In this document: positions 1-64,000 of the stretch, in pieces
How positions within the stretch are numbered: the first letter of the stretch is position 1
How the letters are laid out: every line of letters begins with the position of its first letter
Source of the DNA: a virus
Length of the DNA stretch: 64,000 nt
IMG/VR virus record: IMGVR_UViG_3300036781_000838
Location: 31,135-95,134 of that record
Strand: one strand, 5' to 3'
The notes under the pieces: model-generated
Told to the model about the DNA's origin: nothing
The model's input: only the letters and a program-made list of their open reading frames with translations
Database searches by the model: none
Program-made: the position numbers and the translations under genes

Positions 1-44
1 AAAATATCCCCCTGCAAACGCCCTCATATGAAAGGAGTGACGCC

Positions 45-3000
45 ATGTACGAGGTAAGTAACTATTTACTTCGGGTAGGCGTTTACACCAAACCGGAATT
101 TAATTACCAGCCCCTGGCTAATCTCATAACTCCCAAGTGGGTAGCCCTGGAAGTGCCGGCTGACTATTATATTAAGGGCGGCAATATCACTTCATATCTA
201 AGAGATGAACAATATGTCTTTTTTATCCGGTGGATCTATAACACCGGGCAGAAATCTGCTTCCTATGCCATTGCCGGCCGACAGGCTAATTCAAACGATC
301 GTACCCTGGTCTCCGGAGCTGATGTCTATGAGACTTCAGTAGGAGTGGCCGTCCCTCCCCAAAAATGGCAGGTAGACAATACCGCTACTATCACCTCATC
401 TCAAGGATATGCAATTCCAGAAGGCGCTGTCATAGCAGAAGGAGAAATGGGGTATTTTGAATCTACCGAACGTTACCCCGATGATCAGTCGGTCGTATGG
501 GCCGACCTATGCGGGAAGAACATTCGATTTTGCAAATTTCCCGATAATTCGCTCATTCACCTGTCTGGCCGGTTGGGGGCTACCATTCGAATTCTGGGGG
601 TAAAGTTTGAAAATATCGCACATCCCCTTGATTTTGAAGGTAACATATTGACCGACATCATCGGATACGAAATACTCCGCGGTTCGAGAGAAGGTAACAA
701 GTCTATTATCGCCAAGGGGCTTATTAATAATGTGGCAGAGTATACGATTCCAAACAGCGTTAGCACCCGTAAAGGATTATATCCGAACTATCCCTACAAT
801 GACTTAAGGACCGATCCTTTCCTGTCTGCTCAGCGGGTGAAAGGTGGATGTAATGATACTGGATACCAGGCTATGGGGACCTATCATCAGGACATATTTA
901 CATTTCACTCCCCCGAAACCCAATTCAGGAATCCATTTCTGTCTGCCCAGGAATTGCGGGTAGAGTCTGAAGAATTTGGATCAGTAACCGGAAATTTTGA
1001 ACCGGTATTCAAACACCCAAAGCACAAGTTAATCCGTGATTTTGCGCTGTATACGTCGGGTATAGTAGGTGTTGGTGCAGGATTACTAGCTATCCAGGGA
1101 AAAAAGACCACCACGCTGAAAGGGGGAAGCGCATTTAATGCAGGAATAACAGGAGCGGGTACTACCGTAATGACAAGCACCGGCAACCTGACTGCCCCGC
1201 TTTCAGATCTCACTTTAGCTGCTCCCATCGGAGGAGGTATTGGCTCCTCCACCGCCATTGCTGTAGAAGGAGGAGTAATGTCTTCCAATCCAGTTCTGGC
1301 GGCTGCTGGTGGCACCTTCCTTTTTACCTACTTTTTAGGCAAAGGAACAGAGGAAGCCGTTCGTATCATTAAGGGATTATTGCCCTATAATCAGTTCGCT
1401 TACCAATACAATTCTCATGGGTTTTATAGTGACTTTATACCGTCCAAAGAAGGCAATAAGCGTAGGCTGATAACGGAATCTAATTACCTCGAACCCTACC
1501 TGCAGGAGTTCACCGCTGACTACCGGGTTAATAACTTGTTCAGGCCGGCGACACTTATCTTGCAAGTGAACAAAAATATTGCCAATCCCAGTACACAGGA
1601 TACTACCCGCACAACCATTGGTAACCTGGGGCTATGGGGCAATCCCACGCAACAGTTTACCACCACGACCTCAGCCTACTATGCCGCCCTTAAAAATAAT
1701 ATTGAAAACCAATATGGGCAATTAGATTCGGTTATCCAGATTCCTATCAGCCAGGGGGTATTAGCCACTACCCCGGAAAAAAAGATCCGGTTCATGTCGC
1801 CTGTTTTATTTGGGGGCGACCAGTATATTAACCGGTACACCGAGAAAAGCATTATGTTTTTCTTTAACGACTGGATGTTTGACCAGCCGGACGGATATGA
1901 ATTTGATTATAACCTGGCCTATAACTTACCCTATGCCCGGTATTGGGTAAACACCCAGGACTTTGATATCAGCCAGTTGATGCAGCCGTTTTTAAAAACT
2001 GCTGCCGGTATTGCCATTGGGGGAGTGATAGGATCAGAGATAGGATCGCTACTCGGTAGTGCCACTTTAGGAGAGCAAATCGGGGAGATCGCGGGAGGAG
2101 CCGCAGGTGTGGCGCTGTCCATGAATGATTTTAGCAATGCGGTCTTGCCAAATGATTACGCCCATCTGGACCGAAATAGTTCAGATTGTAATACAAAAAT
2201 ATCCTTTGGGATTTATAATGCTTATTTCTACCTGTTTTGTAATGGGGTAAGAGACTTTTTTGTTGAGTCAGAGCTTAATATTGCCCAACGGGACTACGAT
2301 CAAAGTACCGCCTCCCGGCACTATGACTATAAACAGTATACCGATCTTGACGCCCTATTCAAGTCGGACATCATCAAGGCCGGCAATAACTACAAATACG
2401 ATTATTCCCTGTCTGTTTCGAGGTTGTTGCACAATTATATATCCTGGGGTGCGGTTCTGCCAAGAGACTACGATCCAACGATTGCCGAACAATGCTATAG
2501 CTATTTTCCCAATAGGATTATATATAGTTTACCCCAGCAGGAAGAACTTAAAAAAGACAACTGGACAGCATTCCTTACTAACAACTATAAAGATTTTCAA
2601 CGCAAGATCACGGCCATAAAAAATGTCAATAAAACGGGGGCAATTATCTACTTCAGCAATGATAGCCCATTGTTATTTCAAGGGGTTGATTCCTTGCAGA
2701 CAGATGGAGGAATAAAAATTACTATCGGGGATGGAGGGCTATTCAACCAGGCGTTTCAGAGTACGACCAATTCCGATGTAGAATATGAATACGGGGCCTG
2801 CCAGAACCGGGGTTCCATTATCGGTACCCCGCAAGGAGTTTTCTCCGTTGGCGCAAACCAGGGAAAGATATTCCAATATGGTAATGGGCTTGAGGAGATA
2901 TCCCGGGATGGTAATAAGTGGTGGTTTGCACAATATTTACCACTGAAGTTATTACAGGATTACCCGGATTTTGATTATCCGGATAACCCGGTTATCGGGA

Positions 3001-3881
3001 TAGGTGTTGTTTCCGGCTATGACAACACGAATGAGATGATCTACATTAGCAAAAGGGATTACCAGGTTAAGCCCACTTATCAAAACAAGCTGACCTATCA
3101 GTCAGGGCTTACATTTATTTTAGATGGGAATATACCCGTGCAATTGGGAGATCCTTTTTATTTCGATGACGCTTCTTTTACGATATCATACGATCCAAAA
3201 ATAAAGGGTTTTGTCAGTTTCCATGACTGGATACCTGAAGCAATGCTGCCTTCCCGGAACCATTTGCTAACTATTAAAGAAGGTGGGATCTGGAAGCATA
3301 ATTCAAGATGTGACCTTTTCTGTAACTATTATGGAATTGCTTATCCTTTTGAAATTGAATATCCGGTGACTGTCAGCCAGGAGGTAACGACGCTGAGAAC
3401 AATTGAATACCAATTGGAAGCCTATAAATACCTGAATGACTGCAGGGATCAATTTCATATCCTGGATGAGAATTTCGACCGGGCTGTTGTCTACAACTCA
3501 GAGCAATGCTCCGGGCTATTGCGGTTGAATATAAAACCGAAGAATAACCCGTATACGCTGAACCAATATCCGTCAGTTGGTCTAAATGGTATAGACATAC
3601 TCTTCTCCAAGGAAGAAAATAAATACAGGTTCAACCAGTTTTGGGATGCAGTGTCAGATCGCGGGGAATTCACGGGTAAGCAATACAATATCTGGACGGT
3701 TAGCCCGAATGGATATACTAAAGAACTCAATACACTGGCCATAAAATACTCGAAGAGCGCCCTGCAGCATAAGAAATTCCGGCATTTTACCCAAAGGCTG
3801 TTACTGCGTAAAACAGTATCGAACGATGTTAAGTACCTATTGAAACTTACCAACCAAAAACAACAAAGATCCTTACGCTAA
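45..3881 (+). CDS. Tail stabilisation / muzzle-like protein, 5'-truncated by the window edge
   Basis: Frame is open from the window start; aromatic, beta-rich composition; C-terminal FTISYDPKIKGFVSFHDWIP...IWKHN...NYYG signature typical of P22 gp10-like proteins of crAss-like phages; lies just upstream of the cargo genes. Confidence 0.7.
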   Translation: MYEVSNYLLRVGVYTKPEFNYQPLANLITPKWVALEVPADYYIKGGNITSYLRDEQYVFFIRWIYNTGQKSASYAIAGRQANSNDRTLVSGADVYETSVGVAVPPQKWQVDNTATITSSQGYAIPEGAVIAEGEMGYFESTERYPDDQSVVWADLCGKNIRFCKFPDNSLIHLSGRLGATIRILGVKFENIAHPLDFEGNILTDIIGYEILRGSREGNKSIIAKGLINNVAEYTIPNSVSTRKGLYPNYPYNDLRTDPFLSAQRVKGGCNDTGYQAMGTYHQDIFTFHSPETQFRNPFLSAQELRVESEEFGSVTGNFEPVFKHPKHKLIRDFALYTSGIVGVGAGLLAIQGKKTTTLKGGSAFNAGITGAGTTVMTSTGNLTAPLSDLTLAAPIGGGIGSSTAIAVEGGVMSSNPVLAAAGGTFLFTYFLGKGTEEAVRIIKGLLPYNQFAYQYNSHGFYSDFIPSKEGNKRRLITESNYLEPYLQEFTADYRVNNLFRPATLILQVNKNIANPSTQDTTRTTIGNLGLWGNPTQQFTTTTSAYYAALKNNIENQYGQLDSVIQIPISQGVLATTPEKKIRFMSPVLFGGDQYINRYTEKSIMFFFNDWMFDQPDGYEFDYNLAYNLPYARYWVNTQDFDISQLMQPFLKTAAGIAIGGVIGSEIGSLLGSATLGEQIGEIAGGAAGVALSMNDFSNAVLPNDYAHLDRNSSDCNTKISFGIYNAYFYLFCNGVRDFFVESELNIAQRDYDQSTASRHYDYKQYTDLDALFKSDIIKAGNNYKYDYSLSVSRLLHNYISWGAVLPRDYDPTIAEQCYSYFPNRIIYSLPQQEELKKDNWTAFLTNNYKDFQRKITAIKNVNKTGAIIYFSNDSPLLFQGVDSLQTDGGIKITIGDGGLFNQAFQSTTNSDVEYEYGACQNRGSIIGTPQGVFSVGANQGKIFQYGNGLEEISRDGNKWWFAQYLPLKLLQDYPDFDYPDNPVIGIGVVSGYDNTNEMIYISKRDYQVKPTYQNKLTYQSGLTFILDGNIPVQLGDPFYFDDASFTISYDPKIKGFVSFHDWIPEAMLPSRNHLLTIKEGGIWKHNSRCDLFCNYYGIAYPFEIEYPVTVSQEVTTLRTIEYQLEAYKYLNDCRDQFHILDENFDRAVVYNSEQCSGLLRLNIKPKNNPYTLNQYPSVGLNGIDILFSKEENKYRFNQFWDAVSDRGEFTGKQYNIWTVSPNGYTKELNTLAIKYSKSALQHKKFRHFTQRLLLRKTVSNDVKYLLKLTNQKQQRSLR

Positions 3882-6439
3882 TGAAAAGAAAATTACCAGC
3901 CAGGCAACCGGGGGGTACAGTCACAAATTCTGGCTATTTACCTGATTCTCCCGATAGGTTCAATCCGTACAATATCATCCCTGGTAACGTGATTACCATG
4001 GATAAGGTTCCCCACGATGTATTGGCAATTACAGATAATGGGCAGACCAAACTTATGAAAAAGAACTCCGGACTTCACCGGTTTACCGGCGCGAAATCCG
4101 TAACTGAAGTTCCAATGTATAATATCGGGGGCAAAATTCCATCACAGTTGCCACAGGAGTTAGTGATGTACCAAATGCAGTTGGGTGGACCAGCACCTAA
4201 CGCTTCAGACAGCCTTGCATTATATAACAACTCCCAGGCACTGTTAAATTTTTATACCCAAAGAGGATATGTAAAAGACCATGCTCCAGCAAATTCTACG
4301 CAGGCAAAAGGAGAAATGGATAGAAAATTTGCAAGAGATTCATTTGTGAATATGCCCATGGTGCAAACTGATCAGGGTATGCTGCAAAACCCTGCCATGT
4401 CTCTATATTACCAACCCATAAACCACAATCAGTATAAGCAACGGGAAAATGCAAATGGGATACTTGATACCAGGGCGCCGATGGCCTTATATGATAAACG
4501 CATTGCTCCCACAAAACACTATGCATTTCACAATGAAAACCCTAACGATCCATTAAATGGGGACCAGGTCGAGTTTCAGGGATATGATCCGGAGAAGGTC
4601 AAGCCTGCAAATTTTAAACAAATGCAGCCACAGGGTCCTGGTCCTTTACCATCAAATGCCAATGCCACTCCCGTTCCGGCGCCAGTCCAACAACGGGTAC
4701 CTACTCCGCCCATACACGACACTCTTCCGCAAGGAGAACCAGTATATGGCCCCCAAAACTCAATGATAGGAGTATATGATGGTAAAGGTTTCTTTCCGGT
4801 AAAAGACTATAACACTTATAAGGTAAATCCGCAAGATCAGGACCTGCTTAGTAATTCCGACCAATTGAAGCAATATATGCTGAATAAAACAAAAGGATAT
4901 CCCGTCGAGATGCACCAGGAGGGCGGGTCCTTGCCTTCGGGGTCATCGGTAAAATCTTCCTTTGATAAGGATGGTAATCTGCTGTTTAATCCCCATTTTA
5001 CCCAAGTCACTTACCCGGGAGATACACTTACCAATCATCAAATTCCATTTGCGGCCAAATATATGTATGCCAATGGCACGGGTTCAGGAAATATAACAGC
5101 CAAACGTGTAGCCGGGCCTTATGGAGCGCTTGAGCAGGGATATGAGTACAGTCCGGCTGACAAGGATATGAAAAAAATAAAGGCTTACCAGGATAATATG
5201 AGTGCCATGGAAAAGTTAAAGGCGATCCTGGGATTTTATGGTTCCGATAATATGCCTGGACCGAATGGACAGTTACAACAGGGTGGTGTCATGATGAGGG
5301 ATTATCAAATACCTATGGCCCAAAGCGGCCTGTCCGCTTTCACCTGGGGAAATCTATCCGATGGGCAAACTCCTACCGCTCCAGGGCAAGGACCGGTATT
5401 CCAAGTGGATCAAGCAAATGGTACACCGACTTCTCCTTACAATATTTCGCCTATCGAAAAAGGAAATAAGCCCGGGCAATGGAATATACAGAAACAGACT
5501 TCCTGGGGACCTAACGTTGAAGGCGCTACCGCTTTTGTCGGGGCAATGGGCGCTGTCGCCAATTCTTTAAACAAAAGGACAAACAGCGCTCTTTACAACA
5601 ACCAGGTTAACCGGAGTACTAGCGATGCTCAGTTTCAGACTTTTAATTCAACCCTGAACAGGGGTTTTATCGATAAAAATTCAGGGATGACTGCTCCCAA
5701 TAGGCAAACCCTGACTCAATTCGCCAATTTGCCCTACCAGAGTTTTTATGGGCAGCCTCCCATAGCCCAGACTGGCGCTGAATTACCGCTGATAAATGGT
5801 CCTCAGACACCACTAAATAGCATCAACGCCCAGGTAGATAAGGGAATGCCTGCTTTATCACCGGTTGGATACCCTGCTGACCAGCCAACGCAACCCCCAG
5901 TTCAGGTACCACAGCAACAGAGCGCAGGTCCTGATGCCTACCAGGCAGTGAAGGATTTTATAAAAAAACAAGAGGGATTTGCTAAAAAGGCTGCCTGGGA
6001 TCATAAGCAGTTCACCAATGGCTACGGAACAGAAGCAAAAGCACCTGATGAGGTCATCTCCCGGGCTGAAGCGGACAAACGCCTGGATAACTACCTTTTA
6101 CCGACCGTACAGAAGATCCAGTCGAAGCTACAAGTTCCGGTGAATACCGGGCAGCTCACAGCTCTTTCCTCCATGGCGTACAATGGTGGCTATGGTGTAG
6201 TTAAAAAGCTCATCAACCAGATAAACAAAGGGGTTGGCGCTGATCAAATTGCCGATACAATAAAAAAGACTGCCATAACCGTTGACAATGGTGCACGGAT
6301 TTTGGATGAACTGGTTTCCCGCCGAAAAAAAGAAGCTGGTCTCTATACAAGGGGTTATAAGGTGGGCGGTCAATACGATTTAAGTCATAGCGAGATTCAA
6401 AATTTGATGAATCAAGGTTATGAACTGGAATTTATGTAA
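3881..6439 (+). CDS. Virion cargo/ejection protein with C-terminal lysozyme (GH24-like) domain
   Basis: Q/P/N/G-rich low-complexity body; C-terminal FIKKQEGF...WDHKQFTNGYGT...AYNGG...LVSRRKKEA lysozyme motifs (about 5940-6350). Confidence 0.72.
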   Translation: MKRKLPARQPGGTVTNSGYLPDSPDRFNPYNIIPGNVITMDKVPHDVLAITDNGQTKLMKKNSGLHRFTGAKSVTEVPMYNIGGKIPSQLPQELVMYQMQLGGPAPNASDSLALYNNSQALLNFYTQRGYVKDHAPANSTQAKGEMDRKFARDSFVNMPMVQTDQGMLQNPAMSLYYQPINHNQYKQRENANGILDTRAPMALYDKRIAPTKHYAFHNENPNDPLNGDQVEFQGYDPEKVKPANFKQMQPQGPGPLPSNANATPVPAPVQQRVPTPPIHDTLPQGEPVYGPQNSMIGVYDGKGFFPVKDYNTYKVNPQDQDLLSNSDQLKQYMLNKTKGYPVEMHQEGGSLPSGSSVKSSFDKDGNLLFNPHFTQVTYPGDTLTNHQIPFAAKYMYANGTGSGNITAKRVAGPYGALEQGYEYSPADKDMKKIKAYQDNMSAMEKLKAILGFYGSDNMPGPNGQLQQGGVMMRDYQIPMAQSGLSAFTWGNLSDGQTPTAPGQGPVFQVDQANGTPTSPYNISPIEKGNKPGQWNIQKQTSWGPNVEGATAFVGAMGAVANSLNKRTNSALYNNQVNRSTSDAQFQTFNSTLNRGFIDKNSGMTAPNRQTLTQFANLPYQSFYGQPPIAQTGAELPLINGPQTPLNSINAQVDKGMPALSPVGYPADQPTQPPVQVPQQQSAGPDAYQAVKDFIKKQEGFAKKAAWDHKQFTNGYGTEAKAPDEVISRAEADKRLDNYLLPTVQKIQSKLQVPVNTGQLTALSSMAYNGGYGVVKKLINQINKGVGADQIADTIKKTAITVDNGARILDELVSRRKKEAGLYTRGYKVGGQYDLSHSEIQNLMNQGYELEFM

Positions 6440-6460
6440 TTTATTAGTAGCACCTATCCT

Positions 6461-8485
6461 ATGAAAATACGTATCAAAACCGGTCCACCGGCACCCATAT
6501 ACCAATCTGGCGGTTCACCATCCACGGGGGATCAGCAAAACCTGGGTCTGTTTACCAATCAGACCGTCCGGATCGATCCCAATGATTATAACCGACCTGC
6601 AGGCATCGATGATGTCAGGACGACCTACCCTGAAGTTCCGGCAGAACAGGCGAATGTGGAGGTAGAAAAAGGCGAAGTGGTGGTGTCCCCGGATCTGGCT
6701 ACCATTTATAAGGCAGGAGGCAAGAAACATTCCGCTGGAGGAACAAAGATCAAGGCTCAAGAGGGAGCTTATATTGTATCGGATTTCATTAAAACCGATC
6801 CCCGGGTGCTGCAAACCCTTGGATTTGACCCCGAAAAGGATGGTAAACAGACCTGGGCCAAATTACTCCAGTCAAAAGTGGACCCGGCTTATTATAACAC
6901 ACTGGCTAGTGTACTTTCTGACAAAGAAAAAGGGAAAGATGTTGATCCTTATCTCTACAATACCGCTAAGGTAAAAATGCCCGGGCTACAAGAAATTGTC
7001 TCCAAAGTGGCACTCGGAAATGAGTTATCCAAAGCGGTGCAGGGTAAGCAGTACAATATTCCCCAGATTGCCGGTCTTGCCATGCAAGGATTGCAATACC
7101 AGGAGCCTAAACCAGGCGATCAACCCCTGACAGAAGCAAAAATGGGAGGTAGTTATCTACCCAAAGCTCAATCGGGGAAATCTGTTTCTTCCGACTTATT
7201 TAACCCTTTTTGGAATTACTACCTCAATGAGCATCCGGAAGCGCAAGTGTCTCCCGATGTACAACGTAACCCTAACCAGGTATTATCATCCCCGCAGCAT
7301 AAAATAACCAGCGGCGTCTATGGGAACAACTGGGATCTGAATGAATTTAAGCAACGACATGATTGGTATTTCAAAGACCATCCTAATTTCAATCCCCAGG
7401 ATCCCCAGCAGGTAAAAGACTTCCAGCAAAAATACAATAGCCGGGCATCGAGTAAATTCGGTCAACCTTATTTCTATGGCAACCAGGATTTCAGGGCTAT
7501 CGATGGCAAACTCGGGAAGTACACCTATAATGCTCCTAATTTATCCGACGATACGGCTGCCGAGATCCCTTCTTCCCCAGGTAAGCAATTGCCCCCAGCC
7601 CCGGTAACGGTACCCAAGGGGCAATTTCCTGTTCCGAATAACCCTGCATTCTCCAATTCATCCCGGGTCCCTGGAATAAATCCGAATGCATTTGATCAAA
7701 TGGCATTATTAAATGCCATGGCTTCACCGGTGAATACCTATTATCCCTGGGCTGCCAAACCACAAGCGGCATATATCAACCCCCAGTTTGATGAGCCGAA
7801 TTATTATCCGATACAGTCAGCCCAGCGGCAACGCATGGATATGCTTAACCAGGTGAGTAACCCCACTACTGCCCGGGCAGTCGGCTCGTATCAACCTGAT
7901 CAGATCTCCGGTATTATCCAGGAAACACAGCGGGCGCGGGGTAATAATATGCAAGCTGCCACAAACGCCCAGACCTTCAATGCCCAGACCTACGACACAC
8001 TCTCCGGGCAGAATGCCCAGATTGATACTGGATTATATGATAAAACGGTCATGAGCAAGGAGCAGCGGGATATAGCTGAAAAGCTAAAAATGCAGGATGT
8101 TCAGGGAGCTGCTCATAATATGGTCAATAATATGACCGAAATGCAATACCGGATGGCCATGAATCCTCAATTCAGTGTTTCCGGTCCTTTCTGGAATCAT
8201 ATCGGTTTTAACGGAAACGGAAAAGGCTTGGACAGTCCCGGAAGCGCAAGCTATGGCAACCAATCAATGACCCGTGAACAATTCCTGGCGCAATACCCGG
8301 GCTATGCTAGTTTGGCCACCGACCCACAACAAGCATATAAAATAGATGAAGCAATGCGCCAGGAGCGTGACCGGCAAGAAGGTTTGCTGTTCAAGAACAG
8401 CAGAAACTTTTCTTCAAATATGTACAATCCATATCTCGCACAAATGACGGGGATGGGTATGGGCTATCCGCAAGCCGGTTATTAA
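6461..8485 (+). CDS. Putative virion cargo protein
   Basis: ANVEVEKGE...GGKKHSAGGT N-terminal module; Q/N-rich C-terminus; position in the ejection cluster. Confidence 0.6.
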   Translation: MKIRIKTGPPAPIYQSGGSPSTGDQQNLGLFTNQTVRIDPNDYNRPAGIDDVRTTYPEVPAEQANVEVEKGEVVVSPDLATIYKAGGKKHSAGGTKIKAQEGAYIVSDFIKTDPRVLQTLGFDPEKDGKQTWAKLLQSKVDPAYYNTLASVLSDKEKGKDVDPYLYNTAKVKMPGLQEIVSKVALGNELSKAVQGKQYNIPQIAGLAMQGLQYQEPKPGDQPLTEAKMGGSYLPKAQSGKSVSSDLFNPFWNYYLNEHPEAQVSPDVQRNPNQVLSSPQHKITSGVYGNNWDLNEFKQRHDWYFKDHPNFNPQDPQQVKDFQQKYNSRASSKFGQPYFYGNQDFRAIDGKLGKYTYNAPNLSDDTAAEIPSSPGKQLPPAPVTVPKGQFPVPNNPAFSNSSRVPGINPNAFDQMALLNAMASPVNTYYPWAAKPQAAYINPQFDEPNYYPIQSAQRQRMDMLNQVSNPTTARAVGSYQPDQISGIIQETQRARGNNMQAATNAQTFNAQTYDTLSGQNAQIDTGLYDKTVMSKEQRDIAEKLKMQDVQGAAHNMVNNMTEMQYRMAMNPQFSVSGPFWNHIGFNGNGKGLDSPGSASYGNQSMTREQFLAQYPGYASLATDPQQAYKIDEAMRQERDRQEGLLFKNSRNFSSNMYNPYLAQMTGMGMGYPQAGY

Positions 8486-8559
8486 ACCTTTAAAGTTTAC
8501 GTCGCGCCGGTTAAACTTCCTGAATTTTTTGGGTATATTCTTTATGTAAACACTTCCAG

Positions 8560-11484
8560 ATGCCGAGTTACATGGTGGGTGCCAAAGATGCTTTTGTACC
8601 CACTCAGCTTTACCACCCCGATTTTGATGCTATCAATGGATTATTAAGGCTTAAGCAGTCTCAATATGACCAGGGGTTTAATGCCGTGAAGTCAGCGTAC
8701 AGTTCGATTTTAAATGCACCGATTACCAACCAGGAGAACCAGGTCGTCCGGCAGAACTACCTTAAAGATGCCCAAGAGAAACTGAAAAACCTTTCATCGG
8801 TAGATCTTTCCTTAAATAAAAATCAGATAGCTGCTGAACAGGTATTCCAGCCATTTGCCAACGACAGTGAGATTGCGGCCGATATGGTAAAAACCAAGGC
8901 TTTCCAAACGCAGTTCCAGGTGGCTGACAATCTGAGGAATTCCAAAAAGATAGAGGATCAGGCCCGGTATTGGGATACGGGAGTGCAATACCTGCAAAAT
9001 GGACTGGATACCTTGCGCACCGCAAAAAGAGGGGATGGGTCGATACAGCGGGTAGAGAGTCGCAGGTATGTCGATTATGTTGACCCGGAGAAATACCTCG
9101 CTGACGAGGCGCAGAAGGACGGGTTAAAAATTGAACGGCAAACTTCGAACGGACAATATAAGCTGACCCGAATTAACGGTGATGAAGCTGTTCCCTTATT
9201 TGAAACATGGGCAAAGTCAAAACTAAGCGGGAACAATCAAATTAATGATATGTTCCGGGTCCAGGGTACCACCCTGTATGAAAATAGTGTAAATAACCTG
9301 GTAAACCATGGGATGGATGAGCAGAATGCAAAGTCATCGCTGGCTGAAAATTATCTTGCAAGACAGGCCAATAGCTACAAATCGACCTATGATAACCTGA
9401 CCGCCTATTTAGCTCAACTACAAAAGGATAGCAGGATGGCTCGTGAACTATTGAACGATCAGCCTTCTGAAGAGAACTTAAACAGTTACAAGGCTAAGCT
9501 GGCACAATTGGATAGCACCAACCAAAGCTTGGCTCAGTACGAAAAATTATATAAGTCGTTAAGCGATAAAACTGGTAAGGATTACCAGGATAATTATAAG
9601 TCTATTTTAAACAATGGAGAGTCCTTCTTTGCTGAGCATTCCCGGGATGCTTTTATCAGCAACTGGGCACGCGGGCGGGCTTCCAACTCCAGTGTTAAAT
9701 ATGATATCGATCCTGGCTTCAAATTAGAAGAATCCATGAAAAAGGAGATGGAGATCCTTGAATTTCAAAAGGCAATGACAGATGAGCGGGTTTCCCATGT
9801 TGTCAATGGCGTTGCCTACGATAAAAGTGGAAAACCACTTGGGCCAGCCAGTTCTTTTGGGAATGTGTCTTCAACAGGAAGTACTTCAGCCCAGGCCAAA
9901 CAACAGGACATGGATACCCCTATCTATGTTGGGCTAAATACCTACGGAACCAATGGTGCTTCCAGCTACAACCGCTTCGTGGCAGCCAAGCAGAATGCGT
10001 TGAATGATTATGTAGACAACGGGCTTAATTTCATACAAGGCATGAGCCATAATTACGGCGGGGACAATATTCAGGTAATCAGTACTGGGTTGCTATCCGA
10101 ATTAAAAAAACAGTTGACTACCGGCCAGGTTGCCTTAAATGCCCCAGAACTACAACAAGAATTTAAGCAATTGCAGGGAGCTGGTATTATTCCCCAAACA
10201 CTTAATTATGGTGCTTCTCCTACGCAGACCTACCAGGCCATCAAAAATTATTACTCTGATATCCTTATTAAACAGGCTAAAAATGGCCAGGCAGATACCC
10301 AGATGATAGGACTTGCTGCCCGGGAGGAACGCATAGATAAACAGTATAATAACCTGAAGAAAATTGAAGACACGGAGCTGACCAAAATAAAAAATAATCC
10401 AAAATATAAGGGGCTGATTGAAGATGATAAAATAGTTGACCTGGGAGAATACATAAAAAAACAGGGACCTGATATATCTGATAAAACAATTAACCAGCAA
10501 TATGAGGACTATCGCCAGGTTCAAAACCAAATACTAGACCCCATAACAGGCCAGGCAGCTCACGTCATTAGCAGGGACGCATTTCACCGTGAAATTATTG
10601 CGCATGCCACCCAGCAATTTAAGGACGAGTACGATAAAAAAGTAGAAGGGTTTAAGGCTGATTTTGGTAAAACGAGTTATGCCAAAGACGAAAACGCTTA
10701 TATCGCCCCTACCATTCGTTTCAATACAGACCGGAAAGGGACTGAAGACAAAGCGCAGAAGATAGCTCAAATGGCGATGGCCGATGACAATTTTACTGAA
10801 CAGGATATTAGTAAAAATGGGATCACCCCGGTTAATATGGATCAACTGGAATCCCTGGGTGCCGACAAGAAAGAAGTAGCCGGGTTTCTTCAGTATGCGC
10901 AAAAAAATGTGGCTGATATGATCTCCGGGGTGGAGGTAAGTAAGATCGGGACCAATGGAAATCCTATGGTACGGCTGGTATTTGATAAACAAACGCTCGA
11001 TGAATATCGAAAGGCAAAAACGGGTCTTTTCAGCGATGCAACCGCAAAAGCCCTTGGGAAAGGAGTAGAAATTGAACTTAAAAACCCCCGGGCGCTCGAT
11101 GCGCAAGGATTGGATCTTGATTTTACCCCTTCTTCTCTGGATATGCTTGACCTTACCCTGAATGGGAAGGCTTCCGCTCCCCAAATATTAAAGCGGGCTG
11201 GCTTTGATTATTCGGTAGAGCCTTCGTTTGATAAAAAGAACCTGCTGGTAACTTTTAAATATAACCGGTTTGAGAAGGGTAAACTGGTACCCGGCTCCTA
11301 TAACCGGTCCATTCCCGTGGCCGGCATCAGCTTAAATGACGTTGAGAATAACCTGTACAGCAGCGCCATGGAGATTTACAGTGGCAATAACCAGGCATCC
11401 ACCCAGTACTTCAAAGCAAACCCACAGGTCACCAAAGAACAAATTGCAGCAATAGAAAAACAGTTCAATTACCCTAAAAACTAA
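8560..11484 (+). CDS. Putative virion cargo/ejection protein (helical, coiled-coil)
   Basis: 974-aa ORF directly upstream of the RNAP gene (2-nt gap). Confidence 0.6.
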   Translation: MPSYMVGAKDAFVPTQLYHPDFDAINGLLRLKQSQYDQGFNAVKSAYSSILNAPITNQENQVVRQNYLKDAQEKLKNLSSVDLSLNKNQIAAEQVFQPFANDSEIAADMVKTKAFQTQFQVADNLRNSKKIEDQARYWDTGVQYLQNGLDTLRTAKRGDGSIQRVESRRYVDYVDPEKYLADEAQKDGLKIERQTSNGQYKLTRINGDEAVPLFETWAKSKLSGNNQINDMFRVQGTTLYENSVNNLVNHGMDEQNAKSSLAENYLARQANSYKSTYDNLTAYLAQLQKDSRMARELLNDQPSEENLNSYKAKLAQLDSTNQSLAQYEKLYKSLSDKTGKDYQDNYKSILNNGESFFAEHSRDAFISNWARGRASNSSVKYDIDPGFKLEESMKKEMEILEFQKAMTDERVSHVVNGVAYDKSGKPLGPASSFGNVSSTGSTSAQAKQQDMDTPIYVGLNTYGTNGASSYNRFVAAKQNALNDYVDNGLNFIQGMSHNYGGDNIQVISTGLLSELKKQLTTGQVALNAPELQQEFKQLQGAGIIPQTLNYGASPTQTYQAIKNYYSDILIKQAKNGQADTQMIGLAAREERIDKQYNNLKKIEDTELTKIKNNPKYKGLIEDDKIVDLGEYIKKQGPDISDKTINQQYEDYRQVQNQILDPITGQAAHVISRDAFHREIIAHATQQFKDEYDKKVEGFKADFGKTSYAKDENAYIAPTIRFNTDRKGTEDKAQKIAQMAMADDNFTEQDISKNGITPVNMDQLESLGADKKEVAGFLQYAQKNVADMISGVEVSKIGTNGNPMVRLVFDKQTLDEYRKAKTGLFSDATAKALGKGVEIELKNPRALDAQGLDLDFTPSSLDMLDLTLNGKASAPQILKRAGFDYSVEPSFDKKNLLVTFKYNRFEKGKLVPGSYNRSIPVAGISLNDVENNLYSSAMEIYSGNNQASTQYFKANPQVTKEQIAAIEKQFNYPKN

Positions 11485-11486
11485 AA

Positions 11487-14400
11487 GTGCCCGACTTCCA
11501 CAGTCTTTACAATCCTGACCTTTCATCCGCCCCAGTACAAATAGCTCCTCCTGATCTGCACCCGGTACAAGATCCGTTCCAGGGATATAATCCTGACAAT
11601 GGTATCAATCACGTTGATGCTGCCTTGTCTACCCTGGATAAAAACCTCTTTAAGCCGACGACGGATAGAATTCTCCAGCCCGTTGGCTATGATGCCGACG
11701 CGTTAAATGCAGATAGGTATAGGAAGTCGGATTATTTCGGACAACTGGGATTTAACCCCTTTTCAAATAATGAAGAGCGATATGGTGACCGTCAATCGAA
11801 CTTCAATAAGTTAGGAAGCGCTTTTGGGGGAGCCTGGCAACTGATTAAAAATCAGTTTGTGGAGCAAGCTGGTTCGTGGGGGGATACCCTCAACTTTTTC
11901 AAGGACAATAAATCAGCCTTTGAGGAGTCAGATTTCGATGAGATTAATAAGCACCAAAGGGAACTCTTCACCGATCATGCCATTTTTGAAACGGCAGCGC
12001 AGCGGGATAGTATCTGGAATTTCAACACGATTGCCAATACCATCCAGCAATCAGGCTATGCGGTAGGCGCCATATCTGAGATTGCTGCTGAGGAGTTAGC
12101 CCTATCGCTACTTACTGCTGCGACTTTTGGAGGTACCAGCGAACTACAAGTGGCCAGGTCTGCTAAGCTGGCAGCATCAGTAGGAGGTGTCTTGCGTAAA
12201 ACTGAGCAACTCGGGGAAGCGCTTAATACCGCCTCCCGTCTACGGAAGGTATTTGAGACCGTCAATAAAGTGAATCCACTGCTGGACAATACCCTTGAAT
12301 TTGCAGCAAACCTGAAGAATATTTCCAGGGCTGAAAATATTGCTGCCGGTGGCAGTAAGTTAGGTAATCTGCGTACAGCCGCAAGAGGGTTTGGCGCTTT
12401 CTATCGGGATGTAAGAGAGTTCAACGCTGCTGTTGCAGAAGCAAAATCGGAGGCCGCAAGTTCCTACCAGGATTTAAAAAGCGTACTGACAACTCAGTAT
12501 AAAAAGGACCACGACGGTAACGACCCGGTAGGAACTGATGCTCAAAAGATCCAGGATACTGCCATGGGCGCTGCCCAAACCAACGGCGTATCGAATACCT
12601 ACCTCATCATGCTATCCAACAAGATCGGCATGGGGAATATCATGGGTGGTTTCAAAGGGCTTAAAGATTTAGAAGAAAGTGCCGAAAGTGGCATACTAAG
12701 GTTTAGTGAAAAACAGGCGGCAAAGACCGGTGTAAAATTGGCAGATGCTGCCAGCAACAAATGGTTGGCATTTAAACAGAATTTGTTACGCACTCCATTT
12801 AGTTACTTAAAGACTAACCTGGACGAAGCGTTACAAGAAAACCTACAGGATGTTTCCCATGATGCAATTCAAAACTATTACCAAGCTAAATACAATGACA
12901 ACAAAGGAGAACCTGTTAAAAGTATTGCTGATTATATTACTGCTGCTGCAGCTAACCAGTTTCACGTTCAGGGCGCAAAAACCTTTATTTCCGGTTTTTT
13001 AACGGGGGCAATCATCGGTCCCGGGGAATACGCTATCGAGAAATCAGGGAACATAAAACAATACCTGACTGATAAAACCGGGTACCAACAACGGCAGGCA
13101 GAAGTAAAACAATCCCGTAACGAGATTATTGACGCTGGCAATAAGATCTGGAAAAACCCGCTCAATTTCGACTATAAAACGGGAGATGTGACCCTGCAGG
13201 CTAACTTCAATACAATCCTGAAGCAGGCTGCCCAGACCAATAATAAGGAAGCATTTTATGATATAAAGGACGATGCCTTGCGGCATTTTATCTTAACCGG
13301 AATTCGGTCTGGTGCGCTCGATAGCTTTAATAATCGTCTTAAATCTTACACGAAAAACCTGTCACCGGAAGAATTTACTACTGCTTTTGGTATAGAGTAT
13401 AACGAGAAGAACCAGGGAGCCGTAGTGAACCAGGTCAATGCATTTGGTGAGCGGGCCAGTGAGATCAAGGAACTCCACGAGAATATATCCGCTGATCTTA
13501 AAAATCCTTTCAACCCCTTCCGGTTCACTCCGGGTGAGCGGATCATAGGAAACCCACAGTATGTAAAAGAAGCATTATCCTATAAAGCCTGGAATGATGC
13601 AGTAGATAATTATGTCTTTACCAAGAGTTATTACCAAGATACCATCCGGGGTCAGGCAAATATATTGTCGTCATTTAGAAATAAGGCTGGATTTAAAGAC
13701 GCCAATTTCAATGATATCTATTTACTGACTTCAAAGGAACACCTCAACGCGGAGATTGATAATCTGCAAAAGGAGGTTAAAAATCTACAGCCCGATAAAG
13801 GAGATGCCGGCGCGAGGACCTTAAACACCCAGAAGCGTGACCGTTTAGCGGTTTTAGAAAAATATAAAGGACACCTGGAAAAATGGTCTGAAAGTTTTGA
13901 TAAGCATTCGACGTTGCCGGTGGGTGACCAACGTACCAACGCCTTCAATGAAAGTTTTGATGCCTTTAAACAACAAACTGCCCCCTTATTTGGTGAGTTT
14001 ATCAACAATGAGCTAAAAGCTACCGATAAAGCCCAAATCAGCAAGGACAATGTGTTAAAGGGGTTCGATTCACTGCACAACTACATGAAACTGCAGAAGC
14101 AGTCGGGTATTATCCTGGATAAAGTGAACCTGCTCGCTGACCCCGGAAATTTCTCCAAATTCTTTGCTGAACACGACAAAGCCATCAAAGGGGCGTACGA
14201 TTTCAGTACGGCTGTTCAGGAAGCGACCGGGCCTGCTGACACTGCAACTGTACATTTTAAAGATGAGAAAGGAAACGACCAATCCCACACCTTCACCGTA
14301 GGGGAAACCTATGTGGGAAAAATGTCGCAGCTGGAGAAATACCGGGGGAAAGGGAAAACGGCTACCCAGTTTAATAATGATAAGATCAAAATAGCGGCTA

Positions 14401-17400
14401 TTTCAGCAGATGGTAAGACCATTTCCATTGCCCTTAATGGGGAGCCTGCAGTTGATATGGATGCCGAAGAAGTAGCGAAATTAGCCAGGGACCACAACTG
14501 GAAGGAATACAGCAAACTATCACCGATACAACAAACGTATCTCTCTTTAAGGAACAAAATTATTACCTACCGCCTCTTGCAAAGAGACAGTAAAGGACTC
14601 CCGGTGAAAGATGCCAAGGGTCAGTATGTGCCCCAAGATGTGAAAGGAAGGGTCAAGCTCAATGAAAAAAAGGACGGTCTTTTATTCGCTTATGGTAATA
14701 ATACCATTGAATTCAACCCCAAATATGTCGTCAACCAGCAAGACTTGTCTGAATTACCAACGGTGCAGCAGCAAGCCCTAAAGGAGCAGCAGGACCGGAT
14801 TCAACGCAATTTTAAAGCGCAAGTTTCCATCTTCGAGGAAGCATTTAAAGACACAGAATCTAAGTTAGAAGAGCAAAAAGCATTGACCCGGGCCAACCAG
14901 GAAGAATTTACAAAAACAACCGAAGATCTCGGTGATTTAAAAGCTCATCTGGACCTGGTTATTGGTGAACTGGAAAAGAATCCATATAAAGGGATCGGTA
15001 GAAGATCAAATGAAAATAAGGCGCTTACCGAACTAAAGGAACTCCTGTCAAAACAGATAGGGGAAAAAAACCTTTATCTTCAACGGTTAACCCAGGAACA
15101 GGAGGTATTACAGCAGTCGTATGAAACCCTCAAGAAGGCAAATGACCTTTACGCTCAGGCTTTTTTTGAGTTGCAGGAAAATGAAACGCCTTTTGACAAG
15201 GGCAATCAGCAAAATATTTATGATAGTACCCAGGGAGACCTTACGGAAGCTGCAGGAGAGCAGGTTAATAAAAGGTTGTCAGATGAGCAGATTGATGCCT
15301 TAATCGAGGATACCCGGGCAGAAGTGGAACTGATCCAGGAGCGCATTGTGGTGGTTCATGATCTGGTGACCACTGCAGAAAAGGCCCTTCGCAAAATTGA
15401 GAAGTTTGATGATATCATAAAGGCGGTTTCTGAAATAACAGACAAGCGTCAACTCATCACTTATTTATCGACGCTCAAAGGGCAGTCGGACGACCCTGAA
15501 AAACGTTCTATCTTATCGGCATTAATAAAGGGACTCAATAAAGGAGATCTCGGGTTTGAGGCTCAATTTATATTGGAAAAGGCAGCTATCCTCAAGGATT
15601 CGAGGAAGGAACTGGCTGATTTACTGGAGAACGCAGCTCAGGTGCAGGATAAATATGACCGGCTAACACTTGCCCGGGAACAAAGGGCCAAAATAAATAT
15701 CCTGCAGCAGCGGGTTAATTATTTAAAACAGGTCCAGGATGCTATCAGCACCGGGTATGGTAAGATTGTTGCCAAACAGTCGCTTACCCGGCAAGCCCAT
15801 CTTACCAAAGCAAAGACTGCAGGAATCGCCCAGGAACTCCATGATTTTGGGGATATTATGTCTACCAGCCCTGTTATTGTTTCTACGGAGAGTCCATTCT
15901 TTGATGATATCCATAAACCCCGGCTAGACCAGGTTGGACTATTCAAAACTGCAGACAGGCATTACCTGAAGGATACCGATCCAGAGCCTACATCGCCGCA
16001 GGCTGCCCGTTTCTTCAAATTCAGCGAAAATGTGACTCCGAACGGAGCCTATTATTTCCAGGTTGTCCATGAAGGCAATGATGCCTATGGAATCCGGGTG
16101 CCAGGTATTTATAAAGATGATATCAAGGTAATTGTTGTAAAAAAGGATGGTATAGTATACAAACCAGTTGGGGTCGATGGAATTTACCTGGATGCGCCAC
16201 ATAAAGATAACCTGGTATATACCTCCATTCATGGTAATGAGCAATTACTGGATAAAAGCCCTACTGAAGCCCTTACCTGGGTCAAAGAGAACTTTGCTAC
16301 CAAATCCATGACGGATGAGGATATTATAAATAAAATTAATGAGTTTAAGACCTTCCGACAGGTAATCAAAGATAAAATTGCCCACGGGCAACCAGTTTAT
16401 TTAACCATAACAGACAAATCCATCGGCATTCAATCAAGAGAGCCGTTGGATGTTAATACAAAGCGACCCCAGGAGTTACCCTTGGAGGGACGCCTGATCG
16501 CACCTGACAACTCCGACTGGGTCCATATAAAACATCCTGATGGAACACCTATTCACCTGGAAGTATCCACTACTGGATCTGTATTAAATAAAAAGGTCAA
16601 AGCCGGCCGAATAGCTTTAGTAAAAGATGACGGTTCCATATTCCAGGTTTACAATCGTCAACTTAATGGCGCAGAGAAGGCAAATATCATAGGAATCATC
16701 AAAATGATCGCACCCCTGATGGGGCGGAGGTACCTGGATAAAGAACGTCTTGCGGAGATTGATTCCTTAGCAAAGGCTGGGAAGATATCTCCTGACCAGG
16801 CAATTCATTTGTCCAATCCCCTTACGGAATCGGAACAGGATAGGTTTGACAAAGCCATCAACTATTTAATGGGTGTTGTCTACTGGAGGCAAGCAAAAGA
16901 AGGAGAAACAGTAGGTAAGGACCAGTTCCGGGTGGCCAAGGGGATGTTATACCGCGGCGAAATGGCTGTTGCGTTTAATCCGGAAGAAATTGAAAAAAAC
17001 AAGGATGCCTTAATGGAGGGGTTGTACCACCAGGTCAATAATAAAAAGGTCGGGGATACAGCAAATGTCTTTTATGAAATGACCGTGCGGGAGGAGCAGG
17101 TTGCCGAAAAAAAATGGGATAATTATCCTCATTACCTTTTGGATGGATCCGCAGGGCGTGTGCCACCTATTTATACCAACGTCAAACCGTTTGTATCCAA
17201 AACGGATGTTTCCAGTACGCAACTAAGGTCAGTTTATTTGACCTACGGCTTTAATGCTGAATTTACGGCCGCGCCGGTGGAAAATAGCAAAAGTGATCAA
17301 AATTCGGGAGAAACAAGGGTTTTTACCGATCCGCTGGCTATTCCCAAAGAGCAGGGAGCGCAAATTGCCTTTGTTCGGAAGAAAATCGATAAAACTACTG

Positions 17401-20400
17401 ACCTTAATGTCATCGCACAATGGGACGGCACCCGGTTCAAAGTTGTAAAACTAATCGACCAGAATGGCCAGGATTTTTCAGATCGCAAAGATATCATCGA
17501 AAAGAATGAGGATTATATCAATGCAACGATAAGTTCCCTTGAAACCAATATCAATATTCCCGACGCTTATGATGCAGAACTAAACTCATTTAAAACAGTC
17601 TACCACCGTATAGAGACTTACAACGGGCAACCTACGCAACCAGGAGGTTCCCCTGGAATAGCATCTGAAGCTACAACTGGGACGTCCGGTTCTGCGAGGA
17701 AGAAAGATATCTTGGATAGGGTTTTATCCGTAGCTGATACCCCAGAAAACTACCATATTTGGTCCAACACCCGGGACGGACAGGATCGCCATCTGTTGGG
17801 AGAGCAAATACAATTTGCGATTAATCAATTGCTGTCTGTAGATCCTGCCAAACTAACCAAAGAGGGGATAGCTGATTATTTAAAAAATATTAAAGCCTTT
17901 CAGTCAAAGGATATTCTTGAAAAGGTCACGGGAATTCTCTTAAATCAGCAATTAGAAGAAGCGTCAACGGACACTTCCGGTAATACCTACTCCCAAGCTC
18001 AGATAGATACGCTGATACAACAGGCTGTTACGACCGGTATTACTGATATTATAGATGAAAATGCACGGCTGGCCCTTACGGATGACCCAAAAGTAAAAGA
18101 GGACATTGAGGCATTTAAAGCCTGGATGAAAGAACGGCTTCCCCAGGTCCCTGTTCACAAGGTGCTACACCTGATCAATGGGCGTAACTGGGGACAGTTC
18201 ATCAAGGGCGCTATTCAGATATTCCAAAATGCAGAGCAAGGAACAGGTTACCATGAGGCTTTTGAAGCGGTATGGAATGCCTACCTGACCACAGAGGAGC
18301 AGCAGGATCTGGCGGGAGAGTTCAGAGAGCGGGTTGGGGCCTTTACTAATCCCTTTTCAAAAGCTACGAAAAGTCATACCGAAGCATCTATGTATGATGT
18401 GCGGGAGATGCTAGCGGAAGAATTCAAGGATTATGTTGCTAAGGATCAACCTATAGTTCGGCCAAATTCGCCAGTTCGCAATACGATTTTCAGGCGCCTG
18501 TGGAATTTTATCAAGCGCATGTTGGGGCTAACTGTCAATGATAACCAGGCATTTAATTCAAAAATCAACCATCTTTTCAATAAAATTGATACTGGAGACT
18601 ATGCTGACGCTATCCCGATCACTACATCCAGTGAACCTTCTTACCGGGCTTTGGAGGGGAATACGGTTGAATTTACCCAGGCTGTTATGGAAGGGGTATC
18701 AGCTATATTCTTTTCAAAACTATATGCCTCCCAAAACAACATTGAGGCGCTGTTTAGCAAGGGAAGTAATGCTAAACTCTTTAATGAGTTATATGAGGGG
18801 ACCAGGGGAACCCTGGAGCAGTACTTTAATGCCCCCATTAACAGTATAGTAAAAGTATTGACAGAAAAGGGAATTACCCATGATAAGATAGCGGCTGAAG
18901 TGCTTAAATACACCAATGGCTCAGATTACCGTCAAAAAAAGTCAGTACTGGACCGTTTTAACGGAGAAGTGCTGACCGAATTCAAAAAGTTTATTGGGCA
19001 ATTTGGCTTGCAATTTAAAGAGGTGAACAATGAAGAAGGTGTAAATGACGAGCGGGGAGAGGATAATATCAACGAGATTGAGGATAAGGAACAAACAGCT
19101 ACAAATGCCCTGGGCATACGCGAGTCTATCTACGTTGATCCGCGGAATATGACAAAAAGCACTGTTCGGCTGCTGATTGCTTCTCTTACTGCGGATGAAT
19201 ACAAACCCAACAGCAACCAGGTTCAAATAAAGAAAAATGGCTTGGGACTGCCCACGTTAGAAGATTATGGGCGGAAAATTAATATACTGCTCAATGAGTT
19301 GCATGGTGTTGTTCCGGTATATGAAAAGGGGAAACGAGTTGAAGCCATAGATCTGATGTTCAGGAAGCTGGACGAGCGATTTAAAAATACAGACGGCAGG
19401 TTTAAGAAGGGGTTTGAGTGGATACAAAAACTGAAGTCCCGGCTGAAGTTTGAATTAAATGGTCAAAAACTGTCTTTTGAGCACTTGACGGAGGATGAGA
19501 TCCGGTTGTTAATAGCATTTGAATCTTCGTTTACCAACAACAAAAACCTTCCTTTTAAGATACTGATTGGGGAAGGCGGCTATCTTACGGCTGTAGATCC
19601 GGTGGTGGTTACCAACGCAGCCAAAGTAAAAGAACACTGGCAAAACAGCCTGAAGAGTACGTCCAGACAACTTAAGTCCAACGAGGACCTGGCGAAAGCT
19701 CCATTGACCTATATAGGCGCCGATGGTAAAATAATGTTTAATACCCGGTCAGAATCCATGGTCCGATTACTTTCAGCCTCTACTAATCAGACCAAGCTCG
19801 ATGGTTTAAAAAAAATGGGCATCAACTTCACCCAATCTGACGCGGAATTATTAAACTCGCCCGATATCACCAAAGCGATTGCTGAGTCTTTTAACGGGAT
19901 AAGCTATGCGTTCAGGGAGGGGCTAATCAGCGGATTTGATGATCTCTTTGGAAAACAGGTTGTCAATGGTCCCATTTCTTCCCTTCTGGCTATTGAACTG
20001 GACGCAACTGCTGAGGACAATATTTTATCACACCAGAATGCGGCCGGGAAGCAACAGTTCTCCATTACCCTCCCTTCAGCAGTATCGAATACAATCAACT
20101 CCTTAAAGGGAGTAGATAATATTTCCGACTTTATTTTATCAAACCCCCAGTATGGCTCCGTCTCGGCAAACGGTGAGATTCTGCTAAATCCCTACCAGGC
20201 GAATAGTCAATTGCTGAAAACGGACGGGATTTTATTCGATAAAAACGGTAAAAAGAAGCGGGATATCGACTACCAGTTCATTCTTGGAATGTCCTTACTC
20301 ACGGACAATGAAGGGGACAATACAGACGATCTGAAATACCCGGATAAAATTGTCCAGGAGATATACCACCTGCTGAATGGAACCTATTATACAGTGATCA

Positions 20401-23400
20401 ATTCTGACAAGAGTAGTGAATTCGGGTTAAACATGGGTCATTTTATTTCCTGGCAGGACATCAAAAAGCCAATTGGAGATAATCTATTTATAACCGGGGC
20501 GTATAAGAATGCAATGGTCGATGAAATAAAGGCGGCGCTCTTTGAAGCGCACAACCCGGCCGGCATTCAATATTACTCCGATGGAGTAACATCCATGGGC
20601 CATTTCAGGGACATATTGAATTTTATCCCAAAAGAGAATAAAAGTAATAAATATTCCCTCCTGCAAAAGGACTTTATCTCCCGGGTAATGATGGGAAAAG
20701 AATCTCCAGAAGATTTTGTCAACAGATCTCAGGTGGAAGCATTACTAACGGACTACCTGAAAAACCAGGTGGATACGCATAAAAAATACCTCGTCGATCT
20801 GGGTATTGTCAACGAAGAACCTGTTAGTGCCGGCATTACAAACTATTCTACAAATGCCTTTAGTCAAGAGCAATTGGACAAATTGGGAGTTGGGGATGCC
20901 CGAAAAATGTCAGAGGTAGAGTATACGAACCTGGTCAAGTTTATGACCATTAACCGGCAAATCGGTGTTTTTGAACAGCACAAATTATTATACGGTCACC
21001 CCGCTCTTTATAAGGACCTGGCCAAGCGCTCCAACGGGATCAATTCTCAAAAGGAACTGATGACCGAAAACAGGCAAATACTTACCTGGATGGATAAGCA
21101 CATGGGCCGATTGGATGGTAAAATCAGGGGGGACCAGGAGGCGTCCACCATCAGGTTTGTATCATATAAGGATCCGGTAGTCATATCGCTATACCATAAG
21201 GATATAGCTAAGGGAATGTACGATTCCCTGATAAAAGAGCTGCCAAAGCATACCGTTGAACAGTTGATCGGAGCAACATTCGATGACAAAGGCGCCGTGG
21301 GAACAGTGGAAGGAGGGAAGGGGACCTATATAGATGCCTATATCAATGCCAATGAACCGGACGGCCAGGCATATGTGATGATGGATTTTTTCCGTGATAT
21401 GCTGTTTCAATCCGGCAAATTGAGTAAAGAGCAGTCAGCACTATGGGAATATGAAAGGGCAGTAGAGATCAATGACCGGAGCAATCCTAAAAGTGACTAT
21501 TATAAGGAATATACAAAACAAGATATCGACCAGGCGAGGGCGCTGCTGCAGGGAGAGAAGCCCAATGGCGTACTACAGACATTAAAACCGCAAGGATTTG
21601 GATATCAGACCACCGAAGGCATTACGCATACCACGTTTTTAAAGCACTCTGTTTTTCCGCTTACCTGGACCCGTGTAAGGGATCAGCCTAATATGGCAAA
21701 ATTGTACATCAGTTCTCAGGGTAATAAGATTGATGTCATTGGCTTCGAGTCAGGAGAAAAAGTAGGAAATGTGCTTCAAAATGGCGGCTTTGTGCAGCTG
21801 TACGGAGAGGACGGAACCTTTAACAGTGATCAGTTGCCAATACAGGAAATGTATTCCAAATATTACGGCATACAGGTGGAAATGGCTGCAAAGACCAAAG
21901 AGAAGGTAGTTATGGGCACGCAGATGCGCAAATTGATTTTGTCCAACCTGCCGGAAGAACTTAGACCTGTAGCTGATCAATATTTCAAGGTGTTGGAGGA
22001 TCTGATGGCCCTCGACAAGAAATCACTACTACATGAAGTCGGGTTAACAAGATTGCCGGATGGTAGTTACCAAACCGATAACCTGGAGGGACTTGTCAAT
22101 ACCCTTCGTCAGGAGGCTATTTCAAGGGAACTGCCGGATAATGTCATTGATATGCTCTCCGCGGTAAAGACCGAGGCCGGCGACCGGTTAGCATATAAAT
22201 TTGATGCTAATCCCATCCGCGAGAAGATTGACAATATTCTCAACGCAATTGTAGACTCAAGGGTCATTTCCCAAAAAATGTTTGGTAAAGCCTCCGTCCA
22301 GGTTGCGTCCACCCTGTGGGAGAAAAATCCCAGGAGTTTTATGTACCTCAAGGAAGGTATATGGACTTCGACCGAAGGAATAGAAAAGGGTAGCCTTACC
22401 GCCGAAGAGCAAAAATCAGTACGGATGATATCCTCCGACCTGAAATTCTATACCCGGGAAGAACCTTGGATGGAAGTATTGCTTCCCCATTATTTCGAGG
22501 GGATGCTGCCAACAGATATCAATCTCGCCGATATCGATCCCCGGCTGCTCGCTGCCATCGGATTTCGTATTCCGACGCAAGGGATGAATTCGATTGATAA
22601 TATCCGCATAAAGGGCTTTCTTGATCCGTCTATGGGTGATGTCGTGGTAGTGCCTTCTGAAATAGTAGGTAAATCAGGTTCTGACTTTGATATCGATAAA
22701 TTAAATATCTATTTGCCCAATTACACCATTGAAACAGTTAATGGTAAAAAATCCATAAAGTATGTGGATCCAGCCGGGTCCACCAAGGAAGCCCTTCAAA
22801 ACCGGTTAATACAGCTCATGGGCCAGATCCTGTCTCATCCGGACAATTACCGGCAGCTCATCGTACCCAATGGAGCCGAAACCCTTAAAGGACTGGCGGA
22901 CGAAATCAGGAGACTCAAGGGTCTTGATAAAGAAGGCGCCGGTCTAACCAGGTTAAGTGAGTGGAAAACGATGGTCGAAACTCGGGAGCGTTACATCAGC
23001 GGAAAGAAACTGGTGGGGATTGGCGCACTCCAGATTACATCACATACCGTTAGCCAGTTGGCGGGGATACAATTAACCGGGACCTATAAAGCCCGGGATG
23101 GCCAGGAGCTACCCATTAAAATAAAGTTTGATCACAACTCAGAGGCGGGTAAGTTCTACCTGACCGCGGTGATGGATAAAGGCAACCAGTACATCTCTGA
23201 ATTGCTGTCGGAGGCGCTTACCGGGTTTGTAGATGCAGCCAAGGACCCGTTTATATTTGACCTGAATTTAAATCTGCAGACCGCAGCTACCTGGTTCTAT
23301 CTGCAAAAATTGGGCGTTCCTGTCAAGGAGCTGGCGTATCTACATACTCAGCCATTAATTGAGCAATACTTTGCTGAACAAGGGAAGAATGAATCCTACG

Positions 23401-25055
23401 TGAACAAGGCCAACGATACTGAATTGGTTAAAGAAATGGTCATCTTTAAGGTGGCAGATCCCTATTTCCAGAAGGCGTTTGATACCCCCAAAAGTCTATA
23501 TCAACTCGGTCAACCTGATTCTAATGGCAAATGGAGAACCAGAAAGGAGTATTTCAAGCTTAAGGAGGAGTTGTTGTCAAAAGTTAACCGGTACCGTGGG
23601 GCAGTAGAAAAATATGCGGAGACGGATTTAAGGAATAATATTCAAACTCAGAACAAGGCCGGTTATCGGTTAACAAAAGAGGATGCGCTAAAACAGTTGG
23701 CCTTACTATACGATTACCTGGATTACCAGCAACAAGCAGGCTACCTGAGTAATTTTATCAATGCCATATCATATGATACTGCTAAGACAAAAAACATCAT
23801 TGAGAACAGGATACAGGATTCTACACTACAGTCTGCTTACAACGATAATTTTGTCACCCGGGATAGTATCAACCGCGTGTTCAGTACAACTTTCTTAGGG
23901 GCTGTCAAAGACCAGAAGCAGGATATAGCCAATATGTTCAAGGACTTTTTTGTAAGTCTCCATCCCAATGCACAACCAGCGTTTGAAAAGGTTATTGACT
24001 TAATTAATAACCCGGCCCTCAATATGACCAAAGATAAGAAAGCCGAAGTGCTGAACCGGTACCAAAACTTCTTTATCACCTCCCTGTTGCATACCGTTAA
24101 ATTCAAGGCTGGGACCGATGAAAGGTCCCTCAATGAATGGTATGGTATGTTCTTTGGCGATCGCTCCCTTCCAAAGCAGCTAAAGGAGTTCCAGGATAAC
24201 CCGCGATATAAGAACAACCTTGCCCTAAAACAACTTTTCCCCCTTATCAATAGCGACAAGAATGCTACTGATAATATTAAGCTATTTAATAATAGACTAT
24301 CCAGTTATGAGATCAATGTAATCTCTGAAGCATTAATGAATTTAAAGCAACAGGCGGAAGCAGAAAATAATGCGGAACTGGGAAAATTTGTAGGAAGACT
24401 TGGGGTGTTTTCCATCTTACAATCGGGAGTTCAGGCCAGCCCTATCACATACACGAAGATTTTACCCATCGAAATATACTCAAAAACGGTGGGAGATATC
24501 CTGGATCGGTTTACCGGGCAGGATATAGATAACCTGGACCCTACGCTAATGTGGAAACAGTTCTTCCAGAACAATTGGTACAATAGTCAATTGGTTCCAC
24601 GAGTTAAAAAGTTCTCTCATGAACGCAACGGTCTGATTTCTATCTCAGGAAATTTTAGGACTGCCAATTATGATTACGTGTCTACCCGGGAACTGAAGCC
24701 AGAATATGCAGGGAAAGTAAATGAGAAAAGAGAAGACCTGGTCAAACAAAAACGTTGGGATGATTTATACAATTATGGGCTTTTTGAGCGGATCCCGATA
24801 AAAGATGAAAACGGGAGTGATTTAACCGATGATCAGCCGGTAGTCTATTATAGACCAATTAACCGCCTGGGTAACAGGATGAGTATGACAGAAACTTACG
24901 GACTAAATAAAGAGTCAATACTTCCCAAAAATGAGCCCTTCGATGAGAGCCAGTATGAGGAAGCGGTTGAACAAATTCAAAATAAGACCACAGATACCAA
25001 TAAACCAAAGGACGAACAAGAGGATATGCCTTGCGAAGGCGGCACACCTTTTTAA
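11487..25055 (+). CDS. Giant virion-associated DNA-dependent RNA polymerase (crAss-like, two-barrel type)
   Basis: GFRIPTQG...GKSGSDFDIDKL (DFDID at 22683-22697), the crAss-type variant of the DxDGD loop; NEPDGQAY motif; zincin-like GYHEAFE at 18252-18266; GTG start. Confidence 0.88.
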   Translation: MPDFHSLYNPDLSSAPVQIAPPDLHPVQDPFQGYNPDNGINHVDAALSTLDKNLFKPTTDRILQPVGYDADALNADRYRKSDYFGQLGFNPFSNNEERYGDRQSNFNKLGSAFGGAWQLIKNQFVEQAGSWGDTLNFFKDNKSAFEESDFDEINKHQRELFTDHAIFETAAQRDSIWNFNTIANTIQQSGYAVGAISEIAAEELALSLLTAATFGGTSELQVARSAKLAASVGGVLRKTEQLGEALNTASRLRKVFETVNKVNPLLDNTLEFAANLKNISRAENIAAGGSKLGNLRTAARGFGAFYRDVREFNAAVAEAKSEAASSYQDLKSVLTTQYKKDHDGNDPVGTDAQKIQDTAMGAAQTNGVSNTYLIMLSNKIGMGNIMGGFKGLKDLEESAESGILRFSEKQAAKTGVKLADAASNKWLAFKQNLLRTPFSYLKTNLDEALQENLQDVSHDAIQNYYQAKYNDNKGEPVKSIADYITAAAANQFHVQGAKTFISGFLTGAIIGPGEYAIEKSGNIKQYLTDKTGYQQRQAEVKQSRNEIIDAGNKIWKNPLNFDYKTGDVTLQANFNTILKQAAQTNNKEAFYDIKDDALRHFILTGIRSGALDSFNNRLKSYTKNLSPEEFTTAFGIEYNEKNQGAVVNQVNAFGERASEIKELHENISADLKNPFNPFRFTPGERIIGNPQYVKEALSYKAWNDAVDNYVFTKSYYQDTIRGQANILSSFRNKAGFKDANFNDIYLLTSKEHLNAEIDNLQKEVKNLQPDKGDAGARTLNTQKRDRLAVLEKYKGHLEKWSESFDKHSTLPVGDQRTNAFNESFDAFKQQTAPLFGEFINNELKATDKAQISKDNVLKGFDSLHNYMKLQKQSGIILDKVNLLADPGNFSKFFAEHDKAIKGAYDFSTAVQEATGPADTATVHFKDEKGNDQSHTFTVGETYVGKMSQLEKYRGKGKTATQFNNDKIKIAAISADGKTISIALNGEPAVDMDAEEVAKLARDHNWKEYSKLSPIQQTYLSLRNKIITYRLLQRDSKGLPVKDAKGQYVPQDVKGRVKLNEKKDGLLFAYGNNTIEFNPKYVVNQQDLSELPTVQQQALKEQQDRIQRNFKAQVSIFEEAFKDTESKLEEQKALTRANQEEFTKTTEDLGDLKAHLDLVIGELEKNPYKGIGRRSNENKALTELKELLSKQIGEKNLYLQRLTQEQEVLQQSYETLKKANDLYAQAFFELQENETPFDKGNQQNIYDSTQGDLTEAAGEQVNKRLSDEQIDALIEDTRAEVELIQERIVVVHDLVTTAEKALRKIEKFDDIIKAVSEITDKRQLITYLSTLKGQSDDPEKRSILSALIKGLNKGDLGFEAQFILEKAAILKDSRKELADLLENAAQVQDKYDRLTLAREQRAKINILQQRVNYLKQVQDAISTGYGKIVAKQSLTRQAHLTKAKTAGIAQELHDFGDIMSTSPVIVSTESPFFDDIHKPRLDQVGLFKTADRHYLKDTDPEPTSPQAARFFKFSENVTPNGAYYFQVVHEGNDAYGIRVPGIYKDDIKVIVVKKDGIVYKPVGVDGIYLDAPHKDNLVYTSIHGNEQLLDKSPTEALTWVKENFATKSMTDEDIINKINEFKTFRQVIKDKIAHGQPVYLTITDKSIGIQSREPLDVNTKRPQELPLEGRLIAPDNSDWVHIKHPDGTPIHLEVSTTGSVLNKKVKAGRIALVKDDGSIFQVYNRQLNGAEKANIIGIIKMIAPLMGRRYLDKERLAEIDSLAKAGKISPDQAIHLSNPLTESEQDRFDKAINYLMGVVYWRQAKEGETVGKDQFRVAKGMLYRGEMAVAFNPEEIEKNKDALMEGLYHQVNNKKVGDTANVFYEMTVREEQVAEKKWDNYPHYLLDGSAGRVPPIYTNVKPFVSKTDVSSTQLRSVYLTYGFNAEFTAAPVENSKSDQNSGETRVFTDPLAIPKEQGAQIAFVRKKIDKTTDLNVIAQWDGTRFKVVKLIDQNGQDFSDRKDIIEKNEDYINATISSLETNINIPDAYDAELNSFKTVYHRIETYNGQPTQPGGSPGIASEATTGTSGSARKKDILDRVLSVADTPENYHIWSNTRDGQDRHLLGEQIQFAINQLLSVDPAKLTKEGIADYLKNIKAFQSKDILEKVTGILLNQQLEEASTDTSGNTYSQAQIDTLIQQAVTTGITDIIDENARLALTDDPKVKEDIEAFKAWMKERLPQVPVHKVLHLINGRNWGQFIKGAIQIFQNAEQGTGYHEAFEAVWNAYLTTEEQQDLAGEFRERVGAFTNPFSKATKSHTEASMYDVREMLAEEFKDYVAKDQPIVRPNSPVRNTIFRRLWNFIKRMLGLTVNDNQAFNSKINHLFNKIDTGDYADAIPITTSSEPSYRALEGNTVEFTQAVMEGVSAIFFSKLYASQNNIEALFSKGSNAKLFNELYEGTRGTLEQYFNAPINSIVKVLTEKGITHDKIAAEVLKYTNGSDYRQKKSVLDRFNGEVLTEFKKFIGQFGLQFKEVNNEEGVNDERGEDNINEIEDKEQTATNALGIRESIYVDPRNMTKSTVRLLIASLTADEYKPNSNQVQIKKNGLGLPTLEDYGRKINILLNELHGVVPVYEKGKRVEAIDLMFRKLDERFKNTDGRFKKGFEWIQKLKSRLKFELNGQKLSFEHLTEDEIRLLIAFESSFTNNKNLPFKILIGEGGYLTAVDPVVVTNAAKVKEHWQNSLKSTSRQLKSNEDLAKAPLTYIGADGKIMFNTRSESMVRLLSASTNQTKLDGLKKMGINFTQSDAELLNSPDITKAIAESFNGISYAFREGLISGFDDLFGKQVVNGPISSLLAIELDATAEDNILSHQNAAGKQQFSITLPSAVSNTINSLKGVDNISDFILSNPQYGSVSANGEILLNPYQANSQLLKTDGILFDKNGKKKRDIDYQFILGMSLLTDNEGDNTDDLKYPDKIVQEIYHLLNGTYYTVINSDKSSEFGLNMGHFISWQDIKKPIGDNLFITGAYKNAMVDEIKAALFEAHNPAGIQYYSDGVTSMGHFRDILNFIPKENKSNKYSLLQKDFISRVMMGKESPEDFVNRSQVEALLTDYLKNQVDTHKKYLVDLGIVNEEPVSAGITNYSTNAFSQEQLDKLGVGDARKMSEVEYTNLVKFMTINRQIGVFEQHKLLYGHPALYKDLAKRSNGINSQKELMTENRQILTWMDKHMGRLDGKIRGDQEASTIRFVSYKDPVVISLYHKDIAKGMYDSLIKELPKHTVEQLIGATFDDKGAVGTVEGGKGTYIDAYINANEPDGQAYVMMDFFRDMLFQSGKLSKEQSALWEYERAVEINDRSNPKSDYYKEYTKQDIDQARALLQGEKPNGVLQTLKPQGFGYQTTEGITHTTFLKHSVFPLTWTRVRDQPNMAKLYISSQGNKIDVIGFESGEKVGNVLQNGGFVQLYGEDGTFNSDQLPIQEMYSKYYGIQVEMAAKTKEKVVMGTQMRKLILSNLPEELRPVADQYFKVLEDLMALDKKSLLHEVGLTRLPDGSYQTDNLEGLVNTLRQEAISRELPDNVIDMLSAVKTEAGDRLAYKFDANPIREKIDNILNAIVDSRVISQKMFGKASVQVASTLWEKNPRSFMYLKEGIWTSTEGIEKGSLTAEEQKSVRMISSDLKFYTREEPWMEVLLPHYFEGMLPTDINLADIDPRLLAAIGFRIPTQGMNSIDNIRIKGFLDPSMGDVVVVPSEIVGKSGSDFDIDKLNIYLPNYTIETVNGKKSIKYVDPAGSTKEALQNRLIQLMGQILSHPDNYRQLIVPNGAETLKGLADEIRRLKGLDKEGAGLTRLSEWKTMVETRERYISGKKLVGIGALQITSHTVSQLAGIQLTGTYKARDGQELPIKIKFDHNSEAGKFYLTAVMDKGNQYISELLSEALTGFVDAAKDPFIFDLNLNLQTAATWFYLQKLGVPVKELAYLHTQPLIEQYFAEQGKNESYVNKANDTELVKEMVIFKVADPYFQKAFDTPKSLYQLGQPDSNGKWRTRKEYFKLKEELLSKVNRYRGAVEKYAETDLRNNIQTQNKAGYRLTKEDALKQLALLYDYLDYQQQAGYLSNFINAISYDTAKTKNIIENRIQDSTLQSAYNDNFVTRDSINRVFSTTFLGAVKDQKQDIANMFKDFFVSLHPNAQPAFEKVIDLINNPALNMTKDKKAEVLNRYQNFFITSLLHTVKFKAGTDERSLNEWYGMFFGDRSLPKQLKEFQDNPRYKNNLALKQLFPLINSDKNATDNIKLFNNRLSSYEINVISEALMNLKQQAEAENNAELGKFVGRLGVFSILQSGVQASPITYTKILPIEIYSKTVGDILDRFTGQDIDNLDPTLMWKQFFQNNWYNSQLVPRVKKFSHERNGLISISGNFRTANYDYVSTRELKPEYAGKVNEKREDLVKQKRWDDLYNYGLFERIPIKDENGSDLTDDQPVVYYRPINRLGNRMSMTETYGLNKESILPKNEPFDESQYEEAVEQIQNKTTDTNKPKDEQEDMPCEGGTPF

Positions 25056-25064
25056 TACCAACCT

Positions 25065-28000
25065 ATGAATTGCACAACGCTCCCCCACAAAGAATCAAGT
25101 TTAAACGCCCGGGAATCACTTTTAAGCAAAAAAGCTATTGATGAAGATGGCCGGATTATATCAGAAGAGAGATTTCACGACACCGTTGATGAGATAACGA
25201 CCCAGGCCAGGAAATCCTACCAGGTCGACCGGGGACCTCTTTTTGCCCGCGTTGAAGTTACTCCTTCATTTGGTGGCAAATATTTCAAAGCAGAACCGAA
25301 TGAACTTGCTTTTAATGATATTGACGAAGCCCGTAAAAAATTGGCAATCTATGATTCGCAGGAATCTATTGGATCATTTCGGCAGCCCAGTTCCCGGGAC
25401 AAAGAAGTGGTTAGTATTGAAGATAAGGTCAACCATTTTCTTTCTTCTATAGGTGTATCCGTTGAAAAAGTGGATCAATTAACGGATGCAGCAGGAAATA
25501 AGCTCGATGCTGTTGCTAAGGCAAGTATGCTAAATAAGATCATCCAGGTTGTTGACGGTAAGGCAGATATGACCACCCTGCCGGAAGAAGCAGCTCACTT
25601 TTTTGTATCGCTACTAGGGGAGGAAAATGCCTTGTACAAGGCTATGTTCAAAGATATCCCGACGTATAGACTTTACAGTGGTGTAGTTCAGCAATATAAA
25701 GGTAATAAGTTGTATCGGCGCAGTGATGGTACCCTCAATTTTGATATGATAAAAAAGGAGGCTATTGGTAAACTGATAGCTGAACATATTCTTGTACAAG
25801 GGGTCGGCGACGAATACACAGAATCGATAGCAAAGGCCCAAAAATGGTGGGAGAAAGTGTGGGACTATATTACTAAGATATTTGCTCAAAGTAAGGTTAA
25901 CCCCTTTCAGGAGTCGGCGAAAAGAATCCTGGCAAATCAAGTTCAGGGCCTCAAGAATATCCATGAGCTGGACTCCACCGATGAGTTTTTACAGGTTGAC
26001 AATGTTTACAGTCGAATTAAAGCAGACCAACAGCGCATACACCTTGATAATTCTGTAGATCCCCGAACAGGAGAGAAACGTCATCAATATACCGTAGATG
26101 GCAAAAATGTCAGGGGTTCAGTTACCGAACTGTTGGTAGATAAATGGTATAAAGCCAGGTTCCCTACAGACAACAGAACTGAGCGCCAAAAGAACATCGA
26201 TAGTCTGAAGGCGCAGGAAGGAGATAAGGTCCACGCTGATGCCCAAAATATCATTGAACGCTACATCGATGCGAACACCGGTGAACTGCTCACGGTGCCC
26301 AGGCCAGTATCCACCATATCAACCAACCAGAGTATTTACACCAAGCTGGAGTCTTATATCGGGGAGCTTTTAAGGTCTTATCCGGCTGCAACCAAATTTA
26401 TGGCTGAGGTCCGGATCCATGATGCGAAACGGAATATGCCCGGGAGCATCGATTTGCTGGTGTTAACACCAGATGGTGCTGCTGATATTTACGACTGGAA
26501 ATCACAAGAGGTAGCAAAGGACCAGACTGATTTAAAATGGTTCAAAGAGCCTGCTTACCGGATACAGTTAGAGGCATACCGTAAAATCCTTACCCAAGAG
26601 TATGGTATAACCAGGTTCAACAAGGTCCGGGCGATCCCTATAAAGACAAATTTTATCTACAAAAAAGAACAGGGCACTTACACTCCCAAAACACTCGCTG
26701 ATATCGAGGTAGGATCGATCTACCCCGGGCAAATCCCGGAGGATAAGGCATATCTACTACCTGTGGTCGCCCAGGATGAAAAGACGGGAGATGATAAATT
26801 GGATAAATTGATTACCCAGCTAAATACAGTCCTTGAAAAAATATCTCAGCAGCATTTTGACCGGGATAAGCGCTATCTGAAGGCGGAGGAACTGAATAAA
26901 ATCAGGAAGGCGATCCGCGATCTCCAGGTGCGGCAGGATATAGGGACTTTCGTAGAAAACGGCTTGGCTGAGGTAATGAAATACCAGGACAAGCTGGATA
27001 ATGATACCGTTACCAAAAGTGATGTGCTTGATTCTATTGATATTCTTTCCGTTTATGCGCAGGCGCAGTTGCTTTTACGAGAACAACTCAAGAACCTTCG
27101 GAAGAAAATTGGTGCCGAAACAGATCCGGTGGCCAAAGGCGAGTTGGAGACACTACAGTCGGATTTCTTAAAAATGAGCGCCAATAGCAAGGATGTGCTA
27201 TTTAATATGGAGGAAAAACTGAAAGAAATCGGGGTTCAGATTGCTGAAAAAGAAGGAATATCCAACCTGCTGACGGCGGAAAAGAGCATGGACCGGATGA
27301 AAACCTTGTTCAGGTCTATTTCTACCCTTCCGACACGCTCTATCCAGACCTTTTATAAACTATTGTCTACCTCCCAGTCTAAACGAGATTTTCAAATTGA
27401 CGACCTGAATGAGAAATTGCATCATATAAAGGAGAATGTTGAGAAATGGTCGGCAAGCAAGGGGATTAGCAGGGAAAATATGTTTGACGATATTTTGAAA
27501 ATTAATGCTGATGGTAACTGGACCGGTGACTTCCTGGATAAATTCTCCAAAGATTATTTTGTCACCAAGAATGAAGCCATTAAAACGGGGGATATCAAGT
27601 GGATTTCCGATAACACCACTTTTGACAGGGAACGGTATGAAAAGGACCTGGCCAGTTATAAAGCAGTGATTGAAACGGTAGCTTATAGCCCCGATCCAGT
27701 AAAAAATAAAGAGCGCCAGGATAAGGCGCTGGCTGCGTGGATCAACGCACGGGATGTGGATACATCCGACTTTGCCAAGCTGAATAAGAAAAACTATTAT
27801 CTGAAGCCAAAGGAGCAATGGTACAGCAATAAATGGAGCAACCTGCTCAAGGAGGAAAACAAACCCCTGAAAGAAGCCTTTGACTACTTTCAGTTGCTTA
27901 AATCTTTCTCAGATAAGTTGGGGATGATAGATTTTGAAAATGGCTTCATCCCATCAATTCGCCAGGATAAACTGGAGCTGGCTGTATTCGCCGGGCTGAG

Positions 28001-29846
28001 TAACCTATTTAATAAAAAAGGACTATTTGAGACTTTGAAGGTCGATGCTGACAAAGCCTTTGGAGAGATCGATCCTATTACCGGGGAATTAGTAAAGAAG
28101 ATTCCGGTCAATTTCTTGCATGATTTGGGCGTAAAGAAAGCAGATGGTACCATTGACTACTCGCTTAAATCCAAGGACTTATTCAAGGTTTTCAGTATAT
28201 GGGGCAATCATATGTATAACTATGAAGCGATGCAGTCCATTAAAGACTCCGCTGAAATTCTCGTTGCCGTCGAAAGGTCTAAAAAAAGCCTGGTAACCAA
28301 TGTGTTTGGCAATGTCACCGAGGAGCGCAAAGAAAAAGAGGGCAACCAAACCAATGCGGAGGTCCTGGAGAATTTTGTCAAATACTATGTCTATGGACAA
28401 AAAATTGGCGATAATGCTGATTATGCTATTAAGATAGGGGGTAAGGAATATTCCGCTACAAAAACGGGTAGAGCAGTGCTCAGCTTCTTATCCCTCAAAA
28501 CACTGGCGCTAAACGTGCTCTCAGGGACCTCAACATTCGTTGGTGGATCCGGTAACGCCTTTTTCCAGGCATCTAAGAGAGAACACTTTACTGAAGGGGA
28601 TTGGGCCAGGGGATTGAGAGATTTTACGAGTCGAGATCCAAAGGCTATGGCAGCTTTAGACTATTTTGATGTAAACCTGGAGGATGAGAAACAGCACCAT
28701 TCCAACCAGCTTTCCATCAATGACGCCGTTAAGCATGTCACTTTGGATAAACTGTTTTTTATACAAAAGAATGGTGATAAAGCGGTACAATACCCAGTGG
28801 CGCTTACTATGATGCGTACTCATATGGTCGAAGGTGGTAAAATAGTTGATATCAACGCTTTCGTGAAAAATAAATATGATTACGAGAATTCCTTTTACTC
28901 CCTGCCGACGTCTGAACGAAAAGCGCTACAATCCAAAATAGATACGGAGGTAAAGGAGTTAAAAGCTACCAGATCGTTGCAAGCCACTGCCGAGGTAAAG
29001 GATAAGAAACTGATCATTCCAGGCATTGACCGGAAAAGCCAGGAAGTGTATGACTTCAGAAATAAGATCAAAAAGGTCAACAAAAATATTATTGGTAACG
29101 CCTCCCATGACGATATCAACCAGATCCGAATTGGGATTTTGGGGCAAGTCTTGATGCAGTTCCGGTCCTGGATGCCCCAGATGGTCACGGATCGGTTCGG
29201 GGATATGTCCTACGATATGGACCTTGAATCATATCAGTACGGCAAAGGGCGTCTTTTCTTGAAGCACCTGTTCAGTAGTAAGATATTTCCGCTCATAGGA
29301 GAAATGGTTACTGGCTTTGGCGCCAATACTATTACCCGGGCTAAACAGCGGTATGTGGAATTTAAAGGTCGAATGGCTGCGCAGGGTGAGGAATTCCATA
29401 TGACAGAGGCCCAGTTTATAGATATGTACCTGGGTAATCTCAGGTCTCAGCTCAGAGAGATGGCGGTGTTATCGTCCTTCTTAGCGGTCGCATTCTGGGC
29501 GAAACCCGGCTCAAGCGACCGGGATAAGTCAGGGATGAGGAAGTTCATCGCCAGGGCCATGGATAAATATCAGAACGAATTTAGCTTCTATTATTCGCCT
29601 TCAGAGTTCACACAAATGCTAAAAAACCCCATCCCCTTAGTGGGGCTATTGACCGATTTTGAGAAATTCGGGACCCAGACTATTGGGCAAATCTATGGAT
29701 TTGCGCTACAGGATGACGTCATCATGGAAAAAAATCACCCTTTCAAGTACTTGGGTAAAATAATGCCTATCACCAAAGAGGCAATCAGTACCTATGGACT
29801 TTTTGATGACGATTTTCGGAAAAGTTGGGGCTTGCAGAATAGGTAA
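25065..29846 (+). CDS. Large ejection/RNAP-associated protein with PD-(D/E)xK nuclease domain
   Basis: GSIDLL...IYDWKS...YRIQLEAY (core at about 26440-26580); degenerate zincin-like LPEEAAH at 25584-25598; hydrophobic helices near the C-terminus. Confidence 0.7.
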   Translation: MNCTTLPHKESSLNARESLLSKKAIDEDGRIISEERFHDTVDEITTQARKSYQVDRGPLFARVEVTPSFGGKYFKAEPNELAFNDIDEARKKLAIYDSQESIGSFRQPSSRDKEVVSIEDKVNHFLSSIGVSVEKVDQLTDAAGNKLDAVAKASMLNKIIQVVDGKADMTTLPEEAAHFFVSLLGEENALYKAMFKDIPTYRLYSGVVQQYKGNKLYRRSDGTLNFDMIKKEAIGKLIAEHILVQGVGDEYTESIAKAQKWWEKVWDYITKIFAQSKVNPFQESAKRILANQVQGLKNIHELDSTDEFLQVDNVYSRIKADQQRIHLDNSVDPRTGEKRHQYTVDGKNVRGSVTELLVDKWYKARFPTDNRTERQKNIDSLKAQEGDKVHADAQNIIERYIDANTGELLTVPRPVSTISTNQSIYTKLESYIGELLRSYPAATKFMAEVRIHDAKRNMPGSIDLLVLTPDGAADIYDWKSQEVAKDQTDLKWFKEPAYRIQLEAYRKILTQEYGITRFNKVRAIPIKTNFIYKKEQGTYTPKTLADIEVGSIYPGQIPEDKAYLLPVVAQDEKTGDDKLDKLITQLNTVLEKISQQHFDRDKRYLKAEELNKIRKAIRDLQVRQDIGTFVENGLAEVMKYQDKLDNDTVTKSDVLDSIDILSVYAQAQLLLREQLKNLRKKIGAETDPVAKGELETLQSDFLKMSANSKDVLFNMEEKLKEIGVQIAEKEGISNLLTAEKSMDRMKTLFRSISTLPTRSIQTFYKLLSTSQSKRDFQIDDLNEKLHHIKENVEKWSASKGISRENMFDDILKINADGNWTGDFLDKFSKDYFVTKNEAIKTGDIKWISDNTTFDRERYEKDLASYKAVIETVAYSPDPVKNKERQDKALAAWINARDVDTSDFAKLNKKNYYLKPKEQWYSNKWSNLLKEENKPLKEAFDYFQLLKSFSDKLGMIDFENGFIPSIRQDKLELAVFAGLSNLFNKKGLFETLKVDADKAFGEIDPITGELVKKIPVNFLHDLGVKKADGTIDYSLKSKDLFKVFSIWGNHMYNYEAMQSIKDSAEILVAVERSKKSLVTNVFGNVTEERKEKEGNQTNAEVLENFVKYYVYGQKIGDNADYAIKIGGKEYSATKTGRAVLSFLSLKTLALNVLSGTSTFVGGSGNAFFQASKREHFTEGDWARGLRDFTSRDPKAMAALDYFDVNLEDEKQHHSNQLSINDAVKHVTLDKLFFIQKNGDKAVQYPVALTMMRTHMVEGGKIVDINAFVKNKYDYENSFYSLPTSERKALQSKIDTEVKELKATRSLQATAEVKDKKLIIPGIDRKSQEVYDFRNKIKKVNKNIIGNASHDDINQIRIGILGQVLMQFRSWMPQMVTDRFGDMSYDMDLESYQYGKGRLFLKHLFSSKIFPLIGEMVTGFGANTITRAKQRYVEFKGRMAAQGEEFHMTEAQFIDMYLGNLRSQLREMAVLSSFLAVAFWAKPGSSDRDKSGMRKFIARAMDKYQNEFSFYYSPSEFTQMLKNPIPLVGLLTDFEKFGTQTIGQIYGFALQDDVIMEKNHPFKYLGKIMPITKEAISTYGLFDDDFRKSWGLQNR

Positions 29847-29956
29847 AATCGGTTAAGAGGGAATACGAGCTGGCTTATAAAAAAATAAATTACCTTTAAA
29901 GATCGACTCGGCACCTGATCAATATAATGGCGAAGAACATTATATAAATTATTAAC

Positions 29957-30919
29957 ATGCGAATAACGGGAATTCAACTAAAGAACTTCAAACGATTTAC
30001 AGATTTGACTATTGGTGCAATCCCTGAAAAAACTAAACTAGTTTTATTGATCGGGGCAAATGGTTCTGGGAAGTCCTCTATATTTGATGCGTTCGACAAC
30101 ATTACGAAGAGCTGTGTTGGTACCCTCGCTGATAATAGCGAGTATTATTCAAAAAACAATCAAGAATATTCGATTGCAATTTCATTTGATGATGGCAGCA
30201 CTCTCCGAACTGACTATATAGATAAAGAATGCGCGAAGAAAATAGAAAACTTTATAGGAAGAAGTAGCATCAGAATTGTTCCAAAAATTACTGATGCGGG
30301 TGATCTAGACACGATAAAATATGATTCAGACGCTCCGGCTACCTTTAGCGACGCTGACACTCGATTTGATAACGATCTCTTAATGTTCATACAACAGATA
30401 GATAACGCCTTACGAGCGCCTGTCTTTTCTGGAGAATCAGCTGATACTTTTAAAATTTTTACGGAATTCATTCGCCCCTTGAACGTTTCGCTGCTTAATA
30501 TTTTTGGGAACAACCTTTTGACCACTATTCAATTGATCGAATTCCGAAGTCCTACCATCCAATCGAAGGCTAAACTAATTTTTCTAAAAGGGGAATCCAA
30601 AATAAATTATGACCTTTTAAGTTATGGGGAAAAGCAGGTTATCATATTATTACTGAATTTTATAGTTCGTAAAGAACAGTATCAGGATGCAGTAATTTAT
30701 ATTGATGATATGGATTGTAATATAAATACTGTATTGCAATTCAGATTGTTCAATGAAATAATCAGCAGTTGGATCCCTGACACCTCCCAGCTATGGACAG
30801 CTTCACATGCTTCTGGTTTTATTGAGTTTGCCCTCCAGGAGGACGACGCTGTTATACTAGACCTGGGTCTTTTGAACTTTGACGAGTCACAGATAATTCT
30901 TCCAAGACCAAAATTCTGA
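29957..30919 (+). CDS. ABC/AAA ATPase (OLD/AAA_15/AAA_21-like)
   Basis: N-terminal LKNFKRF, Walker A GANGSGKSS, signature LSYGEKQ, Walker B IYIDD, H-loop ASH. Confidence 0.82.
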   Translation: MRITGIQLKNFKRFTDLTIGAIPEKTKLVLLIGANGSGKSSIFDAFDNITKSCVGTLADNSEYYSKNNQEYSIAISFDDGSTLRTDYIDKECAKKIENFIGRSSIRIVPKITDAGDLDTIKYDSDAPATFSDADTRFDNDLLMFIQQIDNALRAPVFSGESADTFKIFTEFIRPLNVSLLNIFGNNLLTTIQLIEFRSPTIQSKAKLIFLKGESKINYDLLSYGEKQVIILLLNFIVRKEQYQDAVIYIDDMDCNINTVLQFRLFNEIISSWIPDTSQLWTASHASGFIEFALQEDDAVILDLGLLNFDESQIILPRPKF

Positions 30920-30969
30920 AAGATAATTTTCAAAGTAGTTAAGGATTACAAAACAGATGGGCAGCTACT

Positions 30970-31578
30970 CTAATAATATTTAGCCAATTCCATGCATTCT
31001 TTTTCCGCCCAACACATCCGGATGGGCACATATTCCTTCCATCTTTTTTTTAAAAGTCGCATTTGTTTAAGGTTATGATCATCGATTAGATCCCATATAT
31101 CAAACCAGACAGCATCAAAGTTGGGGGTTGGGACACAAGAAAAAGCGTCTCCTTGAAATACCTGAACTTTTGATGACAAATTTTGATAATAACTGCCGCT
31201 GAGCTGAATAACTTCCGAGGCTATTTCAACCACGGTAATATGCTCTACTTCCCTTTTATCAATCAACGCTTGTACAATCATACCCAATCCCAGCCCAAAA
31301 ATCAGAACACGCCCGTGTGCTTTTTCTATGAAAGGCATGTGGTCAATTATTTCTGCCGGTGTATTGCTCATAACCGGGTAGCCACTTGGATAACCTTTTC
31401 TCAAATATTCCTTTTTGTGACAAAGGAGGTATTTATATTCACCTGGTACAATATATCGTTCTAAACCACCCATTTGGTTTAGATTATGCTGGGCGGCCCC
31501 TTCTATTGTTACGACAAATGTTTTTATCTCCCAGTCTCCGATTCTGCCGTCCGGCACAGCGATGTTTATCTGTTTCAT
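30970..31578 (-). CDS. Class I SAM-dependent methyltransferase (spermidine-synthase-like)
   Basis: VLIFGLGLG motif I, VVE acidic motif II, GDAF, FDAVWFDIW. Confidence 0.75.
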   Translation of the reverse strand: MKQINIAVPDGRIGDWEIKTFVVTIEGAAQHNLNQMGGLERYIVPGEYKYLLCHKKEYLRKGYPSGYPVMSNTPAEIIDHMPFIEKAHGRVLIFGLGLGMIVQALIDKREVEHITVVEIASEVIQLSGSYYQNLSSKVQVFQGDAFSCVPTPNFDAVWFDIWDLIDDHNLKQMRLLKKRWKEYVPIRMCWAEKECMELAKYY

Positions 31579-31745
31579 AATGGTGTTTTTGAGCTAAATG
31601 GGTCACTAATTTAAGGTATTAGTTTACTCAAACAAATATTCTGAACCAACCGGATAAATAATTGGATAAAATCGAGCGTTAGGTGGATAGAAAGGCCAAT
31701 TGAGTCTCCTGAAGATATATGAAGTGGAGATCAAAGCGAAGAAAA

Positions 31746-31777
31746 AAAGGAAAGGAAGCCTGGACTCCCTTTCCTTT
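31746..31777 (-). terminator. Rho-independent terminator ending the minus-strand replication block
   Basis: AAAGGAAAGG...CCTTTCCTTT inverted repeat followed by a T-run on the - strand, just after the ligase stop. Confidence 0.65.
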
Positions 31778-31804
31778 CTACTAATAATATACAAAGCAAT
31801 AATC

Positions 31805-33031
31805 TTATTCTTTGTCTCTTAAAGCTTTACCAGTCGGCAAATTTGGGATATCATATTTAGTATATCCAAAATGCTTTACGGTCAGAAGTCTGCCCTCTGT
31901 TTTCCCGGCCTGTATCTCTTCGTAAATCTTCTGTTTACTTTCACGACTGCCGGACATCTTTACATCGAAACTCCCTCCAGGGCACTGGCAAGTGAATATT
32001 AAATCTTCCACCCCGCGCTGACCCAGCTTGTATCCGGTGATCTCAAATTCAGTATCATCGAATTCTTTGACCTTGCGCCAGTAGCTGCTGCGTTGTCCCT
32101 GTTGGTAAAGTCCATTGGGGTCTTTGAGCATAGCTCCTTCATATCCGAACTGAACCCATATATCATGGTGTCGCTTTACGTCGGCATCACTGTTAACTAC
32201 AACGCCGTCCACGGCCGAGACGAAATTGCTATCGATCAGGCTGACAATTCTGGCAGTTTCTGCACTCCGCTCGGTCTGGCTACCTGTGTGTAAAGGCAGA
32301 TCATACATCCTGAATTCCAGTGTCACGGTCTCAGCCCTCAGTTTTTTGACAGCTTCATTGATTTCTTCCAATGTCATGCCGTGGCGATAGATCTCTCCAT
32401 CGAGAACTATCGGATACTGGTCTATTGTCCACCTACTTGCCCTCAATGCTGCCAAGACCTCCAGCTTAATATGGAATAATGATGTATATTCTTTGCCCGA
32501 GCTAGATAAAAACTGCATGTTACCCCAATCCTCGGGGATGACCAGAGTGGCTCTCACCCCATCGAACTTGGTTTCAAGTCGTTGTGGATAGGAAATCTTT
32601 TGACCCAATTTCCAAGGTACCGTTGGCGCCTTCATCGGCTTAACATTGCCACTGGCGTCACTGTTGAATTTGGGTACGGCTTCCTCCAGCACCTTTTCCA
32701 AGGATCGTACCGTTTTACCATCGTTTACGGTTATGTAGCCTAATCCGACCGATTTAATTCCTAAGCCAGCAAGATCCTTATACCCTTCATCACGCTTTTT
32801 ATTCCAATCGGATCGCGCCTGCAGTTCGGCTTGTTGGTAGGAGGTAGTTTCGTTTGCTTTACCGATGTTTTTGCCTTCTTCAATAAACTGCTCGTGTACC
32901 AAGGGGCTTTTTGTATCGAATTTGCCCGAAGTTTTAGTTATCCACGCGTTATTTCCTTCAGGTGTTACCTTGATTTCCCAGTATTGAATGCCGCCTGCCT
33001 TGGTTCTCTTATAAAGTGTCTCTAAACTCAT
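31805..33031 (-). CDS. ATP-dependent DNA ligase
   Basis: Motif I ETKFDGVR, VLDGEIY, YD, EGAMLK, WRKVK. Confidence 0.92.
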   Translation of the reverse strand: MSLETLYKRTKAGGIQYWEIKVTPEGNNAWITKTSGKFDTKSPLVHEQFIEEGKNIGKANETTSYQQAELQARSDWNKKRDEGYKDLAGLGIKSVGLGYITVNDGKTVRSLEKVLEEAVPKFNSDASGNVKPMKAPTVPWKLGQKISYPQRLETKFDGVRATLVIPEDWGNMQFLSSSGKEYTSLFHIKLEVLAALRASRWTIDQYPIVLDGEIYRHGMTLEEINEAVKKLRAETVTLEFRMYDLPLHTGSQTERSAETARIVSLIDSNFVSAVDGVVVNSDADVKRHHDIWVQFGYEGAMLKDPNGLYQQGQRSSYWRKVKEFDDTEFEITGYKLGQRGVEDLIFTCQCPGGSFDVKMSGSRESKQKIYEEIQAGKTEGRLLTVKHFGYTKYDIPNLPTGKALRDKE

Positions 33032-33100
33032 TGATTTTATTTAAAAAAGTGTGGGATTGGTTAAAAATATCGCTTCTTATTGCCGGCAAGTCATAGCGCC

Positions 33101-33481
33101 TTACAATATGTGCCTTAATTCCCGCCAAATATCATGTAGTGTCAGATTAGCCAATTTGCCTAACTTCTCCAGGTCCCAGGCGTCAGCCGTAATGCTTCTG
33201 ACTACATACATTTTCGGGCATTTTTTGTAATCAAATTTTATTATCTCAGCTATGAGTTCTTCTTTTTTCATTTTCCTGGATAACCGTATGGATACCTTTA
33301 TTTTTAAAATTTCAGAATACGCTTTACCCTTGCGGGAACAGGTCTTTTGAACGATGCTGGGAACAATACCTAATTTGTTCCCAGCATCATTATAATTGTC
33401 GAATATCCCGACCAATTGCTGGTGAATGGGATCATACGCTTTTACACAAGTATCTTCGTAGCCAAATATTCCTAGCTTCAT
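33101..33481 (-). CDS. Small DNA-binding protein with NUMOD1-like HTH
   Basis: VGIFDNYNDAGNKLGI..SIVQKTC pattern. Confidence 0.45.
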   Translation of the reverse strand: MKLGIFGYEDTCVKAYDPIHQQLVGIFDNYNDAGNKLGIVPSIVQKTCSRKGKAYSEILKIKVSIRLSRKMKKEELIAEIIKFDYKKCPKMYVVRSITADAWDLEKLGKLANLTLHDIWRELRHIL

Positions 33482-33643
33482 ACGGGTACGTTAAAATGAT
33501 AGGATCGGAAAATCGCCCCAAGCGCTATATCGCGATGGGAGCTGAGTAGCTCGCCGGCGCCCCAGTTCTTAAAGCCCAACCATGCCTCTAATATAAAAGG
33601 GACCATTATAGTCCCTTTCATAGGTTTTCAATATGAGCATGGA

Positions 33644-33805
33644 TTAAACAACGGGGCTTATAGTCTCGTCTCTGAACTTGACGGCTTCCTTTCTTTTGGA
33701 AAAGTTCTTGCTGAGCCTGGAACCATTTCTATAAATTCTGACACGGTACTTATTAGCTTCCGTTTTGTAAATGTTCTTTGAGGATTTCCGGTACTTATCA
33801 GTCAT
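33644..33805 (-). CDS. 53-aa AP2/arm-type DNA-binding protein (not in ORF track)
   Basis: Manual translation MTDKYRKSSKNIYKTEANKYRVRIYRNGSRLSKNFSKRKEAVKFRDETISPVV; preceded by a Bacteroidota-type promoter. Confidence 0.65.
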   Translation of the reverse strand: MTDKYRKSSKNIYKTEANKYRVRIYRNGSRLSKNFSKRKEAVKFRDETISPVV

Positions 33806-33818
33806 TGAACGATTCGTT

Positions 33819-33882
33819 TATTCTACAAACTTAGGACATTATTTGTAGAATACAATCTATTCTACAAAATATTATTCTACAA
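33819..33882 (-). promoter_or_regulatory. Promoter with four TATTCTACAA boxes
   Basis: Boxes at 33819, 33843 (inverted), 33858 and 33873; on the - strand TTG-19 nt-TAAGTTTG matches the Bacteroidota -33/-7 (TAnnTTTG) consensus. Confidence 0.65.
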
Positions 33883-33950
33883 ATAACAAATTTTATTATT
33901 TGTGTATATGTTTTTGATATTTGTGATTAGCTGTAGGAGTAGGTTGTCGA

Positions 33951-34292
33951 TTACAATCGGAGATCCTCCAGCTCCTTGTTCATTTTTTCCTGCTCTGCAT
34001 TATTTTTATGCCGTACCAGGTCGTAATATTTGTCCTCCAGGTCCCGATGCTTCTTAACGAGCGTGCTATACACTTTTGAACTGACAACTCCTTTATCGGC
34101 AACGAGTTTTCGCAAGCTGATGGTTTCTTTCTCAAGCTCCTGGTATTCCTTGCGCAGAAGTCTTAAGTTTTCCGTATCGGCTTTACTCTCGCGCTCCAGG
34201 TTGGTGTATGCGGTCAATAAAAGATTATACTGTTCATTCTGCGTATATCTGCGTTTTAAGCTGAGCAAGATGTTTCTTTCAAAGGTTGCCAT
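33951..34292 (-). CDS. Hypothetical coiled-coil protein
   Basis: ORF track; ATG (MATF) preferred over the TTG at 34322. Confidence 0.6.
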   Translation of the reverse strand: MATFERNILLSLKRRYTQNEQYNLLLTAYTNLERESKADTENLRLLRKEYQELEKETISLRKLVADKGVVSSKVYSTLVKKHRDLEDKYYDLVRHKNNAEQEKMNKELEDLRL

Positions 34293-34303
34293 AATAGTGG
34301 ATT

Positions 34304-34474
34304 TTAAAGAGGTAGTCCGCAATGATCACATATCCAGGTTTGCCCGGTCCAATGGCAATCCAGGGTATATTCAATGTCGTTTTGTTCCATGTTTTGTTTG
34401 CAGTAGTCGCAGTCTTCCGGTTCATAGTCCGGTTCTTCGTCAGGCTGCCGCGGGGGATAGGTCTTCGAGTCCAT
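34304..34474 (-). CDS. 56-aa zinc-ribbon protein (not in ORF track)
   Basis: Manual translation MDSKTYPPRQPDEEPDYEPEDCDYCKQ...WICDHCGLPL, two CxxC pairs; fills an otherwise empty gap. Confidence 0.6.
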   Translation of the reverse strand: MDSKTYPPRQPDEEPDYEPEDCDYCKQNMEQNDIEYTLDCHWTGQTWICDHCGLPL

Positions 34475-34808
34475 ACTTTTGTTTTAAATATTGGTCAATA
34501 AGATCCGTTATAGACACCAAATCCTCTTCTTTCAAGTCGAACAATTGTTCTGTAAGGACCATATAATATGCAAGGTCCTGTTTGTTGATTTCAGCCCTCA
34601 TAGCCCTGATAAGCTCTGGATTTCGCACAATTGTCAGTACATCCTCAATAGCCGATACCACTTTTTGAATTGCCTTATTTAAGGTGTGCTTATCCTGCTG
34701 AATAAAACCGTTGGTCGCTTTTGACCAGGAAAGCCTCTCTTCTATTGACTTAAAATGGTACAAAACGTAACGGATTAATAATCCGATACTTTCTTGACGG
34801 GTACTCAT
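34440..34808 (-). CDS. Hypothetical protein
   Basis: ORF in the co-oriented gene string. Confidence 0.6.
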   Translation of the reverse strand: MSTRQESIGLLIRYVLYHFKSIEERLSWSKATNGFIQQDKHTLNKAIQKVVSAIEDVLTIVRNPELIRAMRAEINKQDLAYYMVLTEQLFDLKEEDLVSITDLIDQYLKQKYGLEDLSPAAA

Positions 34809-34819
34809 TGTTGTGAAGG

Positions 34820-35101
34820 TTATTTTTGGATGTTATCGGCCAGTCTTATACTTTCTGCTCCCCCTGTACCCGTGAATAATTCCCGGGTAGCCTCACCGTC
34901 GTTTTCTTCCGGGGTGAGATCTTCCCGGGTATCCAGGAGATCTTCATAATCATCGGGTGTCAATTTATCGGATTGAGCACCACAATTAAAATGTTCCAAC
35001 ATAATAGTGTTTGCCTCCTGCTGGTCCTTGGCTACAATTTGATAATGCTCCCTGTCCCAGATAGTGAACTTTCTATCTATGTAGTAATCGAAATTGGCCA
35101 T
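34820..35101 (-). CDS. Hypothetical acidic protein
   Basis: ORF in the co-oriented gene string. Confidence 0.6.
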   Translation of the reverse strand: MANFDYYIDRKFTIWDREHYQIVAKDQQEANTIMLEHFNCGAQSDKLTPDDYEDLLDTREDLTPEENDGEATRELFTGTGGAESIRLADNIQK

Positions 35102-35102
35102 A

Positions 35103-35261
35103 TTATCTTTTTAAGGTATCGTTTATTGATGCGGCGAAGTCGTAGGTGGACCTGTATTTATCACTCCTGATGATAGTATTAGGAATTTGGTTAAGAATAT
35201 GCAGCGCGTCTCTGAGCAAGGTTTCCAATAATTCCATCCGCTCCTGTTCAGCTTCACTCAT
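35103..35261 (-). CDS. 52-aa hypothetical protein (not in ORF track)
   Basis: Manual translation MSEAEQERMELLETLLRDALHIL...; tiles the gap. Confidence 0.5.
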   Translation of the reverse strand: MSEAEQERMELLETLLRDALHILNQIPNTIIRSDKYRSTYDFAASINDTLKR

Positions 35262-35265
35262 CTTG

Positions 35266-35415
35266 TCAGTAGTTTATTTGAGTATATAGGGTTTGGTCTT
35301 CCCAAGTAGCCTTGGTGGTTTCATCATGGTCGACCAGGCTATTGATAACATGCTGAAGAGCGGTTGTGATTTCCTCTTTTGTTCCTTCCCCGAGGATTTT
35401 AATTGTTAGATTCAT
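35266..35415 (-). CDS. 49-aa hypothetical protein (not in ORF track)
   Basis: Manual translation MNLTIKILGEGTKEEITTALQHV...; starts 4 nt after the polA stop. Confidence 0.5.
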   Translation of the reverse strand: MNLTIKILGEGTKEEITTALQHVINSLVDHDETTKATWEDQTLYTQINY

Positions 35416-35419
35416 ATAA

Positions 35420-37402
35420 TTATTTTTTCCAGTAATATGATAGTTCTGGTTCCGCTTTCAACGGCACCCGTTTGCAATGCAATTGACCTGCTTTGAACAT
35501 GGCTTTTTTTACCATTTGGGAAATGAGTTCACCTTGGTCAATTGGTGCTTCCAGTACATTTTCGTCGTGAATGGTATTAACGAATTTTACTATGTCAAAT
35601 AAGCCATTATCGATGATATAGTCGAAGATGTGGACGCAGGATACTTTGGTTATCTCTGCCGATGAACCCTGTATAGGGAAATTGAGTGACTTGCGCTCTA
35701 CATCACCCTTATACATGAAATACCGGGATACCTTCTCTTTCAACCGGGGCAGATCGGGCGTGCCATTTTCTTTTGCGGACCTGTAGATTTCCCAGAAATC
35801 ACTGTCCATTTCAGCTTCCAGTTCCTTAAATTCCTTAAAGAAGGGGAGGTATGACTTACGTTTGGTAAGTGTGCTAATAAGGATGTAGCCATCCCTTAGA
35901 CCCTGTTTTTTGACTTTATCAAAATGAGCGCGCAATCCAGGGAAAGCGACAAAATAGGCGTTATATATCCTTTCACCGTCTTCCTTTGCTTTACCGAGCT
36001 GGTCAGCTATGGTTTGTCCGACACCGCCGTAATTAATAGTAAAGCCTGTGATCTTCGCTTCCTGCCGCTCTTCTTTATATTGCGATTTTATTATATCCAG
36101 GGTTAACCCATCTAGCTGGGGATACATTTTTGATGCAACAAAGGCATGCATATCCCCCAGGCCCTCGTCATAGAACTTTAAGAGATTCCTATCCATGGAG
36201 AAATTCGCAAGGACAACCTGCTCCTGCCCGGAGTAGTCTGAAATGATGAGTACATTACCTGGTTCGGCTACAAAGCACCCCCTCGTTTCGGGATCCTTGG
36301 GAATATTCTGAAAATTGATGTACTCTTCCTTCGTAATCTTATCCTTTCCCCCGGAAGATAGCCTACCGGTGTCCATGATCTGTTTGAAGTTAGAATGGAC
36401 CCTGCCAGTAACCGGGTTGATCTGCTTGAGAAAGTTCTCTCCATATGTGGAAACTACTTTTTCCGCCTTTTTATACTCCAGGTACAGCCCGATAAAGGGG
36501 AACCTGCCTTTTTGCTTCTCAATATTGCCAGCTTCTACCGACTTTTTAGCGACACCTTTTTCAACAACCCTGCAGTTAATGCCCAGCTCTTCAAATAATT
36601 CGATAACCTGTTTGGATGAACTCCAATTGATTTTACAGGAGACGGGATCAAAGAGGCTGATTTGCTGGGTAAAATACTTGACCAGCCCCTTGTTCATTAT
36701 CCACTGATTAAGAACTTCCTGTGCCTGTTTTAATTTTAAGGCATCTTTCTCCATCTTAGCCAACCATTTATCCCTATCGAGCTTAAAACCACAATATTCG
36801 ATGTAGGCAAGACAAGGAGTGAAGCGGTTCTCCAGGTTAACGGTGCCTTTTAGCTCTTTTGCGATAAGGGCTTCAATTTGCTTTTCTTTGATAGCTGGCA
36901 GGAACTTGATGTCATCAGCGCCATATTTTATTACCCGACTGGTCAAACCTTCCTTCTGTATCTCCGCTCTTACAGATTTATCCAGCTTAAAGCCAAGATA
37001 CCGTTCGGTAATGGAATCCAGTCCCACCCTAATTTCCGGCAGACCGCAGTATAGGACCTTTTCCACAACCATCGTATCCCAAATCTTCCTGAGATAGATT
37101 CCCTTTTTAAACAAGAATTTTAAATCGAATTTCAGGTTTTGGCCTACAATGAGGATGTTTTCGAGATACGGCTTTAAAACGCTGATATCAACGGTCTTGC
37201 AATCAATTACGTATTGGTTGGTTGCATCACCTATTTGTAAGGACAATAACTCTTTAGTATGAGGGTCGAAGCCGTTTGTCTCCGTATCGAGGCAGGTTTC
37301 TAAAACGGATTTCAGGTATTGAATAAGTGCTGTTACCGTAGATTTCTCATAGACAAGATTATCCTTGAACAACTCTGCTTGCTGAGTTATTAGGTAAATC
37401 AT
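35420..37402 (-). CDS. polA: Family A DNA polymerase with 3'-5' exonuclease domain
   Basis: Exo I LDTET, Exo II NLKFD, Exo III YGADD; TGRLSS, QNIP, motif A DYSGQE, motif B RQEAKITGFTINYG, motif C IHDE. Confidence 0.95.
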   Translation of the reverse strand: MIYLITQQAELFKDNLVYEKSTVTALIQYLKSVLETCLDTETNGFDPHTKELLSLQIGDATNQYVIDCKTVDISVLKPYLENILIVGQNLKFDLKFLFKKGIYLRKIWDTMVVEKVLYCGLPEIRVGLDSITERYLGFKLDKSVRAEIQKEGLTSRVIKYGADDIKFLPAIKEKQIEALIAKELKGTVNLENRFTPCLAYIEYCGFKLDRDKWLAKMEKDALKLKQAQEVLNQWIMNKGLVKYFTQQISLFDPVSCKINWSSSKQVIELFEELGINCRVVEKGVAKKSVEAGNIEKQKGRFPFIGLYLEYKKAEKVVSTYGENFLKQINPVTGRVHSNFKQIMDTGRLSSGGKDKITKEEYINFQNIPKDPETRGCFVAEPGNVLIISDYSGQEQVVLANFSMDRNLLKFYDEGLGDMHAFVASKMYPQLDGLTLDIIKSQYKEERQEAKITGFTINYGGVGQTIADQLGKAKEDGERIYNAYFVAFPGLRAHFDKVKKQGLRDGYILISTLTKRKSYLPFFKEFKELEAEMDSDFWEIYRSAKENGTPDLPRLKEKVSRYFMYKGDVERKSLNFPIQGSSAEITKVSCVHIFDYIIDNGLFDIVKFVNTIHDENVLEAPIDQGELISQMVKKAMFKAGQLHCKRVPLKAEPELSYYWKK

Positions 37403-37422
37403 AATGGATTTTATAAGATAAA

Positions 37423-37450
37423 AAAGGGGAGACTAAAACTGCTCCCCTTT
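37423..37450 (-). terminator. Rho-independent terminator
   Basis: AAAGGGGAG...CTCCCCTTT hairpin with a T-run on the - strand. Confidence 0.6.
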
Positions 37451-37470
37451 AACAGTCAAATCATGACTGG

Positions 37471-37845
37471 TCAAGCCGCTTGCTTTATCAGGTATTCGTC
37501 GGTGTTAAAATGGTCGCTATTTAAGGCAAAGGAGTCAATGAATTGTTTGATTTCCTCGGTGTCCTTAATATAATATTCGTAGAAAGTCTCCAAAACTTTT
37601 CTTTCCTCTTTATATGGTTTACCTGGTTTTGGATTTTTTAGCGGAATTGAATCTCCGTTGTCATCCAGCTTGTCCAGGCGCTTGAAAGATTCCTTCTTCT
37701 CTTTGGAAATGATGGCCAGTACCCTAACGTCGGGGTCGTATATCGCTTCGTTAAAGGGGCATTCTTTGGTGACAGGAATTAACTTAAAAGTTTTGGCATT
37801 ACCCCAGGCAGAGGTAATCAACAGCATTGATTTTTCAATTTCCAT
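37471..37845 (-). CDS. Hypothetical phage protein
   Basis: ORF preceded by two TATTCTACAA boxes (37858, 37878) and a TAAATTTG -7 element. Confidence 0.65.
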   Translation of the reverse strand: MEIEKSMLLITSAWGNAKTFKLIPVTKECPFNEAIYDPDVRVLAIISKEKKESFKRLDKLDDNGDSIPLKNPKPGKPYKEERKVLETFYEYYIKDTEEIKQFIDSFALNSDHFNTDEYLIKQAA

Positions 37846-37881
37846 CCTCTTGGTTTTTATTCTACAAATTTACTTCTTATT

Positions 37882-38457
37882 CTACAAAGTATCTAATTCT
37901 CTAAATTCAATCTTCAAACTTTCTTTGGCCAGGTTGTAGGGTGGGCATAATTCACCGATCCCCATCAGGATCTCCTGCATGGATTCAACATCCTTTTCCC
38001 CCTGCGCGAGTAGTGTTGCATAAAGTTCGAAATGCTTATCCGGATACAAAAAACTGTAGATATATTCCCATTCTAAGGAGTTCTTACCAGCATAGGACTC
38101 GATACGGTTCTTCAATTCTTTGGATAAAAGAGAATATTTACCCGACAGAAAATTGAACCAATCCTCTTGATGTTCCTGGAAAGTAAAAATGTAAGCTACC
38201 TTGTTGTCCACACACGGTTTAAAGGTGTAAAAAAAGCGATTTTTGAATAAAACATTTTTCTCAAATTGTTTAAAGCCTTCAGAATTTAGATCTTCATGCA
38301 GGACGATAAGCTTTTCGTCATACTCTGTAATATTATCGTTAAGTACAATAAAAGTATTAATGGGGGTGAACGTAGCGTGTCTTTTTATGCCTAAATTCGG
38401 GTAGAGAAACCAAATTGATTTTTGAAAATATTTCTTGTATAATTCCTTCAGCGCCAT
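37882..38457 (-). CDS. Hypothetical phage protein
   Basis: ORF in the co-oriented gene string. Confidence 0.65.
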   Translation of the reverse strand: MALKELYKKYFQKSIWFLYPNLGIKRHATFTPINTFIVLNDNITEYDEKLIVLHEDLNSEGFKQFEKNVLFKNRFFYTFKPCVDNKVAYIFTFQEHQEDWFNFLSGKYSLLSKELKNRIESYAGKNSLEWEYIYSFLYPDKHFELYATLLAQGEKDVESMQEILMGIGELCPPYNLAKESLKIEFRELDTL

Positions 38458-38477
38458 TATTCATAAGTTATGAAAAT

Positions 38478-39548
38478 TTACAAAACCACCAAACCCTTCG
38501 AAAATTCAAAGGGTAGATCATAAGCTCTTTCTGTATAGTGATAGTTGGCTTTGTCGATGACTTCATTAAAACGGAGTAGCCACTCATTTAACGTTTTCTC
38601 CTTCACCAGGAACGGGTAAACGTGTTGATTCGCGTCGATTACAATAAATCTGAATTCAAACGTCCAGCCATTATCAAAAAGAGGCGTGTATTCTGCGTAC
38701 ACCAGCATCATATATATTACTGCCTGCAGCCAATATTTGTAGAAGTCGATAGTATCCCTGAACTCATTTAGGGGTCTGTCAGTCGTTTTGAAGTCATTGA
38801 CCCGGATTACCTTGATAGCGTTGTCGAATACTACGTTATCTAGTATTCCTTTTATCCCAAAGGGGTATTTGGATAGCCCAGTCCTCAGCTCGAATTCATT
38901 GATCACCTTTATCTCTTCGGAGTCGCTTACATCGAGCGCCATTATTTTTACAATCTCCTTATTATTACGAATGATATCGGCATATATGGCACATAAATCA
39001 TACGTTTCCTGGTCAATAACGTTCCTGGTCCCTTGGATCTTTAGGTATTCGAAGTAATTGAGGTTTTCATCGTTGAAAATCTTTTCGAGTCGTTTTTGAT
39101 TTCCAGTTTTGGCGACGACACCCTGCCTATCGGGTTTGTCATCGGTAAGCGATTGATGTAGATTGATTTCCAGAAGAATGTTCAATATATTCTCGGAATA
39201 GTCTGTCAGGGATTGGTTTGCACTGTGATTCAGTGGATTATCGGCGATCCCTTGTAAGTAAATTTTGAATATTCTATCTACGATTATTTTATTGTTCCCG
39301 CTTGGTATATTGACCGGCGATACGATAAATAATTCATCGAACAGATGGTTATTCAGCAGAAGACAGTGAATTACCTTCCCTTTAATAAGGTGCTTTTCAA
39401 TTTTTTCCTCATAGATTTTCGTTATATATTTCCTTTTGTAGGCACCCGGTGAATGGAGAAGGAGTTTCAGAGCTGAGTATGAAAAATATAATTTCTTATT
39501 GTAAAACTCATTCATGGGATCTCTTACCAATTCCTGGCTAATGAGCAT
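38478..39548 (-). CDS. PD-(D/E)xK exonuclease (RecE/DUF3799-like)
   Basis: FSYSALK, GKVIHCLLL, KGILD, DFKTT, YWLQAVIY. Confidence 0.82.
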   Translation of the reverse strand: MLISQELVRDPMNEFYNKKLYFSYSALKLLLHSPGAYKRKYITKIYEEKIEKHLIKGKVIHCLLLNNHLFDELFIVSPVNIPSGNNKIIVDRIFKIYLQGIADNPLNHSANQSLTDYSENILNILLEINLHQSLTDDKPDRQGVVAKTGNQKRLEKIFNDENLNYFEYLKIQGTRNVIDQETYDLCAIYADIIRNNKEIVKIMALDVSDSEEIKVINEFELRTGLSKYPFGIKGILDNVVFDNAIKVIRVNDFKTTDRPLNEFRDTIDFYKYWLQAVIYMMLVYAEYTPLFDNGWTFEFRFIVIDANQHVYPFLVKEKTLNEWLLRFNEVIDKANYHYTERAYDLPFEFSKGLVVL

Positions 39549-39606
39549 AGTTAAATTTTTCTAGGTTGGAAAAGATTATTGTCTGTTCACGATTGCTGGG
39601 GATTGT

Positions 39607-40056
39607 TCAAACCTGCATCTCGAATAGGCACTCTGCAATAATCCATTGCGTGCTTTCCCCATACTGTTCGAGAATATTCGCGTTTCCGTTCTTGGATTCA
39701 AATAAAGTGTAACCATAGGAGTTGATGGTGGATTCGATATCGCCAACGGTATACCTGTGAATGTCTATTACCTCTTGTCCCCGGTTGATCTCCTTAAACT
39801 CAAAGGAATGCCGCGATAATTGCCGACCATATTGGTTGGTGGAAGGGTCCGTCATGGTCCATTCCCCTTCAATATGATTTTTTCCCGATTTAGCTATTAT
39901 GCCCTTTATTTTTGTGTGGCAATAGTCTTTTAGTGTTTTATACAGCGCCAACAGGCCGATGCCCGTGTAGCCGTTGATCTCTATAATGGCTTCCACCAAT
40001 CCGATCGCTGTTAACCCCTGGTCTAAAATCAATCGTTTTATTTCTTCTTTATTCAT
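39607..40056 (-). CDS. Hypothetical protein
   Basis: ORF track. Confidence 0.55.
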   Translation of the reverse strand: MNKEEIKRLILDQGLTAIGLVEAIIEINGYTGIGLLALYKTLKDYCHTKIKGIIAKSGKNHIEGEWTMTDPSTNQYGRQLSRHSFEFKEINRGQEVIDIHRYTVGDIESTINSYGYTLFESKNGNANILEQYGESTQWIIAECLFEMQV

Positions 40057-40070
40057 GGTGGAGAAATTGG

Positions 40071-40397
40071 TTATGCAACCAAAGTCAGGCGTGAGTTATA
40101 ATACTCTTCCTGGGTTAAAAAATGGAACTCTGAACAGTGCCCAACGGCTACGTCCGTTCTGGTATAGGACTCGAATACCTTTATGAAATCCAAAAAGGAG
40201 GTTTCCTGTTCTTCTTTGAAAATGTCTGAATCCCAAAGGCTTGTATTTCCTTTTTTATCGAGGAAATTGGCGTGTATGCTATTGGTATGTACTGAAAATG
40301 TAAAGAGCATATACCCAATAGGTTTTCCCCAAACATCGCCCTCTAATTTTCTATATCCCATCCTTTGCAGGTCGAGTTCTTTATGGTACATTGTCAT
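40071..40397 (-). CDS. Hypothetical protein
   Basis: ORF track; ATGA overlap with the upstream gene. Confidence 0.55.
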   Translation of the reverse strand: MTMYHKELDLQRMGYRKLEGDVWGKPIGYMLFTFSVHTNSIHANFLDKKGNTSLWDSDIFKEEQETSFLDFIKVFESYTRTDVAVGHCSEFHFLTQEEYYNSRLTLVA

Positions 40398-40843
40398 GAT
40401 TTAAAACAATTTGATTGCATATCACGGGTGTAATATTTGCCGGCGATGTTGCCATTATAGCTTCTTACGGTGAGAACATCGAAGTTTATCATATACTTCA
40501 GTTCCAGGTATCCAAGAAACTTTGGAGAGCAGGAGAGGGCGATGATTTCCCTGGTAAAGTCCTGCTCTCCTTTTTCTTTGACATCTTTTTGTAGATCTGT
40601 GGAGGATGACCAATACGACAACCAGTCCGATTCCTTTCTTACCAGTTGATATGTTTTCTTTCGCTTGTCGGCTGATAACTCATTTTTTCGCAGGGCCTTC
40701 TTTCTACTGGAATAAAAATGCTTTTTGCCAATGTAAATTGAACCAGTCTTCGTATTTGTTATTTTGTAAATAAACCCAAAGAGTGCTTCGGGCTGGGGAA
40801 GATCGTCTAAGGATTCGACCGTCCTAGAGTTGTAGAGCCACAT
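40394..40843 (-). CDS. GIY-YIG family nuclease-like protein
   Basis: GFIYKIT...IYIGKK; Y-W-S-S segment; C-terminal E and YN. Confidence 0.75.
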   Translation of the reverse strand: MWLYNSRTVESLDDLPQPEALFGFIYKITNTKTGSIYIGKKHFYSSRKKALRKNELSADKRKKTYQLVRKESDWLSYWSSSTDLQKDVKEKGEQDFTREIIALSCSPKFLGYLELKYMINFDVLTVRSYNGNIAGKYYTRDMQSNCFKS

Positions 40844-40859
40844 TTTTTCATAGGTTGTT

Positions 40860-41486
40860 CTACAAAACTACAAACTTTTGTTTTTCGACCGTCAAACAGA
40901 AATCAATTAAGTTATCGACATATTGGCGACGTTCGGTCAATGTCTTGAAACTTGGTAGCTTGATCCGATCTCCCACTAATTTCGAAATGTCATCAGAAAA
41001 TATAATATCCCCTTTATGGTCCTCGATTAGTGTTTCAACAATAACCTGGATTGGTCGAAAGGGTTTTGTTCGTATAATTTTAGAGATATAAAATTTGACG
41101 TCGATGTCAGTCCAATCATCATTATTAGGTATGGTAATGATGAAAAGCGGCGAAATTCCCTTTGTTTGGTCATCAAATAATCCTATAAATCCTTTCCCCA
41201 TTAGGTATACTTCACCGCCGTAATTCAGCTTCATTAAGATATGGGCTGTATTAATTATTTCCATCACCTTGTCTTTGTTAAGAGTCCTTTCCCGAAACTG
41301 AGTTGCTTCAGTGAACATTAAAAATCCTTCTTTATGGTATCCTGAAGGTTCCTTATAAATTAATGCAACTTCCTGAGAGGCAGCAGTGAATAAAAGGGCT
41401 GAAGGTTGTGGTGAACTATAGTTATACTGATTTCTTCTTGCGAAGGGGAATTTCGTTAATTGGTCAGAAAAGCGGTAGTCTATCAT
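40860..41486 (-). CDS. Hypothetical protein translationally coupled to the E1 gene
   Basis: ATGA overlap at 41483-41486. Confidence 0.6.
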   Translation of the reverse strand: MIDYRFSDQLTKFPFARRNQYNYSSPQPSALLFTAASQEVALIYKEPSGYHKEGFLMFTEATQFRERTLNKDKVMEIINTAHILMKLNYGGEVYLMGKGFIGLFDDQTKGISPLFIITIPNNDDWTDIDVKFYISKIIRTKPFRPIQVIVETLIEDHKGDIIFSDDISKLVGDRIKLPSFKTLTERRQYVDNLIDFCLTVEKQKFVVL

Positions 41487-42184
41487 AGCATAAGGTTGAG
41501 TGGGGCAATATATTCCCAGAAGTGTGGTACCGCCCGCATTGGAGTATCAGAATTTGCATTTGTAATCCAATTTGTCAGAAATCCAACCATGTGCCCGGCT
41601 ATCATCGCTGCGCAATGGGTAGTTTGCGAGAAGGTACATGGTTGTGGAGGTACTTCATCACCATTAAAGAGATGAGTGGATTCATATTCTTCAATAAATG
41701 CATAATCGTCCCCTGGTATGTTGAATATCTGTAGTAATTCTGCATTTAGGCGACCGTCCTGGAAGAAACAATATTTCCTTTGACTTTCAGGTATAAGCAT
41801 GAGAAATTCGCGCCATTTTCTGAAAGCTAATTTTCTTGCTTCCATATTGTCAAACCCGCATATCATTATATTGCTAACGGAACTATCCTCCTTATACATT
41901 CCGTCGGATTCTACTGTAGCATCCGGCGAGAACTCTTTGATGATTTCAGTCACAGCATCTGTTTTCCTTTTGTTAATATCCTTGGCTCTCACAAGCTGAC
42001 CACTCATATTGTGTTGCTCAAAACGGTCGTGGTCAAATAAATATAGGTTACAACCTATCCTGCTGATAAGTAGGGAAGTCCATGAACCGATTCCTCCTTG
42101 ACCAAGGACCATAATGTCCTTTTTATGAAGAAGGGAGAACCATTCACCTCCTTTTACTCTTCCATACTGTGCTGCTACTTCCAT
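41483..42184 (-). CDS. E1-like ThiF/MoeB family adenylyltransferase
   Basis: LGQGGIGSW, DHDRFEQHNMSGQ, K, FDNMEAR, DGR; candidate thioester Cys in QPCTF (41636-41638). Confidence 0.9.
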   Translation of the reverse strand: MEVAAQYGRVKGGEWFSLLHKKDIMVLGQGGIGSWTSLLISRIGCNLYLFDHDRFEQHNMSGQLVRAKDINKRKTDAVTEIIKEFSPDATVESDGMYKEDSSVSNIMICGFDNMEARKLAFRKWREFLMLIPESQRKYCFFQDGRLNAELLQIFNIPGDDYAFIEEYESTHLFNGDEVPPQPCTFSQTTHCAAMIAGHMVGFLTNWITNANSDTPMRAVPHFWEYIAPLNLML

Positions 42185-42186
42185 TG

Positions 42187-43359
42187 TTATTGTATTTCAA
42201 GATTAAAAATGTCTAATAATTCTGTCGTTAATTCTGGGTAGATATGCGAAAACCCTTTATCAAGCGCCAATGTTACCTCGGTAATTACATCGATCAAGGA
42301 TTCGAGTTTATTATCTTCAGGAAAGATGCTAATATAAAATTCGGAGACACGTACAGCTATCTCTTCAATATGTACATAAAATCCATTATTCTTAAATTGC
42401 TTTTCGGACAACACCTTCATTGTAGCACTCAAGCTTCCTTCGTACAAATGGTCGAGATTCAGCAATTTTACAAGGAATGAATATGTCGATCTACTCAGCG
42501 CGGGTTCTTTTAGGGGTATATTTTTCTGTTTATTTGTGAACGGTCCCTTTTTTCCCTTTGTACCGGGCAAAGTAAACTCATCCCCATCCCAGCCCGACCA
42601 CATATCACCTTGTTTTTTTGAGGATTTGTTGTTTCCTTGTTTTGAGCCGAATTTACTTCTGGAGATTTGTGATTCAGCGGCTTTATTTTTTATAATTTCA
42701 TCAAACCGTTCAGATAGCAGGCTATCAATGATAGGCGGTTTGCTGATCTCGCAGTGATAAAAATGAACGGATGTTTTTTCTACTGTTTCATGCACAGTAC
42801 GGGACTGTTCATTGCCTGAAGAATCATAATATAAGAGTTTCGACTCAATGGCGGAATGCTCTTTGACCCTAAAAGCTACCTTGGCCATCATCTCGTTGGC
42901 ATTGTTTATGATGAGAGAAAGGTAGTAATTATGAAATTCCGAGTTTTTGATTAACTCCTTATCATCAGTATCTGAAAAGAATACACTCATCGTGTGGTGC
43001 GAATGTATGTGCCCGATTTTCATATCCATTAAAGCTGGATTTGCCATAAGAATATTAACAAATTCAGGAGTGTATTCGTAAGTGGTGAAGACATCATTCC
43101 CAATGTCTTGAAGGAATAAGTATTCCGCCGAAATTAGACACTTGTCATCCCCAAACTCCCCCTCAGTGATACTGTAAAACAAGGTTCCTGACCATTCAAT
43201 GTTATGCACTCTTGAGCATAGGTAAAGAATTTGACTCTGTAACTGGTGACTCAACACTATAGACACCTTCTGTTTTAATGCCTTTAAATGCAAAACTGGC
43301 CTTGGTGAGTTCTCTGGAGAGGCGGGAGCAGATATATCGGGTGATCGAAGGGTTTGCAT
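42187..43359 (-). CDS. JAB/JAMM (MPN+) metallopeptidase with C-terminal extension
   Basis: EWSG...GHIHSHHTMSVFFSDTD = E-x(n)-HxH-x7-S-x2-D; start is uncertain (158-nt overlap with the upstream ORF). Confidence 0.88.
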   Translation of the reverse strand: MQTLRSPDISAPASPENSPRPVLHLKALKQKVSIVLSHQLQSQILYLCSRVHNIEWSGTLFYSITEGEFGDDKCLISAEYLFLQDIGNDVFTTYEYTPEFVNILMANPALMDMKIGHIHSHHTMSVFFSDTDDKELIKNSEFHNYYLSLIINNANEMMAKVAFRVKEHSAIESKLLYYDSSGNEQSRTVHETVEKTSVHFYHCEISKPPIIDSLLSERFDEIIKNKAAESQISRSKFGSKQGNNKSSKKQGDMWSGWDGDEFTLPGTKGKKGPFTNKQKNIPLKEPALSRSTYSFLVKLLNLDHLYEGSLSATMKVLSEKQFKNNGFYVHIEEIAVRVSEFYISIFPEDNKLESLIDVITEVTLALDKGFSHIYPELTTELLDIFNLEIQ

Positions 43360-44350
43360 AATATAAGTTTTTATCCTCTATTTCTGGAGGGTTGATAATT
43401 GACAATTTCTTTTTTTCTCCTTTGAAGGTTATCAAGACTTCAGGAGTATATGTAATCGAAGTTTCTGAGGTGATGTTCGTATATTTACCGTCACTGGTTT
43501 TATATGCAAACAAATGGGTCAAAGGCACATTTCTTAATGGGCCATTGGCACTACTCGCCATTCCTTTTAATCGTTTTAAGTATTTGGCCAGCTCCTTTTC
43601 AAAATTATCCGTTGGATCTACATCGATCCTTTTAGATACAACTATTCGTAAATGGGATCTTATGTCATCAATGCTATGGGTATTCAGGAAATGTGTATAT
43701 ATGTAAGACAATTGAGGAAGATATTGGTCATCTAGGGCAACTACTATAGTGTCAGTTCCTATGTTGCTAATATATTCATAAGGTGTGCCTTCAATGGATT
43801 CATACGCCAAATAGCTTTGTATTTGGTAACAAAACATTTCGAAGTTAATCTCATCATATTCCTCTCTTAATGCATTGGTTACATCGTTAATGGGACCCGT
43901 ACCGGTACAGAAGTTGCTGAATTTCGTGCATCGATCATTCAGATGCGAATGAGTATATTCGGAAACCCATTCGTTTTTGCTAAAAGTTGTCCTCATACCT
44001 TGTAAGTCGCCATGCAGTCTAAGGGTTGTTGTTAAATGAAAGGATACATATATGTCTTTAATAACATGAGAGTTTCCTTGTGCATTTGCTATTATCAGCT
44101 CCGGGAAATATAGGATGACTTTATACCGTATTAACTTTTTGACAACACTTGCAAAGTATGCTGAGAATTCCTCCCTATAAGGGGAACCTTGTTGAAGCTG
44201 GCTTACTAGGTTTTCCCGAATGATCTGATTGTTTGCTTCTCCGAATACCCTGTTAAGCGTAAGCTTTATCTTGGTTAAAGATTCCTTATTCCTTTCATCA
44301 ACCAGTTTTACCGTTTCCTCAACCAGGAGGATATTTCTATCTTGGGGCAT
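43202..44350 (-). CDS. E2 (UBC-fold)-like conjugating enzyme, putative
   Basis: YTHSHL...SNFCTGTGP resembles the E2 HPN/HPH...C-xG active site (Cys at 43907-43909); located between the Ubl and JAB genes. Confidence 0.68.
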   Translation of the reverse strand: MPQDRNILLVEETVKLVDERNKESLTKIKLTLNRVFGEANNQIIRENLVSQLQQGSPYREEFSAYFASVVKKLIRYKVILYFPELIIANAQGNSHVIKDIYVSFHLTTTLRLHGDLQGMRTTFSKNEWVSEYTHSHLNDRCTKFSNFCTGTGPINDVTNALREEYDEINFEMFCYQIQSYLAYESIEGTPYEYISNIGTDTIVVALDDQYLPQLSYIYTHFLNTHSIDDIRSHLRIVVSKRIDVDPTDNFEKELAKYLKRLKGMASSANGPLRNVPLTHLFAYKTSDGKYTNITSETSITYTPEVLITFKGEKKKLSIINPPEIEDKNLYYANPSITRYICSRLSRELTKASFAFKGIKTEGVYSVESPVTESNSLPMLKSA

Positions 44351-44366
44351 GTCATATGTGTTAGAT

Positions 44367-44396
44367 TAAAAGGAGGTATATTTCAACCTCCTTTTA
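44367..44396 (-). terminator. Intra-operon terminator-like hairpin between the Ubl and E2 genes
   Basis: TAAAAGGAGGT-atatttca-ACCTCCTTTTA, perfect 11-bp stem. Confidence 0.65.
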
Positions 44397-44404
44397 CCTT
44401 TGAA

Positions 44405-44965
44405 CTAAGAATTCAGACTATTTGCAATCCTGGCAGCTTCATCCACAAGGAAGGTCTGTTCCGGATCATTGTGTCCAGCCTCGTTATTTTCGCTATTTTC
44501 CTCCATATTATCAAGGAGGTTTAATACTGCGTTGGCCTGGTGTTGTGTTTGCTCGCTCCCTTTGATGATTAGATTCAAGCGAACTCGCATTTCTTCTTTA
44601 CTGTTGTCGAATTGGAATTCTTCTACATCATCTTCTTCGTAGTTGAAATTTTCGGCTGTTCCTTGTTCATCACCATTGCCATCATCCCCGTTGTCGTCAT
44701 CCGTATCAGGCCAATTGCCACTATCGACTTTGACGGGATATAAGAACAGGTAAAAATCTTCAACGGGTAAAACAGCAAGTGAGCTGTCGAGGGTTACTTT
44801 GGACCCTCCGACAATCATTCTCATGTTTTTTACGCTAATGCCTTGTGAAGACATTTCCGATACAAGGTCTCCTTTGATAGCGGCTGCTGATTCCAGCACT
44901 CTTTTGTTTTTACCTACGTTGTTGACAACTGTAATTCTTCTTGTCTGAATTGCTACTGTATCCAT
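44405..44965 (-). CDS. Ubiquitin-like (beta-grasp) protein precursor with acidic C-terminal extension
   Basis: Residues 1-83 show a strand-strand-helix-strand...LP...strand pattern ending FLYPVKVDSG (Gly83 at 44717-44719), then about 100 D/E/N-rich residues; first gene of the E2-JAB-E1 string. Confidence 0.68.
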   Translation of the reverse strand: MDTVAIQTRRITVVNNVGKNKRVLESAAAIKGDLVSEMSSQGISVKNMRMIVGGSKVTLDSSLAVLPVEDFYLFLYPVKVDSGNWPDTDDDNGDDGNGDEQGTAENFNYEEDDVEEFQFDNSKEEMRVRLNLIIKGSEQTQHQANAVLNLLDNMEENSENNEAGHNDPEQTFLVDEAARIANSLNS

Positions 44966-44997
44966 TGTTTGATTTTTAGTGTATGTTTTGATTTCGA

Positions 44998-45429
44998 CTA
45001 TGCGAAAATGTCAATTTCTTCCTCCACGCTGGCTACAGGAGCTGCTGCGGGAGCTACAGTCGGTACAGGTCCAGGTGTAGCTGTGGGTGCTATTGCACGA
45101 GCTGCCCCGGGAGTAGGTTGCCTGTTTGTCGATACTACCGAGTTAATTTGTGCCTGGAACGCCGGCGCCCCTTGTTGTCCTGGCGTATCATCTTCAATTA
45201 TCAGTGTCGCCGCGGGTGCTTCGACATCATCAATGATCTCGATGGTTTTGAACTGTGTTTTTACGCGCTTTACTTTAGCATGCGAAAAGATGGACTTGAG
45301 GTCAGCTGTACTTAGTGCTAAAACCGTTTCTATGCTCATACCTGGTTCAACTGCGTCCACCTCCCAACGTGTGTAACCTGATTTTAGAAGACCAAGAATT
45401 TCGGAAATCTTTACTTGTTTGATAGGCAT
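44998..45429 (-). CDS. Hypothetical protein: small N-terminal domain, P/A/T-rich linker, acidic-aromatic tip
   Basis: Ends in EEEIDIFA; lies between the primase and Ubl genes. Confidence 0.6.
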   Translation of the reverse strand: MPIKQVKISEILGLLKSGYTRWEVDAVEPGMSIETVLALSTADLKSIFSHAKVKRVKTQFKTIEIIDDVEAPAATLIIEDDTPGQQGAPAFQAQINSVVSTNRQPTPGAARAIAPTATPGPVPTVAPAAAPVASVEEEIDIFA

Positions 45430-45471
45430 AATAATTTAATATTTTAATTTCTTGAACTGTGTTACTGACGA

Positions 45472-46437
45472 TCATTCATTCAATTTCCTGTCAATTAGGG
45501 GAACCAGCCATTGCTTTGTCTTCTGTGCCCCATATACCTTGATATGATCACTCAAATCTTTTTCCCCGTAGTTAAGGAATACGGGAGTGATGCCATATTT
45601 GTCCTGGTATTTATAAGCAGCCTTTTGACCAGCACTATCATTATCAAATAGGACCAGAACCTTTTGATAGGTATTAATATCCAGCTCTACCACGGATTGA
45701 GGAAGAAACGTATTTTCTGAGTCCGGGGCTTTGCTGTCCAGGTTCAACCTGAGTGAAATCAGGGACATCAAATCTTTAAGGGAGGATGAATAGACCAGGA
45801 ATGGTCTATTCATTGTCTGCTCTGACCCTTGTATATGGTCACCTACCTTAATAAATTTGAGATTGTCAACCTTGGGCTGGTATATCTTAAAGAGTTGACC
45901 ATTCCTTTTGAAATAGCCGTAGATATGGTTGCCGGTAATGGTCATATCCTCCAGGTCACGGGTCATCGTGTAGGACTCCAGTGGCTTTACTATGAATTCC
46001 GTAAGTAGCGTGGATCCGATGTTGTACCCGATCCAGTAGTCCTTATCCAGCAAATTCCATTTCCGGGGCTCATGGCTGGTTACCTTATATTTGCTTTGCT
46101 GTGTATATTCAGGGATGATGATATTCCCCGAACTGTTCTTTCGCCAAATGTTATAATCGTTGACAATTTTTGTGCAAGTACTGTGAAAGTCAAGGCCGTA
46201 TTTAAGTTTAACCAGGGTTAGGCAGTCTCCTTTATTACCACTGGAAAAGTCATTAAACAGGTATTTCCCGTTTTTTAGGAAGAAACCCATGGAGGGTGTT
46301 TTCTCTTCGGTAAAAATTGATTTTATCTTGAACTCAGTCCCATTGAATTGATCCAGTGGAACACCACAATAATTTGAGAATACCCAGGCATCAGGCACAT
46401 CTTTGGCTTCGAATATTAGATTTTTTGCAGATAACAT
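45472..46437 (-). CDS. DNA primase (crAss-type, TOPRIM)
   Basis: EKTPSM...FNDFSSG N-terminal domain; SLKD, FDNDSAG and KDLSD motifs. Confidence 0.85.
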   Translation of the reverse strand: MLSAKNLIFEAKDVPDAWVFSNYCGVPLDQFNGTEFKIKSIFTEEKTPSMGFFLKNGKYLFNDFSSGNKGDCLTLVKLKYGLDFHSTCTKIVNDYNIWRKNSSGNIIIPEYTQQSKYKVTSHEPRKWNLLDKDYWIGYNIGSTLLTEFIVKPLESYTMTRDLEDMTITGNHIYGYFKRNGQLFKIYQPKVDNLKFIKVGDHIQGSEQTMNRPFLVYSSSLKDLMSLISLRLNLDSKAPDSENTFLPQSVVELDINTYQKVLVLFDNDSAGQKAAYKYQDKYGITPVFLNYGEKDLSDHIKVYGAQKTKQWLVPLIDRKLNE

Positions 46438-46450
46438 AGGATACGAATAA

Positions 46451-46476
46451 AAAGGGATGCTATTTCACACCCCTTT
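46451..46476 (-). terminator. Terminator-like hairpin after the SSB-like gene
   Basis: AAAGGG...CCCTTT with a T-run on the - strand; imperfect stem. Confidence 0.45.
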
Positions 46477-46496
46477 AGCTTACCAGGTAGAAAGAT

Positions 46497-47180
46497 CTAT
46501 ATTTCGTGTTCGTCAGCGCCCAATCCGGGGATATCGAAATCATCCGTTGCCACCGGTTCAAATTGTTCGACTGTTTCAACCGCTTCTTTCTTTTTCCGGA
46601 CGATATGTTTAGCTGCGTCGTACTTAATTACATCGTCCTCTAAGGTGCCAAACGAATACTTTTTCTGCTTGAAGTCATTTTTTACCAGGAATAGGCTGTA
46701 ATTAGTGTATCCTGCCTTTTCGTATTCCTTACCACCCAAACACCAGTGTAGCCAGGCATCCTTACTGCAGAGGACTTTGGTGGCCATTTCGATGTATTCT
46801 TCAATCGAATTAGCCTCAAGGCTATTGATTTCATCGTCTTTACCGATGGATTTTCCCAGGGTGGAGATAAATTTGAGGATTTCAACGTCGCGTTCGATCT
46901 TGCGCCCATTAACCTCTGCATCTTTAAAGGAATATTGGCCGGCAGCAACTGTCCCAATCTGTCCTTTGTAGCGACCCTTGGTTTGGTTGTCGGGATCCTT
47001 AAAGAACCCTTCAAAACTCTCTCCCAGGTCGGCGCCCTCGATATGGACCTTCACAATTAACCCACCGTCGTTGAACTTATCGGTTTCGTAGGTGATATTG
47101 TTAAGTTTTGCGAAGACGTTTCCAGGTTTAAACGTTTTAGAAATACCAGCTGCCGGAATGTTCTTTGTACTTAAGGCCAT
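46497..47180 (-). CDS. Putative single-stranded DNA-binding protein
   Basis: Beta-rich, aromatic, with acidic tail (TDDFDIPGLGADEHEI); between the annealase and primase genes. Confidence 0.55.
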   Translation of the reverse strand: MALSTKNIPAAGISKTFKPGNVFAKLNNITYETDKFNDGGLIVKVHIEGADLGESFEGFFKDPDNQTKGRYKGQIGTVAAGQYSFKDAEVNGRKIERDVEILKFISTLGKSIGKDDEINSLEANSIEEYIEMATKVLCSKDAWLHWCLGGKEYEKAGYTNYSLFLVKNDFKQKKYSFGTLEDDVIKYDAAKHIVRKKKEAVETVEQFEPVATDDFDIPGLGADEHEI

Positions 47181-47206
47181 AGTGTTATTGTTTTGTTGAG
47201 TTTATA

Positions 47207-47833
47207 TTAATTGCTAAGTATTTCAGCTTCAGTATCTACTACTTCGACAATGTGCCCATCCTCGTCCCGTTTAACTTTGGTATTACAGCCAAAAACGTCA
47301 AACATTTCTTCGGTACTGTATAATCCCAGGAGGAGATCTGAGCCAATACGATTTGCCCCCTTTGATAGGCACCTGGCCCAGAGCATTTCCTTTGGCATCT
47401 TAATCCAATTTGATTTTGAAGTAAGTTCCTGGGCAATAGCATCAAGCCAAGTGAATGTCGTTTTTTCAACCTGGTCTCCCCGCTCAAATACAATGGTGGT
47501 ACGCCGGTCAATTGGTTTTTCCTTTTCTCTTCGAAATTCACTGGTTGACTCGTCCCGGTAAACAAAGACACCGTCTTCGGTCGTAGTATATTTCACCCCT
47601 CCTTTTCGAAGGAGCGCCCCGATAGCTTTGGCGGCTAAACTTAACTTTCCTTGTATGGGAATGATATAATGGAATGCCTGCATAGTAGCAAATCCGAGTT
47701 CCCTTCCCATTTGAGCAATTGTAAAGGCGTCTTCGACCGTTTTAACATGAACGGGCAACTTCTTGCTTTCAATTAGGGTGGCAAGGAAGTTATATTGCTT
47801 TTCGGGAATCATTAGTTGTTTATGCTCATTCAT
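47207..47833 (-). CDS. RecT/Bet-like ssDNA-annealing protein
   Basis: IIPIQGKLSL, NWIKMPKEMLWARC, LLGLYSTEEM. Confidence 0.72.
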   Translation of the reverse strand: MNEHKQLMIPEKQYNFLATLIESKKLPVHVKTVEDAFTIAQMGRELGFATMQAFHYIIPIQGKLSLAAKAIGALLRKGGVKYTTTEDGVFVYRDESTSEFRREKEKPIDRRTTIVFERGDQVEKTTFTWLDAIAQELTSKSNWIKMPKEMLWARCLSKGANRIGSDLLLGLYSTEEMFDVFGCNTKVKRDEDGHIVEVVDTEAEILSN

Positions 47834-47837
47834 ACAC

Positions 47838-48344
47838 TTACTGATTTGATTTGATCATCTCGTTTAGCCAGTTTTTCTTACTGGCTGGTTTATTTTGTAC
47901 AATGGCATATATATCGCGGATGGTAATTCTTTCAAACCCCTCATCCGTTAGGTTTCCCAAGGAGTTTTCAGCCACATCTTTACTGGTCAGATGTACTTTT
48001 TCCATTTCCTCAATAGGGACTACATACCTGATCTGCTCCCCATTGCCTTCGGTAGCCAGTTCCTGGGCGAAGTAGGGATTGTATTTGAATCTGTAAAGCG
48101 GCCTTTTTGGATCGAGAGGTGTATAATCAAAATCAATGAATTCGGTATATACATCTGTCTCTTTGTTTAACTCCGATGGAAAAAAGGTAATTACTTTACT
48201 GCCATTACGAAGTAAGACGACCTTTGGATAGTAATATGCCTGGGGCGATCCGAGGGCTTTAAAAACATCTTCATGATATACTCTCAAAGCTGATACAAGA
48301 GCCTTTCGTTCATCCGGTGATAATCTTTTTGCTAGTTGGCTCAT
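47838..48344 (-). CDS. Hypothetical phage protein
   Basis: ATGA overlap with the dnaB stop. Confidence 0.6.
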   Translation of the reverse strand: MSQLAKRLSPDERKALVSALRVYHEDVFKALGSPQAYYYPKVVLLRNGSKVITFFPSELNKETDVYTEFIDFDYTPLDPKRPLYRFKYNPYFAQELATEGNGEQIRYVVPIEEMEKVHLTSKDVAENSLGNLTDEGFERITIRDIYAIVQNKPASKKNWLNEMIKSNQ

Positions 48345-49276
48345 CTGTCAAGGATTTTCATATTAGAAAAATCTGCTGTCATGGCAGCAATCAAATTTGG
48401 AGCACCATCCCTTGCTTTTATAAAATGCCAGTAGAGATCGTTTTCTTCACAAGCCAATTTATTCGGACCGTACGTATTGGGTGCGAAATTTAGTAGTGCG
48501 GGCCTATGGTTTACCATCAATGTATCCGAACACTGGTAGACGGCATCAGAACCAAATACACAGCTCTTATCTGGATAATTGAGGATGCTCTTAGGTATCC
48601 TGCGGTCTTTATCTTCGATTACCCGGTTGAGCTGCGTGAGTGGAATTTGGGTAACAGGCAATTCCTTTTTTAACTCTATCATAGCGTCAGCCAGGTTATA
48701 GAGCATGGGAAGATGACTTAATTCGTTTTCTTCCTTTTTGAATAAGATGGTGTGGTCGGAGATGACAAAGAAAGGGACCCGCATTTTTTCATAGAATGCT
48801 CTTACGAGGAACTTGTATTGTCGAACGGTTTTCGGGTGCTCTACATAGTATATCGGATACCTGCCTAATTCATTTTTCAGGTCAACCTTTATCATCTCGA
48901 ACTTCTCATCGGAAAGCGTTAATCCTTTTGCCGACAGCAGCTCATCATTTTTGATGTTGTGCCGGCCAATAATGTTTCGAATTACGATTTGTCTTGATGG
49001 CATTTCCATATTAAAGGAAAGAACCATAAAATTCTGGTCAGGATTGAGGTCAAATAGTTCCCGTTCCAACTGGGAAGCTATTAGTGTTTTGCCTGATGAA
49101 CTCATCCCTCCAAGGGCAATTATCTTTTGCCACTCGATGCCATCAAGATGGGCGTCATTAAATTTTTTCCACGGCGTCTTGATGGATTTTATTAATCCTT
49201 GTCGCCGCCCGTCAATATATTTTAATGCTTCGTCTACCGCCTTATCTACGCGAATTAGCTCGTCAACTGGACTCAT
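48341..49276 (-). CDS. dnaB: DnaB-like replicative helicase (motor domain only)
   Basis: Walker A GMSSSGKT, FNMEM, ISDH, TQLNR, GSDAVYQCSD, KARDG. Confidence 0.88.
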   Translation of the reverse strand: MSPVDELIRVDKAVDEALKYIDGRRQGLIKSIKTPWKKFNDAHLDGIEWQKIIALGGMSSSGKTLIASQLERELFDLNPDQNFMVLSFNMEMPSRQIVIRNIIGRHNIKNDELLSAKGLTLSDEKFEMIKVDLKNELGRYPIYYVEHPKTVRQYKFLVRAFYEKMRVPFFVISDHTILFKKEENELSHLPMLYNLADAMIELKKELPVTQIPLTQLNRVIEDKDRRIPKSILNYPDKSCVFGSDAVYQCSDTLMVNHRPALLNFAPNTYGPNKLACEENDLYWHFIKARDGAPNLIAAMTADFSNMKILDR

Positions 49277-49470
49277 GATATCATTTCGCTGGCTTTTTCC
49301 TGTGCGTGGCGTATTCCGTCCTGGAGGCCGTATAAATAACCCCGTTCCCTTTCCATCTCAATCAGGATGCGCAGGGTTCCCCGGGTTATCCCTCTTATCT
49401 CTATGTCAGCCGGTATGTAGGCACATAGGGGTATTGTAAACTCTTCGTAGAGTTGATCTAACTCGTCCAT
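49273..49470 (-). CDS. Small hypothetical protein
   Basis: Overlaps the dnaB start; first ORF after a promoter. Confidence 0.55.
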   Translation of the reverse strand: MDELDQLYEEFTIPLCAYIPADIEIRGITRGTLRILIEMERERGYLYGLQDGIRHAQEKASEMIS

Positions 49471-49501
49471 AAGTATTACAATGATTTTGCTTGGGAGGAG
49501 T

Positions 49502-49564
49502 GTAAAGGTAGAACTTTGTTCCTATTCTACAAACAAAAGGTGAAATTAATATCTTATTCTACAA
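49502..49564 (-). promoter_or_regulatory. Bacteroidota-type promoter with two TATTCTACAA boxes
   Basis: On the - strand TTTG-19 nt-TACCTTTA; boxes at 49523 and 49555. Confidence 0.6.
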
Positions 49565-49653
49565 ATTATGTTTTTTGAGGATCATAGGCATTATCGCCTG
49601 CCATGGCTATACCAATTAGTCGCAGTTTGTAAATGACTTGGTAATGTCTGATT

Positions 49654-50223
49654 TTATAAACCAACTACGAAGAAGGTTGTTTTACGGACTGGGAAAAGTT
49701 CCCTTACTTTCTTATCCAGGACATTAGGGTGTGCAAATGCAGGATCTGTCATTTTAATCCAGCAATTTTCCCGTTCCAGGTGGAATCCTACGATTTTGTC
49801 AATATCCTCGCCGCTGGCGATGACATCTCCAATTCTAAATATTGCATTATCGTGATATCGCCTAATGGAGCATGGCTCATAACGGTTGTCAGGGGACTGG
49901 AGATAGGACTTTGTAGCCCCATAATAGCTGGTTTCACCATTGGTGCCACCGTACCAGCCTTCTTTTAGACGGGGAATAACAAAACCTGTGACTTTATCTC
50001 TAAAAGATCTGATTTCCCATTTCAGGCAGATACAATCTTTCTTCTCCGATGGAACGATTTCTCTACCGCAAAGCGTGCAATTTGATACGACAAGTTCCTC
50101 CCAATCGGTGCTATTTTCGATTACCCAAGCAGGAATAGAACCCATGTTCCAATAGAAGGAATGACCGGGTAATTTCACTTCGACCGCTATTCTACCCAAT
50201 GTTTTATGCTTAAATTGTCTCAT
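49654..50223 (-). CDS. Hypothetical protein with CxxC...CxC motif
   Basis: ORF track. Confidence 0.55.
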   Translation of the reverse strand: MRQFKHKTLGRIAVEVKLPGHSFYWNMGSIPAWVIENSTDWEELVVSNCTLCGREIVPSEKKDCICLKWEIRSFRDKVTGFVIPRLKEGWYGGTNGETSYYGATKSYLQSPDNRYEPCSIRRYHDNAIFRIGDVIASGEDIDKIVGFHLERENCWIKMTDPAFAHPNVLDKKVRELFPVRKTTFFVVGL

Positions 50224-50816
50224 TATATTACATTAAATTTTGATTCGATAAGGTTCGTTTCATCGCTGGCATTTTCCAGGATGTTATCGCAAGCGGTAGC
50301 CAGCGAGGAAGTGATATTTTTTTGCTTGTCTTCCCTGGAGATGAAGTAGGACGAGTTTTGCATATATAAGTACCCTCGGGCTTCGTAGAGGTCTATATAG
50401 TCCCTGGTCGCCTTAAAAATGGTATTCCAATCATGCTCGAAGGTGTTAAAGAACCAGGTGAATTTTTTCTCTAACTCTTTTACGTTGACCCTTGCGGAGG
50501 CTCCTGATGGTAATAAACCTTTGGGAAACATCTCCCGGTAGCGGATAATATTTTCCAGTGCATCTGGTCCCAAGAGGGTTTTTCGTTGCTTTTTCTGCTT
50601 GATGGTGAATGTCAACTCTACTTCGTCGATAAGTTGAATAGCTTTCGCCGTTAATTTGTTATCCTCAGAGACCCAGCCATCTGTTTTGAGTATCCTCAGT
50701 TCCATGCTGGCATTGATGTGTACGGAAGTAGTGCTTTTGTTAAAACAAAGCATCAGATAAAACTGATTAGGAGTCACTTTGTTTTTCAGGAGGTGATTGA
50801 TCAGTTCGGAAATCAT
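50223..50816 (-). CDS. Putative replication initiator / helicase-loader-associated protein
   Basis: N-terminal winged-helix-like pattern; sits between the DnaA-like gene and dnaB; function inferred from context. Confidence 0.4.
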   Translation of the reverse strand: MISELINHLLKNKVTPNQFYLMLCFNKSTTSVHINASMELRILKTDGWVSEDNKLTAKAIQLIDEVELTFTIKQKKQRKTLLGPDALENIIRYREMFPKGLLPSGASARVNVKELEKKFTWFFNTFEHDWNTIFKATRDYIDLYEARGYLYMQNSSYFISREDKQKNITSSLATACDNILENASDETNLIESKFNVI

Positions 50817-51234
50817 CTTGGATTTTATTTAATATGCTTACGTATAGATCCCTGAAGTCAGTATCAACTTCAATCAGATCAGTCGCCCGTTGGTTGGAAT
50901 AAATTACATCGGGATGACTGCCATTCGGGTAAACATGCTCGCCTATAAGCTGTAATGAATACCCATAGTCTCTTGCTATTTTACAAAAGATTTGTTTTAA
51001 TGTAACAATTTCCCTTTTTCGGGAAGTAATTGCAATGGACGTGATAGCCAGATGCTTTGGGATGAATTGTTCTACAAGGAATTTTATCCTCGGTAGCTCT
51101 GGTCTACTAATGGCAAGGTTTTTTAACCCCGCGACTTGTACAATTACTGCCCTACCTGTTTTTTCCAAAAATGAGATTTTAAACCTATCTATCATCGAAT
51201 TACATAGATGAACCTGATATTGCTCAGTATTCAT
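50767..51234 (-). CDS. DnaA domain IV (C-terminal HTH)-like DNA-binding protein
   Basis: SRKREIVTLKQIFCKIARDYGYSLQLIG...SHPDVIYS aligns by eye with DnaA SR...RQIAMYL...SL..IG...DHTTV. Confidence 0.72.
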   Translation of the reverse strand: MNTEQYQVHLCNSMIDRFKISFLEKTGRAVIVQVAGLKNLAISRPELPRIKFLVEQFIPKHLAITSIAITSRKREIVTLKQIFCKIARDYGYSLQLIGEHVYPNGSHPDVIYSNQRATDLIEVDTDFRDLYVSILNKIQDDFRTDQSPPEKQSDS

Positions 51235-51381
51235 ACTGAATATAATTGTTTAGACAATTTGGATAATTAGACAATAAAGATGTATATTCTAAATATACAA
51301 GGTTGTAGAATAGCAAATATAGAACTACAAATTGAATTCAACACATTTTTTGTTCCACCTCACGACATTTTTTTTGAAAAC

Positions 51382-51960
51382 ATGAATGCGACTACGGCTA
51401 CCAGCCTGATAGCGTCTGTGATCACCTCGATAACGACCCTGACCGGCATATGGCTATCTGAAAAAATAAGAGCAGGCAAGAAACCGGATTTGGCTGATCC
51501 GGACTTTGAAGATTTATTGAAACCTGTGCTGGATATCATCCAGGAAGAAAGCCAGGCAAACCGGGTTTTCTTTTGGGAGGGGAAAAATGGCTCCAATACA
51601 TTAAGCGGATATCATATTAAAACATTGAATATGATGGTGGAGTCAAATGCGCAAGGGGTCCAGAACATTCGATCTGAGCTGCAGGATGTACCGGCTGATA
51701 CATTTAAACGCAATATGAAGAAACTGGCCATGGTCGATGACTATATGGTTTCTTATGAGCATTTAGAAAACGATGAATTGGCTTACCTGTACCAGGGATA
51801 CGGTATTGAAACCCTGATTGCCTTTAAAATCCGGACAAAATTCGATAAATGGACCGGTCTGCTTATGGTGTCTTTTGATAAACACCGCGAATTTTCTGAA
51901 ATAGAACTGTCCTGGTTAAAGACCCAGGCTGGCCGAATAAGTGCGATTTTAAAAAAATAA
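51382..51960 (+). CDS. Putative holin (single N-terminal TM plus GAF-like domain)
   Basis: Likely start MNATT; hydrophobic SLIASVITSITTLTGIWL; ANRVFFWE.KNG...WTGLLMVSF GAF-like pattern; first gene of the lysis cassette. Confidence 0.58.
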   Translation: MNATTATSLIASVITSITTLTGIWLSEKIRAGKKPDLADPDFEDLLKPVLDIIQEESQANRVFFWEGKNGSNTLSGYHIKTLNMMVESNAQGVQNIRSELQDVPADTFKRNMKKLAMVDDYMVSYEHLENDELAYLYQGYGIETLIAFKIRTKFDKWTGLLMVSFDKHREFSEIELSWLKTQAGRISAILKK

Positions 51961-51963
51961 CCT

Positions 51964-52536
51964 ATGAAAAACTACCTTTTGTTTGCGCTCCTTCTTGTAG
52001 GAGCAACTTCCTGTAACCCATTGCAAAAGGTCCTTCGGGATCCTGCCAAGCTCCAGGCTGCCGGCAGACAGTGGGAGAAGTCAAATCCTTGTGTTGTAGA
52101 CAGTGTAACCACCTTTTTACCCGGGAAGGAAACTGTCGTTATCGATTCTTCTGCTTACAGGGCTTACCGGGATAGCATTTTAAGCCAAAAATTGATTGTT
52201 TTAGGCCCTGATTGTGCCAGGTATCAGCATCTCTTTGACAGCCTTTCCCGAAGAGCGCCAGTGGTTATTACAGCTTTAAAAACCTTCCACGATACCTTGG
52301 AGGTTGCAAAGCGCGATATGCGACACGAAAAGATCCTGGGCGACTCGGTTGACTATTACACCGGCCAAACCATCCTCTTTAGGGGAGAATTTAATGAAAG
52401 TCAGCAGCAACTTAAAGAAAAAGCCAACGAACTGCTGAAAGCAAAGGCAAAATTTATTCTATGGGTGACTATCCTGCTAATTGTTCTGGTAGGGTCCCAT
52501 ATACTTCGGTCTTATATCAAACTCCCTTTCCTATGA
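51964..52536 (+). CDS. Putative unimolecular spanin
   Basis: Lipoprotein signal MKNYLLFALLLVGATS-C; coiled coil; C-terminal TM FILWVTILLIVLVG. Confidence 0.68.
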   Translation: MKNYLLFALLLVGATSCNPLQKVLRDPAKLQAAGRQWEKSNPCVVDSVTTFLPGKETVVIDSSAYRAYRDSILSQKLIVLGPDCARYQHLFDSLSRRAPVVITALKTFHDTLEVAKRDMRHEKILGDSVDYYTGQTILFRGEFNESQQQLKEKANELLKAKAKFILWVTILLIVLVGSHILRSYIKLPFL

Positions 52537-53045
52537 TTACTATTAATGATGCCTGTATTCGCTTTATTAAGATACAGGAACAATTGGTACTTAAAGCCTA
52601 CCATGGGTCCGCTGATGCTCCTAATATTTATACCATTGGTTACGGAACTATTGTATACCCACCCAATTATATGAAGGGAAGAAGGGTTCAGCCGGGTGAC
52701 GTAATTACCGCTGATCAAGCGGAAGATTTTCTCCGGTATGAGGTAAATCTGAAAGCTGAGCTGATCGATCCTTATTTAAGGGACGATTTGACGCCTAATC
52801 AATTTGCCGCCCTGATTTCGTTCACCTATAATCTCGGGGAAGGCGCCTTGAAACAGTCCCATCTTCGGGCAAAAGTAAATGCCAACCCCGCAGACCCGTC
52901 AATTTTCACTTATACTCTCGCCGGTAACGGCCTTGCAGTGCCTGATAGCTGTGAATTTACCAAATGGTGTTACGCCAATGGTGTCATCGTCAATGGGCTA
53001 ATTAAAAGACGGATGCTGGAAGCAAACCTCTATAATTCGAACTAA
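52533..53045 (+). CDS. Endolysin, GH24 lysozyme
   Basis: Start MITIND (ATGA overlap with the spanin stop); E...AY...D...TIGYG, QFAALISFTYNLG, GLIKRR..E. Confidence 0.92.
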   Translation: MITINDACIRFIKIQEQLVLKAYHGSADAPNIYTIGYGTIVYPPNYMKGRRVQPGDVITADQAEDFLRYEVNLKAELIDPYLRDDLTPNQFAALISFTYNLGEGALKQSHLRAKVNANPADPSIFTYTLAGNGLAVPDSCEFTKWCYANGVIVNGLIKRRMLEANLYNSN

Positions 53046-53083
53046 AGCGCCTGGCTGGTTGGCGACAATAACCAGTTTATCCT

Positions 53084-53527
53084 ATGAGTAATGTCTATAT
53101 CAGACCCGGTTTTTGGGTCCGAACAGTTGAAGCCGTTAAAGGCGCCCTGGATATCCGAGCTGTAGTCAGGGAAATTCTGACTGCGATAAATGTGCCTTAC
53201 AGTGATTCTTGCTGTACTCCGGATGTAAACACACAACCTGTTCGGTTTAATGCCAGTTCTTCTTCTGCAGAGCATTTTAATGGAACTTCCTGGGTCGCTT
53301 TTGCAACCGGAGGCTCTGTTGGTCCTGGAACGGTAGGCGGAGTCGTTCCCCAGGCTATGATGTTTGACTCGCTTACTGCGAATATTAATGCCAAGGCGCA
53401 ATTTCAGGATGCCCCAGCAGCTGCCAATTCTCCTGGCTCTCCTGGACAAATAGCTTTTGATGCAGCCTATTTTTACCTATGTGTGGCAACGGATACATGG
53501 ATGAGGGTTGCTATGGCCTCCTGGTAA
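53084..53527 (+). CDS. Putative minor virion/fibre-associated protein
   Basis: C-terminal PGSPGQIAFDAAYFYLCVATDTWMR module of a kind common in phage fibre proteins. Confidence 0.45.
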   Translation: MSNVYIRPGFWVRTVEAVKGALDIRAVVREILTAINVPYSDSCCTPDVNTQPVRFNASSSSAEHFNGTSWVAFATGGSVGPGTVGGVVPQAMMFDSLTANINAKAQFQDAPAAANSPGSPGQIAFDAAYFYLCVATDTWMRVAMASW

Positions 53528-53542
53528 TCGCAAAAGGAGAGA

Positions 53543-54247
53543 CTACCAGGTTAGATGCGCCTGGTAGTTCGATCCTAAAATGGTGTTTACCTTCGTGAAC
53601 AGTTCCTGATGGTCCCATGGTTTACCGGTGTGGGCCATATCTGCCGGATGTTCGATAAGCATCTTATAATGGTGGTCCCCAATCAAATCTGAAAACCCAG
53701 CGGCATGGTCACCCAAAAAGATAAATACCAATCCCCGATTTTCGTAATTGATCGTGTCAAGAAGGTAGGTTGTAAATGGTTTCCATATATCTAAATGAGA
53801 ACCAGGGCTACCAATTTGACAAGTAAGGGCCGTATTAAGAAGCAAAATCCCTTGGTTTGACCATCGTTTCAGATCCACCTCTCTTCCATAGGTTTCCGGT
53901 AACTCAGTTTGAAGTGCATTAAATATCCGCCTGAGCGCAGGTTGTTCCTTCCCGGTTAAGCTACAGGAAAACGGTATACCGTCGGCGATCCCCAATTGAG
54001 GGTACGGATCAGTTGCAATAATGACCACTTTGAGTTCATCGTATGGACACTGCTCAAAGGCAGTTAACAGATTTCGAAGAGGAGGGGTGAACCTTTTTCC
54101 GATTTCTACCTGGGCGACCAAGTGGGCTATTATTAAATCGAAATCGCTTGAAAGTAAGAATCCTTTGAGCTTATTACTCCAACCGGAGGGCTTTAGCATG
54201 GCATAGAGTTGGTTTTTTACTTTTTCTATATCAATTACAGGTGTCAT
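53543..54247 (-). CDS. ung: Family 1 uracil-DNA glycosylase (atypical motifs)
   Basis: KVVIIATDPYP, GIPFS, QGILLLNTALT, EHP. Confidence 0.85.
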   Translation of the reverse strand: MTPVIDIEKVKNQLYAMLKPSGWSNKLKGFLLSSDFDLIIAHLVAQVEIGKRFTPPLRNLLTAFEQCPYDELKVVIIATDPYPQLGIADGIPFSCSLTGKEQPALRRIFNALQTELPETYGREVDLKRWSNQGILLLNTALTCQIGSPGSHLDIWKPFTTYLLDTINYENRGLVFIFLGDHAAGFSDLIGDHHYKMLIEHPADMAHTGKPWDHQELFTKVNTILGSNYQAHLTW

Positions 54248-54282
54248 GTTTTGACAGGATTATTCATGAATAAAGGATAAAA

Positions 54283-54549
54283 ATGGAACAAGTTGAGATA
54301 ATCAAACCAGGTGCTGTAGTGAATATTGCTATAGGAGATTCATATTATGGGAATCTTCAGGAGCTGACCGTATTTTATTCAAAAATGGTATCGCCTGAAG
54401 AACTGGCGTTACAGGTTAATAATATAAAAGAGAACAAACCATTATCCGAATGGGGGCATAACTTTAAAACGCTATTGACCCTCATCAATGAGGTAGAGAG
54501 CCAGGCAAAGGCCCAAAATCTGACCGAATTAGTTACCGTCAGTGCTTAA
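54283..54549 (+). CDS. Hypothetical protein, divergent from ung
   Basis: ORF with A-rich leader. Confidence 0.6.
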   Translation: MEQVEIIKPGAVVNIAIGDSYYGNLQELTVFYSKMVSPEELALQVNNIKENKPLSEWGHNFKTLLTLINEVESQAKAQNLTELVTVSA

Positions 54550-54560
54550 TTTTCTTACTT

Positions 54561-54740
54561 TTATAGCTCATCCTTTATGCCCTTTCGCACAAATTCTTCC
54601 AGCGACATCCCTTCGGGGTATTTGGATTTAGAATCTGTTATATAGAATGCCTGCAATTTCTCCGCTATATTAAGGCAGATAGTGAAAAGCTGATCGTCGG
54701 TGTATTGAATTCCGAATGTTTCATCATCATTAGTGCTCAT
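54561..54740 (-). CDS. 59-aa hypothetical protein (not in ORF track)
   Basis: Manual translation MSTNDDETFGIQYTDDQLF...GIKDEL. Confidence 0.45.
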   Translation of the reverse strand: MSTNDDETFGIQYTDDQLFTICLNIAEKLQAFYITDSKSKYPEGMSLEEFVRKGIKDEL

Positions 54741-54799
54741 AACTGATTGTTACCTAAATAATGAGGCAATTTAAAGAATACGGTTAATTTTGCCCTGAA

Positions 54800-55225
54800 T
54801 TAATTGTAGTGTTTGCAGGTCGGGCATTTGATATGTACCATACTCAAGTCATGAATTTGGTTATCATAGATAGTAATTTCCTCGTCATCAAACTCTTGTT
54901 GGTCTATCACCCAATCCGCTTCTGGTGATAACTCACCCACAATTAGGTAATAATCTGGATCCTTTATAAACTTTTCAGGTTCTCCTCCGATTTTTAGCCT
55001 GCCCCAACTGCCAGAAGCGGTTTCAAAAGCAACATGATCCCCGATGGACAAACCTGCTTTATCTCTGCTTAGTACCAGGAATTGCATATGTTCCTCCCGC
55101 TCTTGTTTATGGATTTCCAGGTCTTTCAAATACTGATGAGGAAAGTCAGTATCGTATGTATAATCATGAAGGTTGGGTGCTGCCCCCTTGAATATAGAAA
55201 TCTGTTTGGCGAAATATTTTTTCAT
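54800..55225 (-). CDS. Hypothetical protein
   Basis: Likely start MKKYF; ends with CPTC. Confidence 0.55.
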   Translation of the reverse strand: MKKYFAKQISIFKGAAPNLHDYTYDTDFPHQYLKDLEIHKQEREEHMQFLVLSRDKAGLSIGDHVAFETASGSWGRLKIGGEPEKFIKDPDYYLIVGELSPEADWVIDQQEFDDEEITIYDNQIHDLSMVHIKCPTCKHYN

Positions 55226-55229
55226 TTTA

Positions 55230-55688
55230 TTAATATTGCGCTTCGGTAATTTCGGATCCAAGATGTTCCGCTTGTTTATAGATGCTGTCTAATGAAATAG
55301 AGACCTTTTCGAATTTGGAATTTATCGCCAGAGAATACCCGTTGATATAACGTGATTTCTCATTTCCAACGTGTATCCAAATGAAAACCTGCCCAGGTTG
55401 CAAAATGGATGCAATGGTTTCCGGGAATCCAGGTAGCTCTTGCTCTTCGTCCATAATGACTGGGGCTGTACCTTCTTCCCGCATGATTATTTCCAATATG
55501 GCAACTTCTTCCTCGGTCTCCGGAGTGAATACGCTGTTTACATCCCCATCTTCGCCATTTGCAAGGAAACATACATAGTTTTCTTTTTCAACTATTGCAA
55601 CGCCATATATACGTGCAAATAGTTTAGCCTTCTCTTTGTCAATTACCCGAATATAATTACTCCGGCCTTTTCCATAATAATTAGACAT
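55230..55688 (-). CDS. Hypothetical phage protein
   Basis: ORF track. Confidence 0.6.
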   Translation of the reverse strand: MSNYYGKGRSNYIRVIDKEKAKLFARIYGVAIVEKENYVCFLANGEDGDVNSVFTPETEEEVAILEIIMREEGTAPVIMDEEQELPGFPETIASILQPGQVFIWIHVGNEKSRYINGYSLAINSKFEKVSISLDSIYKQAEHLGSEITEAQY

Positions 55689-56127
55689 TTGCGTCCATTT
55701 TGTTTTTGATTAATTGTAGGGCATATATAAATCCATCCAGGGCATCGTTCGGAATTTGTAGGCGGCAACGTGCCAATCCTTTGGTATTCATCGGAGTCAG
55801 TGAGACAGTCTGTTCTGTCAACGACTCCAGGATCTCTACCCCTATCATTCGGCCACTACCATTCCTACCCACATAAGTTGTTTCCTTTTTAAACAGAATT
55901 ACAGGTCCCATTTTATTTTGTTTTGCCCAAGCCTGGGCTGATTCATGTTCACAATAGAGCTTCCCTTTTTTATTGATATCGGCTACCCGTTCATCGGAAA
56001 TATTCTTTACACTAATTAGGCTAAAGCAGAAATAGTTTTCTGTAACACCTGGCCTTCCGCGATAAATGATTACCTTATTTCCGTCATGTAGTAATATGGT
56101 TTTATATTTTCGATAGTAAGAAGGCAT
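55681..56127 (-). CDS. Hypothetical protein
   Basis: ORF track. Confidence 0.55.
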   Translation of the reverse strand: MPSYYRKYKTILLHDGNKVIIYRGRPGVTENYFCFSLISVKNISDERVADINKKGKLYCEHESAQAWAKQNKMGPVILFKKETTYVGRNGSGRMIGVEILESLTEQTVSLTPMNTKGLARCRLQIPNDALDGFIYALQLIKNKMDANV

Positions 56128-56158
56128 TTTAATTTAAAAATTGATTTAAGGTTGCTCT

Positions 56159-56518
56159 CTATTCATCACTTTCCTGATCATTTTTTTCTTTAAGTAGTTC
56201 GGCAATATCTTCAGGGTCAACTACTTCAATCTCCTGTACGTCTTCTTCAGGGGTCCTGGGCACTTCTGCAATAATATATCCCAGTCGATTTATGAAGTGG
56301 AAGCCACTAACCACGCTAGGTACAGAACCATCTCCATCGAGGACTGTCCAGATGGACAAGGGATCCTGTTTCTCGACATATTCAAGCTCTTGGCCATATG
56401 TCTCATACATAAAATCATTAAATGCAGCAGATTCAACCAGGTGATTCCTTTGCGGACTGAATTTCTCCTCAAACTCGGTCCAGGTTAATTGTGTGTATAG
56501 GTTTTCCTTCTTTTTCAT
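56159..56518 (-). CDS. Hypothetical phage protein
   Basis: ORF track; IWTVLDGD...GFHFINRLGY motif. Confidence 0.6.
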   Translation of the reverse strand: MKKKENLYTQLTWTEFEEKFSPQRNHLVESAAFNDFMYETYGQELEYVEKQDPLSIWTVLDGDGSVPSVVSGFHFINRLGYIIAEVPRTPEEDVQEIEVVDPEDIAELLKEKNDQESDE

Positions 56519-56522
56519 GGTA

Positions 56523-57176
56523 TTACCCTTTAAGGATTTCCTTTTTTAATTGTTGTAATAATATTTTTGGTAGTGAGTCACTTTCGACTCCCTGCAGAGT
56601 ATTTATGGCAGCAGCAACGATTTCGGCATTTAAATCAATCCATGCACCGATTTGGGCAGTCGGATATTTGGGTATGTTGCAAAGCTCAGAAGGTGTCGTA
56701 ACCATCCACTTTCGGCAACTCATAGGTCGTACCGGGTAAATGGTGCACAAATTATCCTTGGATAAGAAAGTGCAGGTTGCAAGGGCAGGAGTAAAGGCCA
56801 GTTCTGTTTTGGGAATGGTGCTTTGCAGCAATAAATACGCCTGGTTGATGACGATATTGTTTTGTTTACAGAAATCAATAATCAATTCAACCTCCATAGG
56901 CGTCACATCGACGTTCATCCGGCAACAGTGGGCACATCCTTTATAACAAGAAATCTGTTGATCTTCCCTCAACTCTGCCATGAGTTTGTCGATTAGTATA
57001 TAGGAAACAGTGAGAACGGTGTGTTTTGTCTTGTCTCTTCGTTGCAGGTCTTCAAAAGTTTGCAATTGTTCGACTATCCTTTCGGCTACTTCCTGGAGAC
57101 TATTTTCTTCCGGATATGCCTCGATGAAATTGAGTATTGTTGAGGTCAGTGCGATATTCACAATTCTTTTGTCCAT
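56523..57176 (-). CDS. YkgJ-like cysteine-cluster (Zn/Fe-S) protein
   Basis: CYKGCAHCC...CTFL...CTIYPVRPMSCR. Confidence 0.82.
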   Translation of the reverse strand: MDKRIVNIALTSTILNFIEAYPEENSLQEVAERIVEQLQTFEDLQRRDKTKHTVLTVSYILIDKLMAELREDQQISCYKGCAHCCRMNVDVTPMEVELIIDFCKQNNIVINQAYLLLQSTIPKTELAFTPALATCTFLSKDNLCTIYPVRPMSCRKWMVTTPSELCNIPKYPTAQIGAWIDLNAEIVAAAINTLQGVESDSLPKILLQQLKKEILKG

Positions 57177-57196
57177 AATTGGTTATTTGAGCGGGA

Positions 57197-57535
57197 TTAT
57201 TTTTTCTTGAGAGGTTCAAAATTCTCAAGACAAACAAATTCAATCCCGGGGTACGTTTCCGCGACATGATTTCGTTGTAAAACGTCATATGCTTCCGCAC
57301 AGATCCGGTATTGAACTATTAATTTGTTGTTTACAGATAGCTCCAGGTGCATCTTCCAGAAGTCCGGTGATAAGCTTGCGCAAAAACAGCGCAGCCGTAT
57401 TTCTGCTTGATATTTACTGTTTTTTCGGAAATACCATCTTTTCCAGGCTTTAATTTGAACGTAACAGGAGGCTAACTCAAATTCATATTCACCATCAATG
57501 GCAACCATTTTTTCACCATCAAATATTCGTTTCAT
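57197..57535 (-). CDS. Hypothetical protein
   Basis: Likely start MKRIF, coupled to the upstream small ORF. Confidence 0.5.
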   Translation of the reverse strand: MKRIFDGEKMVAIDGEYEFELASCYVQIKAWKRWYFRKNSKYQAEIRLRCFCASLSPDFWKMHLELSVNNKLIVQYRICAEAYDVLQRNHVAETYPGIEFVCLENFEPLKKK

Positions 57536-57663
57536 TTGGCTTCTGCTTGAAAATGTATGTGACAAGTGTCGCAGTGCTGGGACATTCTTAAATCAAACCA
57601 GCAGCCGCAAAATTTGCACTGGTGCCACACTTCATGGTTAAATAGCCGCATTATTGCTTTCAT
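57532..57663 (-). CDS. 43-aa zinc-ribbon protein (not in ORF track)
   Basis: MKAIMRLFNHEVWHQCKFCGCWFDLRMSQHCDTCHIHFQAEAK; ATGA overlaps at both ends. Confidence 0.62.
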   Translation of the reverse strand: MKAIMRLFNHEVWHQCKFCGCWFDLRMSQHCDTCHIHFQAEAK

Positions 57664-58052
57664 TGTAAGGATAGATTTACTTTTTGACCAATATCAATGG
57701 CAGCATGGATGGCTAAATCAAGCTCATCGTAGCTACAGTCACCAAAACTTTTACAAACCAGCGATTCTTTTTCAGAATGCCGATGCGTAAAGCACAAGCC
57801 AGCTTTTTCCTTTACCAGGTATTTCATAATAGCTGGATCTTCCCCTATGTGATTGGCCAAGGCCCGGATCATTACGTGGACCTTGGCCAATTGACTAAGT
57901 AGACCATTATCGTTTATTGACTCCATAAAAACCTCTATGGTGGTCCCTTCCCCGATTTTGGACTTAAATTCAGTGAACTGTTTTTCTGTCTTTGGGTTAA
58001 CAGGAACCAGCTTGCCGCTTTTTTTACTGAGCTTCCCGTAGAACGAGATCAT
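57660..58052 (-). CDS. NinB/YbcN-like recombination accessory protein, putative
   Basis: SQLAKVHVMIRALANHIG...MK...KSF..CS..EL pattern. Confidence 0.45.
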   Translation of the reverse strand: MISFYGKLSKKSGKLVPVNPKTEKQFTEFKSKIGEGTTIEVFMESINDNGLLSQLAKVHVMIRALANHIGEDPAIMKYLVKEKAGLCFTHRHSEKESLVCKSFGDCSYDELDLAIHAAIDIGQKVNLSLQ

Positions 58053-59365
58053 AGTCGGACCATTTTTGTGGTGGGTAACGCATACGATTTGACCGGATTT
58101 TCCAAGAATTTGTAATGCCTGAACGGGAAGCCCGAATAGCCGTCTTCTATATGTGAAAAAAAGACTACCGATCCGTTGTAGATGTATAATTCCTTATCCG
58201 GGTGTAGGCTTTTGATCCAGGTGAGCTTATTGTAAATTTTACCCTGAAAGATATAGTTGATTTTATGCTGCTCCAGTGACCTGCACGCTTTATCCACCCA
58301 TAGTTCCATCTGGGTACCTTTTAAACAAGCAATATGAATCTGGGATTTTTGACCTGCAAACTCATATAGAAGAGACCTTCCGAGCTTTTGGTGCAGGGTT
58401 TCGGTGTTACTTTCATACGAATGGAAAATAACTTTGTGCAGTCCCTTGATGGTCACGCCTGCCTGGACACAATTTACTACCGCCATGTGGCCCTCCGTAG
58501 ACTCTTTAAACTGTGCCAGAACCTCTTCTTCCTTATTTTTGGAGTGATAGCTTACACTGGAAAGTTGATCGGCTATATCAGTTCTAAGGGTGTATATGAG
58601 CAGCTTATCTGTTTCGAATTTCTTTATTAACCGCTGGGTATAGTTGAGCAGTGTAGGCGAATTGTACAGGAAATTAGTGCGCAAGGACATATACTTTTTG
58701 AATATAGCTGTCCATTTACCTATTTCCTGTGAATCACCATCTTCCATGGCCAGGAGCTTCTTCGCTTCGGCTTCCACCATCTGCTCTGTATAATGGGTAT
58801 ATACCGAGTCTTCCGTTCCATAGAATGTTCTGCCAAACTGTTCAAAAGGCATTGCGTCGCGCTTATCCAGGTCAATATAATGGACAAATATTTCGTAGTC
58901 TTTTACCAGTTTGTCTTTTATCGCATCTGCGATGGTATAGGTGAGTCCGACCTTCCAGTTTAATAGGGTTTCGAACTTTTTCTTTGTCTTATCGCTTAGT
59001 GTACCGGTTAACCCGACTCGCTTGCGGTAAGTTATTGTGCGCAGTGAGGCTATTTGATTTGCCGACTGGCATAATTGGGGTTCATCTACGATAACAAAGT
59101 CAAAATATCGATTTCTATACTTATGCAGGCTGTTTTTGGTGGTGAATGTAATATTGGTCGATAGGGGGATAAACTTCATTAATTCTTCCTCCCAGCTCTT
59201 CTTGACGTCGAGGAGTGGATAAACGACCAATACGGAATCTCCTGCTTCGATGGCTTTAAGGGCCACCCTTGTTTTACCAACTCTTATTGATACCAGGAGT
59301 ATAATGTCTCTTACAGTCAGTACATGCGCTGCCATTTTATCCTGGACCTGGTCTCTAATGTCCAT
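58049..59365 (-). CDS. Superfamily 2 helicase
   Basis: GKT, VIVDEPQ, GLTGT, QKLGR. Confidence 0.8.
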   Translation of the reverse strand: MDIRDQVQDKMAAHVLTVRDIILLVSIRVGKTRVALKAIEAGDSVLVVYPLLDVKKSWEEELMKFIPLSTNITFTTKNSLHKYRNRYFDFVIVDEPQLCQSANQIASLRTITYRKRVGLTGTLSDKTKKKFETLLNWKVGLTYTIADAIKDKLVKDYEIFVHYIDLDKRDAMPFEQFGRTFYGTEDSVYTHYTEQMVEAEAKKLLAMEDGDSQEIGKWTAIFKKYMSLRTNFLYNSPTLLNYTQRLIKKFETDKLLIYTLRTDIADQLSSVSYHSKNKEEEVLAQFKESTEGHMAVVNCVQAGVTIKGLHKVIFHSYESNTETLHQKLGRSLLYEFAGQKSQIHIACLKGTQMELWVDKACRSLEQHKINYIFQGKIYNKLTWIKSLHPDKELYIYNGSVVFFSHIEDGYSGFPFRHYKFLENPVKSYALPTTKMVRL

Positions 59366-59463
59366 ATATATTATTATTATATCATGCGTTGAAAATCATC
59401 GAACCGCTTGGCGAGTCGTTTAATAAAATGATAAAGCCGGCTGGCTAAACGTTTCATAGGCTA

Positions 59464-59880
59464 TTAGTTTAAGCGAGAATCTGCCAACCCAAGCTCCATG
59501 GCTTTTGAAGGGTGTTCATTCACCCACCGGTGGCAATTGAAGCACAAGACTATCCAGTACCTGGTGTCCAGGTAAAGGGAGCCGTTCCTTCCTTTTTTAT
59601 GTTGAATGGTGAGTGTCTCAGGGTCGTACCATGTACACCCCTCTAACCTGGCAATACAAGATGGGTTGTGCTGTAGAAATTCCTTTCGGAGCACACTGTA
59701 TTGCTTGTCCTGGATAATGCGTTTTTCGGATCTCGGATTTATTGTTTTGGTTGTAACAGTTCTGGGAGTTTGGGTTTTTATTTCAGACCAGCACCGTTGA
59801 CAGTATTTTAATCTTCCCTCACTTTTCCAAATCGCCTGCTCGCTGTTACAACCATCGCAATGTTTTAATTTAGTTAGCAT
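59464..59880 (-). CDS. Zinc-binding HNH-like nuclease
   Basis: CDGC, CQRC, C...C, QHKKGR, LCFNCHRWV. Confidence 0.65.
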   Translation of the reverse strand: MLTKLKHCDGCNSEQAIWKSEGRLKYCQRCWSEIKTQTPRTVTTKTINPRSEKRIIQDKQYSVLRKEFLQHNPSCIARLEGCTWYDPETLTIQHKKGRNGSLYLDTRYWIVLCFNCHRWVNEHPSKAMELGLADSRLN

Positions 59881-60082
59881 CCACTTCCTGCAGTACGGGT
59901 TCTTTTACCGTTTCTTTTTCTTTTTTGGAGATGGTCACTTCGCCGGTACTGTTTACGCTGACTACAGTCTTGACCTCAACGTCGCCTGAAAAAATTTGAT
60001 TGAAGAACTCTCTCTCAAGATTTGTTTCAGGAGCCAACGTTAAAAGATTTGTAGTGCCGGTAACTTTAAATTCATACTTCAT
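59870..60082 (-). CDS. Hypothetical protein
   Basis: ORF track; coupled overlaps. Confidence 0.55.
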   Translation of the reverse strand: MKYEFKVTGTTNLLTLAPETNLEREFFNQIFSGDVEVKTVVSVNSTGEVTISKKEKETVKEPVLQEVDAN

Positions 60083-60648
60083 TCAGCGGCTGTTTTTAGG
60101 TTGAAGAATACGCGGGGCAAAATGCCTTGTTCAATCAGCTTTTTGGCAATATCTATTCTCGATATCCCCAATTCTGCAAAGGATTGATAATTTGTCAGCG
60201 CATTATTGGTATAGTTCTTTGTTCGCTCGATGATGCTTTTTTTGAGAAATGTTGACTTGTGGAACAGGGATAGCAGTAAATCATCGACTTCCTTGCTAAC
60301 TATCGACTGCTTCCATTCATTGAGTACCCTTTGCGCGCGCTTGTGTAGATTTTCGATCTTAAGTTTGTCTTTGAAACTCATTGTGGCGATTTCCTTATCC
60401 GTATACATAGACAAACCGTGTAATGCATCTTTGTAAAGCCTATTCTGATAAGGGGAGAACACATCGCTTTCAAAAACGAGTGATGGTGTCCTATCCTGGT
60501 AGGATTTACCTTCGAAGCTGTTGCCATGTAGTTGTAAATCCTGGATCTGGTTCGACTCGTACGGCAACGTGAAGTGGTGTTTGGAATCTGTATAGTACAC
60601 AGTTACGCTCTTCTCATTACAATGAGAAGTTTTGTTTGGATTTGCCAT
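60079..60648 (-). CDS. Hypothetical phage protein
   Basis: ORF track; first gene after the promoter/box cluster. Confidence 0.6.
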   Translation of the reverse strand: MANPNKTSHCNEKSVTVYYTDSKHHFTLPYESNQIQDLQLHGNSFEGKSYQDRTPSLVFESDVFSPYQNRLYKDALHGLSMYTDKEIATMSFKDKLKIENLHKRAQRVLNEWKQSIVSKEVDDLLLSLFHKSTFLKKSIIERTKNYTNNALTNYQSFAELGISRIDIAKKLIEQGILPRVFFNLKTAAE

Positions 60649-60725
60649 TATTCTACAATTTATGGGGCTGTAAAGGTAGTATTTAATTCTATTCTACAAA
60701 CTATTCTACAACTTTTATTCTACAA
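60649..60725 (-). promoter_or_regulatory. Promoter with four TATTCTACAA boxes
   Basis: Boxes at 60649, 60690, 60702 and 60716; on the - strand TTTG-18 nt-TACCTTTA. Confidence 0.65.
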
Positions 60726-60727
60726 TT

Positions 60728-60758
60728 AAAGGGGAGATGAGTGGTCATCCCCCCTTTT
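60728..60758. terminator. Terminator-like hairpin
   Basis: AAAGGGGAGATGA-gtgg-TCATCCCCCCTTT. Confidence 0.6.
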
Positions 60759-60785
60759 TGCTCATAAATAATTCGCCCGGGGATA

Positions 60786-61232
60786 CTATAAAGTAGCAGT
60801 GCCGGCGAGTTCTTTTTTGGCTTTTTGCGCTGCACGGATAGCCTCGGTGTTGTTGTGGGCGATCAGCACGTCGGTATCTTCCATATTGGTCGTATAAAAG
60901 GCCGTCCTGTAGATAGGCTGGTCATCCAGGGTACACGTGATACCAGAGTCACCCGCCATTTTCATATCCTGCATGGGATTGAGCGGATTGGGCGCCGTCA
61001 GTGTTTCTTTGATCACAATTTTACCTTCCAGGGGCCTGCCCAAAGTGTAACCCAGCTCCTGCAGGTCGGCAACGCGCCCCCGGATCAATGCTGATTTGGT
61101 GCGGGGCTGGAGCCATCCATTAATGAATTCCTGGGAGGTCTGCTGGACACGGATATAGCCGTAATCGGGGTTATTTGTGGAAGCTACCACCACTAAGCCA
61201 AGTTCATTGGCTGTCACTATTACTTTTGACAT
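60786..61232 (-). CDS. Hypothetical phage protein
   Basis: ORF followed by a hairpin. Confidence 0.62.
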   Translation of the reverse strand: MSKVIVTANELGLVVVASTNNPDYGYIRVQQTSQEFINGWLQPRTKSALIRGRVADLQELGYTLGRPLEGKIVIKETLTAPNPLNPMQDMKMAGDSGITCTLDDQPIYRTAFYTTNMEDTDVLIAHNNTEAIRAAQKAKKELAGTATL

Positions 61233-61322
61233 AAATTTTGATTAAAAATGGAGTGTGTGTTAATTGATTTACTGAGTTGATTTACAAGTCTGAGCGGGTT
61301 AGACCAAGCCTTGTACTTCGGC

Positions 61323-61553
61323 TTAGTCTTCTATAACATATTCCTCCAGTTTCTCTGATATGGGGATATCAGGAAGTTCAGGAAGTCCTTTTTCGGGCGC
61401 TTCAGTGCGTTCAAGCGCCGATCCCCTCCAGGGGGATTCGATTTCTTCACCGTGGCCGGTGGCTATGAGGTATTCTATATCTTCATCGGTAATGCTGGCC
61501 CATTGTGCAAAAGTCAATTCTACGGTTTTGCCTGTCGAAAGTTGGTATAACAT
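61323..61553 (-). CDS. Small acidic hypothetical protein
   Basis: Likely start MLYQLSTGK. Confidence 0.55.
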   Translation of the reverse strand: MLYQLSTGKTVELTFAQWASITDEDIEYLIATGHGEEIESPWRGSALERTEAPEKGLPELPDIPISEKLEEYVIED

Positions 61554-61835
61554 AGGTGTTTGGATTTTTAGAGTTACTAAAATACAAAGCACCTTTGTTC
61601 TACAATTAATCAGGGAATCTTTAGAGGATTATATGGCTATGAATATTGCGGCCGGGCACTTTTTTGGTACCTCATCCTGCCTTTCCAATAGGCATTCGTT
61701 TTATTGATCTGTTCCTGTTTTTGGGATAATTGTTCCTTTAACCTCAAATTTTCAGTTATTAATCGTTTCCGCTCTGAAAAGATGTAGTTAAACCAGTTCA
61801 AAAGTTTCATGTAAGGGTTCTGAAGGTTTAAAATG

Positions 61836-61865
61836 AAAAAAGGGTAGCAGATTGCTACCCTTTTT
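61836..61865. terminator. Bidirectional Rho-independent terminator
   Basis: AAAAAGGGTAGCA-gat-TGCTACCCTTTTT, perfect stem. Confidence 0.75.
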
Positions 61866-61886
61866 CTAATGTGGGAAGTAGTATTA

Positions 61887-62387
61887 TTAAAAGATTATCT
61901 CAAATTTTCCATTTTCACCCATCGTAAATGATTTTGCACCTTCTACTTGTACGAAAGATCCTTCTGGAATCTGAAGTGGTGTGCCATTAATAAAAAGGAT
62001 GTTGATATGTTTGCCAGCGTTCGTTGTTGTTGACTTTCGTGATCCTGCCGGCTGTCCGACGTTACTTTTTTGAGAATTCTGATTGTTAGGTGTTCCGGAT
62101 GGATTAGTAGGGGGAGTGCTTTTATCTTTTTGTTCTGCACCATTCTTTGAAGTTTGAGGTAAATTGCCTCTTACAGATGGAACAATTACTCCTGCCTCAC
62201 GCAATAATTTTTTTTGATAATGTACCGTAGATATAGCGACGCCAAAATGCAAGGCCAATGCTGCTGGGCGAACCTTGTTTAAAACCATTTTTTCAAATTC
62301 CTTTTTTTGATCATCGGTCCAATTGCCACCAGAAACTTCTGTTTGCTGTACCTTTCTCGCTGTTTTTTTTGCAGATTTCGCTGTCAT
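61887..62387 (-). CDS. HTH DNA-binding protein
   Basis: WTDDQK...PAALALHFGVAISTVHYQKK HTH pattern; likely ATG start (MTAKS). Confidence 0.6.
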   Translation of the reverse strand: MTAKSAKKTARKVQQTEVSGGNWTDDQKKEFEKMVLNKVRPAALALHFGVAISTVHYQKKLLREAGVIVPSVRGNLPQTSKNGAEQKDKSTPPTNPSGTPNNQNSQKSNVGQPAGSRKSTTTNAGKHINILFINGTPLQIPEGSFVQVEGAKSFTMGENGKFEIIF

Positions 62388-62450
62388 TTGGAGTAAATAT
62401 TTAGTCGCCCTCAATTAGAGAATAAAAGTACAACATTTTGTAGAATTAAA

Positions 62451-62628
62451 TGGCCCCGGGCCAAAAATTTCTTCAGTTTTCGCGCTATTTGTAGGTTTAT
62501 TTTTTAGTAAAATTTACTTTATGTCATTTGTACATTATAATGCTGTACTACTTTTAGTTATTGACTTTTAAGTACTTATACCCTTGTATCGGAGTGCTGA
62601 ACGGACAAATGAACTTTTGGCCCCGGGC
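62451..62628. repeat. Two copies of near-palindromic TGGCCCCGGGC (62451-62461, 62618-62628)
   Basis: Exact 11-bp GC-rich repeat in a very AT-rich intergenic region beside the recombinase gene. Confidence 0.6.
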
Positions 62629-62716
62629 AAATGGAAACTGTATTCTATTATTCATCAATATAGATATAATCTACTAATAATTGTCCAAATAAATATTGGG
62701 TACAGTTTTTGAACTG

Positions 62717-64000
62717 CTAACTGGTTGCAGTGGTCCGTCGTATGGGGATGCTTTTCTTGTCTCCCATCACCTCAGCATAGATATTTAATAATACCGTCGC
62801 ATCCTTATGTCCTGATAAGGCTTGAACGCTTTTTATGTCCATGCCGTCGCGAAAACACCTGGAGCAAAAGCAGCTACGAAAAAAATAAATGCTTCTGGCT
62901 TCCAGTCGTAACCCTTTTAATACCGCTTCAAGCACTGTTTCATTTAACGCTCTGTCATCACATGCTACCCCGTTAGGACTCAAAAAGACGAGTTCGTCCG
63001 GATCCCGGTCCTTACATTGTACCAGGAGCATTCTTTCCAGCGATGAATTTTTGTGAAAAGGTAATTCCCTGGAATCTTCCATTTTTGTTGCTTTCATCAC
63101 CCTGTATGCTGCAGCTGTTCCCTCGCGCGTACGTGCGAGGGCCTGGTCAATGGTAATTATCCTGTTTTTAAAATTGATTTTTTTAACCTGCACGCCGATG
63201 GCTTCAGCAGGGCGTACCCCGGTTTCAGCCAGGAATAAAAAAATGGGGTAGTAGTGGGAATGATTATAGCGGTGACTTTCTTTATGCACAAATTTATCTG
63301 TGCGTATAGCGTTCAGGATATTTTCTACATCTTCATCGGGCAAGATTCTGTGCAGGCTTATTTTTTGATCTGTTTTCCTTCTGCCTGGAACATCTTGCAT
63401 CGGATTATCATCGATACGCTTTTTTCGGACCATCCAGGCGCAAAAATCATTGAGGACCAACTTTCGGTTGTTGAACGTTTTTGGTGAATAGCCCATGTTC
63501 TGGAGCAGCTGGGGCATATTATCTATCGTTACCGGAATTTCCTCCTCATCAATGATAACTGATTCTCCCCAATTTTGTACCATGATAAGGGTCCAATGGT
63601 ATAGATCCTTATCCAGGCTACGACCGGTCGTTTTCAAGTACTCCTTTAGAGCGATATGAACTATTAACGGCTGTTCTACAGAAGGAGGAATATATTCTAC
63701 AACCTTTGGGATAACCAATGGTTGCGTCCGGGATGGGGCTATGGTTGTATCCGTACTGCGCTGTCGGATCATTTCCTTGTACCGGGCTTGCGTATTATCA
63801 TGCGTGCCCATGGAAATGTCGAGTTCTATTACCTTGGAAATTTGCTTTTCCAGGAGGGCCGTTAATGTCTTTTTAGGGGGAAGTGTGAGGTATTTTGGCT
63901 CACCCTGGTAGCGGTATTTGAACCGTCTTGTTGCGCCTAACTCTTGAAGGGAAACGCTTCCTTTGGAAGCCCTTTTTCGTGACTCTTTTCGTGTACCCAT
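62717..64000 (-). CDS. Tyrosine recombinase / integrase
   Basis: TGVRPAE (R), ATK (K), YFFR (HxxR variant), SGH, NIY (catalytic Y); SPKTFNNRK...NPM core-binding domain; the ATG coincides with the window edge, so the start may lie further out. Confidence 0.9.
   Translation of the reverse strand: MGTRKESRKRASKGSVSLQELGATRRFKYRYQGEPKYLTLPPKKTLTALLEKQISKVIELDISMGTHDNTQARYKEMIRQRSTDTTIAPSRTQPLVIPKVVEYIPPSVEQPLIVHIALKEYLKTTGRSLDKDLYHWTLIMVQNWGESVIIDEEEIPVTIDNMPQLLQNMGYSPKTFNNRKLVLNDFCAWMVRKKRIDDNPMQDVPGRRKTDQKISLHRILPDEDVENILNAIRTDKFVHKESHRYNHSHYYPIFLFLAETGVRPAEAIGVQVKKINFKNRIITIDQALARTREGTAAAYRVMKATKMEDSRELPFHKNSSLERMLLVQCKDRDPDELVFLSPNGVACDDRALNETVLEAVLKGLRLEARSIYFFRSCFCSRCFRDGMDIKSVQALSGHKDATVLLNIYAEVMGDKKSIPIRRTTATS

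Follow-up and report, generated by a model that had tools for sequence, protein, structure and literature searches.

The window, by which the whole stretch of 64,000 nucleotides under analysis is meant, lies in a 6.17-Mb bacterial assembly. Its minus strand carries, in this order, genes for a primase, a 143-aa protein, a ubiquitin-like protein (Ubl), X382, a JAB-type peptidase, a ThiF-type E1, Y208, and a GIY-YIG endonuclease. The Ubl gene, its parts and the genes that follow it are given below, each with the evidence used.

44405..44965, minus strand: Ubl precursor gene, 186 aa plus stop (ORF list and sequence)
44717..44965, minus strand: beta-grasp ubiquitin-like domain, residues 1–83, confidently modelled (AF2, Foldseek PDB, BFVD)
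44717..44731, minus strand: K79-V-D-S-G83, the C-terminal end of the Ubl (codons read directly; family consensus)
between 44717 and 44716, minus strand: predicted scissile bond G83/N84 (conservation break)
44606..44716, minus strand: acidic, mostly low-confidence linker, residues 84–120 (composition; pLDDT)
44408..44605, minus strand: helical part of the tail, residues 121–186 (AF2; conserved with the 45%-identical relative P0002)
44411..44464, minus strand: conserved C-terminal amphipathic helix, residues 168–185 (motif [DN]-P-x3-L-x3-A-x2-I-x2-x-L)
43202..44350, minus strand: X382, probably E2-like (UBC/UEV/RWD fold; AF2 pLDDT 78.6; structure search)
42187..43359, minus strand: JAB/JAMM metallopeptidase of 390 aa, predicted to process the precursor (sub-threshold Pfam match to Prok-JAB, E 0.0017)
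41483..42184, minus strand: ThiF-type E1 adenylation enzyme, 233 aa (Pfam ThiF, 4.8e-14)
40860..41486, minus strand: Y208, conserved gene downstream (tblastn; same position in L001, L003, L005/L006, and L007)
40394–40843, minus strand: SegE-type GIY-YIG homing endonuclease, directly after the cassette (Pfam, 1.5e-24)

The Ubl protein is divided into two portions of very different composition. The codons that follow Gly83, read by hand from the DNA, specify N84-W85, and the linker that begins there (37 aa) holds 16 Asp/Glu and 0 Lys/Arg, for a net charge of −16. Over the full 103-aa tail the net charge amounts to −23, whereas residues 1–83 sum to +2. An AlphaFold2 (AF2) model of the 186-aa protein, computed from a 57-sequence alignment, reaches a mean pLDDT of 83.6 and places strands at residues 9–15, 20–26, 48–52, and 71–77 and a helix at 31–40, all with a pLDDT of 90–97 and in the order beta-beta-alpha-beta...beta. 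The last strand is followed by a coil (residues 78–83), so that the conserved Gly closes a short flexible end, and the confidence then falls into a trough (pLDDT 53–59, residues 81–100) before three tail helices (122–136, 138–160, and 168–185) are modelled at a pLDDT of 65–88.

Structure searches with this model return beta-grasp proteins. The top Foldseek matches in the PDB are all of this fold (ubiquitin, SUMO, ISG15, and MoaD), with a TMt of 0.5–0.68 over 74–87 columns and an E-value of about 3e-3, a value that reflects the long extra tail carried by the query. In BFVD, the first six matches come from Flavobacterium phage Fpv3 and the crAss-like phages cr111_1, cr106_1, and cr126_1 and are all uncharacterised (E 1e-7 to 4e-6), and the ubiquitins of giant viruses and baculoviruses rank after these phage homologues. 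The N-terminal domain is thus, on the strength of the models, a ubiquitin-like beta-grasp domain. Sequence families add little to this assignment: phrog_15560 (‘unknown function’) matches the protein at residues 1–87 only, neither Pfam nor PADLOC provides a family for it (Pfam gives only a sub-threshold DUF4358, on the tail), and ten homologues that carry tails of other kinds have no significant Pfam match. Two crAss-like homologues represent further tail variants, since A0A7M1RYT6 from cr126_1 (308 aa) has a bL12 C-terminal domain annotated after the Ubl, and A0A7M1RV78 from cr106_1 is only 92 aa long.

A word-index search retrieved a single relative, a tblastn search of the phage collection with the Ubl returned nothing at 1e-3 even though the cassette is present there (it was reached through the E1 and through annotated regions), and a search for loci with the single Ubl protein found none, while a 9-row alignment used as the query succeeded. 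An exhaustive profile search collected 760 cluster representatives of the family at E<=1e-3, 182 of them passing E<=1e-10, and the best 151 of the 760 were aligned. Among these 151 representatives, Gly83 is invariant (151/151), Ser82 is present in 145 and Pro77 in 143, and Lys is found in 135 at position 79 and in 137 at the position of Asp81, giving the family consensus P-x-K-V-K-S-G before the break. The column entropy is 0.00 bits at the Gly (P1), rises to 3.42 bits at P1' and stays at 3.4–3.9 bits beyond, with Pro never occurring at P1' or P2'. The same contrast is observed among close relatives, to which the Ubl domain is 36–53% identical and the tail 18–40%. With strong conservation up to G83 and an entropy jump directly after it, the boundary read from this alignment lies far beyond chance.

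What follows the Gly varies widely in both length and type. The tail, of 103 aa in this protein, ranges from 1 to 248 aa in the family, and five of the 151 representatives stop only 1–5 residues past the Gly (SGN twice, SGF, SGNEKK, and SGFKTNA). Likewise, in the viral loci L003, L012, L010/L011, and L013, the stop codon lies a single residue past the Gly (SGI, SGF, SGR, and SGK). These G+1 forms were considered as possible truncated gene calls, an explanation that is ruled out by the position of the stops inside contigs of 12–90 kb, with the downstream enzyme genes intact. A split gene, in which the tail would be encoded separately, was also rejected for L003, L010, L012, and L013, where the small intergenic ORFs between Ubl and X382 do not match the helix profile described below and no tail-like sequence is found within 7 kb. 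In two of these loci, an ORF of ~50 aa (M-A-K-K-K...) starts at the Ubl stop codon in another frame (L010:1527-1685 and L013:4991-5140), likewise with no match to the helix profile; as both loci are closely related, its conservation may mean little.

Among the 146 tails of at least 20 aa, 49 are acidic like that of the window, about 57–65 hold another module with the consensus M-S-Y-K-E-L-R...K-N-Y-T-Q-L-S-T-D-E-L, which is not encoded elsewhere in the window, and seven are Lys-rich. These classes nevertheless appear to converge at their ends. A profile built from the last 34 residues of the acidic tails alone was searched against the 97 non-acidic tails, and it found the extreme C-terminus in 15 of them at iE<=0.01, in 29 at iE<=0.1, and in 48 at iE<=1, all matches falling within 12 residues of the tail end. 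Reversed or shuffled tails gave 0–2 matches, and none at the C-terminus. The terminal helix of the window’s protein reads D-P-E...L...A-A-R-I-A...L and, within the window, is found in the Ubl ORF only. As judged from these profiles, most long tails, across classes, end in one conserved amphipathic helix placed behind a variable middle, and the conservation of this helix implies that the tail is functional rather than junk. The helix probably binds a partner that all members of the family share.

The tail therefore reads, at the level of sequence, as an accessory module open to loss or replacement, and the existence of the G+1 forms argues that it is dispensable for the core system. The acidic composition of the middle portion had led to the proposal that the released polyanion could be a second product, for example a DNA mimic. 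The data on this idea are mixed: the conserved helix speaks for a functional tail, but across the family a DNA-mimic role seems unlikely, since Lys-rich and neutral middles take the place of acidic ones; within the window’s own clade, it is possible. Searches of the protein atlas with the tail return generic helical matches only, and no longer fused forms, such as Ubl-E2, were found in the family, which is weak evidence.

What the initial annotation had read from the DNA is borne out by these data. The position of the ORF, the KVDSG end inside the chain and the long acidic tail agree with the ORF list, the direct reading of the DNA and the charge counts; the compact domain that stops at Gly83 before an abrupt change is matched by the drop in AF2 confidence and the jump in entropy after G83; and the tail does hold an amphipathic helix, at 168–185, recovered in relatives’ tails by the profile search. 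The alignment of homologues that it suggested, intended to reveal whether the SG pair is invariant while the tail varies or is absent, gave precisely this pattern, with the Gly in 151 and the Ser in 145 of 151 sequences, tails of 1–248 aa, and G+1 forms occurring naturally, and thereby supports its core interpretation of a precursor.

The order Ubl-X382-JAB-E1 is preserved in 12 of 15 IMG/VR loci, the other three being cut by contig ends. Two further phages share it, cr111_1 of the Crassvirales and the Flavobacterium phage FpV4, the Ubl homologues of which (...K-I-R-S-G-A... and ...Q-V-K-S-G-G..., respectively) both hold long tails. The E1 has invariant residues G28xGG31xG33, D51, D53, N59, Q63, K74, D112, R117, D143, and C183, among them those that bind the nucleotide and Mg/ATP, is annotated as ‘thiamine biosynthesis protein ThiF’ in phage records, and matches in PADLOC, over the adenylation domain only, the Cap2 E1-E2 (1e-10) and BilD (4.3e-6, over 76 residues). 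The JAB protein retains a complete JAMM signature (E55...H119-x-H121-x7-S129-x2-D132), which is invariant in 10–11 homologues. For X382, H134-S-H136 and C148 are invariant in 18 sequences, and the 50 best matches of a wide VIA-align search are mostly UEV, UBC, and RWD chains, including BubB (9eav_D) and Cap2 (7to3), with a Z of 4.4–6.2, an rmsd of 3.2–5.8 and ~94–154 aligned residues; Foldseek gives RWD at a probability of 0.2–0.4. An E2-type fold is consequently probable for X382 rather than certain, because the Z-scores are middling. Together with the Ubl, X382, JAB, and E1 would make up a complete conjugation-type gene set in a phage. Y208, in turn, gave no family or fold match in searches that included Pfam and the protein atlas.

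The X382 and JAB ORFs overlap by 158 nt in the window (43202–43359) and by 56–170 nt in relatives (L001, L003, L005, L016:3682-3737, and L017:3746-3870). The end of X382 is a low-confidence tail bearing a short conserved D-x-L-P-x-L, and the overlap could be a simple one or could reflect a frameshift fusion.

As for its distribution among bacteria, the Ubl family was found in the window’s own genome alone among 401 searched, with no match in the other 400, all sampled from one and the same phylum. This fits a gene that travels with phages, here probably through a crAss-like prophage.

Taken together, the gene probably encodes an inactive precursor of a phage Ubl modifier, in which JAB would cut between G83 and N84 and the E1 and X382 would then use Ubl(1–83). 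Residues 1–83 would constitute the modifier, and adenylation by the ThiF-type E1 would require its six-residue flexible end, V-K-V-D-S-G, to expose the carboxylate of Gly83. In the precursor, the 103-residue tail would block this carboxylate until the JAMM peptidase, the product of the second gene downstream, severs the G83/N84 bond and sets Ubl(1–83) free. The E1 would then adenylate the freed Gly and pass the Ubl on, probably via Cys183 and subsequently Cys148 of X382. An invariant Gly buried in the middle of the chain, along with a tail that can be swapped, makes it most likely that JAB must act before the phage’s E1 and E2-like enzymes use the Ubl; we infer the cut itself, the enzyme that makes it and conjugation to any target. 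The role of activation switch that the initial annotation gave to the adjacent JAB stands as far as the enzyme is concerned, since its JAMM residues are invariant and its gene keeps its place near the Ubl in 12 of 15 viral loci, whereas the cut by JAB is a predicted step.

Prediction of a complex between JAB and the precursor gave a score of 0.48, compared to 0.12 for the best of three controls, which lends weak support to this pairing. At least 55% of contacts recur between runs, and the partner is modelled at a pLDDT of 58 or more. The mark applied to such predictions is reached by 58 of 80 solved complexes and by 2 of 110 mismatched pairs, and the passes with scores at 0.60 or under comprise 7 of the 80 solved complexes and both passing mismatches. 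Since JAB-ubiquitin complexes are among the solved structures, the pass may reflect likeness only.

Other readings of the locus deserve consideration. As in UBL-UBA shuttle proteins, or in the earlier view of lambda TAPI, the Ubl could be the permanent N-terminal interaction domain of an uncleaved two-domain adaptor. Gly83 would then serve as a conserved hinge leading into the linker, with the helical tail doing the work. This reading draws its plausibility from the tail, whose terminal helix is conserved and whose helical fold is modelled with moderate confidence (pLDDT 65–88). We consider it improbable, however, as natural proteins stop one residue past the Gly and yet keep the whole enzyme cassette. 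Moreover, a hinge would explain neither why a conserved K-x-K-S-G adjoins a 3.4-bit column nor why genes for an E1, an E2-fold protein and a JAMM peptidase with an intact motif accompany the Ubl in strict synteny. A different use of a trimmed Ubl is found among sulfur carriers, where CysO is trimmed by Mec+ and QbsE by QbsD. A ThiS/MoaD/CysO-like precursor, trimmed by JAB and thiocarboxylated via the ThiF-like E1 for a thio-cofactor or a thio-modified nucleic acid, would account for a minimal ThiF/MoeB-type E1 that is named ThiF in phage records and for the presence of MoaD among the fold matches. Nevertheless, Pfam finds no rhodanese, cysteine desulfurase, ThiG/MoaE-type acceptor or PP-loop enzyme among eight neighbouring proteins; the conserved partner has instead a probable E2/UEV/RWD-type fold and an invariant Cys, and the Ubl ends in S-G, not G-G, all of which make a sulfur carrier very improbable.

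It is also conceivable that the cut after Gly83 is made by a host protease or by another phage protease, and that JAB only removes the Ubl from its targets. The JAB enzymes of Bil and CBASS do also reverse conjugation (PMC11601596), and the complex prediction for JAB and the precursor is weak. On the other hand, JAB is the sole peptidase that accompanies the Ubl in every complete locus, and in the precedents of BilC and BubC the JAB enzymes do the processing themselves, so that this division of labour appears the most improbable of the three alternatives. Processing of the precursor by the phage’s own JAB is thus the reading preferred here, and it can be compared with several known systems.

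A close parallel in mechanism is Bil. In BilA, the reactive Gly97 precedes Ala98, and BilC, the JAB of the operon, has been inferred to be needed before adenylation by the E1 (10.1101/2023.09.26.559546). Both systems have a Ubl with a non-terminal reactive Gly and a gene set of Ubl, E2 (in the present family, a probable E2-like protein), JAB, and E1, and the G+1 forms of the present family (SGN, SGF, SGI, SGR, and SGK) look like BilA. However, Bil constitutes a host defence island, while the present system is phage-encoded and has a single beta-grasp domain; its E1 is a 233-aa single adenylation domain instead of an IAD-AAD-CYS protein, and the cap in the window is a structured tail of 103 aa. 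The PADLOC models for Bil and Bub gave no match for the Ubl and none for X382, and for JAB an E-value of 0.02. The system therefore seems to work like Bil, although by sequence it is not a member of it.

Type I Bub offers a precedent for a long tail. Like the protein described here, BubAB holds a long C-terminal extension past a conserved internal Gly, and Edman sequencing has placed the cut made by the BubCD JAB domain directly behind Gly229 (PMC11601596). The piece released by the operon JAB in Bub is itself functional, being the E2, BubB, a protein which is also among the fold matches of X382 (9eav_D). Unlike in Bub, the E2-like protein has a gene of its own in the present cassette, where the place of the extension is taken by interchangeable modules of acidic, basic or helical character. 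Furthermore, Bub uses Ser/Tyr oxyesters, whereas the present cassette keeps an invariant Cys in both the E1 and X382.

Eukaryotic ubiquitin is made from precursors of two kinds, namely fusions to ribosomal proteins and polyubiquitin with a one-residue cap. The family resembles them in that the terminal Gly can be followed by one capping residue or by an entire further polypeptide, both within one family, but its tails are not ribosomal proteins and the processing is predicted to depend on a JAMM enzyme encoded next to the gene. Among phage proteins, TAPI of lambda and T1 also has a Ubl with a conserved Gly ending the beta-grasp, followed by a low-complexity linker and a small C-terminal domain, and its cleavage by a neighbouring JAB (the JAB-NlpC protein K) has been predicted (Iyer, Burroughs and Aravind 2006, PMC1779556). 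Nonetheless, TAPI is part of a tail-assembly module without E1 or E2, whereas the present family belongs to a replication module with an E1 and an E2-like protein, and the linker of TAPI is Gly-rich, in contrast to the acidic linker found here.

The principle of a Ubl capped past its Gly is hence already known from Bil, Bub, and eukaryotic ubiquitin fusions, with the cap removed by the operon JAB in Bil and Bub. What is new is its owner, a replication module of phages of the Crassvirales and their kin, as well as the coexistence, apparent from the alignments, of one-residue caps with several unrelated long tails in one family, where most long tails seem to share the terminal helix. The relatives examined are mostly recorded as ‘uncharacterised’ or ‘hypothetical’, and two have automatic names that do not mention the ubiquitin fold. 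A literature search found no described Ubl system in crAss-like phages, which is not proof of absence.

Experimental work on the conjugation of prokaryotic Ubls has dealt with it as a means by which hosts defend themselves against phages, as exemplified by Bil, CBASS Cap2/Cap3, and Bub, and the present cassette would be the virus’s own version. Its carriers include members of the Crassvirales, the order of dominant human-gut phages (such as cr111_1, the record notes of which refer to crAss001), together with Flavobacterium phages. In practical terms, the precursor status and the predicted cut site define the mature 83-aa species that is needed for activation and conjugation assays, and the same site predicts the remnant that would be left on modified lysines, after trypsin a Ser-Gly for ends of the K/R-S-G type and V-D-S-G for the window’s protein. 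The modular tails, with their common terminal helix, offer a way to study the place and time at which the system becomes active.

In this regard, the tail might be regarded as a swappable docking or cargo module, the terminal helix of which would keep the precursor, before it is cut, bound to a common partner such as an enzyme of the cassette or a component of the replisome, where the cut by JAB would free the active Ubl along with the tail as a second product. This proposal is a tentative one, and rather unlikely in this full form.

The very ends of some tails show a further pattern. A tip of the form N-[LMIF]-x-[LIM]-[FYW]-x-COOH is present in 12 of the 146 tails, compared to 0.19 expected after shuffling, and the tail of the window’s protein, which ends in ...N-S-L-N-S, is without this aromatic tip. 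We take the tip to resemble those by which bacterial clamp-binding proteins and acidic tails of the SSB/T7 type dock, a resemblance that serves as a lead only. The 143-aa protein encoded directly upstream of the Ubl (Z143; 44998–45429, minus strand) ends in an acidic run followed by I-D-I-F-A, and its homologue at L007:6530-6970 ends in F-E-N-L-F-N, which is like the N-L-x-L-F-x tips of the Ubl tails of other phages and may be a shared docking motif.

Follow-up and report, generated by a model that had tools for sequence, protein, structure and literature searches.

An integrase gene at the edge of a 64-kb viral DNA stretch, and the probable integration of a distant crAss-like phage in a Chitinophagaceae tRNA-Leu(CAG) gene

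The gene int, which ends the 64,000-nucleotide stretch of viral DNA analysed here (the window), very probably encodes the integrase by which a distant crAss-like phage of 138.8 kb was inserted into the tRNA-Leu(CAG) gene of its host, a bacterium assigned to the family Chitinophagaceae. The mechanism of integration is classical, and what is unusual is the phage group in which it is found and the anatomy of the attP site.

Cultured crAss-like phages are reported to be devoid of genes for lysogeny, and integrated copies of them to be missing from RefSeq (PMC8042965, PMC7511551, PMC8375218), and reviews state that integrated crAss-like copies have gone undetected in Bacteroidales genomes. Prophages of this group were raised only as a suspicion in one study (PMC7886860), while two incomplete epsilon-like prophages have been described from Parabacteroides distasonis and P. 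merdae (PMC11054128). A passage of PMC9980608 that cites Yutin 2021 notes integrases in some crAss-like genomes from metagenomes, and the prototypic crAssphage is called a linear phage-plasmid in the title of Schmidtke 2025, as cited in PMC12823448.

Results

The integrase gene and its product

The coordinates of int and of the other features discussed are collected in Table 1. The start codon of int is formed by the final three bases of the window; upstream of this ATG the open frame adds just five codons, and in the alignment the MGT start is common to int and its homologues. The initial annotation had described the open reading frame as a 427-aa tyrosine recombinase, co-oriented with the phage early genes at a distance of 300 bp, in which the usual HxxR reads YFFR, and this description is borne out in all three respects. 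The product matches Pfam PF00589 with an E-value of 5e-18 (score 65.9 bits, curated cut-off 27.1; residues 220-411) and the PHROG integrase families with an E-value of 3.6e-31, the next gene lies 302 bp off on the same strand, and the first residue of YFFR, Y372, is aligned to the His of HAMR in Tn1549 Int.

Table 1. Positions of the features discussed in the text. Positions are those of the window unless a contig of the host genome (G000) or residues of the integrase are given.
Feature	Position	Strand	Remarks
64-kb window	1..64000		Entirely inside prophage; G000:C20:267445-331444, reverse strand
Tyrosine integrase gene int, 427 aa	62717..64000	-	G000:C20:267445-268728, + strand of contig
HTH protein gene, 175 aa	61887..62414	-	N-terminal helix-turn-helix and small C-terminal beta region
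Spacer between int and next gene, 302 bp	62415..62716	.	Contains inverted TGGGTACA
Inverted TGGGTACA copy	62697-62704		13 nt past int stop codon
TATTCTACAA box	63693..63702	+	Phage-specific box, single copy in int
TGGGTACA repeat over int start codon	63992..63999	-	ATGGGTACA = Met-Gly-Thr; candidate arm-type Int-binding site
attL tRNA-Leu(CAG)	G000:C20:267280-267364		Outside window, 80 bp before int ATG
attR tRNA-Leu(CAG)	G000:C50:387805-387889	complement	On adjoining contig
Identical 47-bp att block	C20:267279-267325 and C50:387890-387844		tRNA position -1 to 46
Int, three-strand sheet and helix	residues 17-63		Predicted, AlphaFold2
Int, disordered linker	residues 83-110		Predicted, AlphaFold2
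Int, core-binding domain	residues 114-192		Predicted, AlphaFold2
Int, catalytic domain	residues 222-412		Predicted, AlphaFold2
Int, proposed catalytic residues	R263, K303/K306, Y372, R375, H398, Y408		Y372 replaces the usual His

Judged by its AlphaFold2 model (pLDDT 78), int is a three-domain tyrosine recombinase of the lambda/Tn1549 type. The N-terminal sheet-plus-helix, core-binding and catalytic domains predicted for it are also those of the lambda-type and Tn1549/Tn916 integrases (PDB 6emy/6en0, 1z1b). Tn1549 Int gave the best sequence match (E 3.5e-9) and 6en0 the top Foldseek fold match (E 1e-10), and full-length lambda Int was aligned to int by Foldseek over 415-428 columns, whereas the sequence identity to the lambda and Tn1549 proteins is only 13-22%. 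The N-terminal domain is proposed to bind the arm repeats described below.

The residues R263, K303, K306, R375, H398 and Y408 are invariant in 13 of 13 aligned family members. Unlike lambda and Tn1549 Int, the clade of int has Tyr in place of the first catalytic His; this Tyr is shared by all 13 members at the position of Y372, and is therefore a trait of the clade rather than a lesion or damage. Y408 lies ten residues past H398, and the alignment puts it one residue off the mutated Tyr of Tn1549 Int. Only 18 close members of the family were found, the best with 52% identity to int, the phage collection gave just five distant matches (25-27% identity), and in IMG/VR no relatives of int were found.

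Junctions and boundaries of the element

Within the window, early and replication genes are on the minus strand and genes for giant virion proteins on the plus strand. The window is part of contig C20 of a draft host genome of 51 contigs and 6.17 Mb, with contigs averaging about 52% GC, which is 100% complete by marker genes and has an estimated contamination of 3.26%. It had been suggested in the initial annotation that the window reaches a prophage end or belongs to an integration-capable relative, and the sequence beyond position 64000 supports this: a host tRNA-Leu(CAG) gene (attL), preceded by host genes, is found 80 bp past the edge, and a matching attR is present on contig C50, 138.8 kb away. 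The two tRNA genes are identical at 47 of 47 positions from -1 to 46 and diverge beyond, and they are the only tRNA-Leu(CAG) genes in the genome. Along C20 the GC content drops at 267 kb, from about 0.55 to about 0.40, and remains low until the contig ends at 373,651. On C50 it is low between 387,890 and the contig end at 420,430, and like that of the host before 387,890.

The right ends of C20 and C50 share an exact overlap of 141 nt, which joins them in place of a spanning contig; neither end overlaps any other contig end, and an open reading frame for a 90-aa secreted protein bridges the joint. After joining, the tRNA genes are direct repeats with a core-to-core distance of 138,772 bp, and the enclosed DNA has 42.2% GC. 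A third copy of the att core was not found in the genome, and for this reason an arrangement of two tandem elements was rejected. Searches of the genome with PF00589 and PF00239 gave one tyrosine recombinase in the element, int, and no serine recombinase. The element is thus flanked by host DNA at either end and bounded by direct att repeats, with an integrase inside it and the target gene restored.

Since the genome is a draft with some estimated contamination, and since a contig break falls inside the element, the junctions might be chimeras of assembly or binning and the phage free or episomal. We regard this as extremely unlikely. Two independent contigs, with 267 kb (C20) and 388 kb (C50) of host DNA outside the junctions, meet the phage exactly at tRNA-Leu(CAG) and in the orientation of attL and attR, the hybrid make-up of both tRNAs is what recombination predicts, and the protein cluster containing int lists a 1.58-Mb contig from another assembly.

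The att-bounded element includes a sigma/FecR/SusC/SusD cluster and carries about 16-18 kb of cellular-type cargo. For its last 47 kb, made up of cargo genes and the portion on C50, homologues are missing from the complete free relative G433 described below, and a 688-aa protein of this part was found in none of 16 IMG/VR relatives. The right-hand 47 kb is assigned to the phage because of the att sites, the GC content, the shared TATTCTACAA box and PHROG hits.

The window has 15 copies of the TATTCTACAA box where 0.22 would be expected, a count that was reached in none of 100 shuffles. The whole genome has 29 copies, of which 23 are within the 139-kb element, on its C20 part as well as on its C50 part. 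The copy in int sits in a lineage-specific linker, which is gapped in the homologues and disordered in the AlphaFold2 model. An exact box at 63693 had been noted in the initial annotation as weak evidence that the gene belongs to the phage; the box is indeed present, while "weak" was set too low, since with 23 of the 29 genomic copies inside the element the copy in int is a real mark of belonging.

Host flanks and the origin of the tRNA halves

On the host side of attL, the open reading frames of C20 resemble normal genes of a chromosome and were named from a reading of their translations as miaA-like, CCA-adding-enzyme-like, hexapeptide acyltransferase-like and EamA-type transporter-like, and the host-like side of C50 carries TetR, MFS, pyrophosphatase and histidine-kinase genes. 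Genomes of the same genus have two of the left-flank open reading frames, the acyltransferase-like and the transporter-like one, and tRNA-Leu in the same order, and the DNA of this flank is syntenic with that of the host. Past attR, the relatives examined do not share the gene order of the host; blastn and tblastx searches of relatives with the C50 right flank found nothing beyond about 50 nt. The left flank and the tRNA are retained at six loci from the same genus, among which a complete empty attB was not recovered. For these reasons the insertion is read from the tRNA halves and the left flank.

The 3' halves of the tRNA genes of two relatives, G001 and G007, match attR at 35 and 34 of 39 positions, respectively, as against 27 and 26 of 39 for attL. 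The 3' half of the attL tRNA is therefore derived from the phage and that of attR is the host original, which in turn means that attP contains a complete tRNA-Leu(CAG)-like gene. The host terminator hairpin past attR is also kept in one relative, and a palindrome with a T-run after the attL tRNA looks like a terminator carried by the phage. Both tRNA copies fold as type II tRNA-Leu cloverleafs. The hybrid tRNA of attL has an A6.C67 mismatch in the acceptor stem, where the tRNAs of the relatives have G6 paired with C67 and A6 with T67, from which it follows that the phage 3' half came from the tRNA of a different host.

Crossover region and arms of attP

A homologous integrase with 49% identity to int is encoded in G177, a genome placed in the same family as the host. 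It lies in a 23.4-kb low-GC element that has the integrase alone in common with the prophage and is bounded by a 55-bp repeat corresponding to tRNA-Leu(CAG) positions 33-85 plus 2 nt. On a metagenome contig, L125, a 51%-identical integrase follows the 5' part of a tRNA-Leu that ends at position 41. Two integrases homologous to int thus share its target gene, with junctions at the anticodon loop of tRNA-Leu(CAG). The identity blocks of the prophage, G177 and L125 overlap only at tRNA positions 33-41, the anticodon loop and two bases, and the comparison of these blocks therefore suggests that the crossover takes place there.

In the reconstructed attP, the upstream arm has three copies of TGGGTACA at a spacing of 11 bp, located 93-115 nt before the tRNA. 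On the side of int there are two direct copies, 71 and 82 nt after the tRNA and likewise 11 bp apart, the first just outside the window and the second over the int ATG. The repeats found at both phage ends are thus 139 kb apart in the prophage and adjacent in attP. These direct repeats on both arms resemble the arm-type sites of lambda, and by this analogy we consider them candidate arm-type Int-binding sites; the placement of one of them over the start codon of int is unlike lambda and Tn1549. IHF-, Xis- or Fis-type sites were not identified. In an attP model for the G177 element the corresponding arms carry 2+2 copies of TAGGTACAA, of which two lie over the start of the integrase gene, and L125 has two TGGGTAC repeats at the integrase ATG. 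Relative to the integrase gene and the arm repeats, the tRNA core of the G177 model is inverted when compared with that of the crAss-like prophage.

From these observations an integration pathway may be proposed. The attP of the phage is a whole tRNA-Leu(CAG)-like gene, followed by a putative terminator of phage origin and placed directly upstream of int. The N-terminal domain of Int would bind the arm repeats, and the enzyme would exchange strands in or beside the anticodon loop, at tRNA positions 33-41. The attL product would then consist of the host promoter, the host 5' half, the phage 3' half and the phage terminator, followed by int, and the attR product of phage upstream DNA, a 5' half, the host 3' half and the host terminator. 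Both products are full-length tRNAs.

Some phage tyrosine recombinases act as invertases or resolvases, and this, together with the Tyr in place of the catalytic His, might be taken to mean that int does inversion or dimer resolution and that the integration was made by something else. Such a role is, in our view, very unlikely indeed for int: the predicted domain layout is that of arm-binding integrases, three members of the family flank junctions in the same tRNA, and more distant members (24-38% identity) are located directly after tRNA-Pro, tRNA-Asn or tRNA-Met genes, while no invertible segment bounded by inverted repeats was seen beside int.

Relationship of the phage to crAss-like phages

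The TerL protein matches 128 phage records, nearly all of them crAss-like, with 24-28% identity among the matches listed, and the portal protein matches 137 records that are almost only crAss-like. A similar distribution was obtained for the C-terminal 1223 aa of a giant virion protein, encoded by a 4522-aa open reading frame (138 matching phage records, almost only crAss-like). This RNA-polymerase region matches, among others, a cr128_1 protein listed as "putative RNA polymerase" and the product of a phi14:2 gene that carries the annotation "structural protein"; the open reading frame had no PHROG hit at 1e-5. The capsid protein matches 32 records, three of them over the full length (Lbo-JY46, csAssE-Sib and a gut contig), and has partial matches to Flavobacterium phages of the FpV4 group. 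Taken over TerL, portal, capsid and the RNA-polymerase region, the identity to crAss-like phages is 21-32%. Among the phages matched by TerL, portal and the RNA-polymerase region are gut "cr" genomes, Bacteroides phages of the crAss001 type, the Flavobacterium FpV4 group, Cellulophaga phi14:2 and IAS virus. The best match among isolates is Leptolyngbya phage Lbo-JY46, in which no tyrosine recombinase was found.

The phage is thus identified as crAss-like. At these levels of identity it would be so in the broad sense only, as a distant branch that may stand inside or beside the order Crassvirales. With the described crAss-like phages (PhiCrAss001/002, phi14:2, the FpV4 group, the epsilon crAss-like csAssE-Sib and Lbo-JY46) it shares the large opposed gene blocks and a Bacteroidota host; it differs from them in being integrated and, at 138.8 kb, it is larger than most.

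Free relatives and the genes next to int

A capsid homologue was present in only one of 400 other genomes of the host family, with 30% identity, whereas three MAG contigs encode homologues with about 60% identity. IMG/VR contains 68 contigs with capsid proteins that are 57-62% identical, ten of which are 107-128 kb long. Of the 16 longest of these relatives, five have a tyrosine recombinase; serine recombinases and TonB-receptor plug domains are absent from all 16. Two of these five are complete genomes with terminal repeats, that of G433 being 127 bp long.

The gene that follows int in the prophage encodes the HTH protein, which belongs to no Pfam family and the AlphaFold2 model of which (pLDDT 55.7) was too poor for a fold search. 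A homologue of this gene is found directly after the integrase gene, in syntenic position, in all five integrase-bearing relatives, and in none of six near-complete relatives that are devoid of an integrase. We consider the HTH gene a candidate lysogeny regulator, possibly a repressor or an excision factor. In G433 and G434 the integrase and the HTH homologue are followed by homologues of the early genes of the window, and from the HTH gene through the virion module 43 open reading frames are collinear between G433 and the prophage. In G439, which has no integrase, the cassette is missing and the genes that would flank it are direct neighbours. A 122-143-aa gene and a dUTPase gene precede the cassette position in the relatives and have no homologue in the prophage.

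Fragments of other tRNA genes lie beside the integrase gene in three of the relatives: in G433 and G431 the fragment corresponds to tRNA-Met positions 31-61, and in G438 to the 3'-terminal 26 nt of a tRNA-Ser. Orthology of the relatives' integrases with int was rejected, as tblastn gave no match at 1e-5.

The assignment of int to the phage follows from its being the sole recombinase in the element, from the TATTCTACAA box that it carries, and from the presence of an integrase at the same position in related free phages. It could be argued that int comes from a separate small cassette or a neighbouring element, and that the crAss-like genome was inserted by another enzyme, as the closest homologues of int are in unrelated elements sharing the integrase alone (G177 and L125) and the integrases of related phages are from other subfamilies. 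This appears very unlikely. A single att pair encloses the entire element, without another recombinase inside it, and int is close both to attL and to the gene that follows the integrase in related free phages. The phage-specific box is within int, and the TGGGTACA repeats of the two distant phage ends come together in attP. An origin from an unrelated neighbouring element had been named in the initial annotation as what would speak against a phage integrase, and it finds no support in these data.

Discussion

The integration of the crAss-like phage in tRNA-Leu(CAG) has its counterparts in other systems, and the differences from these lie mainly in attP. Williams reportedly distinguished in 2002 several sublocation classes of integrative elements that target tRNA genes, with crossover in the anticodon loop among them. 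In common with such elements the prophage has a tRNA target, an int gene by the junction, junctions formed by direct repeats, and a restored tRNA. The identity block, by contrast, is the 5' half of the tRNA, whereas in the usual tRNA-targeting elements it extends from the loop to the 3' end, and attP comprises a whole tRNA-like gene with a heterologous 3' half, identical to that of the host at 26 of 39 positions. Because of this heterologous half, integration yields two chimeric tRNAs of full length.

An alternative that has to be weighed is that the phage was integrated as described and that the prophage is now defective or domesticated, so that it no longer excises or makes virions. In the assembly the two contigs that carry the junctions run on without a break and contigs with attP or attB were not found, the element has gained its cellular-type cargo, and the tRNA of attL has a mismatch in the acceptor stem, all of which would be in line with such a state. 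The hallmark genes, however, are all open, including the frames of 4522, 1593 and 1278 codons and those for TerL, portal, capsid protein and DNA polymerase. Int is of full length and has every residue that is invariant in its family, the att repeats have remained identical, and the collinearity extends over 43 open reading frames of a complete free relative. A defective prophage therefore seems unlikely, without being far-fetched, and we would expect the element to be competent for excision at the present day.

The presence or absence of int and the HTH gene at the same position, with different integrases, points to an exchangeable cassette of attP, int and the HTH gene in this lineage. We suggest tentatively, and with some reservation, that the lineage may switch between temperate and non-temperate life by gain, loss or exchange of this roughly 2-kb cassette, composed of a tRNA-derived attP, an integrase gene and the HTH gene, at a fixed position. 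The integrases would be drawn from unrelated subfamilies, with Leu as the target here and Met and Ser in the relatives. As attP is a whole foreign tRNA gene, lysogeny would turn the single tRNA-Leu(CAG) gene of the host into two chimeric copies, with the native 3' half placed behind the phage DNA.

The traces reported earlier (PMC11054128, PMC9980608) are likewise evidence that some crAss-like lineages can integrate. They consist of incomplete prophages or of integrase genes without resolved att sites, whereas in the present case the junctions, the target, attP and free relatives bearing the cassette are defined. A literature search, which covered only a minority of subscription-journal papers, gave no account of a crAss-like prophage for which the att sites had been resolved.

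The case presented here is that of a complete crAss-like genome in a high-quality draft genome, with defined junctions, target and attP anatomy. Should a culture of the strain exist, direct tests of induction, excision and the specificity of integration would be possible. The clade of int is in addition a natural experiment in which a conserved catalytic His has been swapped for Tyr. Some free relatives have the cassette and others, otherwise collinear with them, do not, which suggests a modular lysogeny in this group of phages.

Repeated motifs of the prophage

Fifteen copies of the box TATTCTACAA are present in the window, where 0.22 would be expected, and 23 of the 29 copies in the whole genome of the Chitinophagaceae host (G000) lie within the prophage. 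The copies are mostly intergenic, grouped two to four per cluster and placed on the strand opposite to the genes. The box probably serves the phage as a promoter or operator.

The integrase gene (int) is bracketed by two of the three copies of TGGGTACA in the window, where 1.6 copies are expected by chance. The inverted copy downstream of int may be an additional Int-binding site or may have arisen by chance. The integrases of the family start with MGT or carry a repeated LGT at the N-terminus, with three LGT in one member (alignment A1), which fits with arm-site repeats (GGTAC) lying inside the 5' coding end of int throughout the family. Such an arrangement suggests autoregulation of the integrase gene.

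Coordinates of repeats, junctions and gene regions
Feature	Location	Strand	Remark
TATTCTACAA box	window 20844, 33819-33882, 37858-37887, 49523-49564, 51303, 60649-60725, 63693		
TGGGTACA repeat, inverted copy	window 62697-62704	+	13 nt 3' of int stop codon
G177 element	G177:C16:39647-63147 (L038/L039)		
L125 tRNA junction	L125:9840-10010		metagenome contig Ga0206931_1020
tRNA-Met fragment	L110:812-842 (G433)		
tRNA-Met fragment	L113:2663-2693 (G431)		
tRNA-Ser fragment	L114:2706-2731 (G438)		
attR-proximal accessory region	G000:C50:387890-407500 (= L007:7945-18194, L006:5896-6996)		
Cellular-type cargo	G000:C20:362000-373650 and C50:419100-420430 (= L003:7007-18278, L006:18732-19712)		outside window, inside prophage

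Related integrases and tRNA genes

An element in G177, another genome of the host family, encodes an integrase with 49% identity to that of the prophage and is bounded by a 55-bp repeat of the 3' part of tRNA-Leu(CAG). Its att core has the opposite orientation to that of the prophage with respect to int and the arm repeats. This element is 23.4 kb long and of low GC, with genes of unknown kind, and nine of its ORFs gave no Pfam match. At the L125 junction the 5' part of tRNA-Leu(CAG) runs as far as position 41, beyond which come element DNA and an integrase 51% identical to that of the prophage. The 3' half of the tRNA is not supplied by the element at this junction, so that a working tRNA in this host could come only from the copy at the far end of the element, with promoter and 5' half provided by the element.

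In the free relatives G433, G431 and G438 (IMG/VR contigs), tRNA fragments adjoin integrases which are not orthologous to that of the prophage. The tRNA-Met fragments cover positions 31-61 (90% identical) and the tRNA-Ser fragment the last 26 nt (100% identical), and these are candidate attP sites for other targets.

By capsid and portal, the isolate closest to the prophage is PP438436.1 (L041), labelled as a phage of the cyanobacterium Leptolyngbya and carrying more than 20 tRNA genes in an array. A cyanobacterial host is unexpected, as the other members of the lineage are tied to Bacteroidota.

Accessory and cargo genes

RNA-related accessory genes cluster at the attR-proximal phage end, where a Tpt1/KptA RNA 2'-phosphotransferase, a class I aminoacyl-tRNA synthetase homologue (Trp/Tyr-type), a SLOG-family protein, a radical SAM protein and a methyltransferase-like protein are encoded; deeper in, the phage DNA also encodes a second sigma factor and a cNMP-binding regulator.

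The prophage also carries approximately 16-18 kb of cargo of cellular type (33-37% GC), comprising genes for an ECF sigma factor, a FecR anti-sigma factor, a SusC-like TonB receptor with STN domain, SusD, a thioredoxin-like protein, an S9 peptidase, a small secreted protein, a TlpA/AhpC-like redoxin and a MauE-like protein. Since the Plug domain was found in none of the 16 related phage contigs, this cargo may account for the larger genome of the prophage (138.8 kb, versus 120-128 kb in related phages). The cargo could alter outer-membrane uptake by the host, which would amount to lysogenic conversion.
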